From: Chloroflexota bacterium
GTDB taxonomy: Bacteria; Chloroflexota; Limnocylindria; Limnocylindrales; CSP1-4
Direction: 5' to 3'
Assembly (NCBI GenBank): GCA_021802585.1
Contig: JAJZRQ010000005.1
Location: forward strand, 761-64,760
DNA length: 64,000 nt
The notes under the pieces are model-generated. The model had not been told where the DNA came from. It did not search any database and saw nothing but the letters and a program-made list of their open reading frames with translations. Both the position numbers and the translations under genes were made by a program. Below, piece after piece: positions 1-64,000 of the stretch. The first letter of the stretch is position 1, and each line of letters begins with the position of its first letter.

Positions 1-131
1 GACGACCACGGCTCGTCCTGGCACTGAGCCGCCCGTGAGCTGGAGTTCCCCTGATGGCCGGGCCAATCGGCCCATTCGCAAAGGACGGTCGGCCGTCGAA
101 CGGCGGCCGACCGTCCGATACGGTGGCCACC

Positions 132-845
132 ATGGAGGCGAGCGTCCTCGTCGCCGACGACGAACCGCACATCGTCGACGTCGTCCGAGCCTATCTCGAG
201 CGCGACGGCTATCGTGTCGCGACCGCCCTCGATGGGGCGGCGACGCTCGATGCCGCCCGCGCCGCGAAGCCTGACCTGCTCGTCCTCGACGTCATGATGC
301 CCGGCGCCTCGGGGTTCGACGTCCTGCGCACCCTTCGTGCCGAGGGCGCGACCTGTCCGGTCATCTTCCTCACCGCCCGCGACCACGTCATCGACCGCGT
401 GGCCGGTCTCGAGCTCGGCGCCGACGACTACGTGACCAAGCCCTTCGAGCCGCGCGAGCTCGTCGCCCGGGTCGGCGCGGTGCTGCGGCGGGTGAGGGGC
501 GCCGCCGAGGCGCCCGCCGTTGAACCGACGGCATCGCTGACGCTCGACGATCTCGTGATCGATCGGCTCGCCCGCAGCGTCACCCGCGACGGCCAACCGC
601 TCGAGCTCACCCGAACCGAGTTCGACCTGCTCGCCCGCCTCGCTGAGCGCCCGAGCCAGGTCTGGACCCGGGAGCAGCTCGGCGAGGCCGTCTTCGGCCA
701 GGCCTTTGACGCCTTCGACCGGACGATCGATAGCCACGTCAAGAACCTGCGGCGCAAACTCGACCCGGCCCCTGGCGGCGGCAGCTACGTCGAGACGGTG
801 CGCGGCGTCGGCTATCGGGCCTGGCGGGAGGCACCTGCGCCATGA
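132..845 (+). CDS. OmpR-family response regulator
   Basis: ORF 54..845. The conserved receiver begins at internal ATG 132 (MEASVLVADDEPH, LVLDVMMPG). C-terminal winged helix is present (ELTRTEFDLLARL, VETVRGVGYR). Its stop overlaps the kinase start (ATGA at 842-845). Confidence 0.9.
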   Translation: MEASVLVADDEPHIVDVVRAYLERDGYRVATALDGAATLDAARAAKPDLLVLDVMMPGASGFDVLRTLRAEGATCPVIFLTARDHVIDRVAGLELGADDYVTKPFEPRELVARVGAVLRRVRGAAEAPAVEPTASLTLDDLVIDRLARSVTRDGQPLELTRTEFDLLARLAERPSQVWTREQLGEAVFGQAFDAFDRTIDSHVKNLRRKLDPAPGGGSYVETVRGVGYRAWREAPAP

Positions 846-2266
846 TGCTCCGGACGCGCCTCGCCGTGAGCTTCGCCGTCATCGCCCTCGGCACGTCGGC
901 AGCCGTGGCGCTGGCAGTGCCGATCGTGGTCGGCCAGGGCTTCCAGCAGCTCGAGACGCAGATCCGCAACGAGAGCCCAAGCCCAGGCCCGAGCGCGCAG
1001 CCGACTCCGGCCGCTCAGCCGAGCACGACGCCGCTTCCGACGGCCAGCCCAGCAGCCAACCCGACACCACCGCCGACTCCGCGACCGTCGAAGCGACCCT
1101 CGCCGACGCCGAGCCACGACTGGAATGACCCGTGGGATCACTGGAACGACGGTGGCTGGTCCGGCAGCGTCGACATGTCGGTCGCTGATGCCCTGACCGC
1201 GGAACGGGCCCAGCCAGCCACCGCGGTCCTCGCGGTGGCGCATGTCCCGGTTTCTGACGCGACCAGGTCATCCAGCGGCGGATCGGTGACGGCCGATGCT
1301 GGCCCGGCGAGCAGCGCCAGTCCGGCGGGCGCGACGACCGCTGCGTACACCGACATCGCCACCGACACGATCCTGAAGGTCATCCTCATCGCCGTCGGCG
1401 CGGCGTTCATCGCCTCGCTGCTCGGGCTCGTCGTCGCCGACCGGCTCGTGCGACCGTTGCGCAAGCTCCAGGAGGCCGCCAAGTCGGTGGCCACGGGCGA
1501 GCTCGACGCGCGCTCGGGCCTCGCGGCTCGCACCGACGAGATCGGCGAGCTGGCCCGCTCGTTCGACGCCATGGCCGGCGCCCTCCAGGCCTCCGAGGTC
1601 GGCCGGCGCCGGTTCCTCCAGGATGCCGTCCATGAGCTGCGCACCCCGCTGACGGTGATCGAGGCCACCGCTTCGGCAGTTATCGACGGCGTGTACGCCC
1701 TCGAACCGCGGCACCTCGAGACGATTCGCGCCCAGGGAAGGCTGCTGGCGCGAGTGGTCGACGACCTGCGGACGATCAGCCTGGCCGAGTCGCACGCCCT
1801 CGAGCTGCGACCCGAACCGATCGATGCCGGCGCCGCCCTGCGCGACGCCGCCAGCGGGTTCGGTGCGCGCGCCGAGCGCGATGGCATCCAGATCGACCTC
1901 GACGCCCCGGAGACCCTGGTCGCGGAGGCCGACCCCGAGCGCCTGCGCCAGATGCTCGGCGCGCTCGTAGACAACGCGATCCGCCATACGCCGGCCGGCG
2001 GCTCGATCATCCTCGCTGGGACCGCCACCGACGGGGTCGTCCGGTTCGACGTCCGGGACAGCGGCCCGGGGGTCGCGCCCGAGGACCTGCCGCACGTCTT
2101 CGAGCGCTTCTACCAGGCCGACCCCTCGCGCGACCGGGCGCGCGGCTCGAGCGGTCTCGGACTCGCGATCGTCAAGGCGCTGGCCGAGGCCCACGGCGGC
2201 GCTGTCGGCGTGGCGAACGCCGCGTCGGGCGGGGCCGACTTCTGGATCGAGATCCCGGCGGCCTGA
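842..2266 (+). CDS. Sensor histidine kinase (HAMP-HisKA-HATPase)
   Basis: N-terminal TM segment, Pro/Thr-rich extracytoplasmic stretch and second TM segment. H-box VHELRTPLT. ATPase boxes DNAIRHTP, DSGPGV, GLGLAIV. Confidence 0.9.
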   Translation: MMLRTRLAVSFAVIALGTSAAVALAVPIVVGQGFQQLETQIRNESPSPGPSAQPTPAAQPSTTPLPTASPAANPTPPPTPRPSKRPSPTPSHDWNDPWDHWNDGGWSGSVDMSVADALTAERAQPATAVLAVAHVPVSDATRSSSGGSVTADAGPASSASPAGATTAAYTDIATDTILKVILIAVGAAFIASLLGLVVADRLVRPLRKLQEAAKSVATGELDARSGLAARTDEIGELARSFDAMAGALQASEVGRRRFLQDAVHELRTPLTVIEATASAVIDGVYALEPRHLETIRAQGRLLARVVDDLRTISLAESHALELRPEPIDAGAALRDAASGFGARAERDGIQIDLDAPETLVAEADPERLRQMLGALVDNAIRHTPAGGSIILAGTATDGVVRFDVRDSGPGVAPEDLPHVFERFYQADPSRDRARGSSGLGLAIVKALAEAHGGAVGVANAASGGADFWIEIPAA

Positions 2267-2317
2267 GCCCGGCGCGAGGACAATGACCGAAGACTCGACG
2301 AACCGGAGGCACGCACG

Positions 2318-2551
2318 ATGATGTACGGCTGGGACATGGGCGGCGCGGGCTGGCTGTGGGGGATCGGGGGCCTCATCGTCCTCGTCGCCCTCGTGGTCCT
2401 CGTCGTCTGGGCGGTGACCTCGATGAGCCGCGCTGGCCGGGCTCCCGAGGAGCGCCGCCCGCAGCCACTCGACATCCTGCGCGAGCGTTACGCCCGGGGC
2501 GAGATCACCAAGGAGCAGTTCGAGGAGGCCAAGCGCACGCTCGGCCTCTGA
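2318..2551 (+). CDS. SHOCT-domain small membrane protein
   Basis: One TM segment (LIVLVALVVLVVWAV) followed by RERYARGEITKEQFEEAKRTL, typical of the SHOCT short C-terminal domain. Confidence 0.7.
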   Translation: MMYGWDMGGAGWLWGIGGLIVLVALVVLVVWAVTSMSRAGRAPEERRPQPLDILRERYARGEITKEQFEEAKRTLGL

Positions 2552-2694
2552 GCAAACCTGGCCCGGCCGCGGGCGCGGATCGCGAGGGACCGTGGAGGTG
2601 GGCCAACTGGCCCGGCGTCAAGGAGCCCTGAGTCACGACATCAGGTTCCCTTGATCCCTTGGGACGCTGTCTTCTCGTTTGGTTCACTCGGAGC

Positions 2695-3975
2695 ATGACG
2701 ATCAGCGGGCTGCGAGTGACCGCCGGGAGTCTCGCCCCGGCCTGGCCCGCCACCCGCGTCCGGCGTCTTCTGCGAGTGATTGGCCCGGCCTGGATCGTAA
2801 TGCTCGCCGACGTCGATGCGGCGAGCGTGCTGACGGCGGCCAAGGCCGGCACCGACTTCGGCTACGCGATGCTGCTGCCGATCTTCGCGCTCGTGCCGAT
2901 CCTCTATCTCGTCCAGGAGATGACCGCGCGGCTCGCGATCGGGACCGGGCTCGGCCATGCCGAGCTCATCCGAGAGCGCTTCGGGTTGCGCTGGGGCGTG
3001 GTCTCAGTCACCTCGATGGTCATCGTCGACATGCTCGCCTACGTCGCCGAGTTCGCCGGCATCGTCCTCGGCGCTAGCCTGATCGGCATTCCGGCGGCAC
3101 CGGCAGTTCTCGCGGCGCTCGTCCTGCACACCGTCATCGTCCTCACCGGCAGCTACCGCCGGTTCGAAGTCGCGACCCTCGCCCTCTCGCTCGCCCTGTT
3201 CGCGTTCGTGGCGCTCGCCTTCACGGCCGGACCTGACCCATCGGCCATCATCGGGGGCTTCTCACCGGCTCAGCCGTTCGACAGGCCCGGCTACCTTGAC
3301 CTCGTAGTGGCCACCGTCGGCGCGGTGATCATGCCCTGGATGCTCTTCTATCAGCAGGCGGCGACCGTCGAGAAGGGGCTCGGCCCCGAGGACCTTCGGG
3401 GCGCCCGATGGGAAACATTGATCGGCGCAATCGGCAGCGAAGTCCTCATGGCGGCGATCGTCATCGCGGCGGCCGCGGCCGTCGCCTCGGGGGCGGCTGG
3501 CGAGGCGATCGCCGGTGGGGTCGAGCTGCCGGCTGGTCTTGCGGCGCTCGCCCAGGGCGTTCCGGGCGTGCTGATCGCCATCGGGATGATCGGCGCGGGC
3601 CTGCTGGCGGCGGTTGTGATCTCGCTCTCGTCAGCGTGGGCCTGGTCCGAACTGCTCCATTGGCCGCATAGCCTGAATCTGTCGATCCGGCGAGCGCCCG
3701 GCTTCTACATCCTCTATCTCGTCGAGGTTGTGCCGGCGGCGATCATTGCCCTGGTCGCGGAGGATCTCGTCTCGGTCGTCATCGACGCGATGATCCTCAA
3801 CGTCCTCGTGCTCGTGATCCCGCTCACGTTCCTCGTCCGGCTCTCGGGCGACCGGGCGCTGCTGGGGCCGCTGGCCGCCTCGCGCCGCTACTCGGCCATC
3901 CTTTGGGCGATGACCGCCGGATTGCTGGCGCTCGGGCTGACAAGTGTGGCGGGCGTGGTCGGCCGGGCGGTCTGA
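2695..3975 (+). CDS. mntH: Nramp-family divalent metal transporter
   Basis: GPAWIVMLADVDA, TDFGYAMLL and LVQEMTARLAIGTG are typical Nramp motifs; many TM segments. Start uncertain (TTG 2659 or ATG 2695). Confidence 0.85.
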   Translation: MTISGLRVTAGSLAPAWPATRVRRLLRVIGPAWIVMLADVDAASVLTAAKAGTDFGYAMLLPIFALVPILYLVQEMTARLAIGTGLGHAELIRERFGLRWGVVSVTSMVIVDMLAYVAEFAGIVLGASLIGIPAAPAVLAALVLHTVIVLTGSYRRFEVATLALSLALFAFVALAFTAGPDPSAIIGGFSPAQPFDRPGYLDLVVATVGAVIMPWMLFYQQAATVEKGLGPEDLRGARWETLIGAIGSEVLMAAIVIAAAAAVASGAAGEAIAGGVELPAGLAALAQGVPGVLIAIGMIGAGLLAAVVISLSSAWAWSELLHWPHSLNLSIRRAPGFYILYLVEVVPAAIIALVAEDLVSVVIDAMILNVLVLVIPLTFLVRLSGDRALLGPLAASRRYSAILWAMTAGLLALGLTSVAGVVGRAV

Positions 3976-4007
3976 GGGCCGGGCCGAGGGCGGTCGAGGG
4001 TATTTGG

Positions 4008-4415
4008 TCAGCGATCCGCTTCGAGAGCCGCGATTGCCCGCTCGAGCCGCGCCTTGGCTTCCTCGGCGATCGGCTTGATCGCCGGCTCCTCCACGAGGCC
4101 AAGCACGGCCAACGGGTCCAGGGCCTCGACGATCGTCTCCGGCCCGTCCTCGCGCAGCACGACGTTGCAGGGCAGGAGCGCGCCCACCGAGGGGTCGGCC
4201 TCGAGGGCCCGATGGGCGAGCGGCGGGTTGCAGGCCCCCAGGATCAGCAACGGCGGCCGATCGATGCCGATCCTCGCCTTCATGGTCGCCTGGACGTCGA
4301 TCACGGTGAGGACGCCGAAGCCCTCGGCGGCCAGGGCGGCCTCGACGCGAGGGCGGATCTCCCCGATCGAGCCCGCGAGATGGGTGCCGAACGTATAGCG
4401 GGTGGTGGTGGTCAT
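4008..4415 (-). CDS. DUF302-domain protein
   Basis: Only the C-terminal 135 aa of ORF 4008..4733 look coding (MTTTTRYTF...GFGVLTVIDVQATMKARIG...LGACNP). ATG confirmed at 4413-4415. Confidence 0.75.
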   Translation of the reverse strand: MTTTTRYTFGTHLAGSIGEIRPRVEAALAAEGFGVLTVIDVQATMKARIGIDRPPLLILGACNPPLAHRALEADPSVGALLPCNVVLREDGPETIVEALDPLAVLGLVEEPAIKPIAEEAKARLERAIAALEADR

Positions 4416-4560
4416 GGTTACCCTTTCCCTACTTGTTTGACGGCTCTGGCCAGTTGTCGGTGGTCGCCCCAGACAGGAACCCCATCCGGCGCGCCCGATG
4501 AGCATGAGGGCCTTGGGCTCCGTCGGGGCCCTGTACACCTCAGCGTGGAGTAGGTAGCGC

Positions 4561-6078
4561 TCAAGAGTAGCCCTGCTGATGCCGGTTCCCGGCCGTACGG
4601 CCGGGGTTGCCCCGGCCCAGTTGGGCGTTGTTCCGGAGCGGAGAGGGAGTCCTGCTACGAGTCCCGCTGCCTTCTCGTCTCCCCCTGCGCAGCGCGTCCG
4701 CAACCCCGCCCGCATCGACCATCGTCGCGTCAAACCCGGCGCCCGCGAGAAGGCTCGCTCCGATCGCCGCCCGATGCCCGCTCCGACAGATCACCCAGAC
4801 GGGCCGATCGGCCGGTAGCCAGGTCGCCGGGTCGCCCAGGTCGGCGACGAACCGCAGCACGGAACCCGGGATCACGCCGTCCTCCCATTCGGCCGGCTGC
4901 CGGACGTCGAGCACGAGCGGCGGGTGCGCACCGCCGAGCTCACGCCGAAGCTCCGCTACCGACGCCCGGCCGATCGACTGGAGCGGTCGCGCGTCGCTCG
5001 CCCAGCCGTCGAGACCGCGCAGCACGCCGCGGACCCGATCGAACCCGATCCGGGCAAGCTGTCGGACGGCCTCGCGTGCGTCCTGGCTGGGATCGAGCAC
5101 GAGCGCGAGCGGGCTGTTGAAGGGCAGCAGCCAGCCGATGTAGCTCGCGAATGCTTCGTCGAGCTCCACGTTAAGGGCACCCGGAACGTGTGCTTCGGCG
5201 AATGCGGCGCGGGGCCGCCCGTCGATGACGGGGATGCCGGCGGCCGTGAGCGAGGCGAGCTCGTCCGGCTCGAGTTCCTGCGGCGACACGATGGCACCGA
5301 GGGGCCGGGGGCCCGAGCGGTTGATCGGCGCCATGTGCGCGTAGTAGGCGGGGAAGCGGAGGAGGCCACGGAGCTGGCGCCGGGCGAACGCGAGCGGGTC
5401 GTCGTCGAGAAGCGCCGAGTTCGTCTCACGCTCGCCCGCGATGGTCCCGACCCCGTCCCCGGGCCGGGAGGCCGCCGTGCAGAACGAGCCAGGCCCGTGC
5501 GTTGGGTGGAGCACGGTGTCGCCGGGCAGGGTGGCGAGGCGGCGGACGGACCCGAATTGGGCAGCCGTGAGGCGATCCGTCCAGCTCGGACCGGCGAGAT
5601 CGGTCCGCCCGGCGGATCCGGCGAGGAGCGAACCACCGCTGAACAGGAGGGCGGGCTCGCCGTCGCCCCGTTCCACCAGGTAGCTCGTGTGTTCCGGCGT
5701 GTGGCCAGGCGTGTGGAGGGCGTGGATCCGGAGACTCCCGCTCTCGAGCAGGTCGCCATCGCGCATCGGGTGATGCGGGTACCGCGCGCCGCTTCCGTCG
5801 GGCAAGGCGAGGGTCGCGCCCGACCGGCGGGCAAGCTCGAGGCCGCCCGAGACGTAGTCGTTATGGACGTGGGTCTCGAGCACGTGGGTCAGGCGCACGC
5901 CGTGTGCCTCGGCCGCCACGAGATACGACTCGACGTCACGTTGGGGGTCGACCATGAGCGCCCGGTCGCCGGCCGCCACGAGGTACGAACGGTTGCCGAG
6001 TCCCCGGGCGAGGAAGTCCACGACCTGCAGTCTCCCGGGTGGGGCGGTCGCCGGCGCCTGGCCCGGCTCCCGCAGCAC
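4561..6078 (-). CDS. MBL-fold persulfide dioxygenase-like protein fused to rhodanese domains
   Basis: HVLETHVHNDYVSG and HTPGHTPEH are the metallo-beta-lactamase metal motifs. Two rhodanese-like modules follow; the last has the active-site loop CRSGHRA. Start uncertain: GTG 6078 abuts the upstream stop, alternatives are 6090 and 6168. Confidence 0.8.
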   Translation of the reverse strand: MLREPGQAPATAPPGRLQVVDFLARGLGNRSYLVAAGDRALMVDPQRDVESYLVAAEAHGVRLTHVLETHVHNDYVSGGLELARRSGATLALPDGSGARYPHHPMRDGDLLESGSLRIHALHTPGHTPEHTSYLVERGDGEPALLFSGGSLLAGSAGRTDLAGPSWTDRLTAAQFGSVRRLATLPGDTVLHPTHGPGSFCTAASRPGDGVGTIAGERETNSALLDDDPLAFARRQLRGLLRFPAYYAHMAPINRSGPRPLGAIVSPQELEPDELASLTAAGIPVIDGRPRAAFAEAHVPGALNVELDEAFASYIGWLLPFNSPLALVLDPSQDAREAVRQLARIGFDRVRGVLRGLDGWASDARPLQSIGRASVAELRRELGGAHPPLVLDVRQPAEWEDGVIPGSVLRFVADLGDPATWLPADRPVWVICRSGHRAAIGASLLAGAGFDATMVDAGGVADALRRGRREGSGTRSRTPSPLRNNAQLGRGNPGRTAGNRHQQGYS

Positions 6079-6079
6079 G

Positions 6080-6430
6080 TCAGGCGGCACGCGCCGGTCC
6101 CTCCTCCAGTCGGCGGCCCGACCGGGCCCACGCGCTCGTGCCCCCGGCCACGGAGGCCGCACCCTCAAAGCCCTGGGCGCGCAGGAAGTCGGTGGCGCTC
6201 AGGCTCCGGTTCCCGAACTGGCAGATGACGACGATCCGCTGGCCGCGCGGCAGCTGGCCGACGCGACCCCGGAGCTGACCGAGCGGGATGTGGATCGCGC
6301 CGGGTACGTGCCCCCGGCGGTACTCCCAGTCCTCGCGGACGTCCAGGACACGGGCCGCGGGGTCGTGCAGGAGCCGATTGAGCTCCTCGACCGAGATCTC
6401 GGGCGTGGTGCGGCGCAGGAACGAGAACAT
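6080..6430 (-). CDS. Single-domain rhodanese sulfurtransferase
   Basis: MFSFLRR...VLDVREDWEYRRGHVPGAIHIP...VVICQFGNRS (Cys active-site loop). ATG at 6428-6430. Confidence 0.85.
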   Translation of the reverse strand: MFSFLRRTTPEISVEELNRLLHDPAARVLDVREDWEYRRGHVPGAIHIPLGQLRGRVGQLPRGQRIVVICQFGNRSLSATDFLRAQGFEGAASVAGGTSAWARSGRRLEEGPARAA

Positions 6431-6497
6431 GCGGGCGGGGACCTCCGAGCAGGGAGCCTGTGGACGCTTCGGGCGCACACGCTGGATGCTCTGATGG

Positions 6498-7220
6498 ATG
6501 CGATCCGCGGCGAAAGGTGACAGGCCGTCCGGCCCGAAACGGCGAGACCCGTCGCACAATGTCCCGGTGACTTCCAGACCCGTTGGCGCAACGATCGCCG
6601 CCAGACCGCGAACGCGCGAGGATCCGCTCGTGGAACGGCTCAGGGCCGGCGATCCCGACGCCTGTCGGGAGATGATCGAGCGTCACGCGGCACGGATGTT
6701 GCGGATCCTGCTCCGCCTCCGTGGCGACCGCTTCGAGGCTGAGGACCTCCTCCAGGAGACCTGGATCCGGGCCTGCCAGGCTGCCCGCGAGTTTCGCGGC
6801 GAGGCGTCGCTGCGGACCTGGCTCGACCGGATCGCTCTCAACGCCGCGGCGATGGCGGAGCGGCACCGGCTCACCATTTCGCGTGGGTCCGGCGTGGGCG
6901 AGCTCCGCCTCGGGCGCCCGCTGCCCGGTGACGAGCCGGGTGGGGTCGAACTGGTGGAGCCCGCCGCGTCGACCGACACCGAATCGGCCGTCGTCTGGCG
7001 GGAAACATTCGCCGAGCTCGGCGCGGCCGTTGCAGCCCTGCCGGCCGGCCTCCGCGACGTGCTCATCCTGCGCGACATCCAGGGCGCCTCCACCCGAGAG
7101 GCCGCCGAGGAGCTCGGGATCAGCGAGGTCGCCGTGAAGCAGCGGCTCCACCGCGCTCGAGGCCGCCTTCGACGGGCGCTGCACCAACTGGCTGCCGAAC
7201 CTGAGCTCCACCGAGGCTGA
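6498..7220 (+). CDS. ECF-type sigma-70 family factor
   Basis: Region 2 (AEDLLQETWIRA, RTWLDRIALN) and region 4 HTH (ILRDIQGASTREAAEELGISEVAVKQRLHRAR). Start uncertain (6498 or GTG 6630). Confidence 0.85.
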   Translation: MRSAAKGDRPSGPKRRDPSHNVPVTSRPVGATIAARPRTREDPLVERLRAGDPDACREMIERHAARMLRILLRLRGDRFEAEDLLQETWIRACQAAREFRGEASLRTWLDRIALNAAAMAERHRLTISRGSGVGELRLGRPLPGDEPGGVELVEPAASTDTESAVVWRETFAELGAAVAALPAGLRDVLILRDIQGASTREAAEELGISEVAVKQRLHRARGRLRRALHQLAAEPELHRG

Positions 7221-7345
7221 TCCGCCATCGGGGAGCGGTCCTGCGCTTAGCGCCTCGGACCCCGTATGCCGCCATGTGGTGGTATCGTTTCAGTGATGAA
7301 TGAACCGATGTCGACCCCCACCGGTCGCCTCACCGGCCGGTTCGG

Positions 7346-7864
7346 TTGGCTCGACCTACCCACTCCGTGGCCCCGAGAGACGCCGTCCACATGCGACACG
7401 GCGCCGAGGCCGACGAGCGGTCGTCCATGAGGCCTCCGGCCGATAGGGCATGGCTTCGCCCGGAGCGAGTCGGATCCGTCGCCGATCGGTCGCTAGCAGT
7501 GACTGAGGCAGACGCGCTGGCGTCAGCGGTCGCCCTGCTGGTCGATCCCACGCGCCTACGAATGCTCCATGCCCTCGCCTGGGCTGACGAGCTGTGCGTC
7601 TTCGACCTGAGTCTCCTCCTGGATCTCGCTCAGTCGACCGTGAGTCGCCAGCTCCGTCTGCTCCGAGAACGTGGCGTGGTGACTCGACGGAAGGATGGGC
7701 GCCTGACCTACTACCGACTCACGGAGCCGTCGCTCCGAAGGTTCCTGCGCGCCTTCGACGAGCGCCTGCGCTCGCCAGGCGTCAACTTCGAAGCCTCACC
7801 CTGGTCCCTCCTGTGTCCGGAGGCAAGCGGTCCGGTCAGCCTCTCACCCGAACCCGGCTGGTGA
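7346..7864 (+). CDS. ArsR/SmtB-family transcriptional regulator
   Basis: LLVDPTRLRMLHAL...ELCVFDLSLLLDLAQSTVSRQLRLLRERGVV...RLTYYRL. Start uncertain. Confidence 0.75.
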   Translation: MARPTHSVAPRDAVHMRHGAEADERSSMRPPADRAWLRPERVGSVADRSLAVTEADALASAVALLVDPTRLRMLHALAWADELCVFDLSLLLDLAQSTVSRQLRLLRERGVVTRRKDGRLTYYRLTEPSLRRFLRAFDERLRSPGVNFEASPWSLLCPEASGPVSLSPEPGW

Positions 7865-8153
7865 CAGAGCGGCTCCGAGGCAGGGGCGGGAGCGAGGAGC
7901 GATCGATCCGCAGGTCTTGCGCCGGCACATCGTAGTCAAGCGCGCCGGAGAGGAAGCTCAGGGCCACCTTCATCAGCCGCGTCCCTCTGGATCGGGACCT
8001 TGCCGATGTCCGGGTCGAGCGTGCTGACCAGGCTCCCGCGCCTTCGCCGGGCGGCAAGTACCGCGAGATCATCCCGCTACAGTCGTCGGCTCGGCCGTAG
8101 CGGCCGTTGGCCATACGGGCAGAGCGGACGGCGACGGCAGAAGGGGGAGCGGT

Positions 8154-8465
8154 TCAGTCGCCGAAGTCGAGCAGATCTCCGAGGAACCCGCCGCGTCGTC
8201 CCCGCCGCTGCCCAGGCCGTCCCTGACCGCGGTCATCCGCCCGGTCGTCCCAATCGACGCGATCGTCGCGGGGCCCTCGACCCGCGTCGGGTTGCCCGGC
8301 TCCGTAGTAGGCGCCCTCGGCGTCGATCAGGCGTTCGAGCTCGCCGCGGTCGAGGAACACGCCCCGGCAGCCAGTGCATACGTCGATGACCACGCCGCTC
8401 CGTTCGAGCGGTCGCATGGCGCTGGCGCACTTGGGGCAGTCGAGGCTGGCGGCGTCACTGGTCAC
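8154..8465 (-). CDS. TFIIB-type zinc-ribbon protein
   Basis: CPKC...x17...CTGCRGVFLDRGELERLI is the pattern of the bacterial zf-TFIIB family. Asp/Arg/Gly-rich tail. Confidence 0.7.
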   Translation of the reverse strand: MTSDAASLDCPKCASAMRPLERSGVVIDVCTGCRGVFLDRGELERLIDAEGAYYGAGQPDAGRGPRDDRVDWDDRADDRGQGRPGQRRGRRGGFLGDLLDFGD

Positions 8466-8696
8466 GGCGGAAGAACCTCGTCCTTGGATTGGATATCGCG
8501 GGCCATCCGGGCTGGAGGGCGTCGCGACCCTGTTTCTGGAAGTCTACGTGCATTCAGGTAAACGTGAAACGACGGCGGTCGCGCGGCCCTACCGTGCATG
8601 GGCACGCCATCCTGAGCGGGTTCCCGTTCGTCACTGGACCGACAGGCGCCGGGACGGGCGATCCGGTCGTCGGGGCGTGCTTGGTGGGAGCGGCGC

Positions 8697-9203
8697 TCAC
8701 CGGGACGATGGGCGAGTGCGCCGATCGCGCCAGACCGATCCCGCGATGAGGAGGAGGATCGCGATCGAGATGGCGATGTCCCCGACATTGAATGTCGGCC
8801 ACCGCAGGTCGCCCAGACCCATGTCGACGTAGTCGAGGACCGCTCCGCGCGTCAGGCGCTCGATGAGGTTGGCGAGCGCCCCGCCCAGGAGCAGCCCGAG
8901 GGCGAGGCTGATCGCCCCGTCCGCGCGGTGGCGGTGGGCGTACGCGACGATCGCGACCATCGCACCGACGGAGAGGACGACCGGCACCGGACCGGTCCCC
9001 TGCAGGAGGCCGAACGCGACTCCGTCGTTGGTCGATGGCGCAAGCCGAACGACGCCGCCGAGGAGATCGCGGGGCGCGTCAATGGCGCGAACGCCGGCGT
9101 CGACCAACTGGTCGGCGAGGGTGGCCGCCAGGGCGCCGATGACGAAGGCGGCAGAGACGAATCCAGGGCCTGCCACCCGCTCATGGGCCGGTCGGGCGGT
9201 CAT
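8697..9203 (-). CDS. lspA: Lipoprotein signal peptidase II
   Basis: NDGVAFGLL, GGALANLIERL and VLDYVD...FNVGDIAISIA are signal peptidase II motifs; four TM segments. Confidence 0.85.
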   Translation of the reverse strand: MTARPAHERVAGPGFVSAAFVIGALAATLADQLVDAGVRAIDAPRDLLGGVVRLAPSTNDGVAFGLLQGTGPVPVVLSVGAMVAIVAYAHRHRADGAISLALGLLLGGALANLIERLTRGAVLDYVDMGLGDLRWPTFNVGDIAISIAILLLIAGSVWRDRRTRPSSR

Positions 9204-9910
9204 GCGTCACCGCCAGGCACGAGCACACGCCTTTCGCTCGGCGCGGTGCCGCCCCGCACCGACGTAAGGCCGGTGGGCACATCCGCCCGCGGCGTGTGGG
9301 CCACTGGCGCGACCGCAATGCCGACCCCGATCACGAAATCGCCGAAGAAGCGCTCGACGACCCGGCCGTCGACCGCGATCTCGTGGCGCTCGAGCTCGGC
9401 CACGAACTGGCCCGTGCTGAACCGGTCCCGACGGGGATGGTCGAGGAACGTCCGGTACGACCAGCGCGCGAGCGCATGACTCGTGACCTCCTCGAAGAAG
9501 AACCGGCCGCCGGGCCGCAGCACGCGCCGGACCTCGCCGACCGCGGCGCGCCAGTTGGGCACGTGGTGGATGATCCCGAAGTCGAAGACCGCATCGAGCG
9601 AGGCGTCCGGAGCCGGGACAGATGTCGCGCTGGCGACGAGCGAGGTCACCCGATCGGGCCCGTAGCGGGCGAGGCGACGGCGTGCTAGGGCGACCATCGC
9701 CGGGTCGAGGTCGATCGCCGTGACGTGCCGGGCGCCGAACCGCCGGAGCAGGATCTCGACCCCGACGCCGCGGCCGCAGCCGATCTCGAGCACCCGCAGC
9801 CCGTCGACCCGCCCGCCGAGCCGCTCCAGGAGCGGCGCCTCGTAGCGCCGCTGGAGCAGCTCGCGGAGCGGGTTGTTCATGAGCGCCTTCTCGACCCGAT
9901 TGAGCTTCAC
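9200..9910 (-). CDS. Class I SAM-dependent methyltransferase
   Basis: VLEIGCGRGVG motif I, AIDLDPAMV, LRPGGRFFFEE. GTG 9910 is preceded by GGGAGAGGA. The stop overlaps the lspA start (ATGA). Confidence 0.85.
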   Translation of the reverse strand: MKLNRVEKALMNNPLRELLQRRYEAPLLERLGGRVDGLRVLEIGCGRGVGVEILLRRFGARHVTAIDLDPAMVALARRRLARYGPDRVTSLVASATSVPAPDASLDAVFDFGIIHHVPNWRAAVGEVRRVLRPGGRFFFEEVTSHALARWSYRTFLDHPRRDRFSTGQFVAELERHEIAVDGRVVERFFGDFVIGVGIAVAPVAHTPRADVPTGLTSVRGGTAPSERRVLVPGGDA

Positions 9911-9926
9911 CGTTCCTCTCCCGTCA

Positions 9927-11003
9927 TCATGCGAGGAGCGCCGAGGCCTGGGCCACGAGTCGCAGCCGGTCGGTCTGGGGCAGCCAGCCGTTGCGCGCGA
10001 TCCGCAGGGTGCTCGATGCCCGGTGGAAGCGGAAGCGTTCGGCGAAGGGCTCGTCGACCCGCCCGGCGCCCGCGGCGGCGCCGTACGCTGTGAGGATCCG
10101 ACCGACCGTCGCCTCAGCCTCCTCGGCCGGCCCGCCGTGGCTCCGGATACCGGCCGCGACCTCCGCCGCGAGCCGTCCGAGATCGTCGGCGGGATCGCCG
10201 AGGGCAAGGCGCTCCCAGTCGATCGCCACCACACCAGCGGCCGACGGGAAGACGAAGTTGGTCGTCGTTGCGTCACCGTGAATGAGCGTCGGCCCAAAGT
10301 CCGTGAGCGAGCTCCGCTCCGACCACGCGTCGAGCCGGCGTCGGAGGCCGGCCGCGATCACCGCCTCACCGGACAGGACGCTCGAGTGGGCGAGATCGTC
10401 GACGAACCCGCGCGCCTCGTCGAGGGCGACCCGAGTCGGGGGCTCCCACCCGTCGATGACCGGACGCTGGCCGCGCGCGGTGACGTGCAGCCGGGCGAGC
10501 AGGCCGGCCGCGGCCTCGAGCGCCGGCCCGAGGGTGCCCGGCCGGTCGCGGCGGATCGCGATCAGGTCGTCGAGCGTCAGCCCGTCGATGTACTCCAGGA
10601 AGAGCACGCCCCGCCAGGCGTCGAACACCCGGCAGGCTCGAATCGGACCGCCGGCGAGGCCAGCCGCGAGCGCGGCGCGGTTTGCGGCCAGCTCGCGCTC
10701 CCCGTGGCGCTCCGGGCTTGCGGGCGTCTTGGCAGCGTAGAACTTCGCGAGGTAGCGCCGCCCCGAGGCCGTCTCCCGATAGACGAACGCTGCCTTCGAC
10801 AGGCGGGCACACTCCCACGTTGCTGGCGGGTCTTCGCCGTCCCAGAGCGTGGCCGCGATCCGGCCGAGGGCGAGATCGGCGGCGACCGCCGGCCACCAGT
10901 CGTACAGGTACTCCGGCCCGGGTGGGATCGGGGGCTGGACGGCGGCCGTGGCGCCAGCGCGCTCACCGCCGGCCGGAACGGCCTCGATTTTCGACCCGCC
11001 CAT
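9927..11003 (-). CDS. Aminoglycoside-phosphotransferase/kinase-like family protein
   Basis: Catalytic loop LIHGDATTTNFVF and AIDWERLALGDPADDL. The start ATG overlaps the SDR stop (TGATG at 11001-11005). Confidence 0.75.
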   Translation of the reverse strand: MGGSKIEAVPAGGERAGATAAVQPPIPPGPEYLYDWWPAVAADLALGRIAATLWDGEDPPATWECARLSKAAFVYRETASGRRYLAKFYAAKTPASPERHGERELAANRAALAAGLAGGPIRACRVFDAWRGVLFLEYIDGLTLDDLIAIRRDRPGTLGPALEAAAGLLARLHVTARGQRPVIDGWEPPTRVALDEARGFVDDLAHSSVLSGEAVIAAGLRRRLDAWSERSSLTDFGPTLIHGDATTTNFVFPSAAGVVAIDWERLALGDPADDLGRLAAEVAAGIRSHGGPAEEAEATVGRILTAYGAAAGAGRVDEPFAERFRFHRASSTLRIARNGWLPQTDRLRLVAQASALLA

Positions 11004-11770
11004 CAGCCCGCGCTCCAGCCGGCGTCGACCGGGATGACCGCGCCGTTCACGTTCGAGGCCTCGTCCGAGGCGAGCCAAGAGATGAGCGTCGCCACCTCAT
11101 CGGGCTCGGCCATCCGGCGACCGGCGGCGTGGATCGGGCCAAGACGTTCGAGATGGACCGGCTCGCGAGGGGCCGAGGTTGTGCCGATGTTCGTCTGGAC
11201 GCCGCCCGGGCAGACCGCGTTGCAGCGGATGCCGTCGGTCGCGTAGTACCAGGCGATCGAGCGCGAAAGGCCGACGAGCGCGTGCTTGGAGCTCGTGTAG
11301 GCGACGCCCGAGGTGCCGCCCCGAAGACCGCCGACCGAGGCGACGTTGATGATCGCACCGGCTCGACGCTCGACCATCCCCGGCAGCACCAGCCGGCACA
11401 GCATCAGCGGTCCGCGGACGTTGACCGTCATCACCCGGTCCCAGGTCACATCGTCGACCGCGTGAGCCGGCAGGAAACTGTCGTTGATGCCGGCGTTGTT
11501 GACGAGGATGTCGACCCGGCCATGGAGTCGCACTGCCTCGTCGACCAGCCGATCGACGTCGGCCTGGAGGCCGATGTCAGCCAGGACGCCGGTCGCCTCG
11601 GCTCCGGCGGCCGCGATGAGGCGCTGCGCCTCGTCGAGTCCGGCCGCGTTGATGTCACTGGCCACGATCGTGGCGCCCTCGCGGGCCAGTCGGACCGCGG
11701 TCGCGAGCCCGATGCCCGAACCCGCGCCGGTCACGATGGCGACCTTCGTGGCGTGTCGTTGCGTGTCCAC
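11003..11770 (-). CDS. Short-chain dehydrogenase/reductase (SDR)
   Basis: TGAGSGIGLA cofactor motif, NNAG, catalytic YTSSKHA. Confidence 0.9.
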   Translation of the reverse strand: MDTQRHATKVAIVTGAGSGIGLATAVRLAREGATIVASDINAAGLDEAQRLIAAAGAEATGVLADIGLQADVDRLVDEAVRLHGRVDILVNNAGINDSFLPAHAVDDVTWDRVMTVNVRGPLMLCRLVLPGMVERRAGAIINVASVGGLRGGTSGVAYTSSKHALVGLSRSIAWYYATDGIRCNAVCPGGVQTNIGTTSAPREPVHLERLGPIHAAGRRMAEPDEVATLISWLASDEASNVNGAVIPVDAGWSAG

Positions 11771-11866
11771 GGTTCACCTCAGCGTCGCGATTGGATCGGG
11801 GTTGGTCGGCGCCGTGCCACCACCCCCTCGGTGCCTTGTTTTCGGGGGAACTCGCGCTGCCTTCGA

Positions 11867-12156
<290 letters not shown>

Positions 12157-12160
<4 letters not shown>

Positions 12161-13614
12161 GGTTTCCCTCCAGTTGGGCTTGCGGGGACATCGGGGCGGT
12201 GGCGCGCATCCCAGACGGACCGGAACTTCTGCGACCGCCGATCGCGGGCCGGCGGCGCCTCGTCGCGAACGACGCCAACGCCGGCGATCCCCTGGCTCGC
12301 GAGATAGCCGTCCACTCGGTCGGCCACCCGTGCCCAGGTCGCCTCGCGATCCGCCTCGTCGTCGGGTTCGATGCGGACCCGCAGCTCGCCGTCGCCGGTC
12401 TGGTAGGCCTGGAAGCGCCGCACGCCCGGCGTCTTCTCGACGACCGTGCCGAGCGCGAGGGGCAGGACCCGGATCTCGCGCCCGTCCACGCCGCGAAAGC
12501 GGAGCACGTCGCCCCGCCGGCCGCCGACCTCGATGACCGGGAACGGACTGCCGCAGGCGCATGATGCCGAGCTCACCGTGAGGCTGTCGCCGAGGTCGTA
12601 GCGAACGATCGGCTGGACGCGGTTGGCGAGGTTCGTGAGGAGGACGGTGTGGCTCGCTCGATCCGGTGGGGTTGGCGAGACGTCGCGCTCGACAGGCTCG
12701 AGGATGACCCAGTCGCTATTGGCATGGAGCCGGCCAAACCGGCAGCTGAACGCGATGCCGGGGAACTCGCCGGCCGCGTACAGGTCGAGGAGGTGGGCGC
12801 CCAGTGCGCGTTCGATGGTGCCCCTCGCGTCGGCGGTAAGGACCTCGCCGCCGACCACGACGAGGGCGGGCCGGCCGCGGAGATGGCCCCGGCCGGCCTC
12901 CTGGGCGAGCAGGTCGAGCGCGGTCGGATAGCCGATCAGGATGGCCGGATCGAAGGCGTTGAGCTCCGCGACGAGCCGCGGCAGGGGGGTCAGGACGCTG
13001 AAGATCCGGATGCGCCGGGCCAGCGCCGGGAAGCGGCGTCGGTTGACGTTGACCAGGCTCGTGCTTACGTGGTGGCCGCCGGTGGCGACGACCGTCGCGA
13101 TCCGCAGGCCCTTGCCGAGCGCGCGGAGGAAGGCCCCCTCGGTCAGAGCGTGCGTCCGGGTCACCATCAGCGCGTCGTAGACGCCGCGCGCGACCCGATC
13201 GTGGACGAACACGCCAGGCTGGCCGGTCGTGCCGCTGGTCGTCCAAGCGGAGAACTCGCCGGCGAAGAGTTCGCCCACCCGGCCCGGGTCCGAGATGAAC
13301 GCCTCGACGTCCCGGAGCCTCACCCGCGGATCGGTCAGCCAGTCGTCGAAGCGGGCCATGAGCTCCGGCTTCGATACCGGTGGGAGCTCGTCGAGGTGCG
13401 GGGCATCCGGCAGGCTGGCCCACCGGGCGCGGTAGAAGGGGCTATGCGCGCGAGCATGCTCGATGATGCCGCGGAGACGTGCGTCCTGGCGCGCGGCGAT
13501 GGCGGCTGGCCTTTCCCGCGCCGCACGCCGCGTGTCGAGGGCCAGCCGCAGCCAGCTCCGAAGCGGGCGCCGGCGGTACGTTTCCGGGTCGGGCTGGAGC
13601 GGCCGATCGCTCAT
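12157..13614 (-). CDS. Adenylate-forming ligase (phenylacetate-CoA ligase / F390 synthetase-like)
   Basis: WTTSGTTGQPGVFVHD AMP-binding-like motif. ATG 13614 overlaps the MgtC stop (ATGA). The stop overlaps the ferredoxin start (GTGA). Confidence 0.7.
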
Positions 13615-14057
13615 GCCGCCGAGCCGGTCCGTTCGCCGGTCGACTTGCGGTGACCGATCCGCCGCAGGCCGGGGACCTCCTCCCACGCGAGGATGAGCAG
13701 GACCAGCCCGGCCAGCGCGATGGCCAGCGCCGGTCGCCCCAGACCGGCGACGACGCCGACCGCCGCGGTCGCCCACATCCCAGCCGCGGTCGTGAGCCCG
13801 CGGACCTCGCCGGCGGCGCCGCGCAGGATGATCCCGGCGCCGAGGAACCCGATGCCCGTCACGACACCGGCGATCAGCCGGGCCGTCTCCGCCGGGTAGA
13901 GCTCGACGCCAAGCCCGGCGAGCGTCGCCGCGCCGAGACCGACGAGCGCGTAGGTTCGGTCCCCGGCCGGCGACCCGCAGCGCTCCCGCTCCCAGCCCAG
14001 CACGAAACCGAGCCCGGCGGCGAGGGCGGCTCGGAGAAGCAGGTCGAGCTCGGACAT
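13611..14057 (-). CDS. MgtC/SapB-family membrane protein
   Basis: LGFVLGWERE, TGIGFLGAGIILR, GLTTAAGMWATAAVGVVAGLG. Confidence 0.8.
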   Translation of the reverse strand: MSELDLLLRAALAAGLGFVLGWERERCGSPAGDRTYALVGLGAATLAGLGVELYPAETARLIAGVVTGIGFLGAGIILRGAAGEVRGLTTAAGMWATAAVGVVAGLGRPALAIALAGLVLLILAWEEVPGLRRIGHRKSTGERTGSAA

Positions 14058-14072
14058 CGGTCGTCCCGCCCG

Positions 14073-16043
14073 CTACGCCCGTGCGGCCCGCAGGCCGTTG
14101 GCGACCGCAAGCAACTCAGCCCCCTCGTGGACGATGACCACCAGCGCGATCGTGAAGAAGCCGCCGGCGGCGCCCAAGATGAGGAGCGGCAGGATGACCA
14201 GCGAGAACGCCAGGTTCTGGCGTGACACGAGGCGCGCTTTGCGTCCGATCCGGAGGGCATAGCCGGCCTTCTCGAGGTCGTCGGCCATGAGCGCGACGTC
14301 GGCCGCCTCGATCGCGGCGTCGGAGCCGGCGGTCCCCATCGCCATCCCAACCGTCGCTGCCGCGAGCGCCGGCGCGTCGTTCACCCCGTCCCCGATCATC
14401 GCCACCGCACCGTGCTCGCGCTCGAGCTCGCGGATGGCAGCGACCTTGTCGGCGGGCTTCAGGCCCGCCCGGACGTCGTCGATCCCGAGCTCGCGGGCGA
14501 TCGCCCGCGCCGTCCTCGGGTGGTCGCCGCTCAGCATGGCGACCCGGCGGACGCCGAGGCGGTGGAGCTCGCGGACCGCGGCGGCGGCGTTCGGGCGGAC
14601 CTGGTCGCGGATCGCGAGCAGGCCGAGGATGCGCACGCCGGCCGTGGAGTCGGCGGGACGCTCGCCGACGAGGACGACCGTCTTGCCCTCCTCGCGCATC
14701 TCCTCGAGCAGGGCAGCGCTCGCGGCCGACGTTGCAGCGCCGAGTTCAGCGAACAGGTCGGGGCTGCCGACGTGGACGAGGCGGCCGTCGACATGCGCCG
14801 CGGCGCCGGCTCCGGTGAGCGCCGTGAACTCGGTCGCGTCGGATGGCAGCACGCCGCGCTCGCTGGCGGCGGCCACGATCGCCCGCGCGAGCGGGTGCTC
14901 CGACAGGCGCTCCACGCCCGCCGCGGCCGCCAGGAGGCCGGCCTCGTCGGTGCCGTCGAGCGGAACGACGTCGGTCACGACCGGCCGGCCGTGGGTGAGC
15001 GTCCCGGTCTTGTCGACCGCGACGACCCGGACCGTGCCCAGGTTCTCGAGGTGGATGCCGCCCTTGATGAGGACGCCGTGCCGGCCGGCCGATCCGATCC
15101 CGGCGGCCATCGCGACCGGCGTCGACATGACGAGCGCACACGGCGCCCCCGCGACCACGACAGTGATCGCCCGGGTGATCCATTCGGTCGGATCGCCGCC
15201 GAGCGCGATCGGGACGATCGCGAGGACCGCCGCGCCGACGAGGACGAGCGGGCTGTAGATCCGGCTGAAGCGGTCGATGAAGCGCTGGGCGCGGCCCTTC
15301 TGGCCCTGCGCCTCCTCGACGAGGTGGATGATCGCCGAGAGAGTGTTGTCGGCGAACGCCTTCGTCGCCTCGATCGTCAGCGCACCCTGGCGGTTGATCG
15401 TGCCGGCGAAGACCTGGTCCCCCTGCCCCTTGTCGACCGGGACGCTCTCGCCCGTGACCGGCGACTCGTCGAGGCTCGACCGGCCGGCCCGGATGACGCC
15501 GTCGGTCGCGAGGCTCTCGCCCGGCCGGACGAGGAAGACATCGCCGGGCACGAGCTCGGTGGCCGGGATCGTCAGCTCGGCGCCGTCGCGCAGGACGTGC
15601 GCCTCCTTCGGGGCGAGGTCGAGCAGCGAGCGGATGGCGGAGCGGGTCCGGGCGAACGTGAGCGACTCGACGGCCTCGGCCGAGCCGTACAGGAAGACGA
15701 GGAACGCCGCTTCCTCCCAGAAGCCGAGCGCCGCGGCCCCGACGGTCGCGACAGCCATCAGGGCCTCGATGCCGACCTCGTGCTCGTGGATCAGCTCCTC
15801 GAGCCCCTCGCGCATCCACCAATAGCCGCCGAACGGGATCGAGGCGAGGTAGAAGACGATCGGCAGGGGTTCGGGCAGGACGCCGCTGACCGAGCCCAGC
15901 CAGCCGGCAGCCAGCAGGACACCAGAGACGATCGCGCCAAGGATCGGCGGATAGGTCCACCACGGACCCGTGTGGGCGCCCTCGTGCTCCTCCTCGTCGT
16001 TCCCCTCGTGCTCCTCGCGCTCTCGCTCGGCATCCGGTTGCAT
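14073..16043 (-). CDS. Heavy-metal translocating P1B-type ATPase
   Basis: DKTGTLT phosphorylation site, MIGDGVNDAPAL hinge and TGES actuator motif. The TM metal motif reads APCALVMSTP. His/Glu-rich N-terminus (EREREEHEGNDEEEHEGAH). ATG 16043 follows GGGAAAGGA. Confidence 0.9.
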   Translation of the reverse strand: MQPDAEREREEHEGNDEEEHEGAHTGPWWTYPPILGAIVSGVLLAAGWLGSVSGVLPEPLPIVFYLASIPFGGYWWMREGLEELIHEHEVGIEALMAVATVGAAALGFWEEAAFLVFLYGSAEAVESLTFARTRSAIRSLLDLAPKEAHVLRDGAELTIPATELVPGDVFLVRPGESLATDGVIRAGRSSLDESPVTGESVPVDKGQGDQVFAGTINRQGALTIEATKAFADNTLSAIIHLVEEAQGQKGRAQRFIDRFSRIYSPLVLVGAAVLAIVPIALGGDPTEWITRAITVVVAGAPCALVMSTPVAMAAGIGSAGRHGVLIKGGIHLENLGTVRVVAVDKTGTLTHGRPVVTDVVPLDGTDEAGLLAAAAGVERLSEHPLARAIVAAASERGVLPSDATEFTALTGAGAAAHVDGRLVHVGSPDLFAELGAATSAASAALLEEMREEGKTVVLVGERPADSTAGVRILGLLAIRDQVRPNAAAAVRELHRLGVRRVAMLSGDHPRTARAIARELGIDDVRAGLKPADKVAAIRELEREHGAVAMIGDGVNDAPALAAATVGMAMGTAGSDAAIEAADVALMADDLEKAGYALRIGRKARLVSRQNLAFSLVILPLLILGAAGGFFTIALVVIVHEGAELLAVANGLRAARA

Positions 16044-16269
16044 CGATCGTCCTTTCCCTCGCGGCGGCATTTCACGCGCTGCTGAAACGATACCGCACTT
16101 GAGCCTCGAGCGTGATGGGCCTCCATGGACCGAAAGGTCGGGCCACATTTCACTTGTGGATGAAACGTCGTGAGCCGACCATATGGGCGACCGGCGGCGA
16201 AGCGGCCCACCGAATTGGGACCGGCCGTCGCGCCGGGCCGGCATTCGGAATCGGAGGTGCTCCGTGGAT

Positions 16270-16557
16270 ATGTTGGGAATCGCCATCCTTGTCGTGGGCG
16301 CACTGGTCGTCGGCTGGCTCTACCGCTACGTGGGCGAGAACCAGGAGGGCTGGGGCTGGCTGATCACCGCGATCGGTGCCGGCGTCGGCGGCTTCATCGG
16401 CAGCGAGTCGCTCGGTGGCGCGAGCACGTGGGGGCCGGAGACCGGTGGGATGTTCGTGCTGCCCGCCCTGATCGGCGCGGTCGTCGTCGGCGGTGTCGTC
16501 GAGTGGGTCGTTCGGCAGGTGACGCCAAAGGGTCAGGCTCGCGGGATGCATGCGTGA
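16270..16557 (+). CDS. GlsB/YeaQ/YmgE-like small membrane protein
   Basis: MLGIAILVVGALVVGWL...ITAIGAGVGGFIG...PALIGAVVVGGVV; Gly-rich TM segments. Internal ATG 16270 of ORF 16183..16557. Confidence 0.55.
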   Translation: MLGIAILVVGALVVGWLYRYVGENQEGWGWLITAIGAGVGGFIGSESLGGASTWGPETGGMFVLPALIGAVVVGGVVEWVVRQVTPKGQARGMHA

Positions 16558-16798
16558 CGATCGCGTCGGGGCGTGCCCCTCGTCGCGCCGACTGAGAGGC
16601 GCTCCCCGGTCTCGCTTGACGGCCCGGCGGCTTCGTCCGCCGGGTCGTCCACGCTGGCGCGTCGTGAAGAGCGCGGACCGCGAGGCCTTGGCCGCGAGCC
16701 CGAATGGCACGCGGCGACAGGCCAGTGTTCACTGGTCCATGAACCGTCGTCAGGCGTAGGGTCGAGGTCGTCAGCAGCGCTCAGGAGGATCGCGGACG

Positions 16799-17038
16799 AT
16801 GGGCTACGGCTCGTGCCATGGATGGGACGGCGCTCTCGGTGGCGGCTGGATGGCGGGCGGCTGGCTTGGGCTGCTGCTCTTCGCCGCGGTCGTCGCGCTC
16901 GTCGTCGGGATCGTGCTCGCGATGCGTCCACGAGGAGGATCGCCGGGCGACCCACTCGAGATCCTCCGGGCGCGCTTCGCCCGCGGCGAGATCAGCGCCG
17001 AGGAGTTCCAACAGGCCCGCCGAGCACTCGGCGTGTGA
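16799..17038 (+). CDS. SHOCT-domain small membrane protein (paralog of 2318..2551)
   Basis: TM segment LLLFAAVVALVVGIVLA followed by LEILRARFARGEISAEEFQQARRAL. AGGAGG lies 10 nt upstream. Confidence 0.7.
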   Translation: MGYGSCHGWDGALGGGWMAGGWLGLLLFAAVVALVVGIVLAMRPRGGSPGDPLEILRARFARGEISAEEFQQARRALGV

Positions 17039-17071
17039 ACCACGACCGCGTTTGAGGGTTACTATTCAGCC

Positions 17072-17536
17072 ATGGTAGAACCGATCGCGCTCGACAGGCG
17101 GACGCCGCTCGAGATCGAGACGAAGCTCCACCGCGGTCTCGCCGATCCCTCGCGCCTGGCGATCCTGCGGGAGCTGCGCCGGGGGCCGCTGACCGCCGGC
17201 CAGCTGGCGAGCCTCGTCGGCCTGAGCGCGCCGCGTGCCTCGAACCACCTGCGCTGCCTGCTCGAGTGCGGGCTCGTCGCGATCGAGCCGCGCGGCCGGT
17301 ACAACGTCTACCGCCTCGCCGATCCGGCGGTCGGGCGGTTACTTGACGCCTCGGCGCGCCTGCTGGCCGAGGTCGCGCCGCTCATCGAGGCCTGTCTCAA
17401 CTATGGTCCGCCGAACCGGCGCGGCCTCCGTCCAGGAGCCGCGGTGGTCGAGTTCGCCGCCGGGGGTGACGGCCCGGCCTGGGAGCGCCAGGTCCGGCGT
17501 CTCGCGGACTCGCCCGCGCTGAGAACGCGTCGTTAG
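17072..17536 (+). CDS. ArsR-family transcriptional regulator
   Basis: LADPSRLAILRELRRGPLTAGQLASLVGLSAPRASNHLRCLLECGLV...RYNVYRL. Confidence 0.8.
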   Translation: MVEPIALDRRTPLEIETKLHRGLADPSRLAILRELRRGPLTAGQLASLVGLSAPRASNHLRCLLECGLVAIEPRGRYNVYRLADPAVGRLLDASARLLAEVAPLIEACLNYGPPNRRGLRPGAAVVEFAAGGDGPAWERQVRRLADSPALRTRR

Positions 17537-17699
17537 GATTCGACGGCCTAAGCGAGCGTCGATGAGCGCGGCCGCCCGGCGCTCGGAGACGCCGTCGCCC
17601 GAGACGAGCTGACCCGGGCGTTCAGGCTGGTGGCAGCGTGCCCTCGGACAGTAGTGCGAGGCCGCGACCGCGTCCCGACGTAGGATTCGGGGAGCGGCA

Positions 17700-17900
17700 C
17701 CCGCCGAGCCACAGACCGCGCGCGTCGAGGATCGGCGGGCCACGTTCGACGTCGATCCGGGCGCGTTGAACGCCGTGCTCGGCCACCTGACCCGGTTCGA
17801 CGTGCGCGGCCTCACCGCCTCGCCGCCGACCCTCGAGGAGCTGTTCCTGCGCCACTACGGCGCCGACGACGGCCCGGCCGAGGTGGACGCGGCGCGGTGA
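17700..17900 (+). pseudogene. 3-prime remnant of an ABC-transporter ATP-binding gene
   Basis: The frame ending at TGA 17898-17900 reads ...RVEDRRATFDVDPGALNAVLGHLTRFDVRGLTASPPTLEELFLRHYG. This is the typical C-terminal domain of ABC-2-type exporter ATPases. No Walker A/B or signature region lies upstream; the frame is closed by TAG at 17652. Confidence 0.6.
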
Positions 17901-19531
17901 GCGGCTTCGCCGGCACCGGGCGCCTCGTCCGCCTCGCGCTGCGCCGCGACCGGATCCAGCTGCCCGTGTGGCTAGTCGTACTCGCCGGACTGCTCGCGGC
18001 TAGCGCCGCGGTGACGGCGGGCGAATAGGCCACCGCCGAGGATCGCCTGCTCGCCGCCCAGCTCATCGCCAGCAGCCCGGCGCTGCTGTTGCTGCGCGGT
18101 CCGGCCGCCGACGCCAGCCTCGCCTCGCTGATGATGGCCGACGTGGCCCCGATCGTCACCGCATTGGGCGCGCTGATGAGCGCGCTGGCCGTCGTCCGCC
18201 ACACCCGCCAGAACGAGGAGACGGGGCGCGCGGAGCTGGTGGGCTCGGCGGCCGTCGGCCGCTCGGCAATGCTGGCCGCGGCCCTGGTGGTGGCCGTCGG
18301 CGCGAGCGTGATGCTGGGAATCCTGTTCGCCACGTTGCTGTTCGCCAACGGCCTGCCGCTGGATGGCGTGCTGGCCGCCGGCGCCACGATGGCGGCGCTC
18401 GGCGCGGTCTTCGGCGGCGTCGCCGCGGTGACCGTCCAGCTGGCGGCGACGGCGCGCGCGGCGAGCGGGCTGGCGATCTCGCTCCTTGTCACCGCCTATC
18501 TGCTGCGCGGGATCGGCGATCTGGCCGGCACGCCGTCCGTCGACGGCACCACCGTGACGCCGGCCTGGCCGGTGTGGCTGTCACCGTTCGGCTGGGCAGA
18601 GCAGGTGCGCCCGTTCGCCGGCCCCGACTGGTGGCCGCTCGCGCCGGCGGTGGTGCTCTTCCTGATCGCCGTCGCGGTCGCCCTGGTCCTGGCGGCGGGC
18701 CGCGACGTGGGCTTCGGGCTCATCCCCGCCTCGCGGGGCCCGGCTTCTGCCGCCCGCGGGCTGCTGAGTCCCCTCGGCCTTGCGTGGCGCCAGCAGCGCG
18801 GCCTGTTCGCAGCGTGGGCACTTGGCCTGGCGATCACCAGCGCGGTCTTCGGCTCGCTCGGCCAGCAGGTCGGGGCGATGGCCGGCAACGAGCAGTTCCG
18901 GGCGATCCTCGAACAGCTGACCCGAGGCCGGGGCGGCGACCTCGCCGATCTGTTCTTTGGGTTCGCGATGGGCATCATCGGCCTGGCGGCCAGCGGGTAC
19001 GCGGTCCAGGCGCTCCTAGAGCTGCATACCGAGGAGGCGGACGGACGCCTGGAGCCGATCCTCGGCACGGCGGTCAGCCGCCTGGCCTGGAGCGGGAGCC
19101 ACATCGCTTGTGCGGTGCTCGGCACGTCAGCGATCCTCGTTATCGGAGGGACGAGCGCCGGCCTGGTCTATGGCCTCGTGGCCGCCGATCCCGGGGCGCG
19201 GCTGGCGGAGCTCGTGCCGGCCGCCCTGATCCAGGCGCCGGCGGTGCTGGTCCTGGCCGGGATCGCGGTGGCGGCCTTCGGGCTCCTGCCCACCCGGGCG
19301 CCGGCCGTCTCCTGGGCAGCGGTCGGCGCCGCATCGTTCGTCACGTTCTTCGGCGATCCGCTCGACCTGCCCGACGCGGTGCGCAACCTCTCGCCGTTCA
19401 GCCATCTGCCGGCGCTGCCCGCCGAGGGCATCAGCGCCGGTCCGATCCTCGCCCTGCTGGTCATCAGCGTGGCGCTCGCCGGGATCGGGCTGGTCAGCTT
19501 CCACTTTCGCGATCTCGCGGTTCATCCATAG
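17897..19531 (+). pseudogene. ABC-2-type exporter permease interrupted by an in-frame TAG
   Basis: GTG 17897 overlaps the ATPase-remnant stop (GTGA). The reading VSGFAGTGRLVRLALRRDRIQLPVWLVVLAGLLAASAAVTAGE stops at TAG 18026-18028, then continues in the same frame (ATAEDRLLAAQLIASSPALLLLRGP...) into ORF 18089..19531 (polytopic). Confidence 0.65.
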
Positions 19532-19772
19532 GTCAGGACTGTGGAGGCACAGGCATCAGTCGTCGCCCTTCGCCGCGCATCAGTACATGGCGGGCTTGGG
19601 CCGGCGCCGAGGACCCTACGGTCATCCATGAACAGCCACCTTAGGGCGCGCCACCGCAGCTCGCTGGTCGGCGTGTCGAGATACCGCCCCCCTGGGGGTG
19701 CGAAGTCGGCTGCTTCCCGGTGATCCCAGTTGACGCAGGCCTGACTCGATCCAGCGGACGATGCGACTTCCG

Positions 19773-20504
19773 TCAGCTCGCGGACGTCGACGCCGGCTCG
19801 ACCCAGATGAGCCGGCCGATCGCCGTCCCGATTGGTCGGATCGTCCCGCCGACATCGACCGGGATCGCCTGAAGGCTCGCGTCCGCGATGGCCACGGCGA
19901 CGGCGGCGCCTGTCACCAGCCCATAGGCGTCGAGCTGGCGCAGCAGGTCGGGCGCGTCGTGCTCGGCCACCTCGCTGACGCGCCGCACCCGCGCCGGCGT
20001 GTCGGGCGCCAGGTCGGCGAGGGCGACCAGCTGGCCGTACGGCGCTTCGCGGCCGGGGATGAGGTTGCCGTGCGGGCAGGTCGCAGGACGATTGAGCGAC
20101 TCGTCGAGCCGGTCGGCGACCAGCTCCGAGACGCCCGGCGCGAGGCGCTGCGCCTCTGCATCGGCGCTCGCCCAGTCGAACCCGAGCACGTCGGTGAGCC
20201 AGCGCTCGAGCAGCCGATGCACCCGCACGACGCGCTCGGCGAGGTCCTCCCCGCGAGGGGTGAGCGAGACGCTGCGGTCGGTGTCGATGGCGACCCAGCC
20301 GTCCCGCGCGAGGCGCTGCAGCGTGGCCGTCACGGTCGGGGGGCGGACGCCGAGCCAGTCGGCCAGCCGCCCGGGTCGGACCCGACCCTCCTCGAAGCGA
20401 ATGTAGAAGATCGTCTCGGCGTAGTGGCGCGCCGTGTCGGACGCAGCGTGATCGTCCTGAGCGTCGTGGCTGGGATGCGCGGCGGGCGGGGCCATCGAAC
20501 GCAT
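19773..20504 (-). CDS. DtxR/IdeR/MntR-family metal-dependent regulator with FeoA-like C-terminal domain
   Basis: ETIFYI...RLADWLGVRPPTVTATLQRLARDGWV...HRLLERWLTDVLG...CPHGNLIP. ATG 20504 or 20495. Confidence 0.85.
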   Translation of the reverse strand: MRSMAPPAAHPSHDAQDDHAASDTARHYAETIFYIRFEEGRVRPGRLADWLGVRPPTVTATLQRLARDGWVAIDTDRSVSLTPRGEDLAERVVRVHRLLERWLTDVLGFDWASADAEAQRLAPGVSELVADRLDESLNRPATCPHGNLIPGREAPYGQLVALADLAPDTPARVRRVSEVAEHDAPDLLRQLDAYGLVTGAAVAVAIADASLQAIPVDVGGTIRPIGTAIGRLIWVEPASTSAS

Positions 20505-20566
20505 CGTACCGGGCTGCGCCGGCCGGGTATCGACGGTTGACGCTTCGACACGTCTAACTCTACGAT

Positions 20567-20587
20567 TTCCGAGCGCTAAGCTCGGAA
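20567..20587. promoter_or_regulatory. Perfect 8-5-8 inverted repeat, candidate DtxR-family operator
   Basis: TTCCGAGC-GCTAA-GCTCGGAA sits in the divergent region between the DtxR-like gene and the FTR1 permease, just upstream of the AGGAGG SD. Confidence 0.45.
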
Positions 20588-20610
20588 TTCGGAACAGGAG
20601 GATGCGTCCC

Positions 20611-21453
20611 ATGCTGCCCACGTTCGTCATCGGCCTGCGCGAGGGCCTCGAGGCCTCGCTCATCGTGGGGATCATCGCCGCCTTCCTCGTCCAACGCGGC
20701 GAACGCGGGGCCCTGCGGCCGATGTGGGCGGGCGTGCTGCTGGCGGTCGCCCTCTGCGGCGCGGCGGCCGTAGGCCTGTACGCGGTCGGCCAGTCGCTGC
20801 CGTTCCGACAGCGGGAGGCACTCGAGGGCAGCCTCGCGCTCGTGGCAGTCTTCGGCGTCAGCTACATGGTCGTCTGGATGCGCCGCCACGCGCGCGAGCT
20901 CAAGCGCGCCCTCGAGACCGAGGCCGCGCACGCTCTGCTGACCGGGTCGGTGCTGGCCCTGGTGGCGATGGCCTTCCTGGCCGTCCTCCGCGAGGGGCTG
21001 GAGACCGCGATCTTCATGCTGGCCGCCTTCCAGAGCTCGCTCGATCCAGCGGCCACCGGGGCGGGTGCGCTGCTCGGAGTTGCCGTCGCGATCTTCTTGG
21101 GCTACCTGCTCTACCGCGGCGGGGTGCGGATCAACCTCGCTCGGTTCTTCGGCGTGACCGGCTTCGTCCTCGTGCTCGTCGCCGCGGGACTCCTGGCGAC
21201 CAGCGTCCACGAGTTCGCTGAGGCCGGGGTCATCACCGCCGGGCAGGGTCGGGCGCTCGACCTATCTTGGCTCGTCGCCCCGGGGACGGTCCAGGGTGCG
21301 CTCCTGACCGGGATGTTCGGCTTCCAACCGACCCCGACGCTCGCCGAACTTGGCGTCTGGCTCGCCTACGGGCTGCCGATGGCCCTCTACGTGTTGTGGC
21401 CGCAGCGGCCACAGCCACGACGGCCGGCCCCAAGCCAGGCCGGGATCGCCTGA
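20611..21453 (+). CDS. FTR1/EfeU-family iron permease
   Basis: Two REGLE motifs (IGLREGLEASL, VLREGLETAIF); seven TM segments. ATG 20611 is 10 nt after AGGAGG; the alternative is ATG 20602. Confidence 0.85.
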   Translation: MLPTFVIGLREGLEASLIVGIIAAFLVQRGERGALRPMWAGVLLAVALCGAAAVGLYAVGQSLPFRQREALEGSLALVAVFGVSYMVVWMRRHARELKRALETEAAHALLTGSVLALVAMAFLAVLREGLETAIFMLAAFQSSLDPAATGAGALLGVAVAIFLGYLLYRGGVRINLARFFGVTGFVLVLVAAGLLATSVHEFAEAGVITAGQGRALDLSWLVAPGTVQGALLTGMFGFQPTPTLAELGVWLAYGLPMALYVLWPQRPQPRRPAPSQAGIA

Positions 21454-21508
21454 CCGGCGCCGCGCCCGTTTCCGATTCCCACATTCGACGTAGAGGAAGG
21501 GAGTTCTG

Positions 21509-21940
21509 ATGCTGTCCGTCGCTCGCAGCGCCGTGCTCGCGCCATTGGTTGTTCTGGGCCTGTTCGTCTCGGCCTGTGGAGGCGGTCAACAGCCCGCTGG
21601 CGACATCCAGGTCACCCTCAAAGACTTCGCGATCGAGTCCTCGACGACGACGGTGTCGGCCGGACAGATCCGCCTCGCGATCAGCAACCAGGGCCCCTCC
21701 ATCCACGAGATCGAGGTCTTCTCACTGCCGACCGGCGTTGAGCCGGCAGCCCTCCCGGTGAAGGACAACGTGGCGGACACGGACAGCGTCGGGTTGACGG
21801 CGCTCGACGAGGTCGAGGACATCGCGCCCCAGACGGCGGCGACCCTGACCGTCAGTCTTCAGCCGGGCCGGTACGCGCTGATCTGCAATCTGCCCGCCCA
21901 TTACGGGCAGGGGATGTACGCCCTCCTGACCGTCCAGTGA
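21509..21940 (+). CDS. Cupredoxin-like secreted/lipoprotein (type-1 Cu site)
   Basis: Signal peptide with SAC lipobox. His in GPSIHEIEV and CNLPAHYGQGM (Cys-x4-His-x4-Met). Confidence 0.7.
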   Translation: MLSVARSAVLAPLVVLGLFVSACGGGQQPAGDIQVTLKDFAIESSTTTVSAGQIRLAISNQGPSIHEIEVFSLPTGVEPAALPVKDNVADTDSVGLTALDEVEDIAPQTAATLTVSLQPGRYALICNLPAHYGQGMYALLTVQ

Positions 21941-21965
21941 CGCGCGGGTTGCCCACAGCGGTCAG

Positions 21966-21990
21966 GCGGGCGCACGATGCCAGCGCCCGC
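21966..21990. terminator. GC stem-loop after the cupredoxin gene
   Basis: GCGGGCGC-9 nt-GCGCCCGC; no U-tract. Confidence 0.3.
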
Positions 21991-22015
21991 ACGCATCGCA
22001 GCTGAGGAGTAGGAC

Positions 22016-22546
22016 ATGTCCCAGTTCACCGACCAGCTGAACGAGCAGGTCGCGAACGAGTTCGCGGCCAGCCAGCAGTACGTCGCGATCGCCGTCTGGT
22101 ACGACGGCCAGACGCTGCCGCAGCTGGCCCGGCACTTCTACCGCCAGGCGGTCGAGGAGCGGAACCACGCGATGATCATCGTCCAGTACCTGCTCGATGC
22201 CCGGAAGCCGGTCACAATCGCGGCCGTCAGCGAGCCGCGGAACGACTTCGGCGACGCGGTCGAGCCGGTCCGCCTCGCCCTCGGTCAGGAGGAGCAAGTC
22301 ACCGAGCAGATCCAGGAACTCGCCAAGCTGGCCCGAGGCGAGGGCGATCTCGTCGGCGAACAGTTCCTGGCCTGGTTCCTCAAGGAGCAGCTCGAGGAGA
22401 TGTCGTCGATGGCCGACCTGCTCCGGACGGTCGAGCGGGCGGCCGAAACGAACATCCTCCTTGCCGAGGACTACCTCGCGCGGACGACGATCGGCGACCG
22501 GGGCGAGTCGCCGAGCGCCCCGCTGGCCGCAGGCGGCGAGTTGTAG
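22016..22546 (+). CDS. Ferritin
   Basis: LNEQVANEFAASQQYVAIAVWY...AVEERNHAMIIVQYL ferroxidase-centre pattern. GAGGAG SD. Confidence 0.9.
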   Translation: MSQFTDQLNEQVANEFAASQQYVAIAVWYDGQTLPQLARHFYRQAVEERNHAMIIVQYLLDARKPVTIAAVSEPRNDFGDAVEPVRLALGQEEQVTEQIQELAKLARGEGDLVGEQFLAWFLKEQLEEMSSMADLLRTVERAAETNILLAEDYLARTTIGDRGESPSAPLAAGGEL

Positions 22547-22592
22547 CGACGATTCTCGTGAGTCTTCCGGCGCAGCTGGCGTAGTTCGGGTT

Positions 22593-23264
22593 TCAGGTCA
22601 GCTCGGCAGCCGGAATGCGAGGCAGGGTTTCGGCTATGTCGGCGCTGGCCCAGCGCGGGAGCCACCTCGGCACCCGCTCGCGGTACGCCTTCCATTCGGC
22701 CCCGAACTCGTCGGCGAGCGTCGCCTCCTCGCGCCTGGCACGGACGGCGACCACGCGTAGCGACACGACGAATGCCAGCGTCGCCCACGTCCGGTAGAGG
22801 AGGAGCCCGCCGACGGCCGCGACCGCCAGCCCGGCGTACATCGGGTGACGGACGACCGCGAATGGCCCCGACGTCACGAGGCGCTGACCTTGATGGAGCC
22901 GGGCCCCGAACGTCGACGAGACGTCGTACGCCGGTCCGAGTGCGGACATCCCCGCGAGATACAGCCCGAGGCCGGCGAGCAGCGCGGTGGCTCCCGCTCC
23001 CGCAGCGAACACCCGCGCACGCGGCCCGGGGGCGATCGGAAGGTCGCGCCACAGGAGCGCGCTCGCGCCGAGGAAGCCGGCCGTGGCCGCGGCGAGCGGA
23101 ACGGGTCCGCCCAAGTCCGGCTGCCCAGCCGATCCACGGCGAGGACGCCGGCGACCACGCGCGATGCCGGCGACGGCCGCGACGAGGGCCGCGAGCGCCG
23201 CCAACGCGCCCACCAACCGGAGGACGCGCTCGGCCCTGTCGAGCGCTGAGCCCGTCGCGCTCAC
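22593..23264 (-). CDS. Isoprenylcysteine carboxyl methyltransferase (ICMT)-family membrane methyltransferase
   Basis: LVTSGPFAVVRHPMYAG...RREEATLADEFGAEWKAYRERVPRW. GTG 23264 overlaps the upstream stop (GTGA). Confidence 0.75.
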   Translation of the reverse strand: MSATGSALDRAERVLRLVGALAALAALVAAVAGIARGRRRPRRGSAGQPDLGGPVPLAAATAGFLGASALLWRDLPIAPGPRARVFAAGAGATALLAGLGLYLAGMSALGPAYDVSSTFGARLHQGQRLVTSGPFAVVRHPMYAGLAVAAVGGLLLYRTWATLAFVVSLRVVAVRARREEATLADEFGAEWKAYRERVPRWLPRWASADIAETLPRIPAAELT

Positions 23265-24157
23265 GGCCCCGGCCAGCTCGATCCCTGGTCGGCCGAGCGG
23301 AAGAACTCGGTCTCCTGGCTCACGACCGCCACCGTAGCGCCTTCCGGCGTCGTCGCGACCGCGAACGCGGACCCGCGGTAGCCGGTCGGCGACCAGGTCC
23401 GGCCGCCGTCGTCGCTCCGGAACAGGCCGTCGGGGGCACCCGCGTAGACCGTCCGGCCGTCGGGCGTGGCGGCGAGGCCGGTCATCGGATAGGCCGGCGG
23501 CGCCCCAAGCGTTGTCCACGTCCGGCCGCCGTCGGCGCTCATCACGAGCCCCGTCGCATCGACGCCGAGGAGCCGGGTCGTCGACCCGTCGCGCACGGCC
23601 AGCGGGTAGGCGACGTTGTCGGCGCGGACCTCGGTCCAGTGGGTGCCGAAGTCGGTGCTCTCCCACAGCCCGCCGATGGCCAGATACGCCCACATCCGGG
23701 CCGGGTCGGCCGGGTCGCGGGTGAAGCCGTGGATGTCGAGGCTCGGCAGGTCGGCCGGAATGGAAGACCACGTCGCCCCGCCGTCGCGACTCGCGGTGAA
23801 GACCTCGTGCCCGGCGATGACGATTGAGCCGTCGTCGGCCGGCGCCATGCTCATCGCGTCGTCACGGACCGGCAATGACGACCAGGACCGCCCGCCATCG
23901 GACGACTCGAGGAGCCCGCCGTGATGACCGAAAAGGACGTGGTTCGGGTCGCCGCCGACGAAGACGAGCGAGTGGACATCGGCCGTGTCGAAGCGTGCCC
24001 AGGCGGTCTGCCCGTCCCGGGGCAGCGAATTGACGACCAGGACCGCGCCGACACCCACGACGACGACCGCGGTAACGGCCGGCAGCAGCCAGCGCGGCAT
24101 CGTGCGCCGGGCCGGCGCCGGCCGCCGCTCCTGCCGTGTTCGCCGTCGCTTCGCCAT
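23261..24157 (-). CDS. BNR/Asp-box repeat beta-propeller protein with N-terminal TM anchor
   Basis: Six SxDxGxTW-like boxes (SSDGGRSWSS, SRDGGATWSS, STDFGTHWTE, SADGGRTWTT, RSDDGGRTWS, SADQGSSW). Confidence 0.75.
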   Translation of the reverse strand: MAKRRRTRQERRPAPARRTMPRWLLPAVTAVVVVGVGAVLVVNSLPRDGQTAWARFDTADVHSLVFVGGDPNHVLFGHHGGLLESSDGGRSWSSLPVRDDAMSMAPADDGSIVIAGHEVFTASRDGGATWSSIPADLPSLDIHGFTRDPADPARMWAYLAIGGLWESTDFGTHWTEVRADNVAYPLAVRDGSTTRLLGVDATGLVMSADGGRTWTTLGAPPAYPMTGLAATPDGRTVYAGAPDGLFRSDDGGRTWSPTGYRGSAFAVATTPEGATVAVVSQETEFFRSADQGSSWPGP

Positions 24158-24173
24158 CGGATTCGCGAGGCTA

Positions 24174-24801
24174 TCAGTCGTGGTCCTCCTCGCCCGCCCA
24201 GGCCTCACGGGCTTCGCGGACGAGGAAGACGGCGATCACCAGCGCGGCAGCGGGATCGGCCCACCACAGGCCGACCACCGCGTTGAGCGAGAGGCCTGCG
24301 AGCGTCGTGACCGACAGGTACCAGCACGCGTACGTCTGTTGGCTGTCGGCGATGAGGGCGCCGCTCCCGAGCGCCTCTCCGGTCTCGCGCTTCGCCCGCG
24401 CCAGCCAGAGCATGACCCCGATCGAGACCGCCGTGAGTACGATGCCGATCGGACTCGCGTCGGGCCGGTCCCCGGCGGCGAGCGTCCGGATCGCCTCGAA
24501 GGCGACGTAGGCGGCGAGGATTGCGAACGAGACCCCGACCAGGCGCTCTGCCCGGCGTTCGACCTGCTCGATCCGCTCCTCGTCCGCGCCGCCTTCTGAC
24601 TCCGCTCGGAGGCGCCATAGAAGGATCGCGCCGGAGATCGTCTCGACAGAGCTGTCGACGCCAAAACCGATCAGCGCGATGCTCCCGGCGGCGACGCCAG
24701 CGCCGACGGCCGATGACTCCTTCGGCGACGTTCCAGCCCACGGTCAGGTACTCGAGCCGGATGCCACGCATGAGGAGCTGGGGGCGCGTCGCGGCGGTCA
24801 C
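24174..24801 (-). pseudogene. Frameshifted cation-efflux-like (TMD-only CDF-type) transporter
   Basis: The N-terminal part (VTAATRPQLLMRGIRLEYLTVGWNVAEGVIG) is in the frame of ORF 24205..24897. The remainder (VGAGVAAGSIALIGFGVDSSVETISGAILLWRLR...MLWLARAKRETGEALGSGALIADSQQTYACWYLS...) is in the frame of ORF 24174..24413. One extra nt lies near 24706-24709. Confidence 0.7.
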
Positions 24802-25697
24802 AGCTGGGCCTGCTCCGCCCGTGCTTCCCATTGGACGTGTTCTGGCGTCTCGAGCTGGAAGGTCGAATGCCTCACATCGAAATCGTCGGACAGACACATG
24901 CCGAGGTGGTCGAGGATGTCACCCGACTTGGCATCCTCGGCGAGGACGACATGGGCGCTGACGACGTTCATACCGCTCGTGATCGTCCACGCATGCAGGT
25001 CGTGGACACCGACCACCCCCGGGGCCTCGAGGATGTGCTCCCGCACGACATCGAGGTCGATTCCCTTCGGGGTGGCCTCGAGCAGCACATCGAGCGCCTC
25101 GCGCAGCAAGGCCCACGTCCGAGGAATGATGAGCAGGCCGATGGCGACGGAGGCCAGCGCGTCAGCCTGAGTCCAGCCGGTGACGGCGATCACGATGGCG
25201 GCGACGATCACAGCAACGGATCCAAGTAGGTCGCCCATGACCTCTAGGTAGGCGCCTCGCATGTTCAGGCTGTGCCCCTGCGCATCGCGCAGCAGGTACA
25301 GCGAGACGCCGTTCGCGGCGAGGCCAAGGACCGCAACGGCGAGCATCAGGCCGGACGCCACCTCGGGCGGCTCGGCGAGCCGCCGCCACGCCTCGTACAG
25401 GACGAAGGCCGACACCCCGAACAGGAGCAAGGCGTTTCCGACCGCGGCCAGGATCTCGAGGCGCAGGTAGCCGAAGGTGCGCTCGCTCGTCGCGGGTCGA
25501 CCGGCGAGCCAGATCGCGGTGAGGGCGAAGCCGATCCCGAACACGTCGGTGAAGACGTGCCCGGCGTCGGCCAGGAGTGCGAGGCTGTTCGACAGCAGGC
25601 CGCCGACGAGTTCGAAGGCGAAGATCGACAGGGTCAGGCCGAAGACGGCGATGAGACGCTTCCGGTGGCCCGCCGCGGCTGAGTGGACGTGCGGCAT
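24798..25697 (-). CDS. Cation diffusion facilitator (CzcD/ZitB-like) exporter
   Basis: SNSLALLADAGHVFTDV, MRGAYLEVMGDLLGS, HDLHAWTITSG. ATG 25697 overlaps the ArsR stop (TGATG). Confidence 0.9.
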   Translation of the reverse strand: MPHVHSAAAGHRKRLIAVFGLTLSIFAFELVGGLLSNSLALLADAGHVFTDVFGIGFALTAIWLAGRPATSERTFGYLRLEILAAVGNALLLFGVSAFVLYEAWRRLAEPPEVASGLMLAVAVLGLAANGVSLYLLRDAQGHSLNMRGAYLEVMGDLLGSVAVIVAAIVIAVTGWTQADALASVAIGLLIIPRTWALLREALDVLLEATPKGIDLDVVREHILEAPGVVGVHDLHAWTITSGMNVVSAHVVLAEDAKSGDILDHLGMCLSDDFDVRHSTFQLETPEHVQWEARAEQAQL

Positions 25698-26086
25698 CAG
25701 CCGACGCCCTCCGCGACGTGGACTGCCGCGTCGAGGACGAGCCGCCGGAGGTGGTCGTCGACGAGCCGGTAGTAGGCGATCCGGCCGGCCTTGCGGCGGC
25801 TGACAGCGTCGCGCTCGCGGAGCGCGCGGAGCTGGTGGGAGAGGGCCGACACGCTCATGCCCAGGACGAGCGCCATGTCGCAGACGCAGAGCTCGCGCTC
25901 GCTGATCGCGAGGAGATGGAGGATCCGGGCCCGCGACGGATCGGCCAGGACGGCGAAGAGGTCGGCGACCGCGCGCGATCCGTCGCCGCCGAGGCTCCGC
26001 CCGAGGACCGGGCGGATGACGTCGGGATGGAGGCAATCGATCTCGCAGCGGTCGGCGTCAATCGCCGAGGCGAATACTTGAGCCAC
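25697..26086 (-). CDS. ArsR/SmtB-family metalloregulator
   Basis: LADPSRARILHLLAISERELCVCDMALVLGMSVSALSHQLRALRERDAV...IAYYRL. GTG start. Confidence 0.85.
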   Translation of the reverse strand: MAQVFASAIDADRCEIDCLHPDVIRPVLGRSLGGDGSRAVADLFAVLADPSRARILHLLAISERELCVCDMALVLGMSVSALSHQLRALRERDAVSRRKAGRIAYYRLVDDHLRRLVLDAAVHVAEGVG

Positions 26087-26099
26087 CGCTCAAGTATTC
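26072..26099. promoter_or_regulatory. Perfect 12-4-12 inverted repeat, candidate ArsR/SmtB operator
   Basis: GAATACTTGAGC-CACC-GCTCAAGTATTC, centred on the predicted GTG start of the ArsR gene. Confidence 0.55.
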
Positions 26100-26117
26100 C
26101 ATGCCCAAGTCTCGTTG

Positions 26118-26390
26118 TCATCCGTGCGTCCTCCGCGTGAGCCTCACGTACAGGGCGGTGGCGACCGCCGATCCGAGCCCGATTGCGAGCACGACGAGAA
26201 TCGCCGTCGCCGGATCCCCGACGAAGCCCGGGCCCTCACCGCTACTCCGTGGGTCACCGCCGGGTGGCGCCGCCGCCGACGGAGAGGCGGCGCGGAGCAC
26301 GGTGGGGAGAACGAGATCGAGGGTCGTCGCGACGACCGTCACGGCGGCGAGGCTGAGCACCCGGAGCCGGACAGGAGCTCGTCTCAACAT
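26118..26390 (-). CDS. Hypothetical small secreted/membrane-anchored protein
   Basis: N-terminal signal-like segment and C-terminal TM segment plus RRTHG. The start overlaps the upstream DUF3105 gene end by 7 nt. No recognisable motif. Confidence 0.35.
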   Translation of the reverse strand: MLRRAPVRLRVLSLAAVTVVATTLDLVLPTVLRAASPSAAAPPGGDPRSSGEGPGFVGDPATAILVVLAIGLGSAVATALYVRLTRRTHG

Positions 26391-27091
26391 GCGTTCGGCT
26401 CAGGCGCTGTCGCCTCGATGGAGCGGCTCGCGAAGTCGCGGGCAGCGGTCTCGTCGAAGGCGTCGAGGAGCAGCGCCCGGTCCCAGGCGAGCAGGGCGTA
26501 CGGCGACGAGAGCTCGTCGAACCGGGCGACGAGTACCTTCGAGCGATAGCCGCAGGCGGCAGCAGACTGGGTCGGCGGCCCATTCGCCGCGAACGCGCGC
26601 AGGGCCGAGAGTTCGGCGTCGGACGGGCACGCGCCGCCGGCGCAGCGGTAGAGGGCGACGACGTAGCCGTGCTCGAGGTTGTGGACCCAGCCGCCGGGGC
26701 CGGCGTCGGCGTCGGGACCGTAGAAGCCGGGCCGGAGCGGCCCCGCGCCGGCGGCGTTGTAGTGGCCGCCCGACGTCGGCGGGCAGAAGTCGTAGCTGAT
26801 CCTGGTACCGACCCCGACGTGCTGGCTGCCGAGCGATTCGGTCGCGAAGCCGTCGGTGCCTGAGGCGTCGGGCGGGGCGGTCAGCTGTTCGGCGCACGAG
26901 TAGTCGCGAGCGGTCGCGCCGCTGAAGAAGGAGAGAGCCACAAATCCGGTCACGCCGACGACGGCGATCCCGATGATGACGACCCGCAGCGACGGCAACC
27001 GGCGACGCTGGGGCTCGGGCGCCGGGCGTCTCGGGCGGGCGGCGGCCGGCGCCACCGAAGCCGCGCGCGAGGCGCGGCGGCGCTTAGCCAT
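26384..27091 (-). CDS. DUF3105-domain membrane-anchored protein
   Basis: MAKRRR... TM anchor, then GGHYNAAG and GGWVHNLEHGYVVALY. GGAGG SD before ATG 27091. Confidence 0.75.
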   Translation of the reverse strand: MAKRRRASRAASVAPAAARPRRPAPEPQRRRLPSLRVVIIGIAVVGVTGFVALSFFSGATARDYSCAEQLTAPPDASGTDGFATESLGSQHVGVGTRISYDFCPPTSGGHYNAAGAGPLRPGFYGPDADAGPGGWVHNLEHGYVVALYRCAGGACPSDAELSALRAFAANGPPTQSAAACGYRSKVLVARFDELSSPYALLAWDRALLLDAFDETAARDFASRSIEATAPEPNAC

Positions 27092-28469
27092 CGGAGGCCT
27101 CCCCCATGATCGCCGCCGGTGGCGTCTCGGTCGGCTCCTTGACGACCGTCTGGCCGAGCGACCAGAGGGTCGTCGCGGTGAGCCCGACCATGAGCGCCGC
27201 GAGCGGCAGCTGGCGGAGCCGGACGTCGGATCGCGCCGGGGCGTCGCGGACGGCGACGACGTGGCCCGACCAGGCGCCCAGGACATGCCCGCCGACCACG
27301 GCGGCGAGCATGACCGTCCAGAGCAGCGCCGGCGGGATCCAGGCCGTGCCGGGCTCGTAGAAGGCGGTCCCGAACAGGTCCCAGCCGAGCTGGAGCGGGT
27401 CGGAGAGCGCCACGACGATCCGCTGCCCGTCGCCGAGCAGATACGTCAGATAGTGGGCGACGAGGTAGCCGACCGCGATCGGCACGAGCCCCGCCCCGAC
27501 CGCAGCGAGCCCGACGAGCCGGCCGACCGCGAGGGCGAGCCCGACGACGAGCCCGAGAAAGCCCAGGAGCAGCAGCGTCGCCAGCGGCAGACCGGGCAGC
27601 CCGAACAGGTCGAACCAGACCTGCGTCTGGGACAGGCCGTCATAGAGGATCGAGGCCGCACCGATCGTGACGAGGACGACGTGGGCCCGCGTCCAGCCGG
27701 GCGCGAGGAGCCCGGACGCGAACGGACGCCGCTCGACGGTCCGACGCTCGGGCCCGCTTGGGGCGCCGAACGGGGCCAGCCGGTTGAGCGCCCCGAACCA
27801 GACCGAGAACGTCTCGCCGCGCTCGCGCCAGGCATCGCGCCCGAAGTTGGCCATGGCCAGGAGGGTCAGGGCCGTGTAGCCGAGCAGGACGACGCCGAGC
27901 CCGCCGCCGCGGTAGACGAGCTCGAGCCACACGACGAAGACGAGGCCCGCGACGGCCGGCCAGGCGCCGAGTCGGGCCGGGTACGGTACGGGGTCCCAGC
28001 CTTTGACGTTGAGCCGACGGAGGGCCGCGGCACCGAGGTCGAACAGTGTCGTGAACGGATCGAGCCAGGTCCAGATCGGGCCGACGAAGGCGGACACTGC
28101 CGCCACGCCGACCCAGCCGTAGACCCACAGGAACAGCGACGAGACGTCGGCGTCGGACGAGCCGCCGACGATCGTCTGGGCGACGATCCAGGTCCACGCG
28201 ACGAGCCCGATCGCCCGCAGGCCGAGGGCGAGCGGCAGGGGTACGTCGACCGTGCGGGCGGGCGGGTCGGCCGGCGCGCGGACATCGCGGAGGATGACGA
28301 ACGCGAACGAGAGCGCGACCGCCATCGCCGCGCCGGCGAGGTAGACCGCCAGCGGCAGCGGCGACTCGAGCCGGCCGACGAGGCCGTGGGCGAGCGCTGG
28401 CGTCGGGACCGCCAGGAGCGTCACGAGCGCTGCGAGCGCGACCGACGCGCGCCTCATGGCTGCAGCCAT
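27084..28469 (-). CDS. Polytopic membrane protein of unknown function
   Basis: Signal peptide ending ALAHG, then at least 10 hydrophobic segments. Start ATG 28469 or 28457 (ATGA with the upstream stop). No family recognised. Confidence 0.6.
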   Translation of the reverse strand: MAAAMRRASVALAALVTLLAVPTPALAHGLVGRLESPLPLAVYLAGAAMAVALSFAFVILRDVRAPADPPARTVDVPLPLALGLRAIGLVAWTWIVAQTIVGGSSDADVSSLFLWVYGWVGVAAVSAFVGPIWTWLDPFTTLFDLGAAALRRLNVKGWDPVPYPARLGAWPAVAGLVFVVWLELVYRGGGLGVVLLGYTALTLLAMANFGRDAWRERGETFSVWFGALNRLAPFGAPSGPERRTVERRPFASGLLAPGWTRAHVVLVTIGAASILYDGLSQTQVWFDLFGLPGLPLATLLLLGFLGLVVGLALAVGRLVGLAAVGAGLVPIAVGYLVAHYLTYLLGDGQRIVVALSDPLQLGWDLFGTAFYEPGTAWIPPALLWTVMLAAVVGGHVLGAWSGHVVAVRDAPARSDVRLRQLPLAALMVGLTATTLWSLGQTVVKEPTETPPAAIMGEASDG

Positions 28470-28774
28470 GTCGCGTCGACGAGCCGGTACGCCACCCGCT
28501 CGCCGCTCTCCTCGCGGTATGCCACCGCGACCGGCTGGCTGAGGGCCATGTGCTCGCGCAGGTGGCCCGCCGGGAAGGCGCCTCCGTCGAGCTCGAGCGG
28601 ACCTACCCGGAAGACGAGCTCCTGGCCGTCCTGGGTCCGCAGCGTGAAGCTCTGGATCTCGGTCAGGCTCGTGCTCTTCACGTCGATCACGAACCCCGCC
28701 ACCGTCTGCGGCGCCGGGCCGCAGGCCGCGAGCGCGATCGCGATCAAAAGGAGGAGCGAACGGATCGGGCTCAC
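28454..28774 (-). CDS. Hypothetical lipoprotein
   Basis: MSPIRSLLLLIAIALAACG lipobox. Operonic (4-nt overlaps on both sides). Confidence 0.55.
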   Translation of the reverse strand: MSPIRSLLLLIAIALAACGPAPQTVAGFVIDVKSTSLTEIQSFTLRTQDGQELVFRVGPLELDGGAFPAGHLREHMALSQPVAVAYREESGERVAYRLVDATWLQP

Positions 28775-29703
28775 AGCGCATCGAGCGTGCCCCGCAGCTC
28801 GTCCTCACCGAGCACGCCCTCGAACTTCGCAGCAACCGTCCCGTCGGCCGCCACGACGAACGTGTACGGCTCGGACTGGAGCCCCCAGGCGTTTGTCCAG
28901 TCCGTCGGCTGGAGCTGGTTGTTGGCGTCGAGCTCGGGCTGGAGGCTGCCGTCGCTGAACGCCATCTTGTAGGGCTCGACGTTGATGAACGTGACATCGG
29001 TGTAGTCCCTGGCCACGCGCTTGACGGTCTCGAGCGTCGGCCCGCACAGCCGGGTCTGGCAGAAAGCCGGGGTGGCGAACGTCACGACGAACGCGTCGCC
29101 GGCGGCGAGCGCGTCGGCGATCGAGGTCTCGTAGAACCGCGGATCGGGCGACTGGTCCGTCGAGAGCTTGGCCAGATCGCCGCCGACGTCGGCCGCGGTC
29201 GGCGTGTCGATCGACGGCGCCTTCGCCCCGATCGGTGGCGTGGTGCCCGACTCGGCGACGTCGTAGTCGGCCCGGACGTTCTTGACCGCCCCGTCGGGAA
29301 ACGTCGCCTCGAACTTCGTGCCCCAGCGACCGGCGTCGGGGAACGTGACATCTGTGACGTACAGACCCTGCTCGCCCTCGATCGCCCACAGAAAGCGGGC
29401 GTCGCCCTCGAAGACGACCGTGTTCTCGGCCGTGTCGACGTCGTAGTAGAGGAGATGGACCTTGACGTCGGGCGCCGCGACGAGCTTGTTCGCCCGGTCG
29501 GTCAGCGAGAACACGAAACGGTTCGGGCCCTTGAGGATCTCGGAGTTGACGAGGATCGGAATGATCTCCGGTCCGCCGGATCCGGCGGCTGACGGACTCG
29601 CCACGGCGGGCCCGCTGGCGGCTGGGGGCGGCGACCCGCCGCCCGAGCCGCAGGCGGCCACGAGCAGGGCGCCCGAGACGAACAGGACCGACAGGACGCG
29701 CAT
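28771..29703 (-). CDS. Lipoprotein with C-terminal thioredoxin-like (SCO/TlpA-like) domain
   Basis: LLVAACGSGGG lipobox. C-terminal FVVTFATPAFCQTRLCGP (Cys pair in the position of redoxin/SCO active sites). Confidence 0.6.
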   Translation of the reverse strand: MRVLSVLFVSGALLVAACGSGGGSPPPAASGPAVASPSAAGSGGPEIIPILVNSEILKGPNRFVFSLTDRANKLVAAPDVKVHLLYYDVDTAENTVVFEGDARFLWAIEGEQGLYVTDVTFPDAGRWGTKFEATFPDGAVKNVRADYDVAESGTTPPIGAKAPSIDTPTAADVGGDLAKLSTDQSPDPRFYETSIADALAAGDAFVVTFATPAFCQTRLCGPTLETVKRVARDYTDVTFINVEPYKMAFSDGSLQPELDANNQLQPTDWTNAWGLQSEPYTFVVAADGTVAAKFEGVLGEDELRGTLDAL

Positions 29704-29706
29704 GGG

Positions 29707-30672
29707 TCAGGACTCCTTTCGGGACAGGGCTTGGCGCTCGCGGTCGAGCCGGGCGTCGACCCGCTTCGCCTCGGCCTCCTCGTGGCGCACCAGCGCGAGG
29801 AGGAGCGCAGCACCCGGGATGAGGAGGGCGAGATCGCCGGTCAGCCACATGAGCGAGCCGGCGATCCGCTGGTCGGACAGGGCGTCGATGCCGAACGCGT
29901 CGGTCCGTCCGAGGTAGGCGGCGTAGAGGGGAGCGGCCGCGCCGATGATCGTGACGGCGAGGAAGCTCATCGGCGGCATCTGGGCCAGCAGCGCGATGAG
30001 CTTCGCGCCTGGGTGGAAGCGCCAGCGGAGCGGGTCAGGACTGAGGAGCGGCCACCAGAACAGGCAGGCCGCGCCGAGGTAGAGCAGGTGCTCTACCGCG
30101 TGGACCCCGTCGTCGAGGAGCGCTGCGTTGTACAGCGTCGTGAAGTGCGAGCCCCACATGACGCCGGCGAAGGCGACCCAGCCGACGACCGGGAACGTCA
30201 GCGAACTCACGACGCGGCTGTGGAGGAACGGCAGCAGGTACCGGTTCCGGACATCGGCCGACGCCGCCCGGAGGGCGAGCGTCCCGATGCCGCTCAGCGC
30301 GAACAGGGGCGCGGCGACCGACACGAGCAGGAGGTGCTGGACCATGTGGACACTGAGGAGGTCGTCGGACAGGGTGTCGACTGGCGAGAGCAAGGCCAGC
30401 CCGACGGCCGCCACGGCGGTGAGATAGGCAACCGTCCGTCGCGTGGGCCAGGGGTTCGCCCGATGGGCGAAGCTGACCGAGCGGGCAGCGGACACGTACG
30501 CGGTGACCGCCACGGCGAGCGCCAGAATCAGCGGAAGGTCGAGGTGCCAGGCCAGCGCGATGCCGAGCGGATCGGTCGGTGGCGGTCCCTGGGCAGCCCC
30601 GTGGGCGAGTGCGGTCGCTGGCGCCACGAGAGGGACGACGAGCGCGGCAAGGACCGCACGTGCGCGTCTCAC
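29707..30672 (-). CDS. Cytochrome c oxidase assembly factor CtaG-like / CopD-like membrane protein
   Basis: Signal peptide ending ALAHG and 7-8 TM segments. SVHMVQHLLL and AVEHLLYLG His motifs resemble the Caa3-CtaG family. Confidence 0.6.
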   Translation of the reverse strand: MRRARAVLAALVVPLVAPATALAHGAAQGPPPTDPLGIALAWHLDLPLILALAVAVTAYVSAARSVSFAHRANPWPTRRTVAYLTAVAAVGLALLSPVDTLSDDLLSVHMVQHLLLVSVAAPLFALSGIGTLALRAASADVRNRYLLPFLHSRVVSSLTFPVVGWVAFAGVMWGSHFTTLYNAALLDDGVHAVEHLLYLGAACLFWWPLLSPDPLRWRFHPGAKLIALLAQMPPMSFLAVTIIGAAAPLYAAYLGRTDAFGIDALSDQRIAGSLMWLTGDLALLIPGAALLLALVRHEEAEAKRVDARLDRERQALSRKES

Positions 30673-31250
30673 GTCGCCCGCCGCCGGAGCAGCCAGACGC
30701 CGATCGCCCCGATGACAAGGCTCGCGGCCAGGATCGGAAGGAGGACAACCCCGTCGCCGGCTGCCACGGTGTCACCCGGGACCGGCGTCGCGCTCGCGAG
30801 TGGCGACGGCGTGGTTGGGGCCGGGGTTGGTGAGGGCGATGCTGGTGTGGATGGCGCCGGTGACGGCGATGGCGACGGGCTCGGGGCCGCGACGACCGTG
30901 AACGTGTACGAATCGCGGGCGAGCTCGCCGTCCTCGGCCGAGAACGACGTCCAACGGACTTCGTACCCGCCGGGTGGTAGCTCGGGCAGGGCGAGGCGGA
31001 ACTCCCGAGGCCCATCGCCGAGCTCGCCGCCGCGCGCAACGGTCGTGCCGGATGCGTCGCGGACCTCGAGTGACGTCCGCGACGGGTCGAGGTCCTGGTT
31101 GAAGGTCGCGACGAGCTCGGTTGGTGAGCCCTCGACCTCCTCGCCTGGGCCCGGCAGGGCGGAGACGAGTTCAGCGTGGGCGAAGACGGGAGCGGCGACG
31201 AGCGACAGGAATGCCGCGGCAACGACCGCGCAAAGAAAGGGGCGCGCCAA
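30669..31250 (-). CDS. CopC-domain copper-binding protein with C-terminal TM anchor
   Basis: The mature N-terminus HAELVSALPG... and GGYEVRWTSFSAEDGELARDSYTFTV are typical CopC/YobA. TTG start after GGAGGTG. Confidence 0.8.
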   Translation of the reverse strand: MARPFLCAVVAAAFLSLVAAPVFAHAELVSALPGPGEEVEGSPTELVATFNQDLDPSRTSLEVRDASGTTVARGGELGDGPREFRLALPELPPGGYEVRWTSFSAEDGELARDSYTFTVVAAPSPSPSPSPAPSTPASPSPTPAPTTPSPLASATPVPGDTVAAGDGVVLLPILAASLVIGAIGVWLLRRRAT

Positions 31251-31305
31251 TGAGGCACCTCCGGAAGGTGATCACACCCTCCGGCAGCGAGGCTGGTGGG
31301 TGGGA

Positions 31306-32040
31306 TCAGGCTGGCTGAATCAGCCCGAGCGGTGGCGCCCGGACGCCGTTGCGGCGTCCCTCACGGCGACTGGCGGGCCGGTCGACGGCCAGCGCCGGGC
31401 GCAGGACCGCGACGACCGCCCGGAACCGGCGCCGCGCGGCCGCGCGGATGCGGGCGAGCAGAACCTCGCGACGCCAACCGACGAGTGCACCTACAGCCGC
31501 GACGGCAAGGCTGACCGCGAACAGGACCGGCAACGCGATCATGTGCTCACCGCCGAGGACGCCGAGGCCAGGCAACGGGGCCCCGATGCTCGCTGTCTCG
31601 ATGTTCTCCTGGATCAGATAGGCGGCAATCGTGCCGGCGGATACCCGGAGCCAGAGCGGGCCGAGGAGCTCGAGGAATCGGTCGAGGCCGCCGCCTTGGA
31701 GGCGCACCGTCCCCGCCTGGACGTCGGCCGCGAGTCGCCGAAGTCGCCGCCACTGCGCCGCCGCGACGACGCCCAGGCAGCCGGTCACGACCAGAACGAT
31801 GAGGACGAAGCTCGTCCAGTAGCGGTCGTGCCCGCTCTCCTGCATGGCCCTCGCATAGCCCTCGCCGAAGCCGTGGGCGAGCAGGTAGATCAGCTCGTGG
31901 CCGAGAGCCAAGGCCGCGAGGACCAGGGCGCCGGTGATCGTGAAGGCCCGGAGGCCATGACCGCTCACCGCATCAATGTACCGCGACGGCCGGATGAAGC
32001 CTCGCCGAGGGGCAGCGGAGCCTGACGACGGCGTTGGCAT
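31306..32040 (-). CDS. Hypothetical membrane protein
   Basis: Four hydrophobic segments; HELIYLLAHGFGEGY. No family recognised. Confidence 0.4.
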   Translation of the reverse strand: MPTPSSGSAAPRRGFIRPSRYIDAVSGHGLRAFTITGALVLAALALGHELIYLLAHGFGEGYARAMQESGHDRYWTSFVLIVLVVTGCLGVVAAAQWRRLRRLAADVQAGTVRLQGGGLDRFLELLGPLWLRVSAGTIAAYLIQENIETASIGAPLPGLGVLGGEHMIALPVLFAVSLAVAAVGALVGWRREVLLARIRAAARRRFRAVVAVLRPALAVDRPASRREGRRNGVRAPPLGLIQPA

Positions 32041-32091
32041 GTCGCGAACATCCAGCGGGGCGTCCTGTCAGCGCAGTAGATCGCCGCCCAT

Positions 32092-32409
32092 TCAGCGGAG
32101 TGCCGCCTCGATCCACTCGCGTAGCGGGATCCGCGCGAGTCCCCGGTCGGTCGGGTAGACGCGGCAGCGGGGCGTGTAGTCTCCCGGATCCTCGAATCCG
32201 GGCTGGACGTCGCGGCCGTCGATCCGAATCGACGGCGAGCCAGCGAAGCGGAGCCTCTCGGCGACGGCTGGGTCGGTCGCCTCGATGTCGCGGATTTCGG
32301 AGCCCGGTGACAACTCCGCGACGACCTCCGCGAGAAGTTTCCTGGCCGCCGGATGGTTGGGGCAGTCCGCGAACCACAGCAACTCGATGTCGTGTCGTCC
32401 TGTCACCAC
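32092..32409 (-). CDS. Small thioredoxin/glutaredoxin-fold protein (MerB-associated type)
   Basis: IELLWFADCPNH...LRFAGSPSIRIDGRDV resembles the small thioredoxin-fold proteins often found next to alkylmercury lyase genes. Confidence 0.5.
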   Translation of the reverse strand: MVTGRHDIELLWFADCPNHPAARKLLAEVVAELSPGSEIRDIEATDPAVAERLRFAGSPSIRIDGRDVQPGFEDPGDYTPRCRVYPTDRGLARIPLREWIEAALR

Positions 32410-32510
32410 TCGCCTCCAGCGCGGTTCAGTCGGCGGTATCGTACGCTCGTATACGGCATCGCGTATGAGAACCTGTCAGCTGCGATGCGATCGATTCGGA
32501 GGAGCCACCG

Positions 32511-33146
32511 GTGGCAGAAGCACTCGACACGGGCAGGCCGAACCTGGTAGCCGCGGATCTGCACGCGCGCGTCCGCGAGACCGCCTTCGCTCTGCTGATG
32601 AGGTCCGGGCGGCCGGTCCCGGCCGAGGAGATCGGCACCATAGCCGGCGTCCCGCTGAGCGGAATCACGCCGATGTTGGACGAGCTCGCCGGTGCCGGCT
32701 GGATCGACCGCGATCGTGAGGGTCGCGTCACGGGCTCGGGCGGCCTGAGCCTGACCGAAGGCCCGCACCGGCTCGCGATCGGCGGCCAGGCATTTCGCAA
32801 CTGGTGTGCCTACGACTCGTTGGGGATCGCGGCCGCGCTCGACGCGGACGCCGTTATCGAGACAACCTGCCCGGTCTGCGGCGGGCCGGTGCGGGTCGCA
32901 ACGGTCGGAGGAGAGCCACCCACCGAGCGACCCGAGCGACTCTGGCTCGCCGACGGCGGCACGGATCTCCGAGCGGACTTCTGCGCCCCGACGGTCATCC
33001 TCTGCTCACCCGAGCACGCCGACGTCTGGGCCGGGCGACAGGGTGGCCGCGGCCGCGTCATCGACCTCGCCGAGGGGGCGTCACTCGGACGGGAGGCCTG
33101 GGCAGGCTGCGCTCGGGCGGTCGCCCGCGTGGCCGGAGCGGCGTGA
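32511..33146 (+). CDS. merB: Organomercurial (alkylmercury) lyase-family protein
   Basis: N-terminal wHTH-like part, then FRNWCAYDSLGIAAAL (Cys/Asp catalytic pair pattern) and a later Cys-containing segment CPVCGGPV...FCAPTVILCSPEH. GTG after GGAGGAG. Confidence 0.7.
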   Translation: MAEALDTGRPNLVAADLHARVRETAFALLMRSGRPVPAEEIGTIAGVPLSGITPMLDELAGAGWIDRDREGRVTGSGGLSLTEGPHRLAIGGQAFRNWCAYDSLGIAAALDADAVIETTCPVCGGPVRVATVGGEPPTERPERLWLADGGTDLRADFCAPTVILCSPEHADVWAGRQGGRGRVIDLAEGASLGREAWAGCARAVARVAGAA

Positions 33147-33523
33147 TGACGAGCAACCTGCCCGTCGCGGCGGGCCGGCCGACCCTCGAGCGGTCCGCGG
33201 CGTTGGCCGCGTTCTTCCAGGGCATGTCGGATCCAACCCGGATGCGGATCCTCGAGCTTCTCGCGGAGCGGCCGCGAACCGTGACCGAGCTCGTCGACGA
33301 CCTCGGCCTCGTCCAGGGTCGGATCTCGTCGCACCTCACCTGCCTCCGCTGGTGCGGCTTCGTCCGGGCGGACGTCGAGGGTCGCTTCAACCGCTACCGC
33401 TTGGTCGACGATCGGATCCGCGACATCCTCCGCCTCGGCGAGGCGATCATCCGCGACAACGCCGATCGGCTCACCTCGTGTCTCGTCCTTGCCGCGGAGC
33501 ACGCTGGCGGAGAGGGTGACTAG
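33146..33523 (+). CDS. ArsR-family metalloregulator
   Basis: FFQGMSDPTRMRILELLAERPRTVTELVDDLGLVQGRISSHLTCLRWCGFV. The ATG overlaps the merB stop (TGATG). Confidence 0.85.
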   Translation: MTSNLPVAAGRPTLERSAALAAFFQGMSDPTRMRILELLAERPRTVTELVDDLGLVQGRISSHLTCLRWCGFVRADVEGRFNRYRLVDDRIRDILRLGEAIIRDNADRLTSCLVLAAEHAGGEGD

Positions 33524-33632
33524 AGGCCAGCGGTTGGATGCTGCCGCTGAGGCGAGCCTGGCGGGCCGCCGCGAGCGGGTGGCCTACCACCCTCCCCGGT
33601 GTGTCGGGCGGCTAGTCCGCTCGTTCGCTGGC

Positions 33633-33664
33633 TTGACATTGAACCCGACTTCAACGTGTAGGGT
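33633..33664 (+). promoter_or_regulatory. MerR-type promoter with long spacer and dyad
   Basis: TTGACA (33633-33638), 20-nt spacer containing ACATTGAA/TTCAACGT, then TAGGGT (33659-33664). ATG is 6 nt after the -10. Confidence 0.45.
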
Positions 33665-33670
33665 CCGGCC

Positions 33671-34426
33671 ATGAGCCTCTCGATCACGGAGATCTCCCGC
33701 CGGGCGGGCGTCTCGACCTCGACTCTTCGCTACTACGACCGCCTCGGTCTGCTCCCAAGCGCCGGCCGCGGCCAGAACGGCTATCGGCACTACGACGATC
33801 GGGCGCTCGATCGCCTCCGGTTCATCGCGCGGGCCAAGGAGCTCGGCTGCTCACTCGACGAGATCGCCACGCTCCTCACGGCGTTCGACGAAGACTGCGG
33901 CGAGGTTCAGACGCCGCTCCGTGAGCTGGTCGAAGGCAAGATCGCGACCGCCCAGCGTCGGGTGGCGGCGCTGGTCGGGCTGACCGCCCAACTCCAGGAG
34001 GCGCGCCACGCCCTCAGCGCGGAGACCTCGGCCGGGCCGTATGGTCCTGGCTGTGCGTGCGTCGACGCCGCCCCGCGGACTCAGCCCCCGCTGACCGGCC
34101 GGCCGCTGACCGTTGTCCAGCTTGCCGAGTCGGATCCGGCGATCGCCTGCACGCTCAGCCACGACGAGATGGGCGACCGGATCGCCGAGTGGCAGGCCGC
34201 TCTCACCCACGTCCGCGACCGGACGCCCGTCGACGGCGGGATTCGCCTGGCGCTCGGGCCGGATGCCGACCTTGCCGAAGTGACCCGGCTCGCCCGGGCC
34301 GAGTGGGCGTGCTGCTCGTTCTTCGCCTTCACGCTCACCGTCGACGGCCGTGGGTCCGCGCTCGAGGTGCGCGCGCCCGAGGCCGCCAAGGACCTGGTGG
34401 CGTCGGTCTTTGGAGTCGCCGCGTGA
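33671..34426 (+). CDS. MerR-family transcriptional regulator with extra C-terminal domain
   Basis: ITEISRRAGVSTSTLRYYDRLGLL...GYRHYDDRALDRLRFIARAKELGCSLDEI. Confidence 0.85.
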   Translation: MSLSITEISRRAGVSTSTLRYYDRLGLLPSAGRGQNGYRHYDDRALDRLRFIARAKELGCSLDEIATLLTAFDEDCGEVQTPLRELVEGKIATAQRRVAALVGLTAQLQEARHALSAETSAGPYGPGCACVDAAPRTQPPLTGRPLTVVQLAESDPAIACTLSHDEMGDRIAEWQAALTHVRDRTPVDGGIRLALGPDADLAEVTRLARAEWACCSFFAFTLTVDGRGSALEVRAPEAAKDLVASVFGVAA

Positions 34427-34462
34427 GGCTCAAGGCCGAGGTGGCCGTCATCGCTTCCGCGT

Positions 34463-34673
34463 GTGCCGCCTGCTGTGTTCCGCATCCCGACGCTCCAGCC
34501 ATCGAAGTTCGGCCGCACCTATGCGGCGTACGGCGGCTTCTTCATCGTGTTCAGCCTGCTGTGGGGTTGGTGGATCGACAAGCAGCAGCCTGACCGCTGG
34601 GACCTGATCGGCGCCGCCGTTTGCCCTGGTCGGAGTACTCCTGATCTTCTACGCGCCGCGATCTGCCTCGTAG
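34463..34673 (+). pseudogene. YnfA/UPF0060-family remnant (5-prime truncated, frameshifted)
   Basis: [39 protein letters not shown], then after one extra C (about 34625) [15 protein letters not shown]-stop (TAG 34671-34673). The roughly 40 N-terminal residues expected for this family are absent. Confidence 0.5.
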
Positions 34674-35523
34674 TCCAAGGTCGCCGCGGGCCGGCGAATC
34701 CTCGGACTCCTTCCGTTCCGGGGTTCTTCGTGACTGGGTTCGAGCTCGACGCCGTCTCCTTTGTCAAGGGGACACCATGACGAAGGCAGCGGCGAGGGGT
34801 GGCTTGGGTCGTGCACGGGCCAAGTCGACTACACAACATCATACACCGAAAAGTACTTCACAAACGCCGGAGCGGGCGCTAGGGTCTTCGTAGGCGGCCT
34901 GGGCCAGAGACGAGCGTCGTACCTCGCACGGACCCGGCCGCCGCCATCGCCCAGGTCGGGCATGGAGGAGCCCTCCGGCACGGGCTCCCGCGGCGACAGC
35001 CGCGATCTGGCCATAGCCGGCGCCGGGATCCATAGCGGTCCGTGGCGACAGCCGCACCTTTCCAACCACACATAGACGCTGCTAATCGCGCTTCTCTCGA
35101 TGCGCGATCGATGGCGAGGCGCGCCGACCGCTCAACCGAGCGGGCGGAGCTCCGGCCGGGCCTGAGACGACCGTTTCCGAGGACACCTCCTCGAACGATC
35201 CGAACGCCGGTCGGCGCTCCGCTCCTCGTGGGCGGTGGCGTGACCGGCTCGGACTCGTTCGGGCTCCTCGTCGACGGCCAGTCCTCGTCCCACCGGGCTT
35301 CGCTCGTTCGGGTGGCGGACCTACGTCCGCGCCGGAACGGAGGTGATGTCCAGGAAGGACGACTCTGAGCCGGCGGCGAGCGCGCCCGCCGGTGCTCAAC
35401 CGCAGTTGCGCGTCGGACCCGGGCCGATCCTCACCGATCGATTCAGAGGCAGCGTGCCGCGACTGCCTTGCCTGCCCGGTTCCGCCTTTGTGAGCGGCAC
35501 CCCGAACACGGAGGCACCAAGCC

Positions 35524-35766
35524 ATGCAGGCAATGGAAGCAACGACACCAGCGACGAAGGTCATCTACGGCGTGAACGAGCTCGATCTCGATCTCGCTGG
35601 GAAGTCCATCCGCGGGATCTGGAAGGTCCTCGAGCAGGTCCTGAACATCCCGCGCGACGCCGCGGTGTCGGTCAACGGCGACCGGGTCCAGGACGACTAC
35701 GTCGTCCGCCCGGGCGACGAGATCGAGTTCCAGAAGCAGGCGGGCGTGAAGGGCCTGGAGGCCTAG
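35524..35766 (+). CDS. ThiS/MoaD-like ubiquitin-like (beta-grasp) protein, Ubl-1
   Basis: 80 aa. ...AAVSVNGDRVQDDYVVRPGDEIEFQKQAGVKGLEA resembles sulfur-carrier/Ubl C-termini. ACGGAGG SD. First gene of the cassette. Confidence 0.6.
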   Translation: MQAMEATTPATKVIYGVNELDLDLAGKSIRGIWKVLEQVLNIPRDAAVSVNGDRVQDDYVVRPGDEIEFQKQAGVKGLEA

Positions 35767-35846
35767 ACGCCAGCCAGCGCGGATGCCCGGAGCCGGTGGA
35801 CCCTCCCACCCGGTTCCGGGCTCCCGCAGAGAGGAGCCCGAACGCC

Positions 35847-36617
35847 ATGCAATCGCGCACGTTCCTGCGCATCGAGGGCGACCTCGTGAGCCTGATCACG
35901 GAGGTCATCGACCGGGAGGTGACTCTTCCGGACCTCATGACCGAACTCACGACAGCTCAGGTCGCCATGACCCCTCGGCTGCCGACCGGCTGCCGCTTCT
36001 GGCTTCGCTCGGGGACGACCGACCGATCGGTCTTCGTCGTCGAGCAGCCCCCGTCGCGGCGGACGATCGAATACCACGCCAGCCGACGTCACGACAGCGA
36101 GCCGACCACCTATCGGCTCGCTGTGCCGTACGTGGTCTTCGTCGTCTGGACGATCGGCGAACAGGTCGAGGGACTAGCCACGTACTTCCGGGCGCAGCCG
36201 ATCGCGTCGCTCGACGCGACGCTGCTCTGCTCGACCCTGCCGAACACGAACGACGACGGCGTCGTCTGTCTCGGGTCGGTCCGGGTCAGCGGGGCGAGCG
36301 TCGGCGAACGGGTCGACGCACTGATCGGCGCGTTCTGGGCGAGCCGCTTCAACCAGGATCTCCGCCGGCACCCGCTGCCCTTCAACGGCGGCTTCCGGGC
36401 CTGGGCATCCCGCTCCCGGCGCGATCCGCTCGCGGCCCTGTCCCTGCAATACGACCCGTACTGGCGGACCCTCCGCCAGGTCGTGGCGCAGCTGGCCGGA
36501 CTCGCGATCACGGATCTGCCGGCCGGGGCACCCTTGCCGGAGGAACCGGCGGAGGCCGAGGTCCTGACCCCGGAACCTATGGCGGACGGAGGTGAGCCCG
36601 ATGCCCTCGCTTCGTGA
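35847..36617 (+). CDS. E2-like protein (putative Ubl-conjugating enzyme, candidate PRTRC protein-B-like)
   Basis: LPNTNDDGVVCLGSV mimics the UBC HPN-x5-G-x-(I/V)-C-L active-site motif. AGAGGAG SD before ATG 35847. Only the last 256 aa of ORF 35343..36617 look coding. Confidence 0.5.
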   Translation: MQSRTFLRIEGDLVSLITEVIDREVTLPDLMTELTTAQVAMTPRLPTGCRFWLRSGTTDRSVFVVEQPPSRRTIEYHASRRHDSEPTTYRLAVPYVVFVVWTIGEQVEGLATYFRAQPIASLDATLLCSTLPNTNDDGVVCLGSVRVSGASVGERVDALIGAFWASRFNQDLRRHPLPFNGGFRAWASRSRRDPLAALSLQYDPYWRTLRQVVAQLAGLAITDLPAGAPLPEEPAEAEVLTPEPMADGGEPDALAS

Positions 36618-36858
36618 CCACCTCATCCGGACGCCGGAGGTCCGCTCTCGGAATCTCAGCGCCTGGATGGCTCCCGCTCTCGGCGAACGAGCGACACCGC
36701 TGCCCGATCGATTCTTCGAGGAGGCCGCACTGACGGTGCTCGCCCACGTCTTCCGGGATGCGGGTCCCATCCGGGAGCAGCTCGTCTACGAGCGACGCCG
36801 CTTCGAGCGGTTGGTCCAACTCATCCACCGCCTGCCCGAACGGGCCGGAGGTGCGTGA
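36601..36858 (+). CDS. Small hypothetical protein of cassette 1
   Basis: ATG 36601 is 8 nt after GGAGGTG. It overlaps the previous gene by 17 nt and the next one by TGATG. No motif recognised. Confidence 0.4.
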   Translation: MPSLRDHLIRTPEVRSRNLSAWMAPALGERATPLPDRFFEEAALTVLAHVFRDAGPIREQLVYERRRFERLVQLIHRLPERAGGA

Positions 36859-37685
36859 TGTTTCCGATCCTCGAAGCCGGTCCATCGCTCGAGGGGGCGA
36901 CCCTGCCGGCCTTCGTCGTCGCTCGCGACGGGCTCTACCTGCGGAAGCGAAGCCTCCTCGGGCTGAGCCAGACGAAGGTCGGCCGGATCGCCCACCTGCC
37001 GGAGGGCAGGGAGTTCGTCGACTACGCGCTGCCCAAGGTCCCAGCCGACCTGATGGCGCGCGCGGTCGGCTTCTTCCGCGCCGTCTACCGGCTGCATAAG
37101 ACCGAGGCGGCCGTTCTCCTGGTCTGGCGTGACGCAGGCTTCGACCTCGTCGTGCCGGCCCAGAAGGTGTCCAGTGTCTCGGTCAAGTTCGACCTGGCGG
37201 ACGGCGACGTGCCGTCCGGCGGTCGACTCGTGGGGACGATCCACTCGCATGGGGGCTTCGGCGCCTATGCGAGCTCGATCGACGAGGACGACGAGGCGGA
37301 GCTCGATGGGCTCCACGTCGTCGTCGGCGACTTCGATCAACGACGGCTCGGCTACTCGGCCGCGATCGTCGTCGACGGCATCCGCTTCTCTCTGAAGACC
37401 GGTCAGCTCATCGAGCGGCCTCGGCGCCTCGCCGAGCCACCCGACGACTGGCTCCGGAAGGTGAAGCTGGCGCCGCCGCCCCGCCTCAAGGGCAAGCCGT
37501 CGATCAAGGAGTACCTCGCCCGGGGCTTCAAGCCCTCGGACGAGATCTCGAAGCCAAGTCGACGGGAGCTCGACGACGCGATCGAGAAGGCGAGCAAGCT
37601 CGCCACCGCCCTCGGCTACCGCCTCAGCTACTGGCTCGTGCCGGTCTCCGGCTCGAGCGAGAAGGGAGGCACGGCCGATGGCTGA
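36858..37685 (+). CDS. JAB/MPN (JAMM) metalloprotease, cassette 1
   Basis: Exact JAMM motif HSHGGFGAYASSID (H-x-H-x7-S-x2-D) with upstream Glu (HKTEAAVLL). About 110-aa C-terminal extension. Confidence 0.8.
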   Translation: MFPILEAGPSLEGATLPAFVVARDGLYLRKRSLLGLSQTKVGRIAHLPEGREFVDYALPKVPADLMARAVGFFRAVYRLHKTEAAVLLVWRDAGFDLVVPAQKVSSVSVKFDLADGDVPSGGRLVGTIHSHGGFGAYASSIDEDDEAELDGLHVVVGDFDQRRLGYSAAIVVDGIRFSLKTGQLIERPRRLAEPPDDWLRKVKLAPPPRLKGKPSIKEYLARGFKPSDEISKPSRRELDDAIEKASKLATALGYRLSYWLVPVSGSSEKGGTADG

Positions 37686-38376
37686 CCGGATCGTCCTCGT
37701 CGGCTGCGGCGGGATCGGGAGCCAGTTGCTCCCGCCGCTCGTCCGCTACCTCGCGAACCGGCCCGAACCGCGCTCGCTCCTGGTCCTCGTCGACGGCGAC
37801 GTCTTCGAGCCCGGGAACCGATCGCGACAGGCCTGCTCGACCAGCGATCTGGGCTCGAACAAGGCCGAGGCCCTGGCCCGGGTCGCACGAGACGATGGGC
37901 TCGCCGTCCAGGCCATCCCCGAGTTCCTCGACGAGACCAACGTCCGGTCGATCGTCCGCGAGGGAGACATCGTCCTCCTCGCGGTCGACAACCACCGGGC
38001 GCGGGCCCTCGTCGATCGACATCTCGGATCGCTCGACGACGCGACGCTCATCAGCGGCGGCAACGACGAGACGGACGGCAACGTCCAGCTCGTCCGCCGC
38101 CGTGACGGCTGGTCCGTGGACGGCCATCTGACCGAGATCCACCCGGAGATCGGCATGGCCACTGTAGAGGAACCGCGCGGCGACGGCTGCCAGGCAATGG
38201 CGGCCGAACATCCGCAGCTCCTCGTGACGAACCTGATGGTCGCCAGCGCGATGCTCAGCTGCCTCTGGCAGATCAGTGAGCGCGGCAGCGTCCCCTACAG
38301 CGAGGTCTACCTCGACGCCATCCAGAACGCGGCCCGCAGCCGCTCCTGGTTCCGCGTCCCGGCCGGCGCGCAGTAG
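37678..38376 (+). CDS. ThiF/MoeB-type E1-like adenylyltransferase, cassette 1
   Basis: VGCGGIGS nucleotide loop, DGDVFEPGNRSRQ, GSNKAEA and AVDNHRAR are the canonical E1 adenylation-site residues. Confidence 0.85.
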   Translation: MADRIVLVGCGGIGSQLLPPLVRYLANRPEPRSLLVLVDGDVFEPGNRSRQACSTSDLGSNKAEALARVARDDGLAVQAIPEFLDETNVRSIVREGDIVLLAVDNHRARALVDRHLGSLDDATLISGGNDETDGNVQLVRRRDGWSVDGHLTEIHPEIGMATVEEPRGDGCQAMAAEHPQLLVTNLMVASAMLSCLWQISERGSVPYSEVYLDAIQNAARSRSWFRVPAGAQ

Positions 38377-38454
38377 GGAGTGTGGACCCACAGGTGCACA
38401 ACCCGGCCGAGGCGGCGCCCACCGGCGTCCCTCGGCCGAACGATCTCAGGCGGC

Positions 38455-38486
38455 TTTGTTACAGGACTTGAAACAATTGTCACAAA
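38455..38486. promoter_or_regulatory. AT-rich inverted repeat ahead of the ATPase gene
   Basis: TTTGTTACA-14 nt-TGTCACAAA (8/9 complementary), in a locally AT-rich patch. Confidence 0.3.
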
Positions 38487-39619
38487 CGCGATCGACGAAC
38501 CCGTTCCGACCTGGTAGCGGGATCCTCCCGCCGCTCTTGGCTGGGCGCGAGCGCGAGACGGCTGCCTTCGAGGCGCGCGTTGCGCGGACCCGCGAGGGCC
38601 AGCCGCAGCACACGGCGCTGCTCGGCGAATGGGCGATCGGCAAGACGACGCTCCTGATGCACTGGCGACGCCTGCGACAGCAGGCTGGCGACGCCGTCGT
38701 CCTTTCGATGGCATACCCGCAGTCGGCGGACGAGTTCCTCGCCGGTCTCGTCACGGCGATCGATGCCGAACTTGGGACGGACTGGCCGCGGCGTCTCGAC
38801 GTGGAGCTGGGCGTCGATATCGGAATCGCCGACGCTCGGTTCCGCCGGACCGCCCCGAACTCCGAGAGGGAGTTGCGCGCGGCATTGCGACGACTCGTCG
38901 AGCACCGCGCGGACGAGGACCGGTCCGTGGTCGTCTTGCTCGATGACGTCGACCTGCTGCGTGAGACCGGGGACGTGCTCCTGCGCCTGCGCGCCTGTGC
39001 CCTCGAGCTCTACGCGGCCGACCTGCCGCTCGCATTCATCGTGGCGGCGTCCCCAGGCCTGTTCACGGAGGTGCGATCGGCTCACGAGCCGCTGGTCCGG
39101 TTCTTCGAGCCGCTGACTGTCGGTCCGCTCGATGACTCGGACGCCGCGCGAGCCCTGGCCGAACCGCTCGCGGAAACAACCGTTCGATTCGACCCCGACG
39201 TGGTCGCCGAGATCGTGGACCTCGCCGGCGGACGACCCTACTACCTTCAGAAGCTCGGCTACTACACGTTTGACGCCGCGGGCAACGGGCGGGTCACACA
39301 GGCCGAGTTCGCGGTCGCCTTCGAGCGAGCGTTTGCCTCCGTAAGCCAGGAGATCTTCGCCGCTCGCTGGGCCGGTATGTCCCCGATCGACCGCCAGGTT
39401 GTGGCCGTCGTCGCCCGCAGCACCGAGCCGCGCCCCTCGGGCGACATCGAAGCCGAGGCGGCGCGACGCGGAGTGAGGCCGGGAGCCGCCCGGCAATCGC
39501 TGCGCCGTCTTGCGTCGAAGGGCCAGATCGACCGGCTCGCCAACGGGCACCGCGGCCGTTACGAGGTTCGGGATCGGCTCTTCAAGCGGTACCTGGAACT
39601 GCAGACATGCGAGCCGTAG
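38468..39619 (+). CDS. AAA/ORC-like (archaeal-ATPase-type) ATP-binding protein with C-terminal wHTH
   Basis: NPFRPGSGILPPLLAGRERE, Walker A GEWAIGKTT, Walker B VVVLLDDVD, C-terminal LRRLASKGQIDRL. Start TTG 38468 or 38477 (uncertain). Confidence 0.75.
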   Translation: MKQLSQTRSTNPFRPGSGILPPLLAGRERETAAFEARVARTREGQPQHTALLGEWAIGKTTLLMHWRRLRQQAGDAVVLSMAYPQSADEFLAGLVTAIDAELGTDWPRRLDVELGVDIGIADARFRRTAPNSERELRAALRRLVEHRADEDRSVVVLLDDVDLLRETGDVLLRLRACALELYAADLPLAFIVAASPGLFTEVRSAHEPLVRFFEPLTVGPLDDSDAARALAEPLAETTVRFDPDVVAEIVDLAGGRPYYLQKLGYYTFDAAGNGRVTQAEFAVAFERAFASVSQEIFAARWAGMSPIDRQVVAVVARSTEPRPSGDIEAEAARRGVRPGAARQSLRRLASKGQIDRLANGHRGRYEVRDRLFKRYLELQTCEP

Positions 39620-40557
39620 CCGTCGCAAGCGCTGTTCCCAGACTCGACGAGTTCGCGCTTGCCGACGTCATCTCCGAGTACCTCTCCGCCTTGAAGGTCG
39701 CCGGCAGGAGCCCGAAGACGATCAGTTGGTATGCCGACATGCTCTGGGAGTTCGTCCGGTTCATCGAGCGTGAGGGGGTTCGGGCGACGGTCGCGGACGT
39801 CGCCCCCGTCGAGGTGCGGCGCTGGCTGCTGGCAATCCAATCACGACGAACGCGAAGCCTTGCCCCAAGCAGCATGGCCGCCCGCGTCCGGACCGTGAAG
39901 GCGTTTGGGACCTGGATCGCGAACGAGCTTGATCTGCCGGCGAACCCGGTTCGGGGTGTGCCGGTTCCTCGTGTCCCCGAACTTCTCGTTCCTAGCCTTC
40001 GGGAACCCGACATCCTTGCCCTTCTAAGAACCCTCGATGCAGGTTCTCAGCAGCCCGAGCGCGACCGGGCGATCGTCCTGCTGCTGCTCGATACGGGTCT
40101 GCGCCTGAGTGAGGCCGCCAACCTTCGAATTCGCGACGTCGACCTCATCGAGGGTCGGTGCCGCGTGATGGGAAAGGGCGGACGAGAGCGCGTAGTGCCA
40201 GTTGGCCGAAAGACCCGTCGCGCTCTCCGTCATTGTCTCGCGCGCCGGGGAAGGCTCCTGCCCGACGAGGCTCTGTTCATCGGCCGCGGTGGTCGGGCGC
40301 TCGCTCCCCGCGGCATTCAGCAGCTCGTCCGCCGACTGAGCCGCCGCACCACGCTCGCGTCGCGATGCTCACCTCACGTCCTTCGCCATACCTTTGCCCG
40401 ATCGTTTCTTGCGAACGGTGGCGACGTGTTCTCGCTTCAGCGAATCCTCGGCCACAGCCCATCGTCCCTTCAGGTCACTCGTCGGTACGTCGACCTGCTC
40501 GATGACGACCTCCGCGCGGTACACCGTGAGGCCTCACCGGTCGACCGTCTGGGCTAG
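39607..40557 (+). CDS. Tyrosine recombinase/integrase (XerC/D-like), Int-1
   Basis: LLLLDTGLRLSEA (Arg), HVLRHTFA (H-x-x-R), LGHS...TRRY (His, Tyr). The ATG overlaps the ATPase gene end by 13 nt. Confidence 0.9.
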   Translation: MRAVAVASAVPRLDEFALADVISEYLSALKVAGRSPKTISWYADMLWEFVRFIEREGVRATVADVAPVEVRRWLLAIQSRRTRSLAPSSMAARVRTVKAFGTWIANELDLPANPVRGVPVPRVPELLVPSLREPDILALLRTLDAGSQQPERDRAIVLLLLDTGLRLSEAANLRIRDVDLIEGRCRVMGKGGRERVVPVGRKTRRALRHCLARRGRLLPDEALFIGRGGRALAPRGIQQLVRRLSRRTTLASRCSPHVLRHTFARSFLANGGDVFSLQRILGHSPSSLQVTRRYVDLLDDDLRAVHREASPVDRLG

Positions 40558-40561
40558 CTCC

Positions 40562-40579
40562 AGGCGGATTGGCCCGCGA
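40562..40579. repeat. Degenerate copy of the tRNA-Gln 3-prime end plus flank (att-like)
   Basis: AGGCGGA-TTGGCCCGCGA compared with AGGCGGAGTTGGCTGGCGA at 46532-46550; same orientation, 16 identical positions. Confidence 0.4.
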
Positions 40580-40600
40580 CGCTCGCGCTGAGCCACCGTG

Positions 40601-41464
40601 TCAGCCGCTTGGGTCCCAGAACAAGATCAGAACCTGGTAGGTCGTATTCACCAGTTCATATTTCACAACGCGGCGCTTGCCCGCTAGATCGATACGAAGT
40701 TCCTCGCCACCGACGACCACTGCGGGTTTGGTCAGATCGGCGGCTGAACGAAGCCAGGTCTCGGGCGGGTCGGCAATCACCACAGGCACCTTCGGCGGCC
40801 CGAATCGCTCAATCCATGACGGCGACGCGGTGACCTCATTGCGGCGGTAACGAAGGGGTTCGCGACTCAGCGGCGATGGTTCCAGCGCGATCGCAAGCAC
40901 GGGGCGATGATGAGTCCGTGCAAATGCCCGCAATGTTGCACGGATTGACGCCCCAAAGAGACCCGCGATGGTCACGACCGAGGCCATCTCCAATCGGTGC
41001 TGCGCGGCGATGCGACGGATGAAGTCGTGTTGGAACAGCAGAAGCGAGGCGCCCTCATTGGCCTCCCGTTCAAACAAACGCCGGGTCGCCGGCGAGAGAT
41101 CGACGTCGTCGTCGACTACGACGAGATCCGTCTGCCATGGCGCGATGTGATGGACGACTTCATGAAGTCGATTGAAATTTCGTCGCCCGTGGATCGCGAT
41201 GGCGGGGTCGAGGTGAATCTCGCGTTCGCGGCGATCGAGCAACGCACGGATCTTGAAGCGAAAGGGAGCGATCGCCGCGCGAAGGTACTGCGGTGCGCGC
41301 GAGAGGACGGAATCGGAGAGGACTGACTCGCTGGCCTCCCGCAGGTTGCCGGCGGCCACGATGTCGTCGATAGGGGTCGGCAATCGTCCGAGCGCGCCAG
41401 CATCCAGGAGGAGCCGGTGGGTCAACCGGCTAATCTCGTCGGGATGCTCGGCATCGCCGGTCAT
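40601..41464 (-). CDS. ImmA/IrrE-family zinc metallopeptidase
   Basis: HEVVHH (HExxH) followed by FEREANEGASLLLF, as in ImmA/IrrE/CapP peptidases. Starts 2 nt after the stop of the XRE gene. Confidence 0.7.
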   Translation of the reverse strand: MTGDAEHPDEISRLTHRLLLDAGALGRLPTPIDDIVAAGNLREASESVLSDSVLSRAPQYLRAAIAPFRFKIRALLDRREREIHLDPAIAIHGRRNFNRLHEVVHHIAPWQTDLVVVDDDVDLSPATRRLFEREANEGASLLLFQHDFIRRIAAQHRLEMASVVTIAGLFGASIRATLRAFARTHHRPVLAIALEPSPLSREPLRYRRNEVTASPSWIERFGPPKVPVVIADPPETWLRSAADLTKPAVVVGGEELRIDLAGKRRVVKYELVNTTYQVLILFWDPSG

Positions 41465-41466
41465 CC

Positions 41467-41817
41467 TCAGCCCTCGCGGCTGCGCTCGTGCCGATACCAG
41501 GACAGGTATCGGGCCAGCTCTTCCACCTCTGCCGCCGAGAGATCCTCTGCATTCAGGGCATGAGCAAGGATATTCACGGAGGCGTCGCCTCGACCCGCTC
41601 GAGGGACGACATGGCCGGCAAGCTCCATTAGGTCTCGATACGGAATGGCCAGTGCTGCCGCCAGGCGATGTAGGACCGCCGGCGACGGTTGCTTGACCTC
41701 GCCTCGTTCGATCTTCTGAAGATATGGCGGACTGATGCCCGCCTTCGCAGCCGTGCCGCGGAGGGAAAACTCCTTCAGTTCACGGACTTCGCGCAGGCGT
41801 CGTCCGAGATCACCCAT
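41467..41817 (-). CDS. XRE-family HTH transcriptional regulator
   Basis: LRGTAAKAGISPPYLQKIERGEVKQPSPAVLHRLAAAL. ATG 41817 follows AAGGAGGA. Only the last 116 aa of ORF 41467..42198 are real. Confidence 0.85.
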   Translation of the reverse strand: MGDLGRRLREVRELKEFSLRGTAAKAGISPPYLQKIERGEVKQPSPAVLHRLAAALAIPYRDLMELAGHVVPRAGRGDASVNILAHALNAEDLSAAEVEELARYLSWYRHERSREG

Positions 41818-41862
41818 CGAATCCTCCTTCTCGTTCACCGACGGCGTGACTGTACACTCCAG

Positions 41863-41892
41863 TTGACATCTTCGCAACCTCTCAGCTAGCAT
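41863..41892 (+). promoter_or_regulatory. Sigma-70-like promoter of the Ubl-2 operon
   Basis: TTGACA (41863-41868), 18 nt, then TAGCAT (41887-41892), in the 108-bp divergent region between the XRE gene and Ubl-2. Confidence 0.4.
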
Positions 41893-41925
41893 GGGCCGCG
41901 TAACCCGTAGTGAACGGAGGATCCA

Positions 41926-42207
41926 GTGGTGAACGAACAGGACAAGGTCAGGGACAGCATCAAGGTAACGGTCACTTTCCCCCTCGGCGAGGGGCCCTAC
42001 CACGATGACGTGCCACCGGACACGACGGTCGGCGATGTCCGATCGGCAGCCATGCGCGGCTTCGGCGTGACTGAGGATCCGGCATTGCTCTTCTACCTCA
42101 TTCACGCCGGCGACAGGATCGACGACGGTCGGACGATCGGCGACGTGGCCGGCCACGCGGCAGCCGTCAAGTTCACCCTCGCCCGCGAGATCATTCAAGG
42201 GGCCTGA
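41926..42207 (+). CDS. Ubiquitin-like beta-grasp protein, Ubl-2
   Basis: 93 aa. IKVTVTFPLG...TTVGDVRSAAMRGFGV...YLIHAGDRIDDGRTIGDV...VKFTLAREIIQGA fits the alternating beta/alpha pattern of prokaryotic Ubl domains. GTG follows GGAGGA. Confidence 0.55.
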   Translation: MVNEQDKVRDSIKVTVTFPLGEGPYHDDVPPDTTVGDVRSAAMRGFGVTEDPALLFYLIHAGDRIDDGRTIGDVAGHAAAVKFTLAREIIQGA

Positions 42208-42644
42208 TGGATATCGAGAGCCAGCTGCGCCTCGACGAGGACGTTGAGGCGGTCGCCTTCTACCTTGACGAGAATGGCGGTCGCCTCGACGCCGATCCGG
42301 CTGGCGAGGCCGGCGTTTGGTGGGCCACGATGCGGCCCCGCACTATCCCCGAGGAGCAGTACTACGTTCGGATCGGCTGGCTCCGATACCCGGACGCGCC
42401 TCCCTCGGTCAAGTTCGGAACCGCCGTCGGCGGTTCACTTGGCATCACGGCCGCGTGGCCCGTCGTGCCGAGCTATCGGCCAGGCAATTTCGATATCTGC
42501 GCTCCGTTCACAAAAGAGGGGTTCGAATCGCATCCGGAGTGGGCCGCCCAGTTCCCGTGGCCCACGACCGGCAACCCTTTTCTGTGGATCGTGGACATCG
42601 TCCAGGGGCACCTTGACCGCTCGTACCAGGGGCGATCGGGATGA
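42207..42644 (+). CDS. UBC-like E2 (Ubl-conjugating enzyme)
   Basis: YPDAPPSVKF mirrors the E2 YPxxPPxVxF motif. A candidate catalytic Cys sits in NFDICAPF about 35 aa later. TGATG overlap with Ubl-2. Confidence 0.65.
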   Translation: MDIESQLRLDEDVEAVAFYLDENGGRLDADPAGEAGVWWATMRPRTIPEEQYYVRIGWLRYPDAPPSVKFGTAVGGSLGITAAWPVVPSYRPGNFDICAPFTKEGFESHPEWAAQFPWPTTGNPFLWIVDIVQGHLDRSYQGRSG

Positions 42645-43126
42645 CCGGTCTCGAACTACCGGCGGCTGCGCTGGCGCGCCTGCTCGCCGATGTCGTTCGG
42701 TTTGGTGACAACGGCCTCGAGACGGGTGCGGTGCTGCTCTCGTCCCGTCGTGACAGTCATGCCGATGTCCTAGCACTGTGCGGCGAGCACGGAATTGAGC
42801 GCCGTCCCGACCAGTTCGTAATAAGTGGCGCCGCCCTCGCCCAACTGTTCGACTGGGCAGACGAGGCAGGGGCCCGGGTTATCGCTCAGGTGCATTCGCA
42901 TGGCGGACTCGCGCGGATGTCCCCAACGGACCGACGGTTCGGGCTCACCGTCGAGGGCTTCACGAGCGCCATCGTCCCGCACTTCGGTCGACCGCCAAAT
43001 GATCCGGCGGCATGGGGATGGTGGCGGTTTCAGGACCAGGTCTGGGTGCCCTCCGACCCTGGATCAGCTGTAGCGGCCCCGAGCCGGACGGTCATCTTCG
43101 ACGAGGAGGGAGTTCGTGCCGGCTGA
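42641..43126 (+). CDS. JAB/MPN (JAMM) metalloprotease, cassette 2
   Basis: ETGAVLL Glu and HSHGGLARMSPTD (JAMM with one residue less in the spacer). ATGA overlap with E2. Confidence 0.75.
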   Translation: MTGLELPAAALARLLADVVRFGDNGLETGAVLLSSRRDSHADVLALCGEHGIERRPDQFVISGAALAQLFDWADEAGARVIAQVHSHGGLARMSPTDRRFGLTVEGFTSAIVPHFGRPPNDPAAWGWWRFQDQVWVPSDPGSAVAAPSRTVIFDEEGVRAG

Positions 43127-44630
43127 TCACTCCCGCGCGCTTCTCCTCGGGCAGAACGTGACCGACCAGCCGCAGAGCGAGCTCGCTCAGCGACTCGAGG
43201 GCGCGAGCGTTTCGATCGACATCGACCTCGGCATTCCCGGTGCTGTCTTGACCGCGTCGATCCTCGTTCGGACCCTCCGGCGCCTCCCTGGGCGCATTTC
43301 GATCGACCCCGATGAACTGCCCACCTCGCTGGTCGAGCGGCTCCGCGTCGAGGCCGAGGCCATCGATCCGGATCGACCCATCGCCGTTGGCCGGCCTCGG
43401 GCTGGTGACACGATCATCCGAATCGGCACCACGGGGCCGCCCGGGTCATTGCGCGTCATCCCAGATCTGCACGGCTTCCGCCTCTCGTGGGCGAGCAACT
43501 CCCTTCAACAGGGGAAACCTGCTTCCGCTCTGGGATCGGCCGCGGCTGCTGCTGCTGCCGCCGCCGAGACCTTCAAGGTGGCGGCCCGCGTAATCGGAGT
43601 TCGGGGCCGTCGCCATCGCCGTCTGGCATGGTGCCCGGTCACACTTTCCCATCGGCCCGCTCAAGGCCCGGATCTTCCGCGCGACTGGCAGTTGGACGGC
43701 CTCCTCCTCGGGCTGGGGGCGATCGGGTCGGCAACCGCGCTGATCCTCTCCGAGCTGCCGGTTGAGGGGTCGCTCGACCTCGTCGACCCGCAACGGTTCG
43801 CACCCGAGAACGTCGGGACGTATTCGCTCGGCGGTGCCAAGGAGGCTCTCGATCAGCCGTGGAAGACCTCCGTGGCCGCGAGCGCCCTGAGACGATTCGA
43901 GACGAGGAGCTGGAATGCGGTCGCGGCGTATCTGCCCGAACTCATCGACGCAGGCCGACTCCGGTGGCCCCCGATCGTCCTAACAGGACTCGACTCGCCT
44001 GACGCACGCCGCGACTCCCAACGTCTTTGGCCGGATCACCTAATCGATGGAGCCACAGGCGACACGATGGTCGGCCTTCATGCGATTACCGCTGTCGGCC
44101 GGCCTTGCCTCGCATGCTTCTTCCCGCCGACGGCGACGCCCACGGTCTCGCCCACGCGGGAGCTGGAGCGTGCGACGGGATTGCCGACGGAGTTACTTGT
44201 GCGAGGCGCGGAGATCCTGCTCGAGGCGCATCTCGAAGGTCTCTCGGTGGCGCACCAGGAGCGTCTGCGCCCCTTTGTCGGCAGGGAGATCTGCGGGCTT
44301 GCGAGTGCGCTTGGGCTGACGGAGCTGCCCGACGAGGGATACCGACCATCGGTCGCCTTTGTGTCGCTGACCGCCGCGACTCTCGTCGTCGGGCGGCTGG
44401 TCGCGATCGCTGCGGGCTGGCGGACTGCATCCAACTTCGTGCAGTACGACACGCTCGCCGGCCCGCGCCAGCCGACGCGCGAGTGGCGGACCGCGCGGCC
44501 CGCATGCGATTGCGTGCAGCGCGCAGGCGTCGTCGCGGAAGTGAGACGCCGCCGGGCTGCGTATCGGTTTGTCGACCGACCGCCGTCGATCGGCCATGAT
44601 CGGATGACGCCAGCGTCGAACGAGGCTTGA
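43116..44630 (+). CDS. E1-like Ubl-activating enzyme (long form with N-terminal extra domain)
   Basis: C-terminal half: GLGAIGS loop, PWKTSVAA Lys, GLDSPDARR Asp, Zn pairs CLAC and CDC. About 200-aa N-terminal domain without a nucleotide loop. Confidence 0.75.
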   Translation: MPADHSRALLLGQNVTDQPQSELAQRLEGASVSIDIDLGIPGAVLTASILVRTLRRLPGRISIDPDELPTSLVERLRVEAEAIDPDRPIAVGRPRAGDTIIRIGTTGPPGSLRVIPDLHGFRLSWASNSLQQGKPASALGSAAAAAAAAAETFKVAARVIGVRGRRHRRLAWCPVTLSHRPAQGPDLPRDWQLDGLLLGLGAIGSATALILSELPVEGSLDLVDPQRFAPENVGTYSLGGAKEALDQPWKTSVAASALRRFETRSWNAVAAYLPELIDAGRLRWPPIVLTGLDSPDARRDSQRLWPDHLIDGATGDTMVGLHAITAVGRPCLACFFPPTATPTVSPTRELERATGLPTELLVRGAEILLEAHLEGLSVAHQERLRPFVGREICGLASALGLTELPDEGYRPSVAFVSLTAATLVVGRLVAIAAGWRTASNFVQYDTLAGPRQPTREWRTARPACDCVQRAGVVAEVRRRRAAYRFVDRPPSIGHDRMTPASNEA

Positions 44631-44636
44631 TCGAGG

Positions 44637-45455
44637 ATGACACTCGCCACCGTCATCAAGGGACCTGAGGGGGTCGTGCTGGCCGCCGAGAGTCGGGTCA
44701 CGCTGCGCGTCGCGACTGGCGGTCGTGAGCGCGAGAGCACGTTCGATCATGCAACCAAAGTGCTGAGTTTCGGAGCGCCGAACACCGGCTTCGGCGCAGT
44801 CACGTACGGGGTGGGCGTTCTCGGTCGTGACCGCACCGCGGCGAGCTTCATTCCCGAGTTCGAGGCGACGCTGCCAGATGAAGCGATCCCTGTTGCGGAG
44901 TTCGCAAGCCGACTTGGCGACTTCTTCCGGGTCCAGTGGCAGGCCAACCCGCCGACAGCCAAGCCCGCGGACGCCATGTCATTCCTGGTCGCGGGATTCG
45001 ACGCCGACGATGCCTACGCCCGGGTGTTCCAGTTGGACGTCCCGATCACGGTCACGCCGATCGAGCATTTCCTGGCGCCCCATCAACCTCCATTCGGGGC
45101 GCGCTGGGGCGGTCAGAAGAAGATCGTTGAGCGATTGTTGGCCGGCTTCGATCCGCTCCTTCCCGAGATGGTCCGGCACCGCCTCGGTCTCGATCCGAAA
45201 CAAATGGACGAAATGCGTGAGGCGGTATCAGCGCTCGAGCTCTCGGTGCCGTGGGAGGCTATGGCTCTGCAGGACTGCATCGACCTTGCGATCTTTGGAA
45301 TCCGCTCGACCATCAGCGCTCAGGCCCTGTCCCTGGAAGTCCGTGGCTGCGGTGGGGCGATCGACGTGGCTGTAATAACGCGGCGCGAGGGGTTGCGATT
45401 CGTACAACGCAAAGCGCTCGTCGGCGACCATCCGAGCGGTCGGACGGAGACCTGA
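44637..45455 (+). CDS. Proteasome beta-subunit/HslV-like Ntn threonine protease
   Basis: MTLATVIKGPEGVVLAAESRVT (Thr right after Met, Glu17, Arg19), TKVLSF (Lys33 equivalent). C-terminal GGAIDVAVITRREG closely matches archaeal beta subunits. Confidence 0.8.
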   Translation: MTLATVIKGPEGVVLAAESRVTLRVATGGRERESTFDHATKVLSFGAPNTGFGAVTYGVGVLGRDRTAASFIPEFEATLPDEAIPVAEFASRLGDFFRVQWQANPPTAKPADAMSFLVAGFDADDAYARVFQLDVPITVTPIEHFLAPHQPPFGARWGGQKKIVERLLAGFDPLLPEMVRHRLGLDPKQMDEMREAVSALELSVPWEAMALQDCIDLAIFGIRSTISAQALSLEVRGCGGAIDVAVITRREGLRFVQRKALVGDHPSGRTET

Positions 45456-45485
45456 GGCTCCGGACACGATCCCTCGGACGACTGC

Positions 45486-46439
45486 CTACCGCCCCTTGTT
45501 GCCCATGAGCCGATCGGCCGGCGACGCCCCGCGGTGGCGCTCGACGAGGTCGACGTCGGCGAGGGCGACATATCGCTTGACCATGTCGAGCGTCGTGTGG
45601 CCGAGGATCCGCTGGAGGCTGAACACGTCGCCGCCGTTGACGAGATAGCTCCGAGCGAACGTGTGGCGGAGCGAGTGCGGACTGAGCCGGCCCGTCACCC
45701 CGATCCTCGTCTTCAGCCGACGGATCGCCTGCTGGATGCCGCGGCCGTCGATCGGCCCGCGCCGGCCGAGGAAGAGGGGATCGTCGGCTGCCCCGGGGCC
45801 GCGCTGACCGAGGTAGCGGACGATCGCCTGCCGGGCGGTCCCACCGACCGGCACGATCCGCTCCTTCGATCCCTTGCCGCGGACCTTGAGCGTCCCGTCG
45901 ACCCGCAGGTCGCCGAGGCGCAGCCCACCCGCCTCGGACACCCGCAGGCCGGTGTCGAGCAGTAGGAGGAGGATCGCCCGGTCGCGCAGACCGGCGACCG
46001 CGAGCAGCCTCCGCATCGCGTCGTCCCCGACCGGCTCGATGAGCCTCTCGGGGACGCGCGGCTTGCGCAGTGCCCGCAGCGCCGTGGCCCGTGCGAGCTC
46101 CTCGGCCGCCAGCCAGTTGCCGAGGACCTTGAGGGTCCGGACGTAGCCGGCGACACTGATCGGCGAGAGCGTCGAGCGGAGCTCGAGCAGCCAGGCCCGC
46201 AGGTCGGCCCCGTCAAGGCTGTCGACCGGCCGGCCGTCGCCGAGCGAGGTCACCGCTCGGCGCAAGATCATTCGATACCAGGTGAGGGTCTTCGCGGCGG
46301 CGCCCTCGGCGGCCTTCGCCGCGAGGAACAACTCGACCGCCCGGCCGAGCGTCAGGTGCCCGTCAGAATCAGGTGCCCATAGATTCTGAGTGCCCGAATC
46401 AGGTGCCCAAAGATCAGGGGAGTCAGGTGCCCAAACCAT
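45486..46439 (-). CDS. Tyrosine recombinase/integrase, Int-2 (homolog of Int-1)
   Basis: LLLLDTGLRVSEA, HSLRHTFA, LGHT...VKRY. Start uncertain (ATG 46439 or GTG 46484). The N-terminal WAPDS repeats may be non-coding DNA repeats. Confidence 0.9.
   Translation of the reverse strand: MVWAPDSPDLWAPDSGTQNLWAPDSDGHLTLGRAVELFLAAKAAEGAAAKTLTWYRMILRRAVTSLGDGRPVDSLDGADLRAWLLELRSTLSPISVAGYVRTLKVLGNWLAAEELARATALRALRKPRVPERLIEPVGDDAMRRLLAVAGLRDRAILLLLLDTGLRVSEAGGLRLGDLRVDGTLKVRGKGSKERIVPVGGTARQAIVRYLGQRGPGAADDPLFLGRRGPIDGRGIQQAIRRLKTRIGVTGRLSPHSLRHTFARSYLVNGGDVFSLQRILGHTTLDMVKRYVALADVDLVERHRGASPADRLMGNKGR
46352..46432. repeat. Array of five TCAGGTGCCC decamers
   Basis: Copies at 46352, 46369, 46399 and 46423, plus a degenerate copy (TGAGTGCCC) at 46387. 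The same 9-mer TCAGGTGCC occurs inside both tRNA-Gln genes (46586, 48513). Confidence 0.6.
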
Positions 46440-46510
46440 GTCCGTCGCCTCCTGCGACGGACCACCGTTCGGGGCTCCGACCACGACATCTGGTGCTCCG
46501 GGTCCTCATT

Positions 46511-46529
46511 GACCACAACATCTTGTGGT
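46511..46529 (-). terminator. Short hairpin just downstream of tRNA-Gln-1
   Basis: ACCACAA-CATC-TTGTGGT (7-bp stem); no U-tract. Confidence 0.25.
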
Positions 46530-46540
46530 TTGAGGCGGAG

Positions 46541-46615
46541 TTGGCTGGCGAGGAAGGATTCGAACCTTCAATCCCCTGATCCAGAGTCAGGTGCCTTACC
46601 GTTAGGCCACTCGCC
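46541..46615 (-). tRNA. tRNA-Gln (anticodon CTG), copy 1, CCA encoded
   Basis: Manual fold of the minus strand: acceptor TGGCGAG/CTCGCCA, D arm GCCT..AGGC, anticodon arm CCTGA-CTCTGGA-TCAGG, T arm GAAGG-TTCGAAT-CCTTC, discriminator G, CCA. Confidence 0.9.
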
Positions 46616-46687
46616 AGCGATGCCGCAGCGGCGCCCAGAGTCTACCGCGTCGGCTGCGGCCGCCTCAACCGCGGGTCGCCGGTCGCC

Positions 46688-48400
46688 TCAGCCACGCCCA
46701 CCCTGCGGGGTGTCGTGACGGCCCTGGGCCTGGAGCTTCGCCCACGTGTCCTTGAGGGTGAGCGTCCGGTTGAAGACGAGGCGGCCGGGCCTCGAGTCGG
46801 GGTCGGGGCAGAAGTACCCGAGGCGCTCGAACTGCACGGTCGCCCCGGCGGGCGTCTCCGCGAGGTCCGGCTCGACGCGGCAGCCCCGCAGGACGGTCTC
46901 CGACGCGGGGTTGAGATCGGCGAAGAGGTCGCCGTCGGCTCCCGGGTCGGGCCGCGAGAACAGGTGGTCGTAGAGCCGCACCTCCGCGGGCACGGCGTGG
47001 GCGGCGGAGACCCAGTGGAGCGTCGCCTTCGGCCGGCGGCCGTCGGGGGCGTCGCCGCCGCGGGTCGATGGGTCGTGCGTGCAGCGGAGCTCCACGACGC
47101 GGCCGGCCTCGTCCTTCACGACCTCGCGGCAGGTGATGAAGTACGCCGAGCGGAGGCGGACCTCGCGCCCGGGGGCCAGGCGGAAGAACTTCGCCGGCGG
47201 CTCCTCCAGGAAGTCGTCGCGCTCGATCCACAGCTCGCGCGAGAACGCCACCGTCCGCGTCCCGGCGGCCGGGTCCTCGGGGTTGTTGGCGACCTCCACC
47301 TCTTCGACCTGCCCCTCGGGGTAGTCCTCGACGACGACCCGGAGGGGGTCGAGGACCGCGAACCGCCGGGGCGCCGTCCGATTGAGGACGTCGCGCACGG
47401 CGTGCTCGAGCATCCCGATCTCGACGACGCTGTCGGCCTTCGCCACGCCGATGAGGGCCGCGAAGTCGCGGATCCCCTCGGCGGGAAAGCCGCGCCGACG
47501 GAGGCCGCTGATCGTCGGCATCCGCGGGTCGTCCCAGCCGCGCACGCGGCCCTCGGTCACGAGGCGCAGGAGGACGCGCTTCGAGAGGACCGTGTGGGTG
47601 AGGTTGAGCCGCGCGAACTCGTACTGCCGCGGGCGCGAGGGGACCGGCAGGTTCTCGATGAGCCAGTCATAGAGCGGCCGGTGGGCCTCGAACTCGAGGG
47701 TGCAGATCGAGTGCGTGATCCCCTCGATCGCGTCGGACTGGCCATGGGCGAAGTCGTACGTCGGGTAGACGCACCAGGCGTCGCCCGTCCGCGGGTGCGC
47801 GGCGTGGACGATCCGGTAGAGGACGGGGTCGCGGAGGTTGATGTTCGGGGAGGCCATGTCGATCTTCGCCCGCAGGACCCGGGCCCCGTTCGGGAACTCG
47901 CCGGCGCGCATCCGCTCGAAGAGGTCCAGGCTCTCGGCGGCCGGGCGGTCCCGCCAGGGGCTGTTCTGGCCCGGCTCGGTGAGCGTCCCACGGTGCTCCC
48001 GGATCTCGTCCGCGGTGAGGTCGTCAACGTACGCCTTGCCGGCCTTCACGAGGTGGACGGCCCAGGCGTAGAGCTGCTCGAAGTAGTCGGAGGCGTGGTG
48101 GAGGTGCTCGCCCCAGTCGAAGCCGAGCCACCGGACGTCCGCCTCGATCGCGTCGAGGTACTCCTGCTCCTCCTTCACCGGGTTCGTGTCGTCGAACCGG
48201 AGGTGGCAGCGGCCGCCGAACTCGGCGGCGATCCCGAAGTTCAGGCAGATCGACTTGGCGTGCCCGATGTGAAGGTACCCGTTCGGCTCCGGCGGGAAGC
48301 GGGTGACGATCGTCGTGTGGCGGCCTTCGCGCAGGTCGGCGGCGACGATCTCGCGGATGAAGTCGGACCGCTCGGCGGCGGTCGGGGTCTCGGTGCTCAC
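46688..48400 (-). CDS. glnS: Glutaminyl-tRNA synthetase
   Basis: [18 protein letters not shown] (HIGH), VLSKR (KMSKS-type), extensive class I GlnRS-like sequence. GTG 48400. The longer ORF to 49354 runs through tRNA-Gln-2 and is an artefact. Confidence 0.92.
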
Positions 48401-48467
48401 CTGGCGGCGCCTCTTCGGATGCCGGGGGAGGCGCGGCTCGCGGTGGCGCACCACACTCCGGGGGAGT

Positions 48468-48542
48468 TGGCTGGCGAGCAAGGATTCGAACCTTGAATCC
48501 CCTGATCCAGAGTCAGGTGCCTTACCGTTTGGCCACTCGCCA
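48468..48542 (-). tRNA. tRNA-Gln (anticodon CTG), copy 2, CCA encoded
   Basis: Same fold as copy 1. Differs at 3 positions: one in the D loop and a compensated pair in the T stem (CAAGG/CCTTG versus GAAGG/CCTTC). Confidence 0.9.
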
Positions 48543-48630
48543 GCGACCGCCGCGCATGATACCCGATGTCGGGAGGGGGCCCGGCCTGGTGGGGCGGGCC
48601 GGGCGAGGCGGCCCGCCGGGGCCGCCGGCG

Positions 48631-49146
48631 CTAGCCTCGGTGGTGGTAGCGCTCCATGACGTCCGCGACGGCGGCGCGCGCCTCCGCCCACTCCGGCTCG
48701 TCCCCGAGGACGGACGCCCCCGCGCCCCAGCGCGCGAGCTGGGTCATCGCCGTGACGACGGCGTCGTGGCGGGCAGCCCGGGAGCGGCCGGCGTCGACGA
48801 CCCCGGTGACGAGATAGCGCCGGACGAGGTCGAACGGGGCCCGCCAGCGGCCGATCCGGACCCGGTCGCCCTCGCGGAGCGACTCCAGCCACTCGTCGTC
48901 GCCGACCGGCGCCCGGTCGTGCTCGTGGACGTGGGCGACGACGGGGATCCGCCGGGCCGGGGCGAGGGGCGACGGGATGAGTCCGTCCGGGTCGGCCGTG
49001 CGGTAGCAGACGGGGCAGCTGGGGAGCGGGACGTCGTCGCGGGGCGGCGCCCCGAACGGGAGGCCGCAGCGGCCGCAGACGGCGACGCCCGGCCGGCGGG
49101 CGACGGTGCCGCACTGGAGGCAGGCCGGGAGGTGGGCGACGGCCAC
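48631..49146 (-). CDS. Hypothetical zinc-ribbon protein
   Basis: CLQCG...CGRCG and CPVC Cys pairs at the N-terminus. No family recognised. Confidence 0.45.
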
Positions 49147-49455
49147 GGCTCAGGACGTCGGGTGGCCGAAGGCCGGCCGGACCAGGGCGAGCGGCCCGCG
49201 GGCGGAGGACCCGACATCGTGCGACGCCGCCGCCGCGGCGCGGCCGCGGAACGACGGCGCGCGCATCCCGCGGCGGGCGGGCAGCGTCGGAGGAAGGTGG
49301 CGGGCGCGGTGGAGCACGGGCCCGATGCTCGCGCGCGCCGGTGCGCGGGTGCAATGGCCCGGGGGTCCGGGGGACGAAGGTCCGGGTCGGGCGGCGGCCG
49401 CCCCCGCCGCGCTCGCGGATGCGGCACCATGGGCGGACCGCAGCCGAGGAGCCCG

Positions 49456-50718
49456 ATGCCCGCGTTCGATCCCACCGCCCTCCGCCCCGAGTTCCCCGCC
49501 CTCGCCCTCGCGGAGGGTGATCGGCCGGTCGTCTTCCTCGACGGGCCCGGCGGCACGCAGGTGCCCCGCCGCGTGATCGACGCCGTCGCCGACTACTACC
49601 GCGCGTCGAATGCGAACCACGGCGGCGCCTTCGCGACGAGCGTCCGCTCCGACGCGATGCTCGATGAGGCCCATGCGGCGGTCGCGGACCTCGTCGGCGC
49701 CGCCTCGCCGGCCGAGGTGACGTTCGGCCAGAACATGACCTCGCTCACGTTCGCCCTCTCGCGCTCGATCGCCCGCGTCCTCCGGCCGGGCGACGAGGTC
49801 GTCGTCAGCCGCCTCGACCACGAGGCGAACCGCGCTCCCTGGATCGCGGCCGCCGCCGACGCCGGCGCGACCGTCCGGGAGGTCGCCGTCGACCGGGCGA
49901 CCTGCACCCTCGACCTCGAGTCGCTCGACGCGGCGCTCTCGGCGCGGACCCGCCTCGTCGCGGTCGGCCTGGCGTCGAACGCGACCGGCACGGTGAACCC
50001 GGTGGTCGAGATCGTTCGCCGCGCCCACGCCGCCGGCGCGTGGGCGTTCGTCGACGCCGTCCACTACGCGCCCCACGGCCCGCTCGACGTGGCCGCGCTC
50101 GACGCCGACTTCCTGGCCTGCTCGGCATACAAGTTCTTCGGGCCCCACGTCGGGATCCTGTGGGGCCGCGCCGCGATCCTCGACGCCCTGCCCGCGTACA
50201 AGGTGCGGCCGGCCGAGGATCGCTGGGAGACCGGCACGCAGAACCACGAGGGGATCGCCGGGACCCTTGCCGCGGTCGAGTACCTCGCCGGGGTGGGGGA
50301 GCGCTTCGGCGACGTCCGGGAGGGCGCCGGCCGGCGCGAGCTCCTCGTCGCCGGGATGCGGGCGATCGAGGGCCACGAGCGGACGCTCTCCCTGCGGCTC
50401 CTGGCCGGGCTCCCGTCGATCCCCGGCCTCGTGCTCCACGGCCTCGCCGACCCGGCCCGGGTTGCCGAGCGGACGCCGACGTTCGCGATCACGATCGGCG
50501 GCTGGTCGCCGCGCGCGCTCGCGGAGGCGCTGGCCGGCGAGGGGATCTACGCGTGGGACGGCGACTTCTACGCGACGACGCTCGTCGAGGACCTCGGCCT
50601 CGCCGGGAGCGGCGGCGTCGTCCGCGTCGGGTTCGCCCACTACACGACGGCCGCGGAGGTGGACCGGCTCCTCGTGACGCTCGGCTCGCTGGCGGCGGCG
50701 AGGTCATCCGGGCGCTGA
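49456..50718 (+). CDS. Class V aminotransferase (cysteine desulfurase-family protein)
   Basis: [22 protein letters not shown] and the PLP-Lys context [21 protein letters not shown]. Confidence 0.85.
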
Positions 50719-50770
50719 GCGCGGCGAGGTCATCCGGGCGCTGGCCCGCGGGCGTCCCAGGCGCGCGCGG

Positions 50771-53700
50771 TCAGCCCCCCGTCGGACCCGGCGCGGGCGT
50801 CGTCGGGGCCGGCGTCGTCGTGCCGGGCCCGGGCGTCGCCTCCGGTGCACCGCCCCCGCCGGGCGTCCCGGAGGCGCGGGCCGCCGCGGCCGACATCCGC
50901 TCGAGCTGCGCGGCGAGCGCGAGGAGCGAGCCGCGGATCGCCGACCCGGTCCGGCTCAGCTTCGCCGTCGCCATGACGAGCATCTGGATCGCCGCGAAGT
51001 TCACCTGCTGGCCGCCCATCGCGGCCTGGCGGTTGAGGGTCATGAGGACCCTCTGGGATTCCGCGCGGAACTGGCCGAGGGCCGACGAGACGTCCCGCTC
51101 GACCTCGCCGGCCTCCGTCTGGAGTCGCGAGAGGAGCGTGACGTCGGCCTCGCCCTTCGCCTCGTGGAGGAGCTTCTGGAGCCGCGCGGCGAGGTCGTCC
51201 CAGGCGCTCTCGTCGGGGACGACGACCCCCAGGTCGCGCATGAGCTCCCGGAACCGGTTGCCGTACTTGGCGACCCCCTTGATCGCCCCGACCGCGTCCT
51301 CGGTCGCCACGAAGCCGGTCCGCAGGAGCGACGTGGCCTCGGCGTTCAGCTTCGGGAGCTGGTCGAGGAGCGCCGTGTACACGTGCTCGGGGAGCGCCGT
51401 CGTCTGGCCCGCGAGGAGGCCCTCCGCGAGCGACACGATCTGGCGCGTCGCCCCGCCGGAGAAGTAGCCGCCGCCCTCCGTCGCGTTGATGAGGCCCTGG
51501 CTGTCGCCGATCTGCTGGACGAGCGACTTCTGGGCCGCCTTGTCGCCGCCCTGGATCGCCTGCTCCAGCTGGGTGTGGAGGTCGTCGATCTTCGTGTAGA
51601 GGGCGGCCCGGTCGCCCTCGCTCAGCGGCCGGAACGTCGCCTTCGGGACCCCCAGCTGCTCCATCTGCTGCTCGATCGCCCGGACGAGCTGGTCGTTGCC
51701 CGCCTGCTGCGCGTCGTGGAGGGTCTTGTTGAGGATCGTCGCCTCGGCGACCTTCTCGGCCCGGGCGCTCACCTCGGCGCGGAGGGCCGGGTCCAGCTGG
51801 TCGTAGAGGTGGAGCCGTCGCGGGTCGGTGAAGAAGTCGGCGAGGAGGAGCTCGCCGAGGCGGTCCGGCGTCGTCCCGGCGCGCCCGGCCATGAACGAGC
51901 GCACCGCGGACCGGTTCTTCGACGCGTGCGGCCCGAGGAGGCTGACGTCGAAGTCGTTCGTGAACGCGCCCTGGCTGCCCGTCCGCTTCACCGCGACCTG
52001 GCCGGTCTCCCGGTCGATCCCGCCGGGCAGCTCCCGGACGAAAGCCTCGATGTCCCCGATCATCCCGTCGCGCCACCGCATGATCGCCTTGCCGGCCGCG
52101 GACTCGTTGCCGAGCGTCATCGAGAGGGTCCGCCAGCCGCCGTTCATGTCGAGGACGCGCTTCGGCCCGAATCGCTCGACGGCGAGGGCCGCCACCTGCT
52201 CGGCGACGGCGGGGTCGGCCGCCTTCTCCGCGGCGAGGTTCCCGGCGCGCCGGGCGAACTCCGCGGGGCTCAGCTTCAGGAGGTCCTGCGACGCGCCGGC
52301 GAGGGCCCTGAGGCGGGCCGCGATCGGCGATTCCTCGCCGACGATCTCGAGGAGCTGGGCGGCGTTCCGCCCGGTCCGGGCCGCGACCGTCTCCGCGCCG
52401 AGCTCGGAGACGGCCCGCTCGACGAGTGCCCTGTCCGGCGCCCGGCCGGCGAGCTCGGCGAGCTCCTCGAGGATCCGGCCGCCGGCCTTCGAGCCCGCCG
52501 CGAGGGCCGCGCGGTCCACCGCCCCGCTGAGGGCGCGGCCGAGCGGCTTCGCCGCCGAGAGGGCGTCGACGGCGACCATCGCCGTGGCGAGCGCGGCCTC
52601 GAAGACCGCCATCTCGGCCTGGCCGGAGGCGAGGAGCTCGGTCCCGCCCCCGGTGGTCGCCCGGGCGGCCTGGGTCATCTCCATCGCCTTGTCCCAGGCG
52701 ACGGCCGCCTGGCCGGCCCCGATCCCGACGCCGAAGCCGACGAGGGCCGCCGTCGCCATCCCCGCGGTCGCGAACTCGGCGAGGATGAACGCCGCCGCGG
52801 CGAGGGTCGAGAGGCCCATCGTCTTCCAGAACTCGGCCGTCGACTCGAGGTCGAGGACCTCCTTGGCGAGGGCCTGGGCGGCGGCGTCCTTCCAGTCCAC
52901 GCCGGTCGTCCCGCGGGCCCCGCCGAAGAGCTGGTTGTGGATCGGTGTGAGCTCGTAGGCGAGCGATCCGGCGAGCTTCGGCCGGGTCGAGCGGATCGAA
53001 TCGCGGGTCGAGGTCAGCATCCCGAGGATCGCAGCCCGGGCGGCGCGCGGGTCCTCCGTCGCGCTGGCCGCCTCCATCGGGCGGTCGCCGCCCATCATCC
53101 CGATCCCGACGACGGGATAGGCGATCGAGAGGCCCTGCATGATCGCCTCGAGGACGTCCCACTGGGCCTTCACGTCGCGGTACGGCACGGGAGCGAGCGT
53201 CTCCGGCGACGCGCCGGCGGCCCGCGCCTTCTCGATGCGGTCGGCCGGCGGGTTCGCGTCCGTGGGGTCCGGCGGACGGGCGGGGTCGAACGTGACCGGG
53301 AAGTAGACCGTCCGGTCGGTGAGCATGTAGTACGCGCGCCGGATCCCGACGACGATCGACCTGAGCGACAGCTGGGTCTTCTTGGCGTCCTTCGTGAGCC
53401 GCATCGCGACCGAGAGCTCCGTGAGGCGCTGGGCCTGCTCCTCGGCCGACGGCGCCGCCCCGGGCGCCGCGCCGGGGGCGCCGCCCCCGCCCTCGCCGCC
53501 ACCCTCCTCCGGCACCCCGAGCCGCTTCAGCTCCTCGCCGATGTACTTCTCGTTCGCGTCGAGGTAGCCGCCGGCGATCGAGCGGACGTCGACGAGGAAC
53601 TTGTCGGCCTGGGCCCTGACGATCGGCAGCGTGTAGAGCTCGGCACCGCCCTCGAGGGAGAGCCGCCACAGCTCGGAGTTCGCCCGCGCCTGGTCGAGGA

Positions 53701-54181
53701 CGCCCCCGCCGAAGGAGCCCCACAGCGTCTCGAGCGCCGTCTCGTCGCCCGGGCCGATCCAGCCCTGGTGGACGAGGATCGAGATGAGGTCGATCTTCTC
53801 TGGGCCCTTCGCCTCGCCGAGGTTCCGGATCGCCTTGACGTCGCCGGCGTCCCGCGAGCGGAGGGCGATGTCGATGAGCTCGCGGTTCGTCTTCTCGGGG
53901 CCGAAGACCGGGAGCTCCGCCCCCGGGGGGATCCGCTGGAGGACCGCGGCGACCGCCCGGTTGCCGGCGAGCGCGCTAAGCTGGACGACGACGTCCGGCG
54001 CCAGCGGCGTCGCCGACCGGGAGAGGTAGGGCTCGAGCCGGTCGTCGCCGGGGAGGAGCGGCGACACGTCGAGCGCCGCCGCGGTGGCCCCCGGGGCGCC
54101 GGACCGCGCGACGCGCCCGGCGGACGCCGCCTCCTCGGGCGCCGCCAGGGGTCCCCGGCGGACGGGGGCCGGGTCGGTCAC
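50771..54181 (-). CDS. Large (1136 aa) protein of unknown function
   Basis: GTG 54181 follows GAGGAG. N-terminal LSALAGNRAVAAVLQR motif, long helical body, central hydrophobic segment, Pro/Thr/Gly-rich tail. The ORF part upstream of 54181 overlaps the MBL gene region and is not coding. Confidence 0.6.
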   Translation of the reverse strand: MTDPAPVRRGPLAAPEEAASAGRVARSGAPGATAAALDVSPLLPGDDRLEPYLSRSATPLAPDVVVQLSALAGNRAVAAVLQRIPPGAELPVFGPEKTNRELIDIALRSRDAGDVKAIRNLGEAKGPEKIDLISILVHQGWIGPGDETALETLWGSFGGGVLDQARANSELWRLSLEGGAELYTLPIVRAQADKFLVDVRSIAGGYLDANEKYIGEELKRLGVPEEGGGEGGGGAPGAAPGAAPSAEEQAQRLTELSVAMRLTKDAKKTQLSLRSIVVGIRRAYYMLTDRTVYFPVTFDPARPPDPTDANPPADRIEKARAAGASPETLAPVPYRDVKAQWDVLEAIMQGLSIAYPVVGIGMMGGDRPMEAASATEDPRAARAAILGMLTSTRDSIRSTRPKLAGSLAYELTPIHNQLFGGARGTTGVDWKDAAAQALAKEVLDLESTAEFWKTMGLSTLAAAAFILAEFATAGMATAALVGFGVGIGAGQAAVAWDKAMEMTQAARATTGGGTELLASGQAEMAVFEAALATAMVAVDALSAAKPLGRALSGAVDRAALAAGSKAGGRILEELAELAGRAPDRALVERAVSELGAETVAARTGRNAAQLLEIVGEESPIAARLRALAGASQDLLKLSPAEFARRAGNLAAEKAADPAVAEQVAALAVERFGPKRVLDMNGGWRTLSMTLGNESAAGKAIMRWRDGMIGDIEAFVRELPGGIDRETGQVAVKRTGSQGAFTNDFDVSLLGPHASKNRSAVRSFMAGRAGTTPDRLGELLLADFFTDPRRLHLYDQLDPALRAEVSARAEKVAEATILNKTLHDAQQAGNDQLVRAIEQQMEQLGVPKATFRPLSEGDRAALYTKIDDLHTQLEQAIQGGDKAAQKSLVQQIGDSQGLINATEGGGYFSGGATRQIVSLAEGLLAGQTTALPEHVYTALLDQLPKLNAEATSLLRTGFVATEDAVGAIKGVAKYGNRFRELMRDLGVVVPDESAWDDLAARLQKLLHEAKGEADVTLLSRLQTEAGEVERDVSSALGQFRAESQRVLMTLNRQAAMGGQQVNFAAIQMLVMATAKLSRTGSAIRGSLLALAAQLERMSAAAARASGTPGGGGAPEATPGPGTTTPAPTTPAPGPTGG

Positions 54182-54333
54182 GCGAACTCCTCGTGGGCCG
54201 CGGGGGCCGCGGCGGGGCCCGGGACGACGCCCTGATCGTGGCGCGGCCCGTCGCGACGGGGGAGCCCGGACCGGGCGGACGATCGGGCGGGATCGGCTGC
54301 CCGATCGGGCAGGGGCCCAGGTGCCGGGCGGGG

Positions 54334-55176
54334 TCAGACGAGGCGCCCCGAGGCCTGGGCAAGGCCGCGGCCGAGGGCGGCGTGGACCGGCTCGGTCGGC
54401 CAGCCGAGGTGTCGCGCGGCCGCGTCCACGAGGTCGTGCGGGGCGTGGCCGCGCGGGTCGTGGCCGGCGGCGCGCAGCTCGGGCCACGTGCGCCGGGCGG
54501 TCTCCGCGAGGTACGCGATGTCGGCCAGCTGCGCCTCGACGAACTCGCGGCCCACCGGGTCGCCGTGGCCCGGCACGATGACGGAACCGACGATGTCGAG
54601 GAGGAGCCCAAGGGTCCCCGGCCACTCGAGGAGGAACGAGTCCTCGAATCCGGGCGGGGCGCCCTGCTCCACGAGGTCCCCGGCGAAGACGACGCCGCTG
54701 TCCGGGACCCGGACGACGACGTCGTGGTCCGTGTGCCCCCGGCCGAGGTGGCGGAGCTCCACGACGCGGCCCCCGAGGTCGAGGTCCGCGGCGGTCGCGA
54801 ACGTCCGGTCGGGCGGATCGAGCGGCGTCTCGCCGAGCTCGTCGCGGAGGTCGGGGACCCAGCGCACGACGTTCTCGCGCTGGGCCGGCCCGTGGATCTG
54901 GAGGGTGTCCGCGCACCCCTCGTGGGCCCAGATCTCGCAGGGGCGGAACGCCGCGTTCCCGAAGGCGTGGTCGAAGTGGACGTGGGTGTTCGTCACGACC
55001 CACGGGAGGCGGGTCAGCTGGCGGAGGTCCTCGATGAGCTCGCGGGCCTGGACGGTCGTCGCGCGCGTGTCGACGACGAGGACGCGCTCCCGGCCCACGA
55101 CCGCCCCGATCGTCTGGTCCAGGAACGGATATCGGCGCACGAACGCGCGGTCGGCGACCTCGCGCCAGGGGTGCAT
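54334..55176 (-). CDS. MBL-fold metallo-hydrolase
   Basis: VVTNTHVHFDHAFGN, GRGHTDHD, VIVPGHG. Confidence 0.85.
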   Translation of the reverse strand: MHPWREVADRAFVRRYPFLDQTIGAVVGRERVLVVDTRATTVQARELIEDLRQLTRLPWVVTNTHVHFDHAFGNAAFRPCEIWAHEGCADTLQIHGPAQRENVVRWVPDLRDELGETPLDPPDRTFATAADLDLGGRVVELRHLGRGHTDHDVVVRVPDSGVVFAGDLVEQGAPPGFEDSFLLEWPGTLGLLLDIVGSVIVPGHGDPVGREFVEAQLADIAYLAETARRTWPELRAAGHDPRGHAPHDLVDAAARHLGWPTEPVHAALGRGLAQASGRLV

Positions 55177-55196
55177 CGGTGACCAGGCAACCTTCG

Positions 55197-55601
55197 TCAG
55201 CCGGCGTGGATCGAGCTCAGCCCCTCGAGCGCCTTGCGGGCGGCCCCGACGTCGCTGACGACGAAGCTGAACTGCGCCTGGTCCCCCCAGCGCCCGATGA
55301 ACAGGTGGCCGTAGATGTTCACCCCGGCGTCGGCGAGGCGGCGCGCGACCCGGGCCATCCCGCCCGGCTGGTCGTCCACCTCGACGAGGAGGGACTCGCC
55401 CTCGATGAACTCGTAGCCGCCGCGCTCCAAGATCGAGCGCGTCGTGTCGTCGTCGGCCGTCTTGAAGATGACGTGGCCCATCTCGCCGATCCCGCCGCCC
55501 CCGATCGCGCGCAGGTCAACCCCCGCCGCGGCGAGGTGCTCGGACAGGTCGGCCAGCGCGCCCGGGACGTTCGGGAGCTGGACGACGAACTGGTTCGCCA
55601 T
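55197..55601 (-). CDS. Tandem ACT-domain protein
   Basis: FVVQLPNVPGALADLSEHLAAAGVDL and VEVDDQPGGMARVARRLADAGVNI. ATG 55601. Confidence 0.75.
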   Translation of the reverse strand: MANQFVVQLPNVPGALADLSEHLAAAGVDLRAIGGGGIGEMGHVIFKTADDDTTRSILERGGYEFIEGESLLVEVDDQPGGMARVARRLADAGVNIYGHLFIGRWGDQAQFSFVVSDVGAARKALEGLSSIHAG

Positions 55602-55807
55602 GGGCGGGCTACCCTCCGATGCGCGCCGCCGACGGGCCGCGGCCGGACTCGTGCCGATTGTACGCACCCGGGGGGAAGGCGCGGCGGCCCTCGTGCGCCG
55701 ACCTCCGCCCCGGCCCGCGGTCCCGCCCGACGGGCCTTCCATCCCGCGGGGCCCGGGCGGCGGGCACAATGGCACCACGCGCAAGCCCGCACCCGAGGAG
55801 CCCTCCC

Positions 55808-57247
55808 GTGGTCGACACGTACCAGCAGTTCATCGGCGGCCAGTTCGTGGACAGCGCGAGCGGCCGGACGCTCGACGTCGTGAACCCGGCCCGCGACGAG
55901 GTCATCGCCCGCGTCCCCGCGAGCGACCGGGAGGACGTGGACCGCGCCGCGAGCGCCGCCGCCGCCGCGTTCGCGAGCTGGCGGAACACGACCCCCCAGG
56001 AGCGGTCGCTCCTGCTCCTCCGGATCGCCGACGCGATCGAGGCCCGGGCCGACGAGCTGGGCCGCCTCGAGAGCCGGAACACGGGCAAGCCGGTCGCCGG
56101 CGCCATCGAGGAGATGGGCGTCGCCGCCGACCTGTTCCGCTTCTTCGCCGGTGCCTGCCGCCAGATGGAGGGCAAGGCGGTCACCGAGTACCTCGCCGGG
56201 CACACGTCGCTGTTCCGGCGCGACCCGGTCGGCGTCGTCGCCTCGATCGCGCCGTGGAACTACCCCCTGTACATGGCCGCCTGGAAGCTCGGGCCGGCGC
56301 TCGCGACGGGCAACACCGTCGTCCTCAAGCCGTCCGCCCGGACGCCGCTCACGGCCCTGACGTTCGCCGGAATCGCGGCCGAGCACCTGCCGCCGGGCGT
56401 CGTCAACGTCCTCTCCGGGAGCGGGGCGGAGATGGGCGACTTCCTCGTGACCCACCCCAAGATCCGGATGATCTCGATCACCGGGGACACGGTCACCGGC
56501 AAGCACGTCGCCCGCCTCGCGTCGGACGGGGTGAAGCGCCTCCACCTCGAGCTCGGCGGGAAAGCCCCGGTCGTCGTCTTCGACGACGCCGACGTCGACC
56601 TCGCGGCCGAGAACATCCGGCTCTACGGCTACGCGAACTCGGGCCAGGACTGCACCGCGGCCTGCCGGGTGATCGCCGGGCCAACGGTCTACGAGGCGCT
56701 CGTCGACCGGCTCGCCGGCCAGGTCCGGACGATCGCCTGGGGCGACCCGGCCGAGCACGAGTCGCTGGACATGGGCTCGCTCATCGCCCAGGCCCAGGTC
56801 GACAAGGTCGCGGGGATGGTGGAGCGCGCGATCGAGGCCCCCGGCGTCCAGCTCGTCGTCGGCGGGCACCGCCCGGCGCGCGCCGGCGCCTACTACGAGC
56901 CGACGCTCATCGCGGGGCCCGACCAGGCGAGCGAGATCGTCCAGGAGGAGGTCTTCGGGCCGGTCGTCACGGTCCAGCGCTTCGCCGACGAGGAGCAGGC
57001 CGTGGCCTGGGCGAACGACGTGAAGTACGGCCTCTCGTCGTCGATCTTCACCGCCAGCATCGGCCGGGCGATGCGCGTCTCAAAGGCGCTCGAGTTCGGC
57101 ACGGTCTGGATCAACGAGCATTTCACCCTCACCTCCGAGACGCCGCACGGCGGGGTCAAGGAATCCGGCTGGGGCAAGGACGGCTCGATGTACGCGCTCG
57201 AGGACTACACGTTCGTCAAGAACGTCATGGTCAACTGGGGCGCCTGA
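55808..57247 (+). CDS. NAD(P)-dependent aldehyde dehydrogenase
   Basis: FASWRNTTPQERS, SIAPWNYPL, LELGGKAP, catalytic Cys in GQDCTAA, EEVFGPV. GTG 55808 follows GAGGAG. Confidence 0.9.
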   Translation: MVDTYQQFIGGQFVDSASGRTLDVVNPARDEVIARVPASDREDVDRAASAAAAAFASWRNTTPQERSLLLLRIADAIEARADELGRLESRNTGKPVAGAIEEMGVAADLFRFFAGACRQMEGKAVTEYLAGHTSLFRRDPVGVVASIAPWNYPLYMAAWKLGPALATGNTVVLKPSARTPLTALTFAGIAAEHLPPGVVNVLSGSGAEMGDFLVTHPKIRMISITGDTVTGKHVARLASDGVKRLHLELGGKAPVVVFDDADVDLAAENIRLYGYANSGQDCTAACRVIAGPTVYEALVDRLAGQVRTIAWGDPAEHESLDMGSLIAQAQVDKVAGMVERAIEAPGVQLVVGGHRPARAGAYYEPTLIAGPDQASEIVQEEVFGPVVTVQRFADEEQAVAWANDVKYGLSSSIFTASIGRAMRVSKALEFGTVWINEHFTLTSETPHGGVKESGWGKDGSMYALEDYTFVKNVMVNWGA

Positions 57248-57257
57248 CCGGGGCGCA

Positions 57258-58001
57258 GTGGACGAGGCGCGGATCCCGATCGGCGAGGGCACCCGGGTCC
57301 TCGTCCTGACCGGCGCCGGCATCTCCGCGGAGAGCGGCCTCGCCACGTTCCGCGGCGGGGGCGGCCTCTGGGAGGGCTACCCCGTCGAGCAGGTGGCGTC
57401 GCCGGAGGGCTTCGCGGCCGACCCCGAGCTCGTCTGGCGCTTCTATTCGATGCGTCGCCGCGCCGCGGCGGAGGCCGAGCCGAACGCCGCCCACCGGGCC
57501 CTCGCGACGCTCGAGGAGGGCCTCGGCGACCGGCTCCTCCTCGTGACCCAGAACGTCGACGGGCTCCACGCCCGGGCCGGGAGCCGGCGCGTCGTCGAGG
57601 TCCACGGGACGCTCTGGCGGACCCGCTGCAGCCGCTGCCTGCGCCCTCCGTTCGACGACGCGACCGAGCCGCTGGGGCCGCCCCTCCCGCGCTGCACCTG
57701 CGGCGCGCTCCTGCGGCCGGACATCGTCTGGTTCGGGGAGATGCTCGACCCGGCGGCGACGGGCCGCGTCGAAGGCTTCCTCCGCGCCGCGCGGCGCTCC
57801 GGCGCTCCGCTCGTGTTCGTCGCCGTCGGGACCTCGGGCAACGTCTACCCGGCGGCGGGCTATGTGCACGCGGCGCGGGCCCATGGGGCCGAGACGTGGC
57901 TCGTGAACCTCGACCCGGCCCTGAATGCCACGTCGTTCGACCACATCGTGACGGGGCCGGCCGGCGAGGTCCTCCCACGGCTCCTCGGACTCGACGGCTG
58001 A
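57258..58001 (+). CDS. cobB: Sir2-family NAD-dependent protein deacylase
   Basis: TGAGISAESGLATFRG, QNVDGLH, Zn Cys pairs CSRC...CTCG, GTSGNVYPAA. Confidence 0.9.
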   Translation: MDEARIPIGEGTRVLVLTGAGISAESGLATFRGGGGLWEGYPVEQVASPEGFAADPELVWRFYSMRRRAAAEAEPNAAHRALATLEEGLGDRLLLVTQNVDGLHARAGSRRVVEVHGTLWRTRCSRCLRPPFDDATEPLGPPLPRCTCGALLRPDIVWFGEMLDPAATGRVEGFLRAARRSGAPLVFVAVGTSGNVYPAAGYVHAARAHGAETWLVNLDPALNATSFDHIVTGPAGEVLPRLLGLDG

Positions 58002-58143
58002 CGCCGGGCGCGAGCGCGGGGCGCCGGCGCCCGCGCCCCGGTCACACGCGGGTCGGCCGGTTCGTCGTAGGCTGCAGGCGAGCGCCGGGCGGGAAGCCGC
58101 CCGGCCGTCCGGAGGGGCCTCGGTGAGGTCGGGAGGAGACGAG

Positions 58144-58476
58144 ATGCGCCGGCGGTTCGCGATCCTGCTCGTCACGCTCGGGCTCGTCGCCGCGTGCGGC
58201 GGCGGGACCCCGACCCCCACGCCCGCCCCGGTCGCGACCCCGGCCCCCACGGACATCTTCGGGGGCTCGCCGGCTCCCACGGAGGAGGCGACGCCGCCCG
58301 CGGTCGAGACGGCATCCCCGGTCGCCGGCAAGCGCTACACCGTGAAGAAGGGCGACACGATGTGGGCGATTGCCCAGCGCTATGGGGTGAGCCTGGCGGA
58401 CCTGAAGGCCGCGAACCCCGACGTCGACCCGCGGGCGATGCGGATCGGGACGGTCCTCGTCATCCCGGGGCAGTAG
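58144..58476 (+). CDS. LysM-domain lipoprotein
   Basis: LVAACGGG lipobox. YTVKKGDTMWAIAQRYGVSLADLKAANP LysM. Confidence 0.8.
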   Translation: MRRRFAILLVTLGLVAACGGGTPTPTPAPVATPAPTDIFGGSPAPTEEATPPAVETASPVAGKRYTVKKGDTMWAIAQRYGVSLADLKAANPDVDPRAMRIGTVLVIPGQ

Positions 58477-58483
58477 CCGCTCC

Positions 58484-59503
58484 GTGCCGCCGCGCCCGCC
58501 CCGCGTCCTCGGCGATCCCGGCCGGCCCGCCCTCCGCGCGCTCGATCGCCGGGCCCTCCGCACCGCCGTCCTCGGCTGGTTCGCCGCCCACGGCCGGGAG
58601 CTCGCGTTCCGGACGGGGGGCCGCCCGGACCCCTGGGGCATCCTCGTCGCGGAGGTCATGGCGCAGCAGACGCAGATCGCCCGGGTCGAGGAGCGCTGGC
58701 CGGCATTCGTCGCCGCCTTCCCGACGCCGGAGGCGATGGCGGCCGCCTCCCCCGCCGACGTCATCCGGGCCTGGCGCGGCCTCGGCTACAACCGGCGGGC
58801 GCTCGCCCTCCACCGCGCCGCGACCGCGATCGTCGCCAGCGGAGGCGCCGTCCCGCGCGACCTCGCAGGGCTCGGGGCGCTGCCGGGCGTCGGGCCGTAC
58901 ACCGCCCGGGCGGTCGCGTCGGTCGCCTTCGGGCAGCCCGTCGGGGCCGTGGACGTGAACGTGCGGCGCGTGCTCGGTCGGATCGTCGTCGGCGACCCGG
59001 CCCGCATCTCCCCGGCGGCCCTCCAGGCGGAGGCGGACGCCGTCGTCGATCCGCGGCGGCCGGGGACCTGGACGCATGCGCTCATGGACCTCGGGGCGAC
59101 GCTCTGCCGGCCCGTGCGACCGGCCTGCGGCTCCTGCCCGGCCCGGCCGTGGTGCACGTTCGCGGCGCGCGGGGTCGACGCCGCAGGCCTGGGGGGGCCT
59201 GCGCCGCGGCCCCGGCGAGCGACCCCGTTCGAAGGGACGAGCCGCTGGCTCCGCGGAAGGCTCGTGGACCGGCTGCGCGAGGCGCCGGCCGACGCCGCCG
59301 TCGACCTCGCCGGGCCGCACGGGGGGCACTCGGCCGAGGCCGTGGAGCGGGCGCTCTCGGCGCTCGCCCGGGAGGGCCTCATCGAGCTCGACGCTCGCGG
59401 CGGGGCCCGCCTGGCGGGCTCGGGCGCCGTTCCGGCCGTGCCGGGGTCGCCGGTCGGGCACCGGGCGACGACCGCGCCCGGCGCGCCCGCCGAGCTCCGC
59501 TGA
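58484..59503 (+). CDS. mutY: A/G-specific adenine DNA glycosylase
   Basis: PWGILVAEVMAQQTQ, GLGYNRRA, LPGVGPYTA HhH-GPD and the 4Fe-4S loop CRPVRPACGSCPARPWC. Confidence 0.85.
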   Translation: MPPRPPRVLGDPGRPALRALDRRALRTAVLGWFAAHGRELAFRTGGRPDPWGILVAEVMAQQTQIARVEERWPAFVAAFPTPEAMAAASPADVIRAWRGLGYNRRALALHRAATAIVASGGAVPRDLAGLGALPGVGPYTARAVASVAFGQPVGAVDVNVRRVLGRIVVGDPARISPAALQAEADAVVDPRRPGTWTHALMDLGATLCRPVRPACGSCPARPWCTFAARGVDAAGLGGPAPRPRRATPFEGTSRWLRGRLVDRLREAPADAAVDLAGPHGGHSAEAVERALSALAREGLIELDARGGARLAGSGAVPAVPGSPVGHRATTAPGAPAELR

Positions 59504-59514
59504 GGCGCGCCGGC

Positions 59515-62415
59515 ATGGCGCGGTCGGAAGCCCGCAACCAGGCGATCCGCGCCGAGCCTCGCTCGGTCGGCTCGGCCCGCGCGCGCGACCCCCTCGCCCG
59601 CGAGGTCCGCCTCCTCGGGGCGCTCCTCGGCGAGGTCATCGCCGAGCAGGAGGGTCCCGCCGCCCTCGACCTCGTGGAGCGCGTCCGGCGCCGCGCGATC
59701 GCGCGGCGCCGGGGAGGGGCGGCTCCCGGGGCGTTCGCGCCTGCCGCGCAGCCCGATCCCGAGCTCGCGGACCTCGACACGCCCCGGCTCGAGGTCCTTG
59801 CGCGTGCCTTCAGCACGTTCTTCCAGCTCGCCAACCTCGCGGAGGAGAAGGAGCGCGTCCGGGCGCTCCGGCGCCGCGCCCGGGCGGCCGGCAGGGCTCC
59901 CGCGGGCGGCTCGGTGGCCGCCGCCGTCGAGCGGCTCGTGGCGGCCGGCGACGGCGCCGGGGCCGTGGCCGCCCGGGTCGCCGGGCTCCACCTCGCGCCG
60001 GTCCTCACGGCCCACCCGACCGAGGCGCGGAGACGGACGGTCCTCCTCGCCCTCCGTCGCGTCTACGCGCTCCTCGACGCGTTCGACGACGCCCGCCTCA
60101 CGCCGGCCGAGGACGCCGACCTGCGGCGCCGCCTCCGCGAGGAGGTCACCGTCCTCTGGCGGACGGCGGACCTGCGGCTCGAGCGCCCGACGCCCCTCGA
60201 CGAGGTGCGCTCGGCGATGGTCTTCTTCGACGCCACCCTGTTCGCCGTGACGCCGCGCCTCTACCGGGCCGTCGACGCCGCCCTCGACCGGATGTCGCCC
60301 GGCCTCGGGCCGGACGCCGCCGCGCCGGACGCCGGACGGACGGGGACCCGGGCGCCGCGGACTCCCGCGTTCCTCCGCTGGGGGTCGTGGATCGGCGGCG
60401 ATCGCGACGGCCACCCCCTCGTGACGGCCGAGACGACGCTGGAGGCCCTCCGGATCCAGGCCGATCATGTCCTCCACGGGCACGCCGAGGTCGCGGCCCG
60501 GCTCATGGTCGACGTCGCCGCGCGGCCGCGGGGCGGGGCGACGCCGCCCCCGATCTCGCGGCGCCTCCTGGCGGACGCCGACGACCTCCCCGACGCGATG
60601 CGGGACCTCGAGGCGCGCTTCCCCCGCGAGCCGTACCGGCGGCGGCTGGGCGCGATCGCGGAGCGCCTCCGCCGGACCCGCGCGCACCTCGCCGGGCTGC
60701 CCGGCCCGCGCGGCGGGCGCTACGCGGCGCCCGAGGAGCTCCTTGTCGAGCTGGCCGAGATGGAGGCCGCGCTCGAGGCCGACGGGCTCGGGCGCGTCGC
60801 GCACGGCGCGCTGCGGGACTTCCGCTGGCAGGTCGAGACGTTCGGATTCCACCTCGCCTCGCTCGAGGTCCGCCAGCACGCGGCGGTCCACCGGGCCGCG
60901 CTCGCGGCCCTCCGCGAGACGCCCGCGGCGCTCGGCCGCGAGGTCGCCCCCGGGGTCCCGGCCGGCGAGGTTCTCGCCACGTTCCGGGCGATCGCGGCGG
61001 CCCAGCGCCGCTTCGGCGAGGAGGCGTGCCGCCGCTGCGTCGTGAGCTTCACGGAGCGCGTCGCCGACGTCCTCGACGTCCTCGACCTCGCGGACCTCGC
61101 CGCCGACCCCGCGATCCCCGCCGGGGCGACCGGGGGGCTCGCCCCGGGTCGCCCGGCCCTCGACGTCGTGCCGCTCTTCGAGTCGGCCGAGGCGCTCGCC
61201 GCGGGTGGGGCGATCCTCGCCGCCCTCGTCGCGGAGCCCCGGTACCGCGCCCACCTGCGCGCCCGGGACGACCGCCAGGAGGTGATGCTGGGGTACTCCG
61301 ACTCGAACAAGGAGTCGGGGTACGTCGCCTCGCACTGGCTCCTCTACCGGGCCCAGGAGCGGCTCGCCGCGGCGGCCCGGGAGGCGGGCCTGGAGCTCAC
61401 CGTGTTCCACGGGCGCGGGGGGGCGCTCGGGCGGGGCGGCGGCCCGACCCACCGGGCCGTCCTCGCGGCGCCGCCGGCGGCGCTCGCCGGGCGTCTCAAG
61501 CTCACCGAGCAAGGGGAGGTGATCGCCGCCCGCTACGCGAACCCGACGCTCGCCCTCCGCTCGCTCGAGCAGGCGGTCTCGGCGACGCTCCTCGCGTCGA
61601 CCGCGGAGCACGCGGCGGCCGCCGCCGCGGCCGAGCGCGACGGCTCGGCGGCGATGGACGAGCTGGCCGCCGATGCGTGCGCCGCGTATCGCGCCCTCGT
61701 CTGGGACGACGCGGAGCTCGAGGCCGCCTTCGTCGCGGCGACCCCGATCGAGCAGATCGCCGGGCTCGCGCTCGGCTCGCGCCCGGCGGCCCGCGGCGGC
61801 CCCCTCGTCGGCGGGCGCCCGCCGACGACGCTCGCGGCCCTTCGGGCGATCCCGTGGGTCTTCGCCTGGACCCAGGCCCGCGCGAACCTCCCCGCCTGGT
61901 ACGGCCTCGGGGCCGCCGTGGCCGCGTTCGAACGACGCCACGGCTCGGCAGGGATGGCCCGCCTCCGGCGGCTCCACGCCGGGTGGCCGTTCCTGCGCCA
62001 TCTCGTCGAGAACGCCGAGGTCGCCCTCGCCCGCACGGACCTCCGCTCGGCGGCGGAGCACCTCGCGCTCGCCGGCGCGGCGGGGGAGCGGATCGCCGCG
62101 GTGATCGCCGACGAGCACGCCCGCAGCGCCCGGGCGGTCCTGGCGATCGGCGGCCGGGCGGCGCTCCTCGACGGCCTGCCGTCGCTCCAGCGCTCGATCG
62201 ACCTGCGGGCGCCATACCTCGACCTGCTCGGGGACCTCCAGGTCGAGGCGCTCGCGCGCCTCCGCGCCGCGCCGGCGCGCGGGGCTGCCAACGGAGCGGT
62301 GGACGCCGGCCGGCCGGCCGGGCGGGCCGCGGGGGACAGCGCGAGGACCGAGCTCGAGCGGCTCATCGGGCTCACGATCAGCGGGATCGCGGCGGGCGTC
62401 CAGGGCACGGGATAG
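59515..62415 (+). CDS. ppc: Phosphoenolpyruvate carboxylase
   Basis: LTAHPTEARRRT, VMLGYSDSNKESG, FHGRGGALGRGGGP, terminal ...AAGVQGTG. Confidence 0.92.
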   Translation: MARSEARNQAIRAEPRSVGSARARDPLAREVRLLGALLGEVIAEQEGPAALDLVERVRRRAIARRRGGAAPGAFAPAAQPDPELADLDTPRLEVLARAFSTFFQLANLAEEKERVRALRRRARAAGRAPAGGSVAAAVERLVAAGDGAGAVAARVAGLHLAPVLTAHPTEARRRTVLLALRRVYALLDAFDDARLTPAEDADLRRRLREEVTVLWRTADLRLERPTPLDEVRSAMVFFDATLFAVTPRLYRAVDAALDRMSPGLGPDAAAPDAGRTGTRAPRTPAFLRWGSWIGGDRDGHPLVTAETTLEALRIQADHVLHGHAEVAARLMVDVAARPRGGATPPPISRRLLADADDLPDAMRDLEARFPREPYRRRLGAIAERLRRTRAHLAGLPGPRGGRYAAPEELLVELAEMEAALEADGLGRVAHGALRDFRWQVETFGFHLASLEVRQHAAVHRAALAALRETPAALGREVAPGVPAGEVLATFRAIAAAQRRFGEEACRRCVVSFTERVADVLDVLDLADLAADPAIPAGATGGLAPGRPALDVVPLFESAEALAAGGAILAALVAEPRYRAHLRARDDRQEVMLGYSDSNKESGYVASHWLLYRAQERLAAAAREAGLELTVFHGRGGALGRGGGPTHRAVLAAPPAALAGRLKLTEQGEVIAARYANPTLALRSLEQAVSATLLASTAEHAAAAAAAERDGSAAMDELAADACAAYRALVWDDAELEAAFVAATPIEQIAGLALGSRPAARGGPLVGGRPPTTLAALRAIPWVFAWTQARANLPAWYGLGAAVAAFERRHGSAGMARLRRLHAGWPFLRHLVENAEVALARTDLRSAAEHLALAGAAGERIAAVIADEHARSARAVLAIGGRAALLDGLPSLQRSIDLRAPYLDLLGDLQVEALARLRAAPARGAANGAVDAGRPAGRAAGDSARTELERLIGLTISGIAAGVQGTG

Positions 62416-62567
62416 GCGCGCCGGGGATCGTCGGGCGGCCCGGGCGGCGCATCGGCGCCCCGGGGCGCGGCGCGCGGGGCGCCACGACCGACGCGGACAC
62501 ACGGCCGGCGCGGACACACGGGGGCGCGGCGCGGGCCCCGCCGACGCGCTACGCTTCCGACCCGCCG

Positions 62568-63383
62568 ATGCCGACCTCCCCCGACCGTCCCGCGCGTCCC
62601 ACCGCGGGCTCCGCGCCGCTCCCCGCCGACGACCGGCAGCTCTTCGAGCTCGACCTCGACGGGCTGGCCGCCCGCTGGTCGGATGCGATGGCACGCGCCC
62701 CGATGACCGCCGAGGAGATGACCGGCGCCGATGCCCGCGCCCAGCGCCTCGGCGTTCCCGGGATCCGGCTCATGGAGCAGGCGGGCACGGGCGTCGCCGC
62801 GGCGGCCCGAGCGCTCGCCGTCGCGACCGGCCGCTGGGGGGAGGGCCCGATCCTCGTCCTCTGCGGAGCCGGCAACAACGGCGGCGACGGGATGGTCGCC
62901 GCGCGCCGCCTCGCCGCGCACGGGGCGCGCGTGGCGGTCGCGCTCGTCGCGTCGGGGGCGCGACCCCAGACGCCGGACGCGGCCCGGAACTGGGACCGCC
63001 TCGCGCGGCTCGCCGGCGTGGAGCGCGTCCACGCCCCCGTCGCGCGGGACGTGGCGCTCCTCGGGCACGGGGTGGAGCGGGCGGCGATCGTCGTCGACGC
63101 GCTCCTCGGCACGGGGGTCCGGGGGCTCCTCCGGGAGCCCGTTCGCTCCGCGGTGGACCTTGCGAACCGGGCCCGCGCGGCCGGCGTCCCCGTCGTCGCG
63201 GTGGACTGCCCGACGGCGGTCGACCTCACCTCAGGAGAGCTGTCCGACCCGGTGGTCCGGGCCGACGTCACCGTGACGTTCCACCGCCCGAAGGCCGGGC
63301 TCCTCACGCGGCGGGGCGCCGCGGTCGCCGGCCGGGTCCTCGTCGCCCCGATCGGGATCCCCGCAGAGGCGGACCGTGCCTGA
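62568..63383 (+). CDS. NAD(P)H-hydrate epimerase (YjeF N-terminal domain)
   Basis: LMEQAG, VLCGAGNNGGDG, VDALLGTGVRG. Start uncertain. Confidence 0.8.
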   Translation: MPTSPDRPARPTAGSAPLPADDRQLFELDLDGLAARWSDAMARAPMTAEEMTGADARAQRLGVPGIRLMEQAGTGVAAAARALAVATGRWGEGPILVLCGAGNNGGDGMVAARRLAAHGARVAVALVASGARPQTPDAARNWDRLARLAGVERVHAPVARDVALLGHGVERAAIVVDALLGTGVRGLLREPVRSAVDLANRARAAGVPVVAVDCPTAVDLTSGELSDPVVRADVTVTFHRPKAGLLTRRGAAVAGRVLVAPIGIPAEADRA

Positions 63384-63597
63384 GGCGCCGCCGCGGGGCG
63401 GCCGCGCACCGGGTTGGCGCGAGGCGCTGCTCGTCGCGGCGCTCGTCCTCGCCGTCGTCTTCGGGATCGAGATGCTCAGTGCGCTCCTGCCCCCCGTGCG
63501 GGAGGCCTTCCGGGACTTCCCGGTGACGATCGTCACCCTCGTCGTGGGGACGGCCGGGCTCCTCGTCCTCCTCGCGGTGCGCCGGCCCGGCCGCTGA
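63376..63597 (+). CDS. Hypothetical two-TM small protein
   Basis: Two hydrophobic segments; 8-nt overlap with the upstream gene. No motif. Confidence 0.35.
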   Translation: MPEAPPRGGRAPGWREALLVAALVLAVVFGIEMLSALLPPVREAFRDFPVTIVTLVVGTAGLLVLLAVRRPGR

Positions 63598-63640
63598 GCT
63601 CCGGCCGCGGGCGCCGCCTGCGCGTCCCTGCCCACGGGAA

Positions 63641-63676
63641 CGCGACGGCCCGGGCGTTGCCGCCCGGGCCGTCGCG
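63641..63676. terminator. 16-bp GC hairpin between convergent genes
   Basis: CGCGACGGCCCGGGCG-TTGC-CGCCCGGGCCGTCGCG, perfect stem. Confidence 0.5.
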
Positions 63677-63717
63677 CGTGCCGTGCGCCGCCGCCGGCGG
63701 CACCGATCGTCGCGGGG

Positions 63718-64000
63718 CTACGCGCCGCCCTTGAGCGCGGCGAGACGCGCCTCGACCTCGAGGTCGTCGGCCGCGTCGTCGAGGCTCGCGAACTGCGCGT
63801 CGAGCGAGCTCGAGGCGACCTCGGCCATCCCCCGCGCCTTCGCCTCCTCGTGGCGGACCTTCTCCTCGAAGCGCGAGACCTCGGACGTCGGGTCCATGAC
63901 GTTCACGCTCTTCATCGTCTCGGTGACCTGCGCCTGGGCGCGGGCCATCTTCGAGCGCGCGATGAGTTCGTCCTTCTTCTGGACCAGCTCCTCGCGCTTC
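63718..64000 (-). CDS. pspA: PspA/IM30-family protein (C-terminal part; N-terminus beyond window end)
   Basis: The coiled-coil sequence ...KKDELIARSKMARAQAQVTETMKSVNVMDPTSEVSRFEEKVRHEEAKARGMAE... continues to the window edge. Confidence 0.75.
   Translation of the reverse strand, partial: KREELVQKKDELIARSKMARAQAQVTETMKSVNVMDPTSEVSRFEEKVRHEEAKARGMAEVASSSLDAQFASLDDAADDLEVEARLAALKGGA

What the first reader, a model, noticed from the sequence alone, without database searches (positions are those of the whole stretch)
44637..45455. Orphan 20S-beta/HslV-like Ntn hydrolase with Thr directly after Met, and no alpha subunit or Pup machinery nearby
Seen: the N-terminus MTLATVIKGPEGVVLAAESRVT places Thr at position 2, Glu at mature position 17 and Arg at 19. 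TKVLSF gives a Lys33 equivalent after a roughly 7-residue insertion. C-terminal GGAIDVAVITRREGLRFV is, from memory, almost the same as the Thermoplasma beta segment GGMIDVAVITRKDGYVQL. There is an insertion of about 60 aa between the two halves. Known: proteasome-family proteases need a free Thr1. HslV, Anbu and BPH expose it by Met removal without a propeptide, whereas actinobacterial PrcB has a propeptide and sits with prcA, pup, pafA and mpa. None of those genes is present in this window. Inference: this is a self-compartmentalising or ring-forming Thr protease recruited as an accessory of the Ubl system, not the housekeeping proteasome.
Basis: partly seen in the sequence, partly recalled or inferred. 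Interest (0 to 1): 0.8.

Follow-up and report, generated by a model that had tools for sequence, protein, structure and literature searches.

The report
Proteasome-like peptidase appended to Bil operon
A real, intact proteasome-fold peptidase gene sits as the fifth gene of a bacterial ubiquitin-like (Bil-type) anti-phage operon; this pairing recurs in a few distant relatives and is not in the literature I could search, but what the peptidase cuts is unknown.

Summary
The ORF at 44637-45455 (+) is real. It has 741 homologues, and dN/dS against a 96%-identical copy is 0.18. Its AlphaFold model (pLDDT 84) matches only 20S proteasome subunits. Thr2, Glu18, Arg20, Lys41 and Gly58 align with proteasome Thr1, Glu17, Arg19, Lys33 and Gly47. 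A stop codon two codons upstream rules out a propeptide.

It is not PrcB, HslV, Anbu or BPH. It belongs to a large uncharacterised family (about 3,400 50%-identity clusters, bacteria and methanogens). That family nearly always starts Met-Ser and has a helical insertion between H3 and H4, as in the "PMI" proteasome homologues of Fuchs et al. 2021.

It lies 6 bp after the E1 of a CapH/CapP-regulated BilA-B-C-D-like operon, on an integrase-flanked stretch beside tRNA-Gln in a Chloroflexota genome. The same E1-to-peptidase junction recurs in two diverged contigs (56-58% identity). These peptidases form an exclusive clade (100/100 bootstrap).

Elsewhere the family precedes a small variable ORF and often a Doc, MazF or ParE toxin.

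Best reading: a dedicated peptidase recruited as an optional Bil accessory. Substrate and ring formation are untested.

The parts
44637..45455 (+). Proteasome-fold N-terminal-nucleophile peptidase gene (272 aa), fifth cistron of the operon
   Evidence: ORF and translation. 741 homologues. AF2 model pLDDT 84. Foldseek against PDB: the 50 listed hits are all 20S proteasome subunits. dN/dS 0.18.
44640..44642 (+). Thr2 codon, the predicted nucleophile once Met1 is removed (Ser in at least 90% of the family)
   Evidence: Alignment A1. N-termini of 88 loci. In-frame stop two codons upstream of the ATG.
44688..44696 (+). Glu18-Ser19-Arg20, equivalent to proteasome Glu/Asp17 and Arg19
   Evidence: E18 nearly invariant (E or D); S19 and R20 invariant. 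The profile aligns 'aesrvt' to 'TERRVT' of T. acidophilum beta.
44757..44759 (+). Lys41, equivalent to proteasome Lys33
   Evidence: Invariant in A1. The equivalence is my manual alignment of 'K-V-L-S-F' with 'K33-L-F-Q-I' of T. acidophilum beta, a sequence I recalled from memory.
44808..44810 (+). Gly58, probable Gly47 (oxyanion hole) equivalent
   Evidence: Invariant in A1. Assigned by comparing motifs by eye ('VTYG' against 'TIAG'); not checked on coordinates.
45117..45266 (+). Helical insertion (residues 161-210) before the helix I assign as H4
   Evidence: AF2 secondary structure: helices 161-169, 175-183 and 187-200, then 211-230. Fuchs et al. describe insertions at this site in PMI-2 to PMI-6.
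43116..44630 (+). E1 (BilD-like), 504 aa; its stop codon lies 6 bp before the peptidase ATG
   Evidence: PADLOC BilD 1.7e-14 and Pfam ThiF. A profile of 25 homologues hits PDB 8tyz_A 'E1(BilD)' at 2.7e-19.
42641..43126 (+). JAB/JAMM deubiquitinase (BilC-like), 161 aa
   Evidence: PADLOC BilC 1.6e-12; Pfam Prok-JAB 5e-5, 23.6 bits against a cut-off of 25. An HSHG...S..D motif is visible in the translation.
42207..42644 (+). Probable E2 (BilB-like), 145 aa
   Evidence: Only a weak PADLOC BilB hit, E=0.021. Conserved position in the operon; a 62-bit-per-100 homologue sits at the same place in L089. No PDB or Pfam hit.
41926..42207 (+). Ubiquitin-like protein (BilA-like), 93 aa, ending ...QGA
   Evidence: PADLOC BilA 1.7e-8. 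Plain phmmer finds mono-ubiquitin 4hk2_A at E=1.3e-3.
41863..41892 (+). The only sigma-70-like promoter match in 41300-45700, 34 nt upstream of bilA
   Evidence: 10 of 12 hexamer matches; shuffles give a mean of 0.3. A consensus match only.
41467..41838 (-). CapH-like XRE HTH regulator, transcribed divergently from the operon
   Evidence: Pfam HTH_31 and HTH_3. The 123-aa gene call on L003 fixes the probable start.
40601..41464 (-). CapP-like M78/IrrE metallopeptidase
   Evidence: PADLOC capP 8.5e-12; Pfam Peptidase_M78 1e-3.
45486..46484 (-). Tyrosine recombinase, converging on the peptidase gene with a 30-bp gap
   Evidence: ORF. I call it a recombinase from its resemblance, by eye, to the Pfam-scanned integrase at 39607-40557 (e.g. 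the shared LSPHxLRHTFARS and GGDVFSLQRILGH motifs); this ORF itself was not run against Pfam.
46542..46616 (-). tRNA-Gln(CUG) next to the recombinase; a possible integration site
   Evidence: ARAGORN. GC falls to 0.62-0.66 across about 39.5-45.5 kb, against about 0.70 or more on either side. No att repeat was found.

Best explanation
The gene encodes an active, propeptide-less peptidase of the proteasome fold whose nucleophile is Thr1. It belongs to a large uncharacterised family of proteasome homologues with a helical insertion between H3 and H4, probably one of the 'PMI' groups of Fuchs et al. 2021.

In one small clade this peptidase has been captured as the last cistron of a Bil-type ubiquitin-like conjugation operon: CapP/CapH regulators, then Ubl, E2, JAB and E1.

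Shown:
- the fold and the conserved catalytic core;
- tight operon linkage that survives to 56-58% identity;
- an exclusive clade of Bil-linked members;
- purifying selection.

Inferred mechanism:
1. Methionine aminopeptidase removes Met1 and exposes Thr1.
2. The enzyme serves as the operon's dedicated protease.
3. It cuts a specific protein supplied or marked by the operon, most likely a Ubl-conjugated target or the Ubl itself.
4. It does not act as a bulk housekeeping degradation machine.

The inference rests on analogy. Elsewhere in the family the peptidase gene is followed directly by a small partner ORF with a conserved N-terminal domain and variable tails, and then often by a Doc, MazF or ParE toxin. 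That suggests the family's general job is partner-specific proteolysis within conflict systems.
For: Fold and active site:
- AF2 pLDDT 84. The 50 Foldseek hits listed are all 20S subunits.
- T/S2, E/D18, R20, K41 and G58 are conserved across 38 sequences from many phyla.
- The forced start codon excludes a propeptide.

Operon linkage:
- 6-bp gap after the E1 gene here; 1-bp gaps in L089 and L094, whose peptidases are 58% and 56% identical.
- The gene downstream in L089 is unrelated to the one in the window.
- The only promoter-like site lies upstream of bilA.
- The Bil-linked peptidases form an exclusive NJ clade, 100/100 bootstrap.
- dN/dS is 0.18, against 0.17-0.27 for the Ubl, E2 and JAB genes.

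The operon is Bil-type:
- PADLOC BilA, BilC, BilD and capP hits.
- The E1 profile hits PDB 8tyz 'E1(BilD)' at 2.7e-19.
- Gene order, divergent CapH/CapP and a Ubl with Gly next to its C-terminus match Chambers et al..

Family habit:
- 116 of 132 non-redundant loci have a small same-strand ORF starting within 60 bp of the peptidase stop; a random-position control gives 28%.
- 49 of 118 have a third gene matching a toxin-type query: Doc/Fic, PemK/MazF, ParE/RelE (40 loci together) or a small hydrophobic ORF with no family hit (9 loci).
Against: - No biochemical or genetic data exist for any member of the family.
- Only three independent Bil-linked lineages were found, two of them on contigs of 1.5-4 kb.
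- All five close E1 relatives whose neighbourhoods I checked lack the peptidase. It is therefore dispensable for Bil function.
- The E1s of peptidase-bearing operons are not each other's closest relatives: 46% identity to each other, against 58% to a peptidase-less operon.
- The usual small downstream partner is absent here. HHalign finds no similarity between that partner and the Ubl, so 'the Ubl replaces the adaptor' is conjecture.
- Ser129, Asp166 and Ser169 of canonical beta subunits appear to be replaced (WGGQ; R-G-C-G-G) in my by-eye alignment.
- The oligomeric state is unknown.
Confidence: 0.45

Rival explanations
1. First reader's version, a mini ubiquitin-proteasome. The protein assembles into a self-compartmentalising ring or double ring and degrades proteins tagged by the operon's Ubl.
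For: Proteasome fold and catalytic core. Conserved co-transcription with a Ubl, E1, E2 and DUB set. The Ubl is close enough to ubiquitin to be found by plain phmmer.
Against: - No unfoldase or AAA+ partner lies in the operon.
- The roughly 50-aa insertion sits between H3 and H4. Fuchs et al. say insertions there could prevent double-ring assembly.
- Relatives sit in toxin-antitoxin-like modules, where limited cleavage of a partner is more plausible than bulk degradation.
- Ring formation was not modelled.
Confidence: 0.2
2. Independent neighbour. The gene is a stand-alone or degenerate conflict module, a toxin-antitoxin-associated peptidase that lost its partner genes. It merely landed next to Bil on a mobile island and has no functional coupling to it.
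For: - The family is normally unrelated to Bil.
- The region is bounded by two recombinase genes next to tRNA-Gln and has lower GC.
- Most Bil operons lack the gene.
- Different accessory genes occupy the 3' end of related Bil operons.
Against: - The 1-6 bp junction with the E1 gene is kept across three lineages at 56-58% identity, while the downstream flank differs.
- The Bil-linked members form an exclusive clade, 100/100.
- There is no separate promoter-like site.
- Purifying selection equals that of the Bil genes.
- The catalytic residues are intact.
Confidence: 0.2
3. Transpeptidase, ligase or non-degradative factor. Like connectase, it would use its N-terminal nucleophile to form an acyl-enzyme intermediate and process or ligate a specific protein. 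Examples would be trimming the Ubl C-terminus (...QGA) or acting as the E3-like specificity factor that Bil operons lack.
For: - Connectase shows that proteasome homologues can be monomeric, sequence-specific ligases.
- Bil operons encode no E3.
- The Ubl here ends Gly-Ala, whereas the Ubls of five peptidase-less relatives end in Gly.
Against: - The H3/H4 insertion is at a different site from connectase's S3/S4 insertion.
- The E. aridi Ubl also ends Gly-Ala, and no fifth gene is described for that operon.
- The Gly-Ala observation rests on a single lineage.
Confidence: 0.1
4. Ordinary member of a known clade: PrcB or 20S beta, HslV, Anbu or BPH, with its usual partners elsewhere in the genome.
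For: General proteasome-fold similarity. Two JGI homologues are auto-annotated '20S proteasome alpha/beta subunit'.
Against: - The Pfam Proteasome score is below threshold.
- No NCBIfam family matches at E<=0.1.
- Profile against PDB sequences reaches only E of about 0.01-0.04 to proteasome subunits, and HslV, Anbu and BPH do not appear among the hits at E<=1.
- No propeptide; about 68 residues longer than the 203-aa T. acidophilum beta chain.
- No alpha subunit, HslU or Pup machinery among the ORFs scanned.
- The host is Chloroflexota.
Confidence: 0.03

Closest known systems
PMI-type proteasome homologues ('Proteasome homolog with Multiple Insertions', probably PMI-2 or PMI-4) of Fuchs, Alva and Lupas 2021 (PMC8665760)
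   Same: - Proteasome fold with a Ser/Thr1, Asp/Glu17, Lys33 core and no propeptide.
- An insertion between helices H3 and H4.
- Patchy distribution across many bacterial phyla, Euryarchaeota and phages.
- No known function.
   Different: [quoted passage not shown] Here two contexts appear: Bil operons (rare) and small-ORF plus toxin modules (common).
BilABCD (bacterial ISG15-like) ubiquitination operons, Types I and II (Millman 2022; Hör 2024; Chambers 2023/2024, PMC10557695)
   Same: - Gene order Ubl, E2, JAB, E1.
- E1 homologous to the crystallised BilD.
- Divergent CapH/CapP regulators.
- A single beta-grasp Ubl with Gly next to its C-terminus.
   Different: The described operons have four genes and no protease other than the JAB DUB. 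This one carries a fifth, proteasome-fold peptidase gene. The E1 and E2 are very diverged: there is no single-sequence PDB hit, and I could not assign Type I or Type II.
20S proteasome beta subunit, archaeal PsmB and actinobacterial PrcB
   Same: - The fold.
- The N-terminal nucleophile, Glu17, Arg19, Lys33 and Gly47 equivalents.
- The C-terminal GGxIDVAVITR motif shared with Thermoplasma beta.
   Different: - No propeptide and no alpha subunit.
- No Pup, Mpa or PafA genes found nearby.
- About 68 extra residues.
- Ser129, Asp166 and Ser169 appear not to be conserved.
- Below the Pfam threshold.
- The family nucleophile is Ser.
HslV, Anbu and BPH (bacterial proteasome homologues)
   Same: Single-gene bacterial proteasome-fold peptidases. 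Fuchs et al. report no propeptide for Anbu or BPH.
   Different: - No HslU next to it.
- None of the transglutaminase, ATP-grasp or alpha-E genes that accompany Anbu (from my knowledge of the Anbu literature) appeared among the ORFs scanned.
- No NCBIfam match.
- It has the H3/H4 insertion, whereas Fuchs et al. describe HslV and BPH as compact and without insertions.
Tripartite toxin-antitoxin systems with a third regulatory component, e.g. toxin-antitoxin-chaperone (TAC) systems
   Same: In most family members, a conserved first gene precedes a small protein with a conserved domain plus variable tail, and then one of several interchangeable toxin superfamilies. This mirrors the modular logic of TAC.
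   Different: The third component is a proteasome-fold peptidase, not a SecB-like chaperone. The window's own copy has neither the small ORF nor a toxin.

Membership tests
Proteasome-fold Ntn hydrolases (superfamily) | Alpha-beta-beta-alpha proteasome fold | tested here: met
   AF2 pLDDT 84.2 and pTM 0.83. Foldseek against PDB gives 415 hits at E<=1e-3; the 50 listed are all 20S subunits. The best viral hit is a 'proteasome beta type-2 subunit' at 5e-11.
Proteasome-fold Ntn hydrolases (superfamily) | Nucleophile (Thr or Ser) at the mature N-terminus | tested here: met
   Thr2 follows Met1 directly. An in-frame stop lies two codons upstream. The family begins M-S/T in all loci with a recognisable start. 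Met removal itself is inferred from MetAP specificity and was not tested.
Proteasome-fold Ntn hydrolases (superfamily) | Asp/Glu17, Lys33 and Gly47 equivalents | tested here: met
   E/D18 nearly invariant; K41 and G58 invariant. The E17 and R19 register is confirmed by the HMM alignment to T. acidophilum beta. The K33 and G47 equivalences come from my motif comparison, not from coordinates.
Proteasome-fold Ntn hydrolases (superfamily) | Ser129, Asp166 and Ser169 network of canonical beta subunits | tested here: inconclusive
   Sequence register suggests WGGQ and V/R-G-C-G-G at these positions, i.e. not conserved. No residue-level structural superposition was available.
20S beta / PrcB | Passes the curated family models | tested here: not met
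   Pfam PF00227 scores 13.8 bits against a cut-off of 22.4. No NCBIfam family matches at E<=0.1.
20S beta / PrcB | Propeptide, adjacent alpha subunit, Pup/PafA/Mpa genes | tested here: not met
   No propeptide is possible. No such Pfam hits in about 45 ORFs scanned across the 64-kb window. The rest of the genome cannot be tested.
HslV | Compact subunit without insertions, adjacent hslU, curated HslV model | tested here: not met
   272 aa with an H3/H4 insertion. Neighbours are the E1 and a recombinase. No NCBIfam hit.
Anbu | Operon with transglutaminase-like, ATP-grasp and alpha-E genes; long C-terminal helix H5 | tested here: not met
   No such genes among the ORFs scanned. The model ends in a disordered tail after strand 252-257. 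No NCBIfam hit.
BPH | Clusters with the BPH sequences of Fuchs et al.; compact subunit without insertions | not tested
   No BPH reference sequence was compared directly. Indirectly unlikely: the H3/H4 insertion is present and no BPH chain appears among the profile-versus-PDB hits.
PMI proteasome homologues (Fuchs et al. 2021) | Insertion between H3 and H4, no propeptide, bacteria plus Euryarchaeota (plus phages for PMI-4) | tested here: met
   Helices at 161-200 inserted before residues 211-230. Homologues in Methanobacterium, Methanothermobacter and many bacterial phyla. 25%-identical homologues in Pseudomonas phages.
PMI proteasome homologues (Fuchs et al. 2021) | Direct sequence clustering with the published representatives (WP_137109689.1, HDY66466.1 and others) | not testable with these tools
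   The reference sequences and the Mendeley dataset could not be retrieved. Accessions of ten family members did not coincide with them.
Bil-type (BilABCD) operon, for the neighbourhood | Gene order Ubl, E2, JAB DUB, E1, with the E1 homologous to BilD | tested here: met
   PADLOC BilA 1.7e-8, BilC 1.6e-12, BilD 1.7e-14. The E1 profile hits 8tyz_A 'E1(BilD)' at 2.7e-19. The order matches Chambers et al..
Bil-type (BilABCD) operon, for the neighbourhood | E2 (BilB/CEHH) with a catalytic Cys | tested here: inconclusive
   PADLOC BilB reaches only E=0.021. No Pfam or PDB hit. A Cys-x5-Glu...His pattern is visible by eye, but the CEHH spacing is not identical.
Bil-type (BilABCD) operon, for the neighbourhood | Anti-phage activity and Ubl-to-target conjugation | not testable with these tools
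   Requires experiments.

The most novel reading that the evidence does not exclude
The operon is a minimal bacterial ubiquitin-plus-proteasome-like pathway. The E1 and E2 attach the Ubl to phage or host proteins, and the operon-encoded proteasome-fold peptidase recognises and cleaves those conjugates. The Ubl would play, post-translationally, the delivery role that a genetically fused adaptor domain plays for antitoxins in the related peptidase-adaptor-toxin modules. This would be the first direct genetic coupling of ubiquitin-type tagging to a proteasome homologue in bacteria. It would also give a function to a large orphan family of proteasome homologues.
Probability: 0.2. Interest if true: 0.9.

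Novelty: new variant of a known kind. Interest (0 to 1): 0.6.

Why it matters
Bil operons are the closest bacterial relatives of eukaryotic ubiquitination. As described so far they tag proteins but have no degradative arm. The proteasome homologues catalogued in 2021 have folds but no functions or contexts.

A conserved, selected fusion of the two in one transcription unit gives each a testable hypothesis:
- Is Ubl tagging in bacteria ever coupled to proteasome-type proteolysis?
- Are these orphan proteasome homologues dedicated proteases of conflict systems?

The family-wide link to Doc, MazF and ParE toxin modules, if confirmed, would add a new kind of three-part toxin-antitoxin system and would provide many tractable experimental models.

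The caveat is rarity. Only three lineages of the Bil-linked form were found, and there are no functional data.

Tried and rejected
- Single-sequence searches of the peptidase against PDB, Pfam, NCBIfam and PADLOC gave nothing significant. The fold assignment needed the family alignment and AF2.
- I looked for Bil genes next to 80 genome and 80 metagenome homologues and found none beyond L003, L089 and L094. 'The family is generally Ubl-linked' is rejected.
- I tested whether a 270-aa upstream neighbour in L005 is an alpha-like paralogue. It is not (hhalign probability 0.2%).
- I tested whether the small downstream partner proteins are Ubl-like. HHalign found no similarity to BilA.
- I searched for att repeats of the tRNA-Gln end to delimit the island. 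Only the second tRNA-Gln gene matched.
- The peptidase has no hit in plasmids.
- I tried to assign a PMI subgroup through accession numbers, without success.
- Single-sequence PDB searches with the E1 and E2 found nothing. Only the E1 profile found BilD, so Type I versus Type II was left open.
- Literature searches for Bil or Ubl combined with proteasome homologue or Ntn, and for toxin-antitoxin combined with proteasome-like, returned nothing relevant. The library is incomplete, so absence there is not proof of novelty.
Full report
**1. Observation**

Its start is unambiguous. The upstream E1 gene ends with TGA at 44628-44630 in the same reading frame, and the ATG follows two codons later, with GAGG motifs just upstream. 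Thr is therefore residue 2 and there can be no propeptide.

The gene is not a chance ORF in GC-rich DNA:
- It has 741 homologues at E<=1e-3 in the 90%-clustered protein collection.
- A family profile finds 3,461 50%-identity clusters at E<=1e-3 and 1,426 at E<=1e-10.
- Against the copy on metagenome contig L003 (96% amino-acid identity), dN/dS is 0.18. The neighbouring Ubl, E2 and JAB genes give 0.17-0.27.

**2. What the protein is**

Sequence alone barely sees the proteasome:
- Pfam PF00227 scores E=0.047, 13.8 bits, against a cut-off of 22.4.
- NCBIfam and PADLOC give nothing.
- A single-sequence PDB search gives nothing significant.

A 38-sequence alignment (A1) gave an AlphaFold2 model with pLDDT 84.2 and pTM 0.83. 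Foldseek against the PDB returned 415 hits at E<=1e-3. All 50 listed are 20S proteasome subunits. The best viral hit is a phage 'proteasome beta type-2 subunit'.

The family profile aligns 'aesrvt' to 'TERRVT' and 'GCGGaIDVAVITRReG' to 'SGGMIDVAVITRKDG' of Thermoplasma beta.

In the alignment, Arg20, Lys41 and Gly58 are invariant and Glu18 is Glu or Asp throughout. Position 2 is Ser in nearly every member. Thr occurs only in the window and its near-twin. Even the other Bil-linked members start Met/Val-Ser.

Compared with a canonical beta subunit there are three differences:
- about 7 extra residues in the hairpin before the Lys;
- three extra helices (161-200) before the helix I assign as H4;
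- apparent replacement of Ser129, Asp166 and Ser169. This last point rests on my by-eye register, not on a superposition.

**3. Which family**

Fuchs, Alva and Lupas (2021, PMC8665760) described 22 new proteasome-homologue families. Those with an H3/H4 insertion are PMI-2 to PMI-6. They lack propeptides. PMI-2 and PMI-4 occur in many bacterial phyla and in Euryarchaeota, and PMI-4 also in phages.

The present family fits that description:
- relatives were confirmed on 268 stretches of the species-representative genome collection, spanning Chloroflexota, Acidobacteriota, Armatimonadota, Bacteroidota, Methanobacterium and others;
- 25%-identical homologues occur in Pseudomonas aeruginosa temperate phages.

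I could not retrieve the reference sequences, so the subgroup is unassigned. The authors state that they found no informative genomic context.

It is not PrcB, HslV, Anbu or BPH on every feature I could test; see the membership table. The host is Chloroflexota: its GlnRS is 87-88% identical to those of Chloroflexi and Ca. Limnocylindrales MAGs. No proteasome alpha, Pup, PafA or Mpa hit was found among the ORFs scanned in the window.

**4. Surroundings**

The gene is the last of five co-oriented, overlapping or nearly abutting genes:
- Ubl, 41926-42207, ending QGA;
- probable E2, 42207-42644;
- JAB, 42641-43126;
- E1, 43116-44630;
- the peptidase, 44637-45455.

Divergently upstream lie an XRE HTH gene and an M78 peptidase gene.

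PADLOC calls these BilA (1.7e-8), BilB (0.021, weak), BilC (1.6e-12), BilD (1.7e-14) and capP (8.5e-12). A profile of E1 homologues hits the crystallised E1(BilD), 8tyz, at 2.7e-19.

Gene order, divergent CapH/CapP and a Ubl with Gly next to its C-terminus all match the description of Bil operons by Chambers et al. They report four genes and no fifth.

The only sigma-70-like site in the region lies 34 nt before bilA.

The block is bounded by two tyrosine-recombinase genes (39607-40557 and 45486-46484) and lies next to tRNA-Gln at 46542-46616. GC drops to 0.62-0.66 across it. It looks like an integrated element.

**5. Is the linkage meaningful?**

Among about 170 loci carrying family members, E1 genes lie upstream only in three cases:
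- L003, the 96% twin, with the whole operon;
- L089, peptidase 58% identical, arranged E2-JAB-E1-peptidase with a 1-bp gap;
- L094, peptidase 56% identical, with an E1 C-terminus followed by the peptidase after a 1-bp gap.

The gene downstream of the peptidase in L089 is unrelated to the window's recombinase. What is conserved is therefore the junction with the E1, not the flank.

In a neighbour-joining tree of 149 distinct sequences these four form an exclusive clade. It is recovered in 100 of 100 bootstraps on a 59-taxon subset.

Conversely, the E1s do not mirror this. The window E1 is 58% identical to P0271 but only 46% to the L089 E1. All five related operons I inspected lack the peptidase:
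- P0271, P0274 and P0277 carry other 3' genes;
- P0290 and P0308 are plain CapP/CapH plus BilABCD.

The peptidase is thus an optional accessory that has been lost repeatedly or moved between Bil operons. Three lineages is a small sample.

**6. What the rest of the family does**

In 116 of 132 non-redundant loci with enough sequence, a small same-strand ORF (45-135 aa) starts within 60 bp of the peptidase stop. A random-position control gives 28%.

The largest cluster of these ORFs has a conserved N-terminal domain of about 70 aa and variable tails. Some tails end in a 'DW..PEEDEAW..L'-type motif that I recall, from memory only, as typical of MazE-like antitoxin tails.

In 49 of 118 loci the next gene matches one of my toxin-type queries:
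- Doc/Fic, 13 loci;
- PemK/MazF, 15 loci;
- ParE/RelE, 12 loci;
- a small hydrophobic ORF with no family hit, 9 loci.

This modular pattern is a constant peptidase, an adaptor-like small protein and interchangeable toxins. It suggests that the family acts on a specific operon-encoded partner. I found no report of this.

The window's copy has neither a small ORF nor a toxin. Only 30 bp separate it from the recombinase gene.

**7. Mechanism**

Shown:
- the fold and catalytic core;
- no propeptide;
- operon linkage conserved at 56-58% identity;
- purifying selection.

Inferred:
- Met removal exposes Thr1.
- The enzyme is the operon's dedicated protease.
- Its substrate is a protein marked or supplied by the operon.

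Whether it degrades Ubl conjugates, trims a Bil component or acts like connectase cannot be decided from sequence. HHalign gives no support for the idea that the Ubl is homologous to the adaptor domain. Ring formation is untested, and the position of the insertion makes it doubtful.

**8. Verdict**

I rate it a new variant of a known kind: a Bil-type operon with a proteasome-homologue fifth gene, drawn from a family already catalogued but functionless. Interest is moderate to high because both parent topics lack exactly this link. It is tempered by rarity and by the absence of any functional evidence.

Noticed in passing
L001:8001-9474, L036:2479-~3990, L073:6207-~7600 and about 110 other loci (L009-L171): Across the family the peptidase gene is followed directly by a small variable ORF (116 of 132 loci; random control 28%). 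Often a third gene follows: Doc/Fic, PemK/MazF or ParE/RelE toxin (40 of 118 loci) or a small hydrophobic ORF with no family hit (9 of 118). This looks like an undescribed peptidase-adaptor/antitoxin-toxin module.
   Followed up: partly
window 35343-39619 (+): A second, different ubiquitin-like operon lies just upstream. It comprises a Prok-E2_D protein (424 aa, Pfam E=1.7e-4, just below cut-off), an 88-aa ORF (a possible Ubl; no family hit), a JAB protein (276 aa, just below cut-off), a small ThiF E1 (232 aa) and an AAA_16/STAND ATPase (447 aa). The recombinase gene at 39607-40557 follows. Two Ubl-type systems therefore sit in tandem.
   Followed up: partly
P0002 (341 aa, 1.4-kb Logan contig): This gene product joins the N-terminal roughly 125 residues of the BilC-like JAB protein directly to the peptidase from residue 67 onward. 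It lacks the E1 and the peptidase N-terminus. It is either a deletion derivative of the same operon or an assembly chimera.
   Followed up: no
L172 (Pseudomonas phage vB_Pae_LESphi2, OQ594955.1: 40815-41837) and 15 related P. aeruginosa phages: Distant homologues (25% identity, E=2e-5) are encoded by temperate Pseudomonas phages. One is annotated 'proteasome subunit beta'. In LESphi2 the gene lies at the genome end beyond the tail-fibre genes, a position where, from general knowledge, accessory 'moron' genes often sit.
   Followed up: partly
L173:6520-9262, L174:6507-10483, L175:4749-8808: The closest peptidase-less relatives of this Bil operon carry a different 3' appendage. It consists of a 103-161-aa ORF, a fused HTH_3-Peptidase_M78 protein of about 386 aa, and one or more further ORFs of 280-434 aa with no Pfam hit. 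The 3' end of these operons seems to be a variable accessory slot.
   Followed up: no
window 41926-42207: Plain phmmer with the 93-aa BilA-like Ubl finds eukaryotic ubiquitin itself (mono-ubiquitin 4hk2_A, E=1.3e-3; polyubiquitins much lower). That is unusually direct sequence similarity for a bacterial Ubl. It ends ...QGA, whereas the Ubls of five peptidase-less relatives end in Gly.
   Followed up: partly
L001:3478-8855 (Zixiibacteriota MAG JBAVQU010000015.1): In this genome the family member lies directly after genes whose products carry UVR (McsA-like), ATP-gua_Ptrans with McsB_C (McsB-like) and ClpC-type AAA domains. It is itself followed by a small ORF and a PemK toxin. The adjacency to a protein-quality-control locus may be coincidental.
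   Followed up: no
window 46542-46616 and 48468-48542 (-): Two nearly identical tRNA-Gln(CUG) genes flank the glutaminyl-tRNA synthetase gene (46688-about 48400). The first abuts the recombinase gene at the edge of the Bil-bearing block. No att-like direct repeat was found elsewhere in the window.
   Followed up: partly
window 50771-55003 (-): A 1,410-aa ORF with a coding-like GC3 pattern has no Pfam match at E<=1e-3.
   Followed up: no
window 54-34426: The left half of the window is rich in metal-homeostasis and resistance genes: Nramp, P-type ATPase, cation-efflux (CDF) protein, CopC, Caa3_CtaG, MerB, MerR, ArsR-type and DtxR-type regulators, FTR1 iron permease and ferritin.
   Followed up: no
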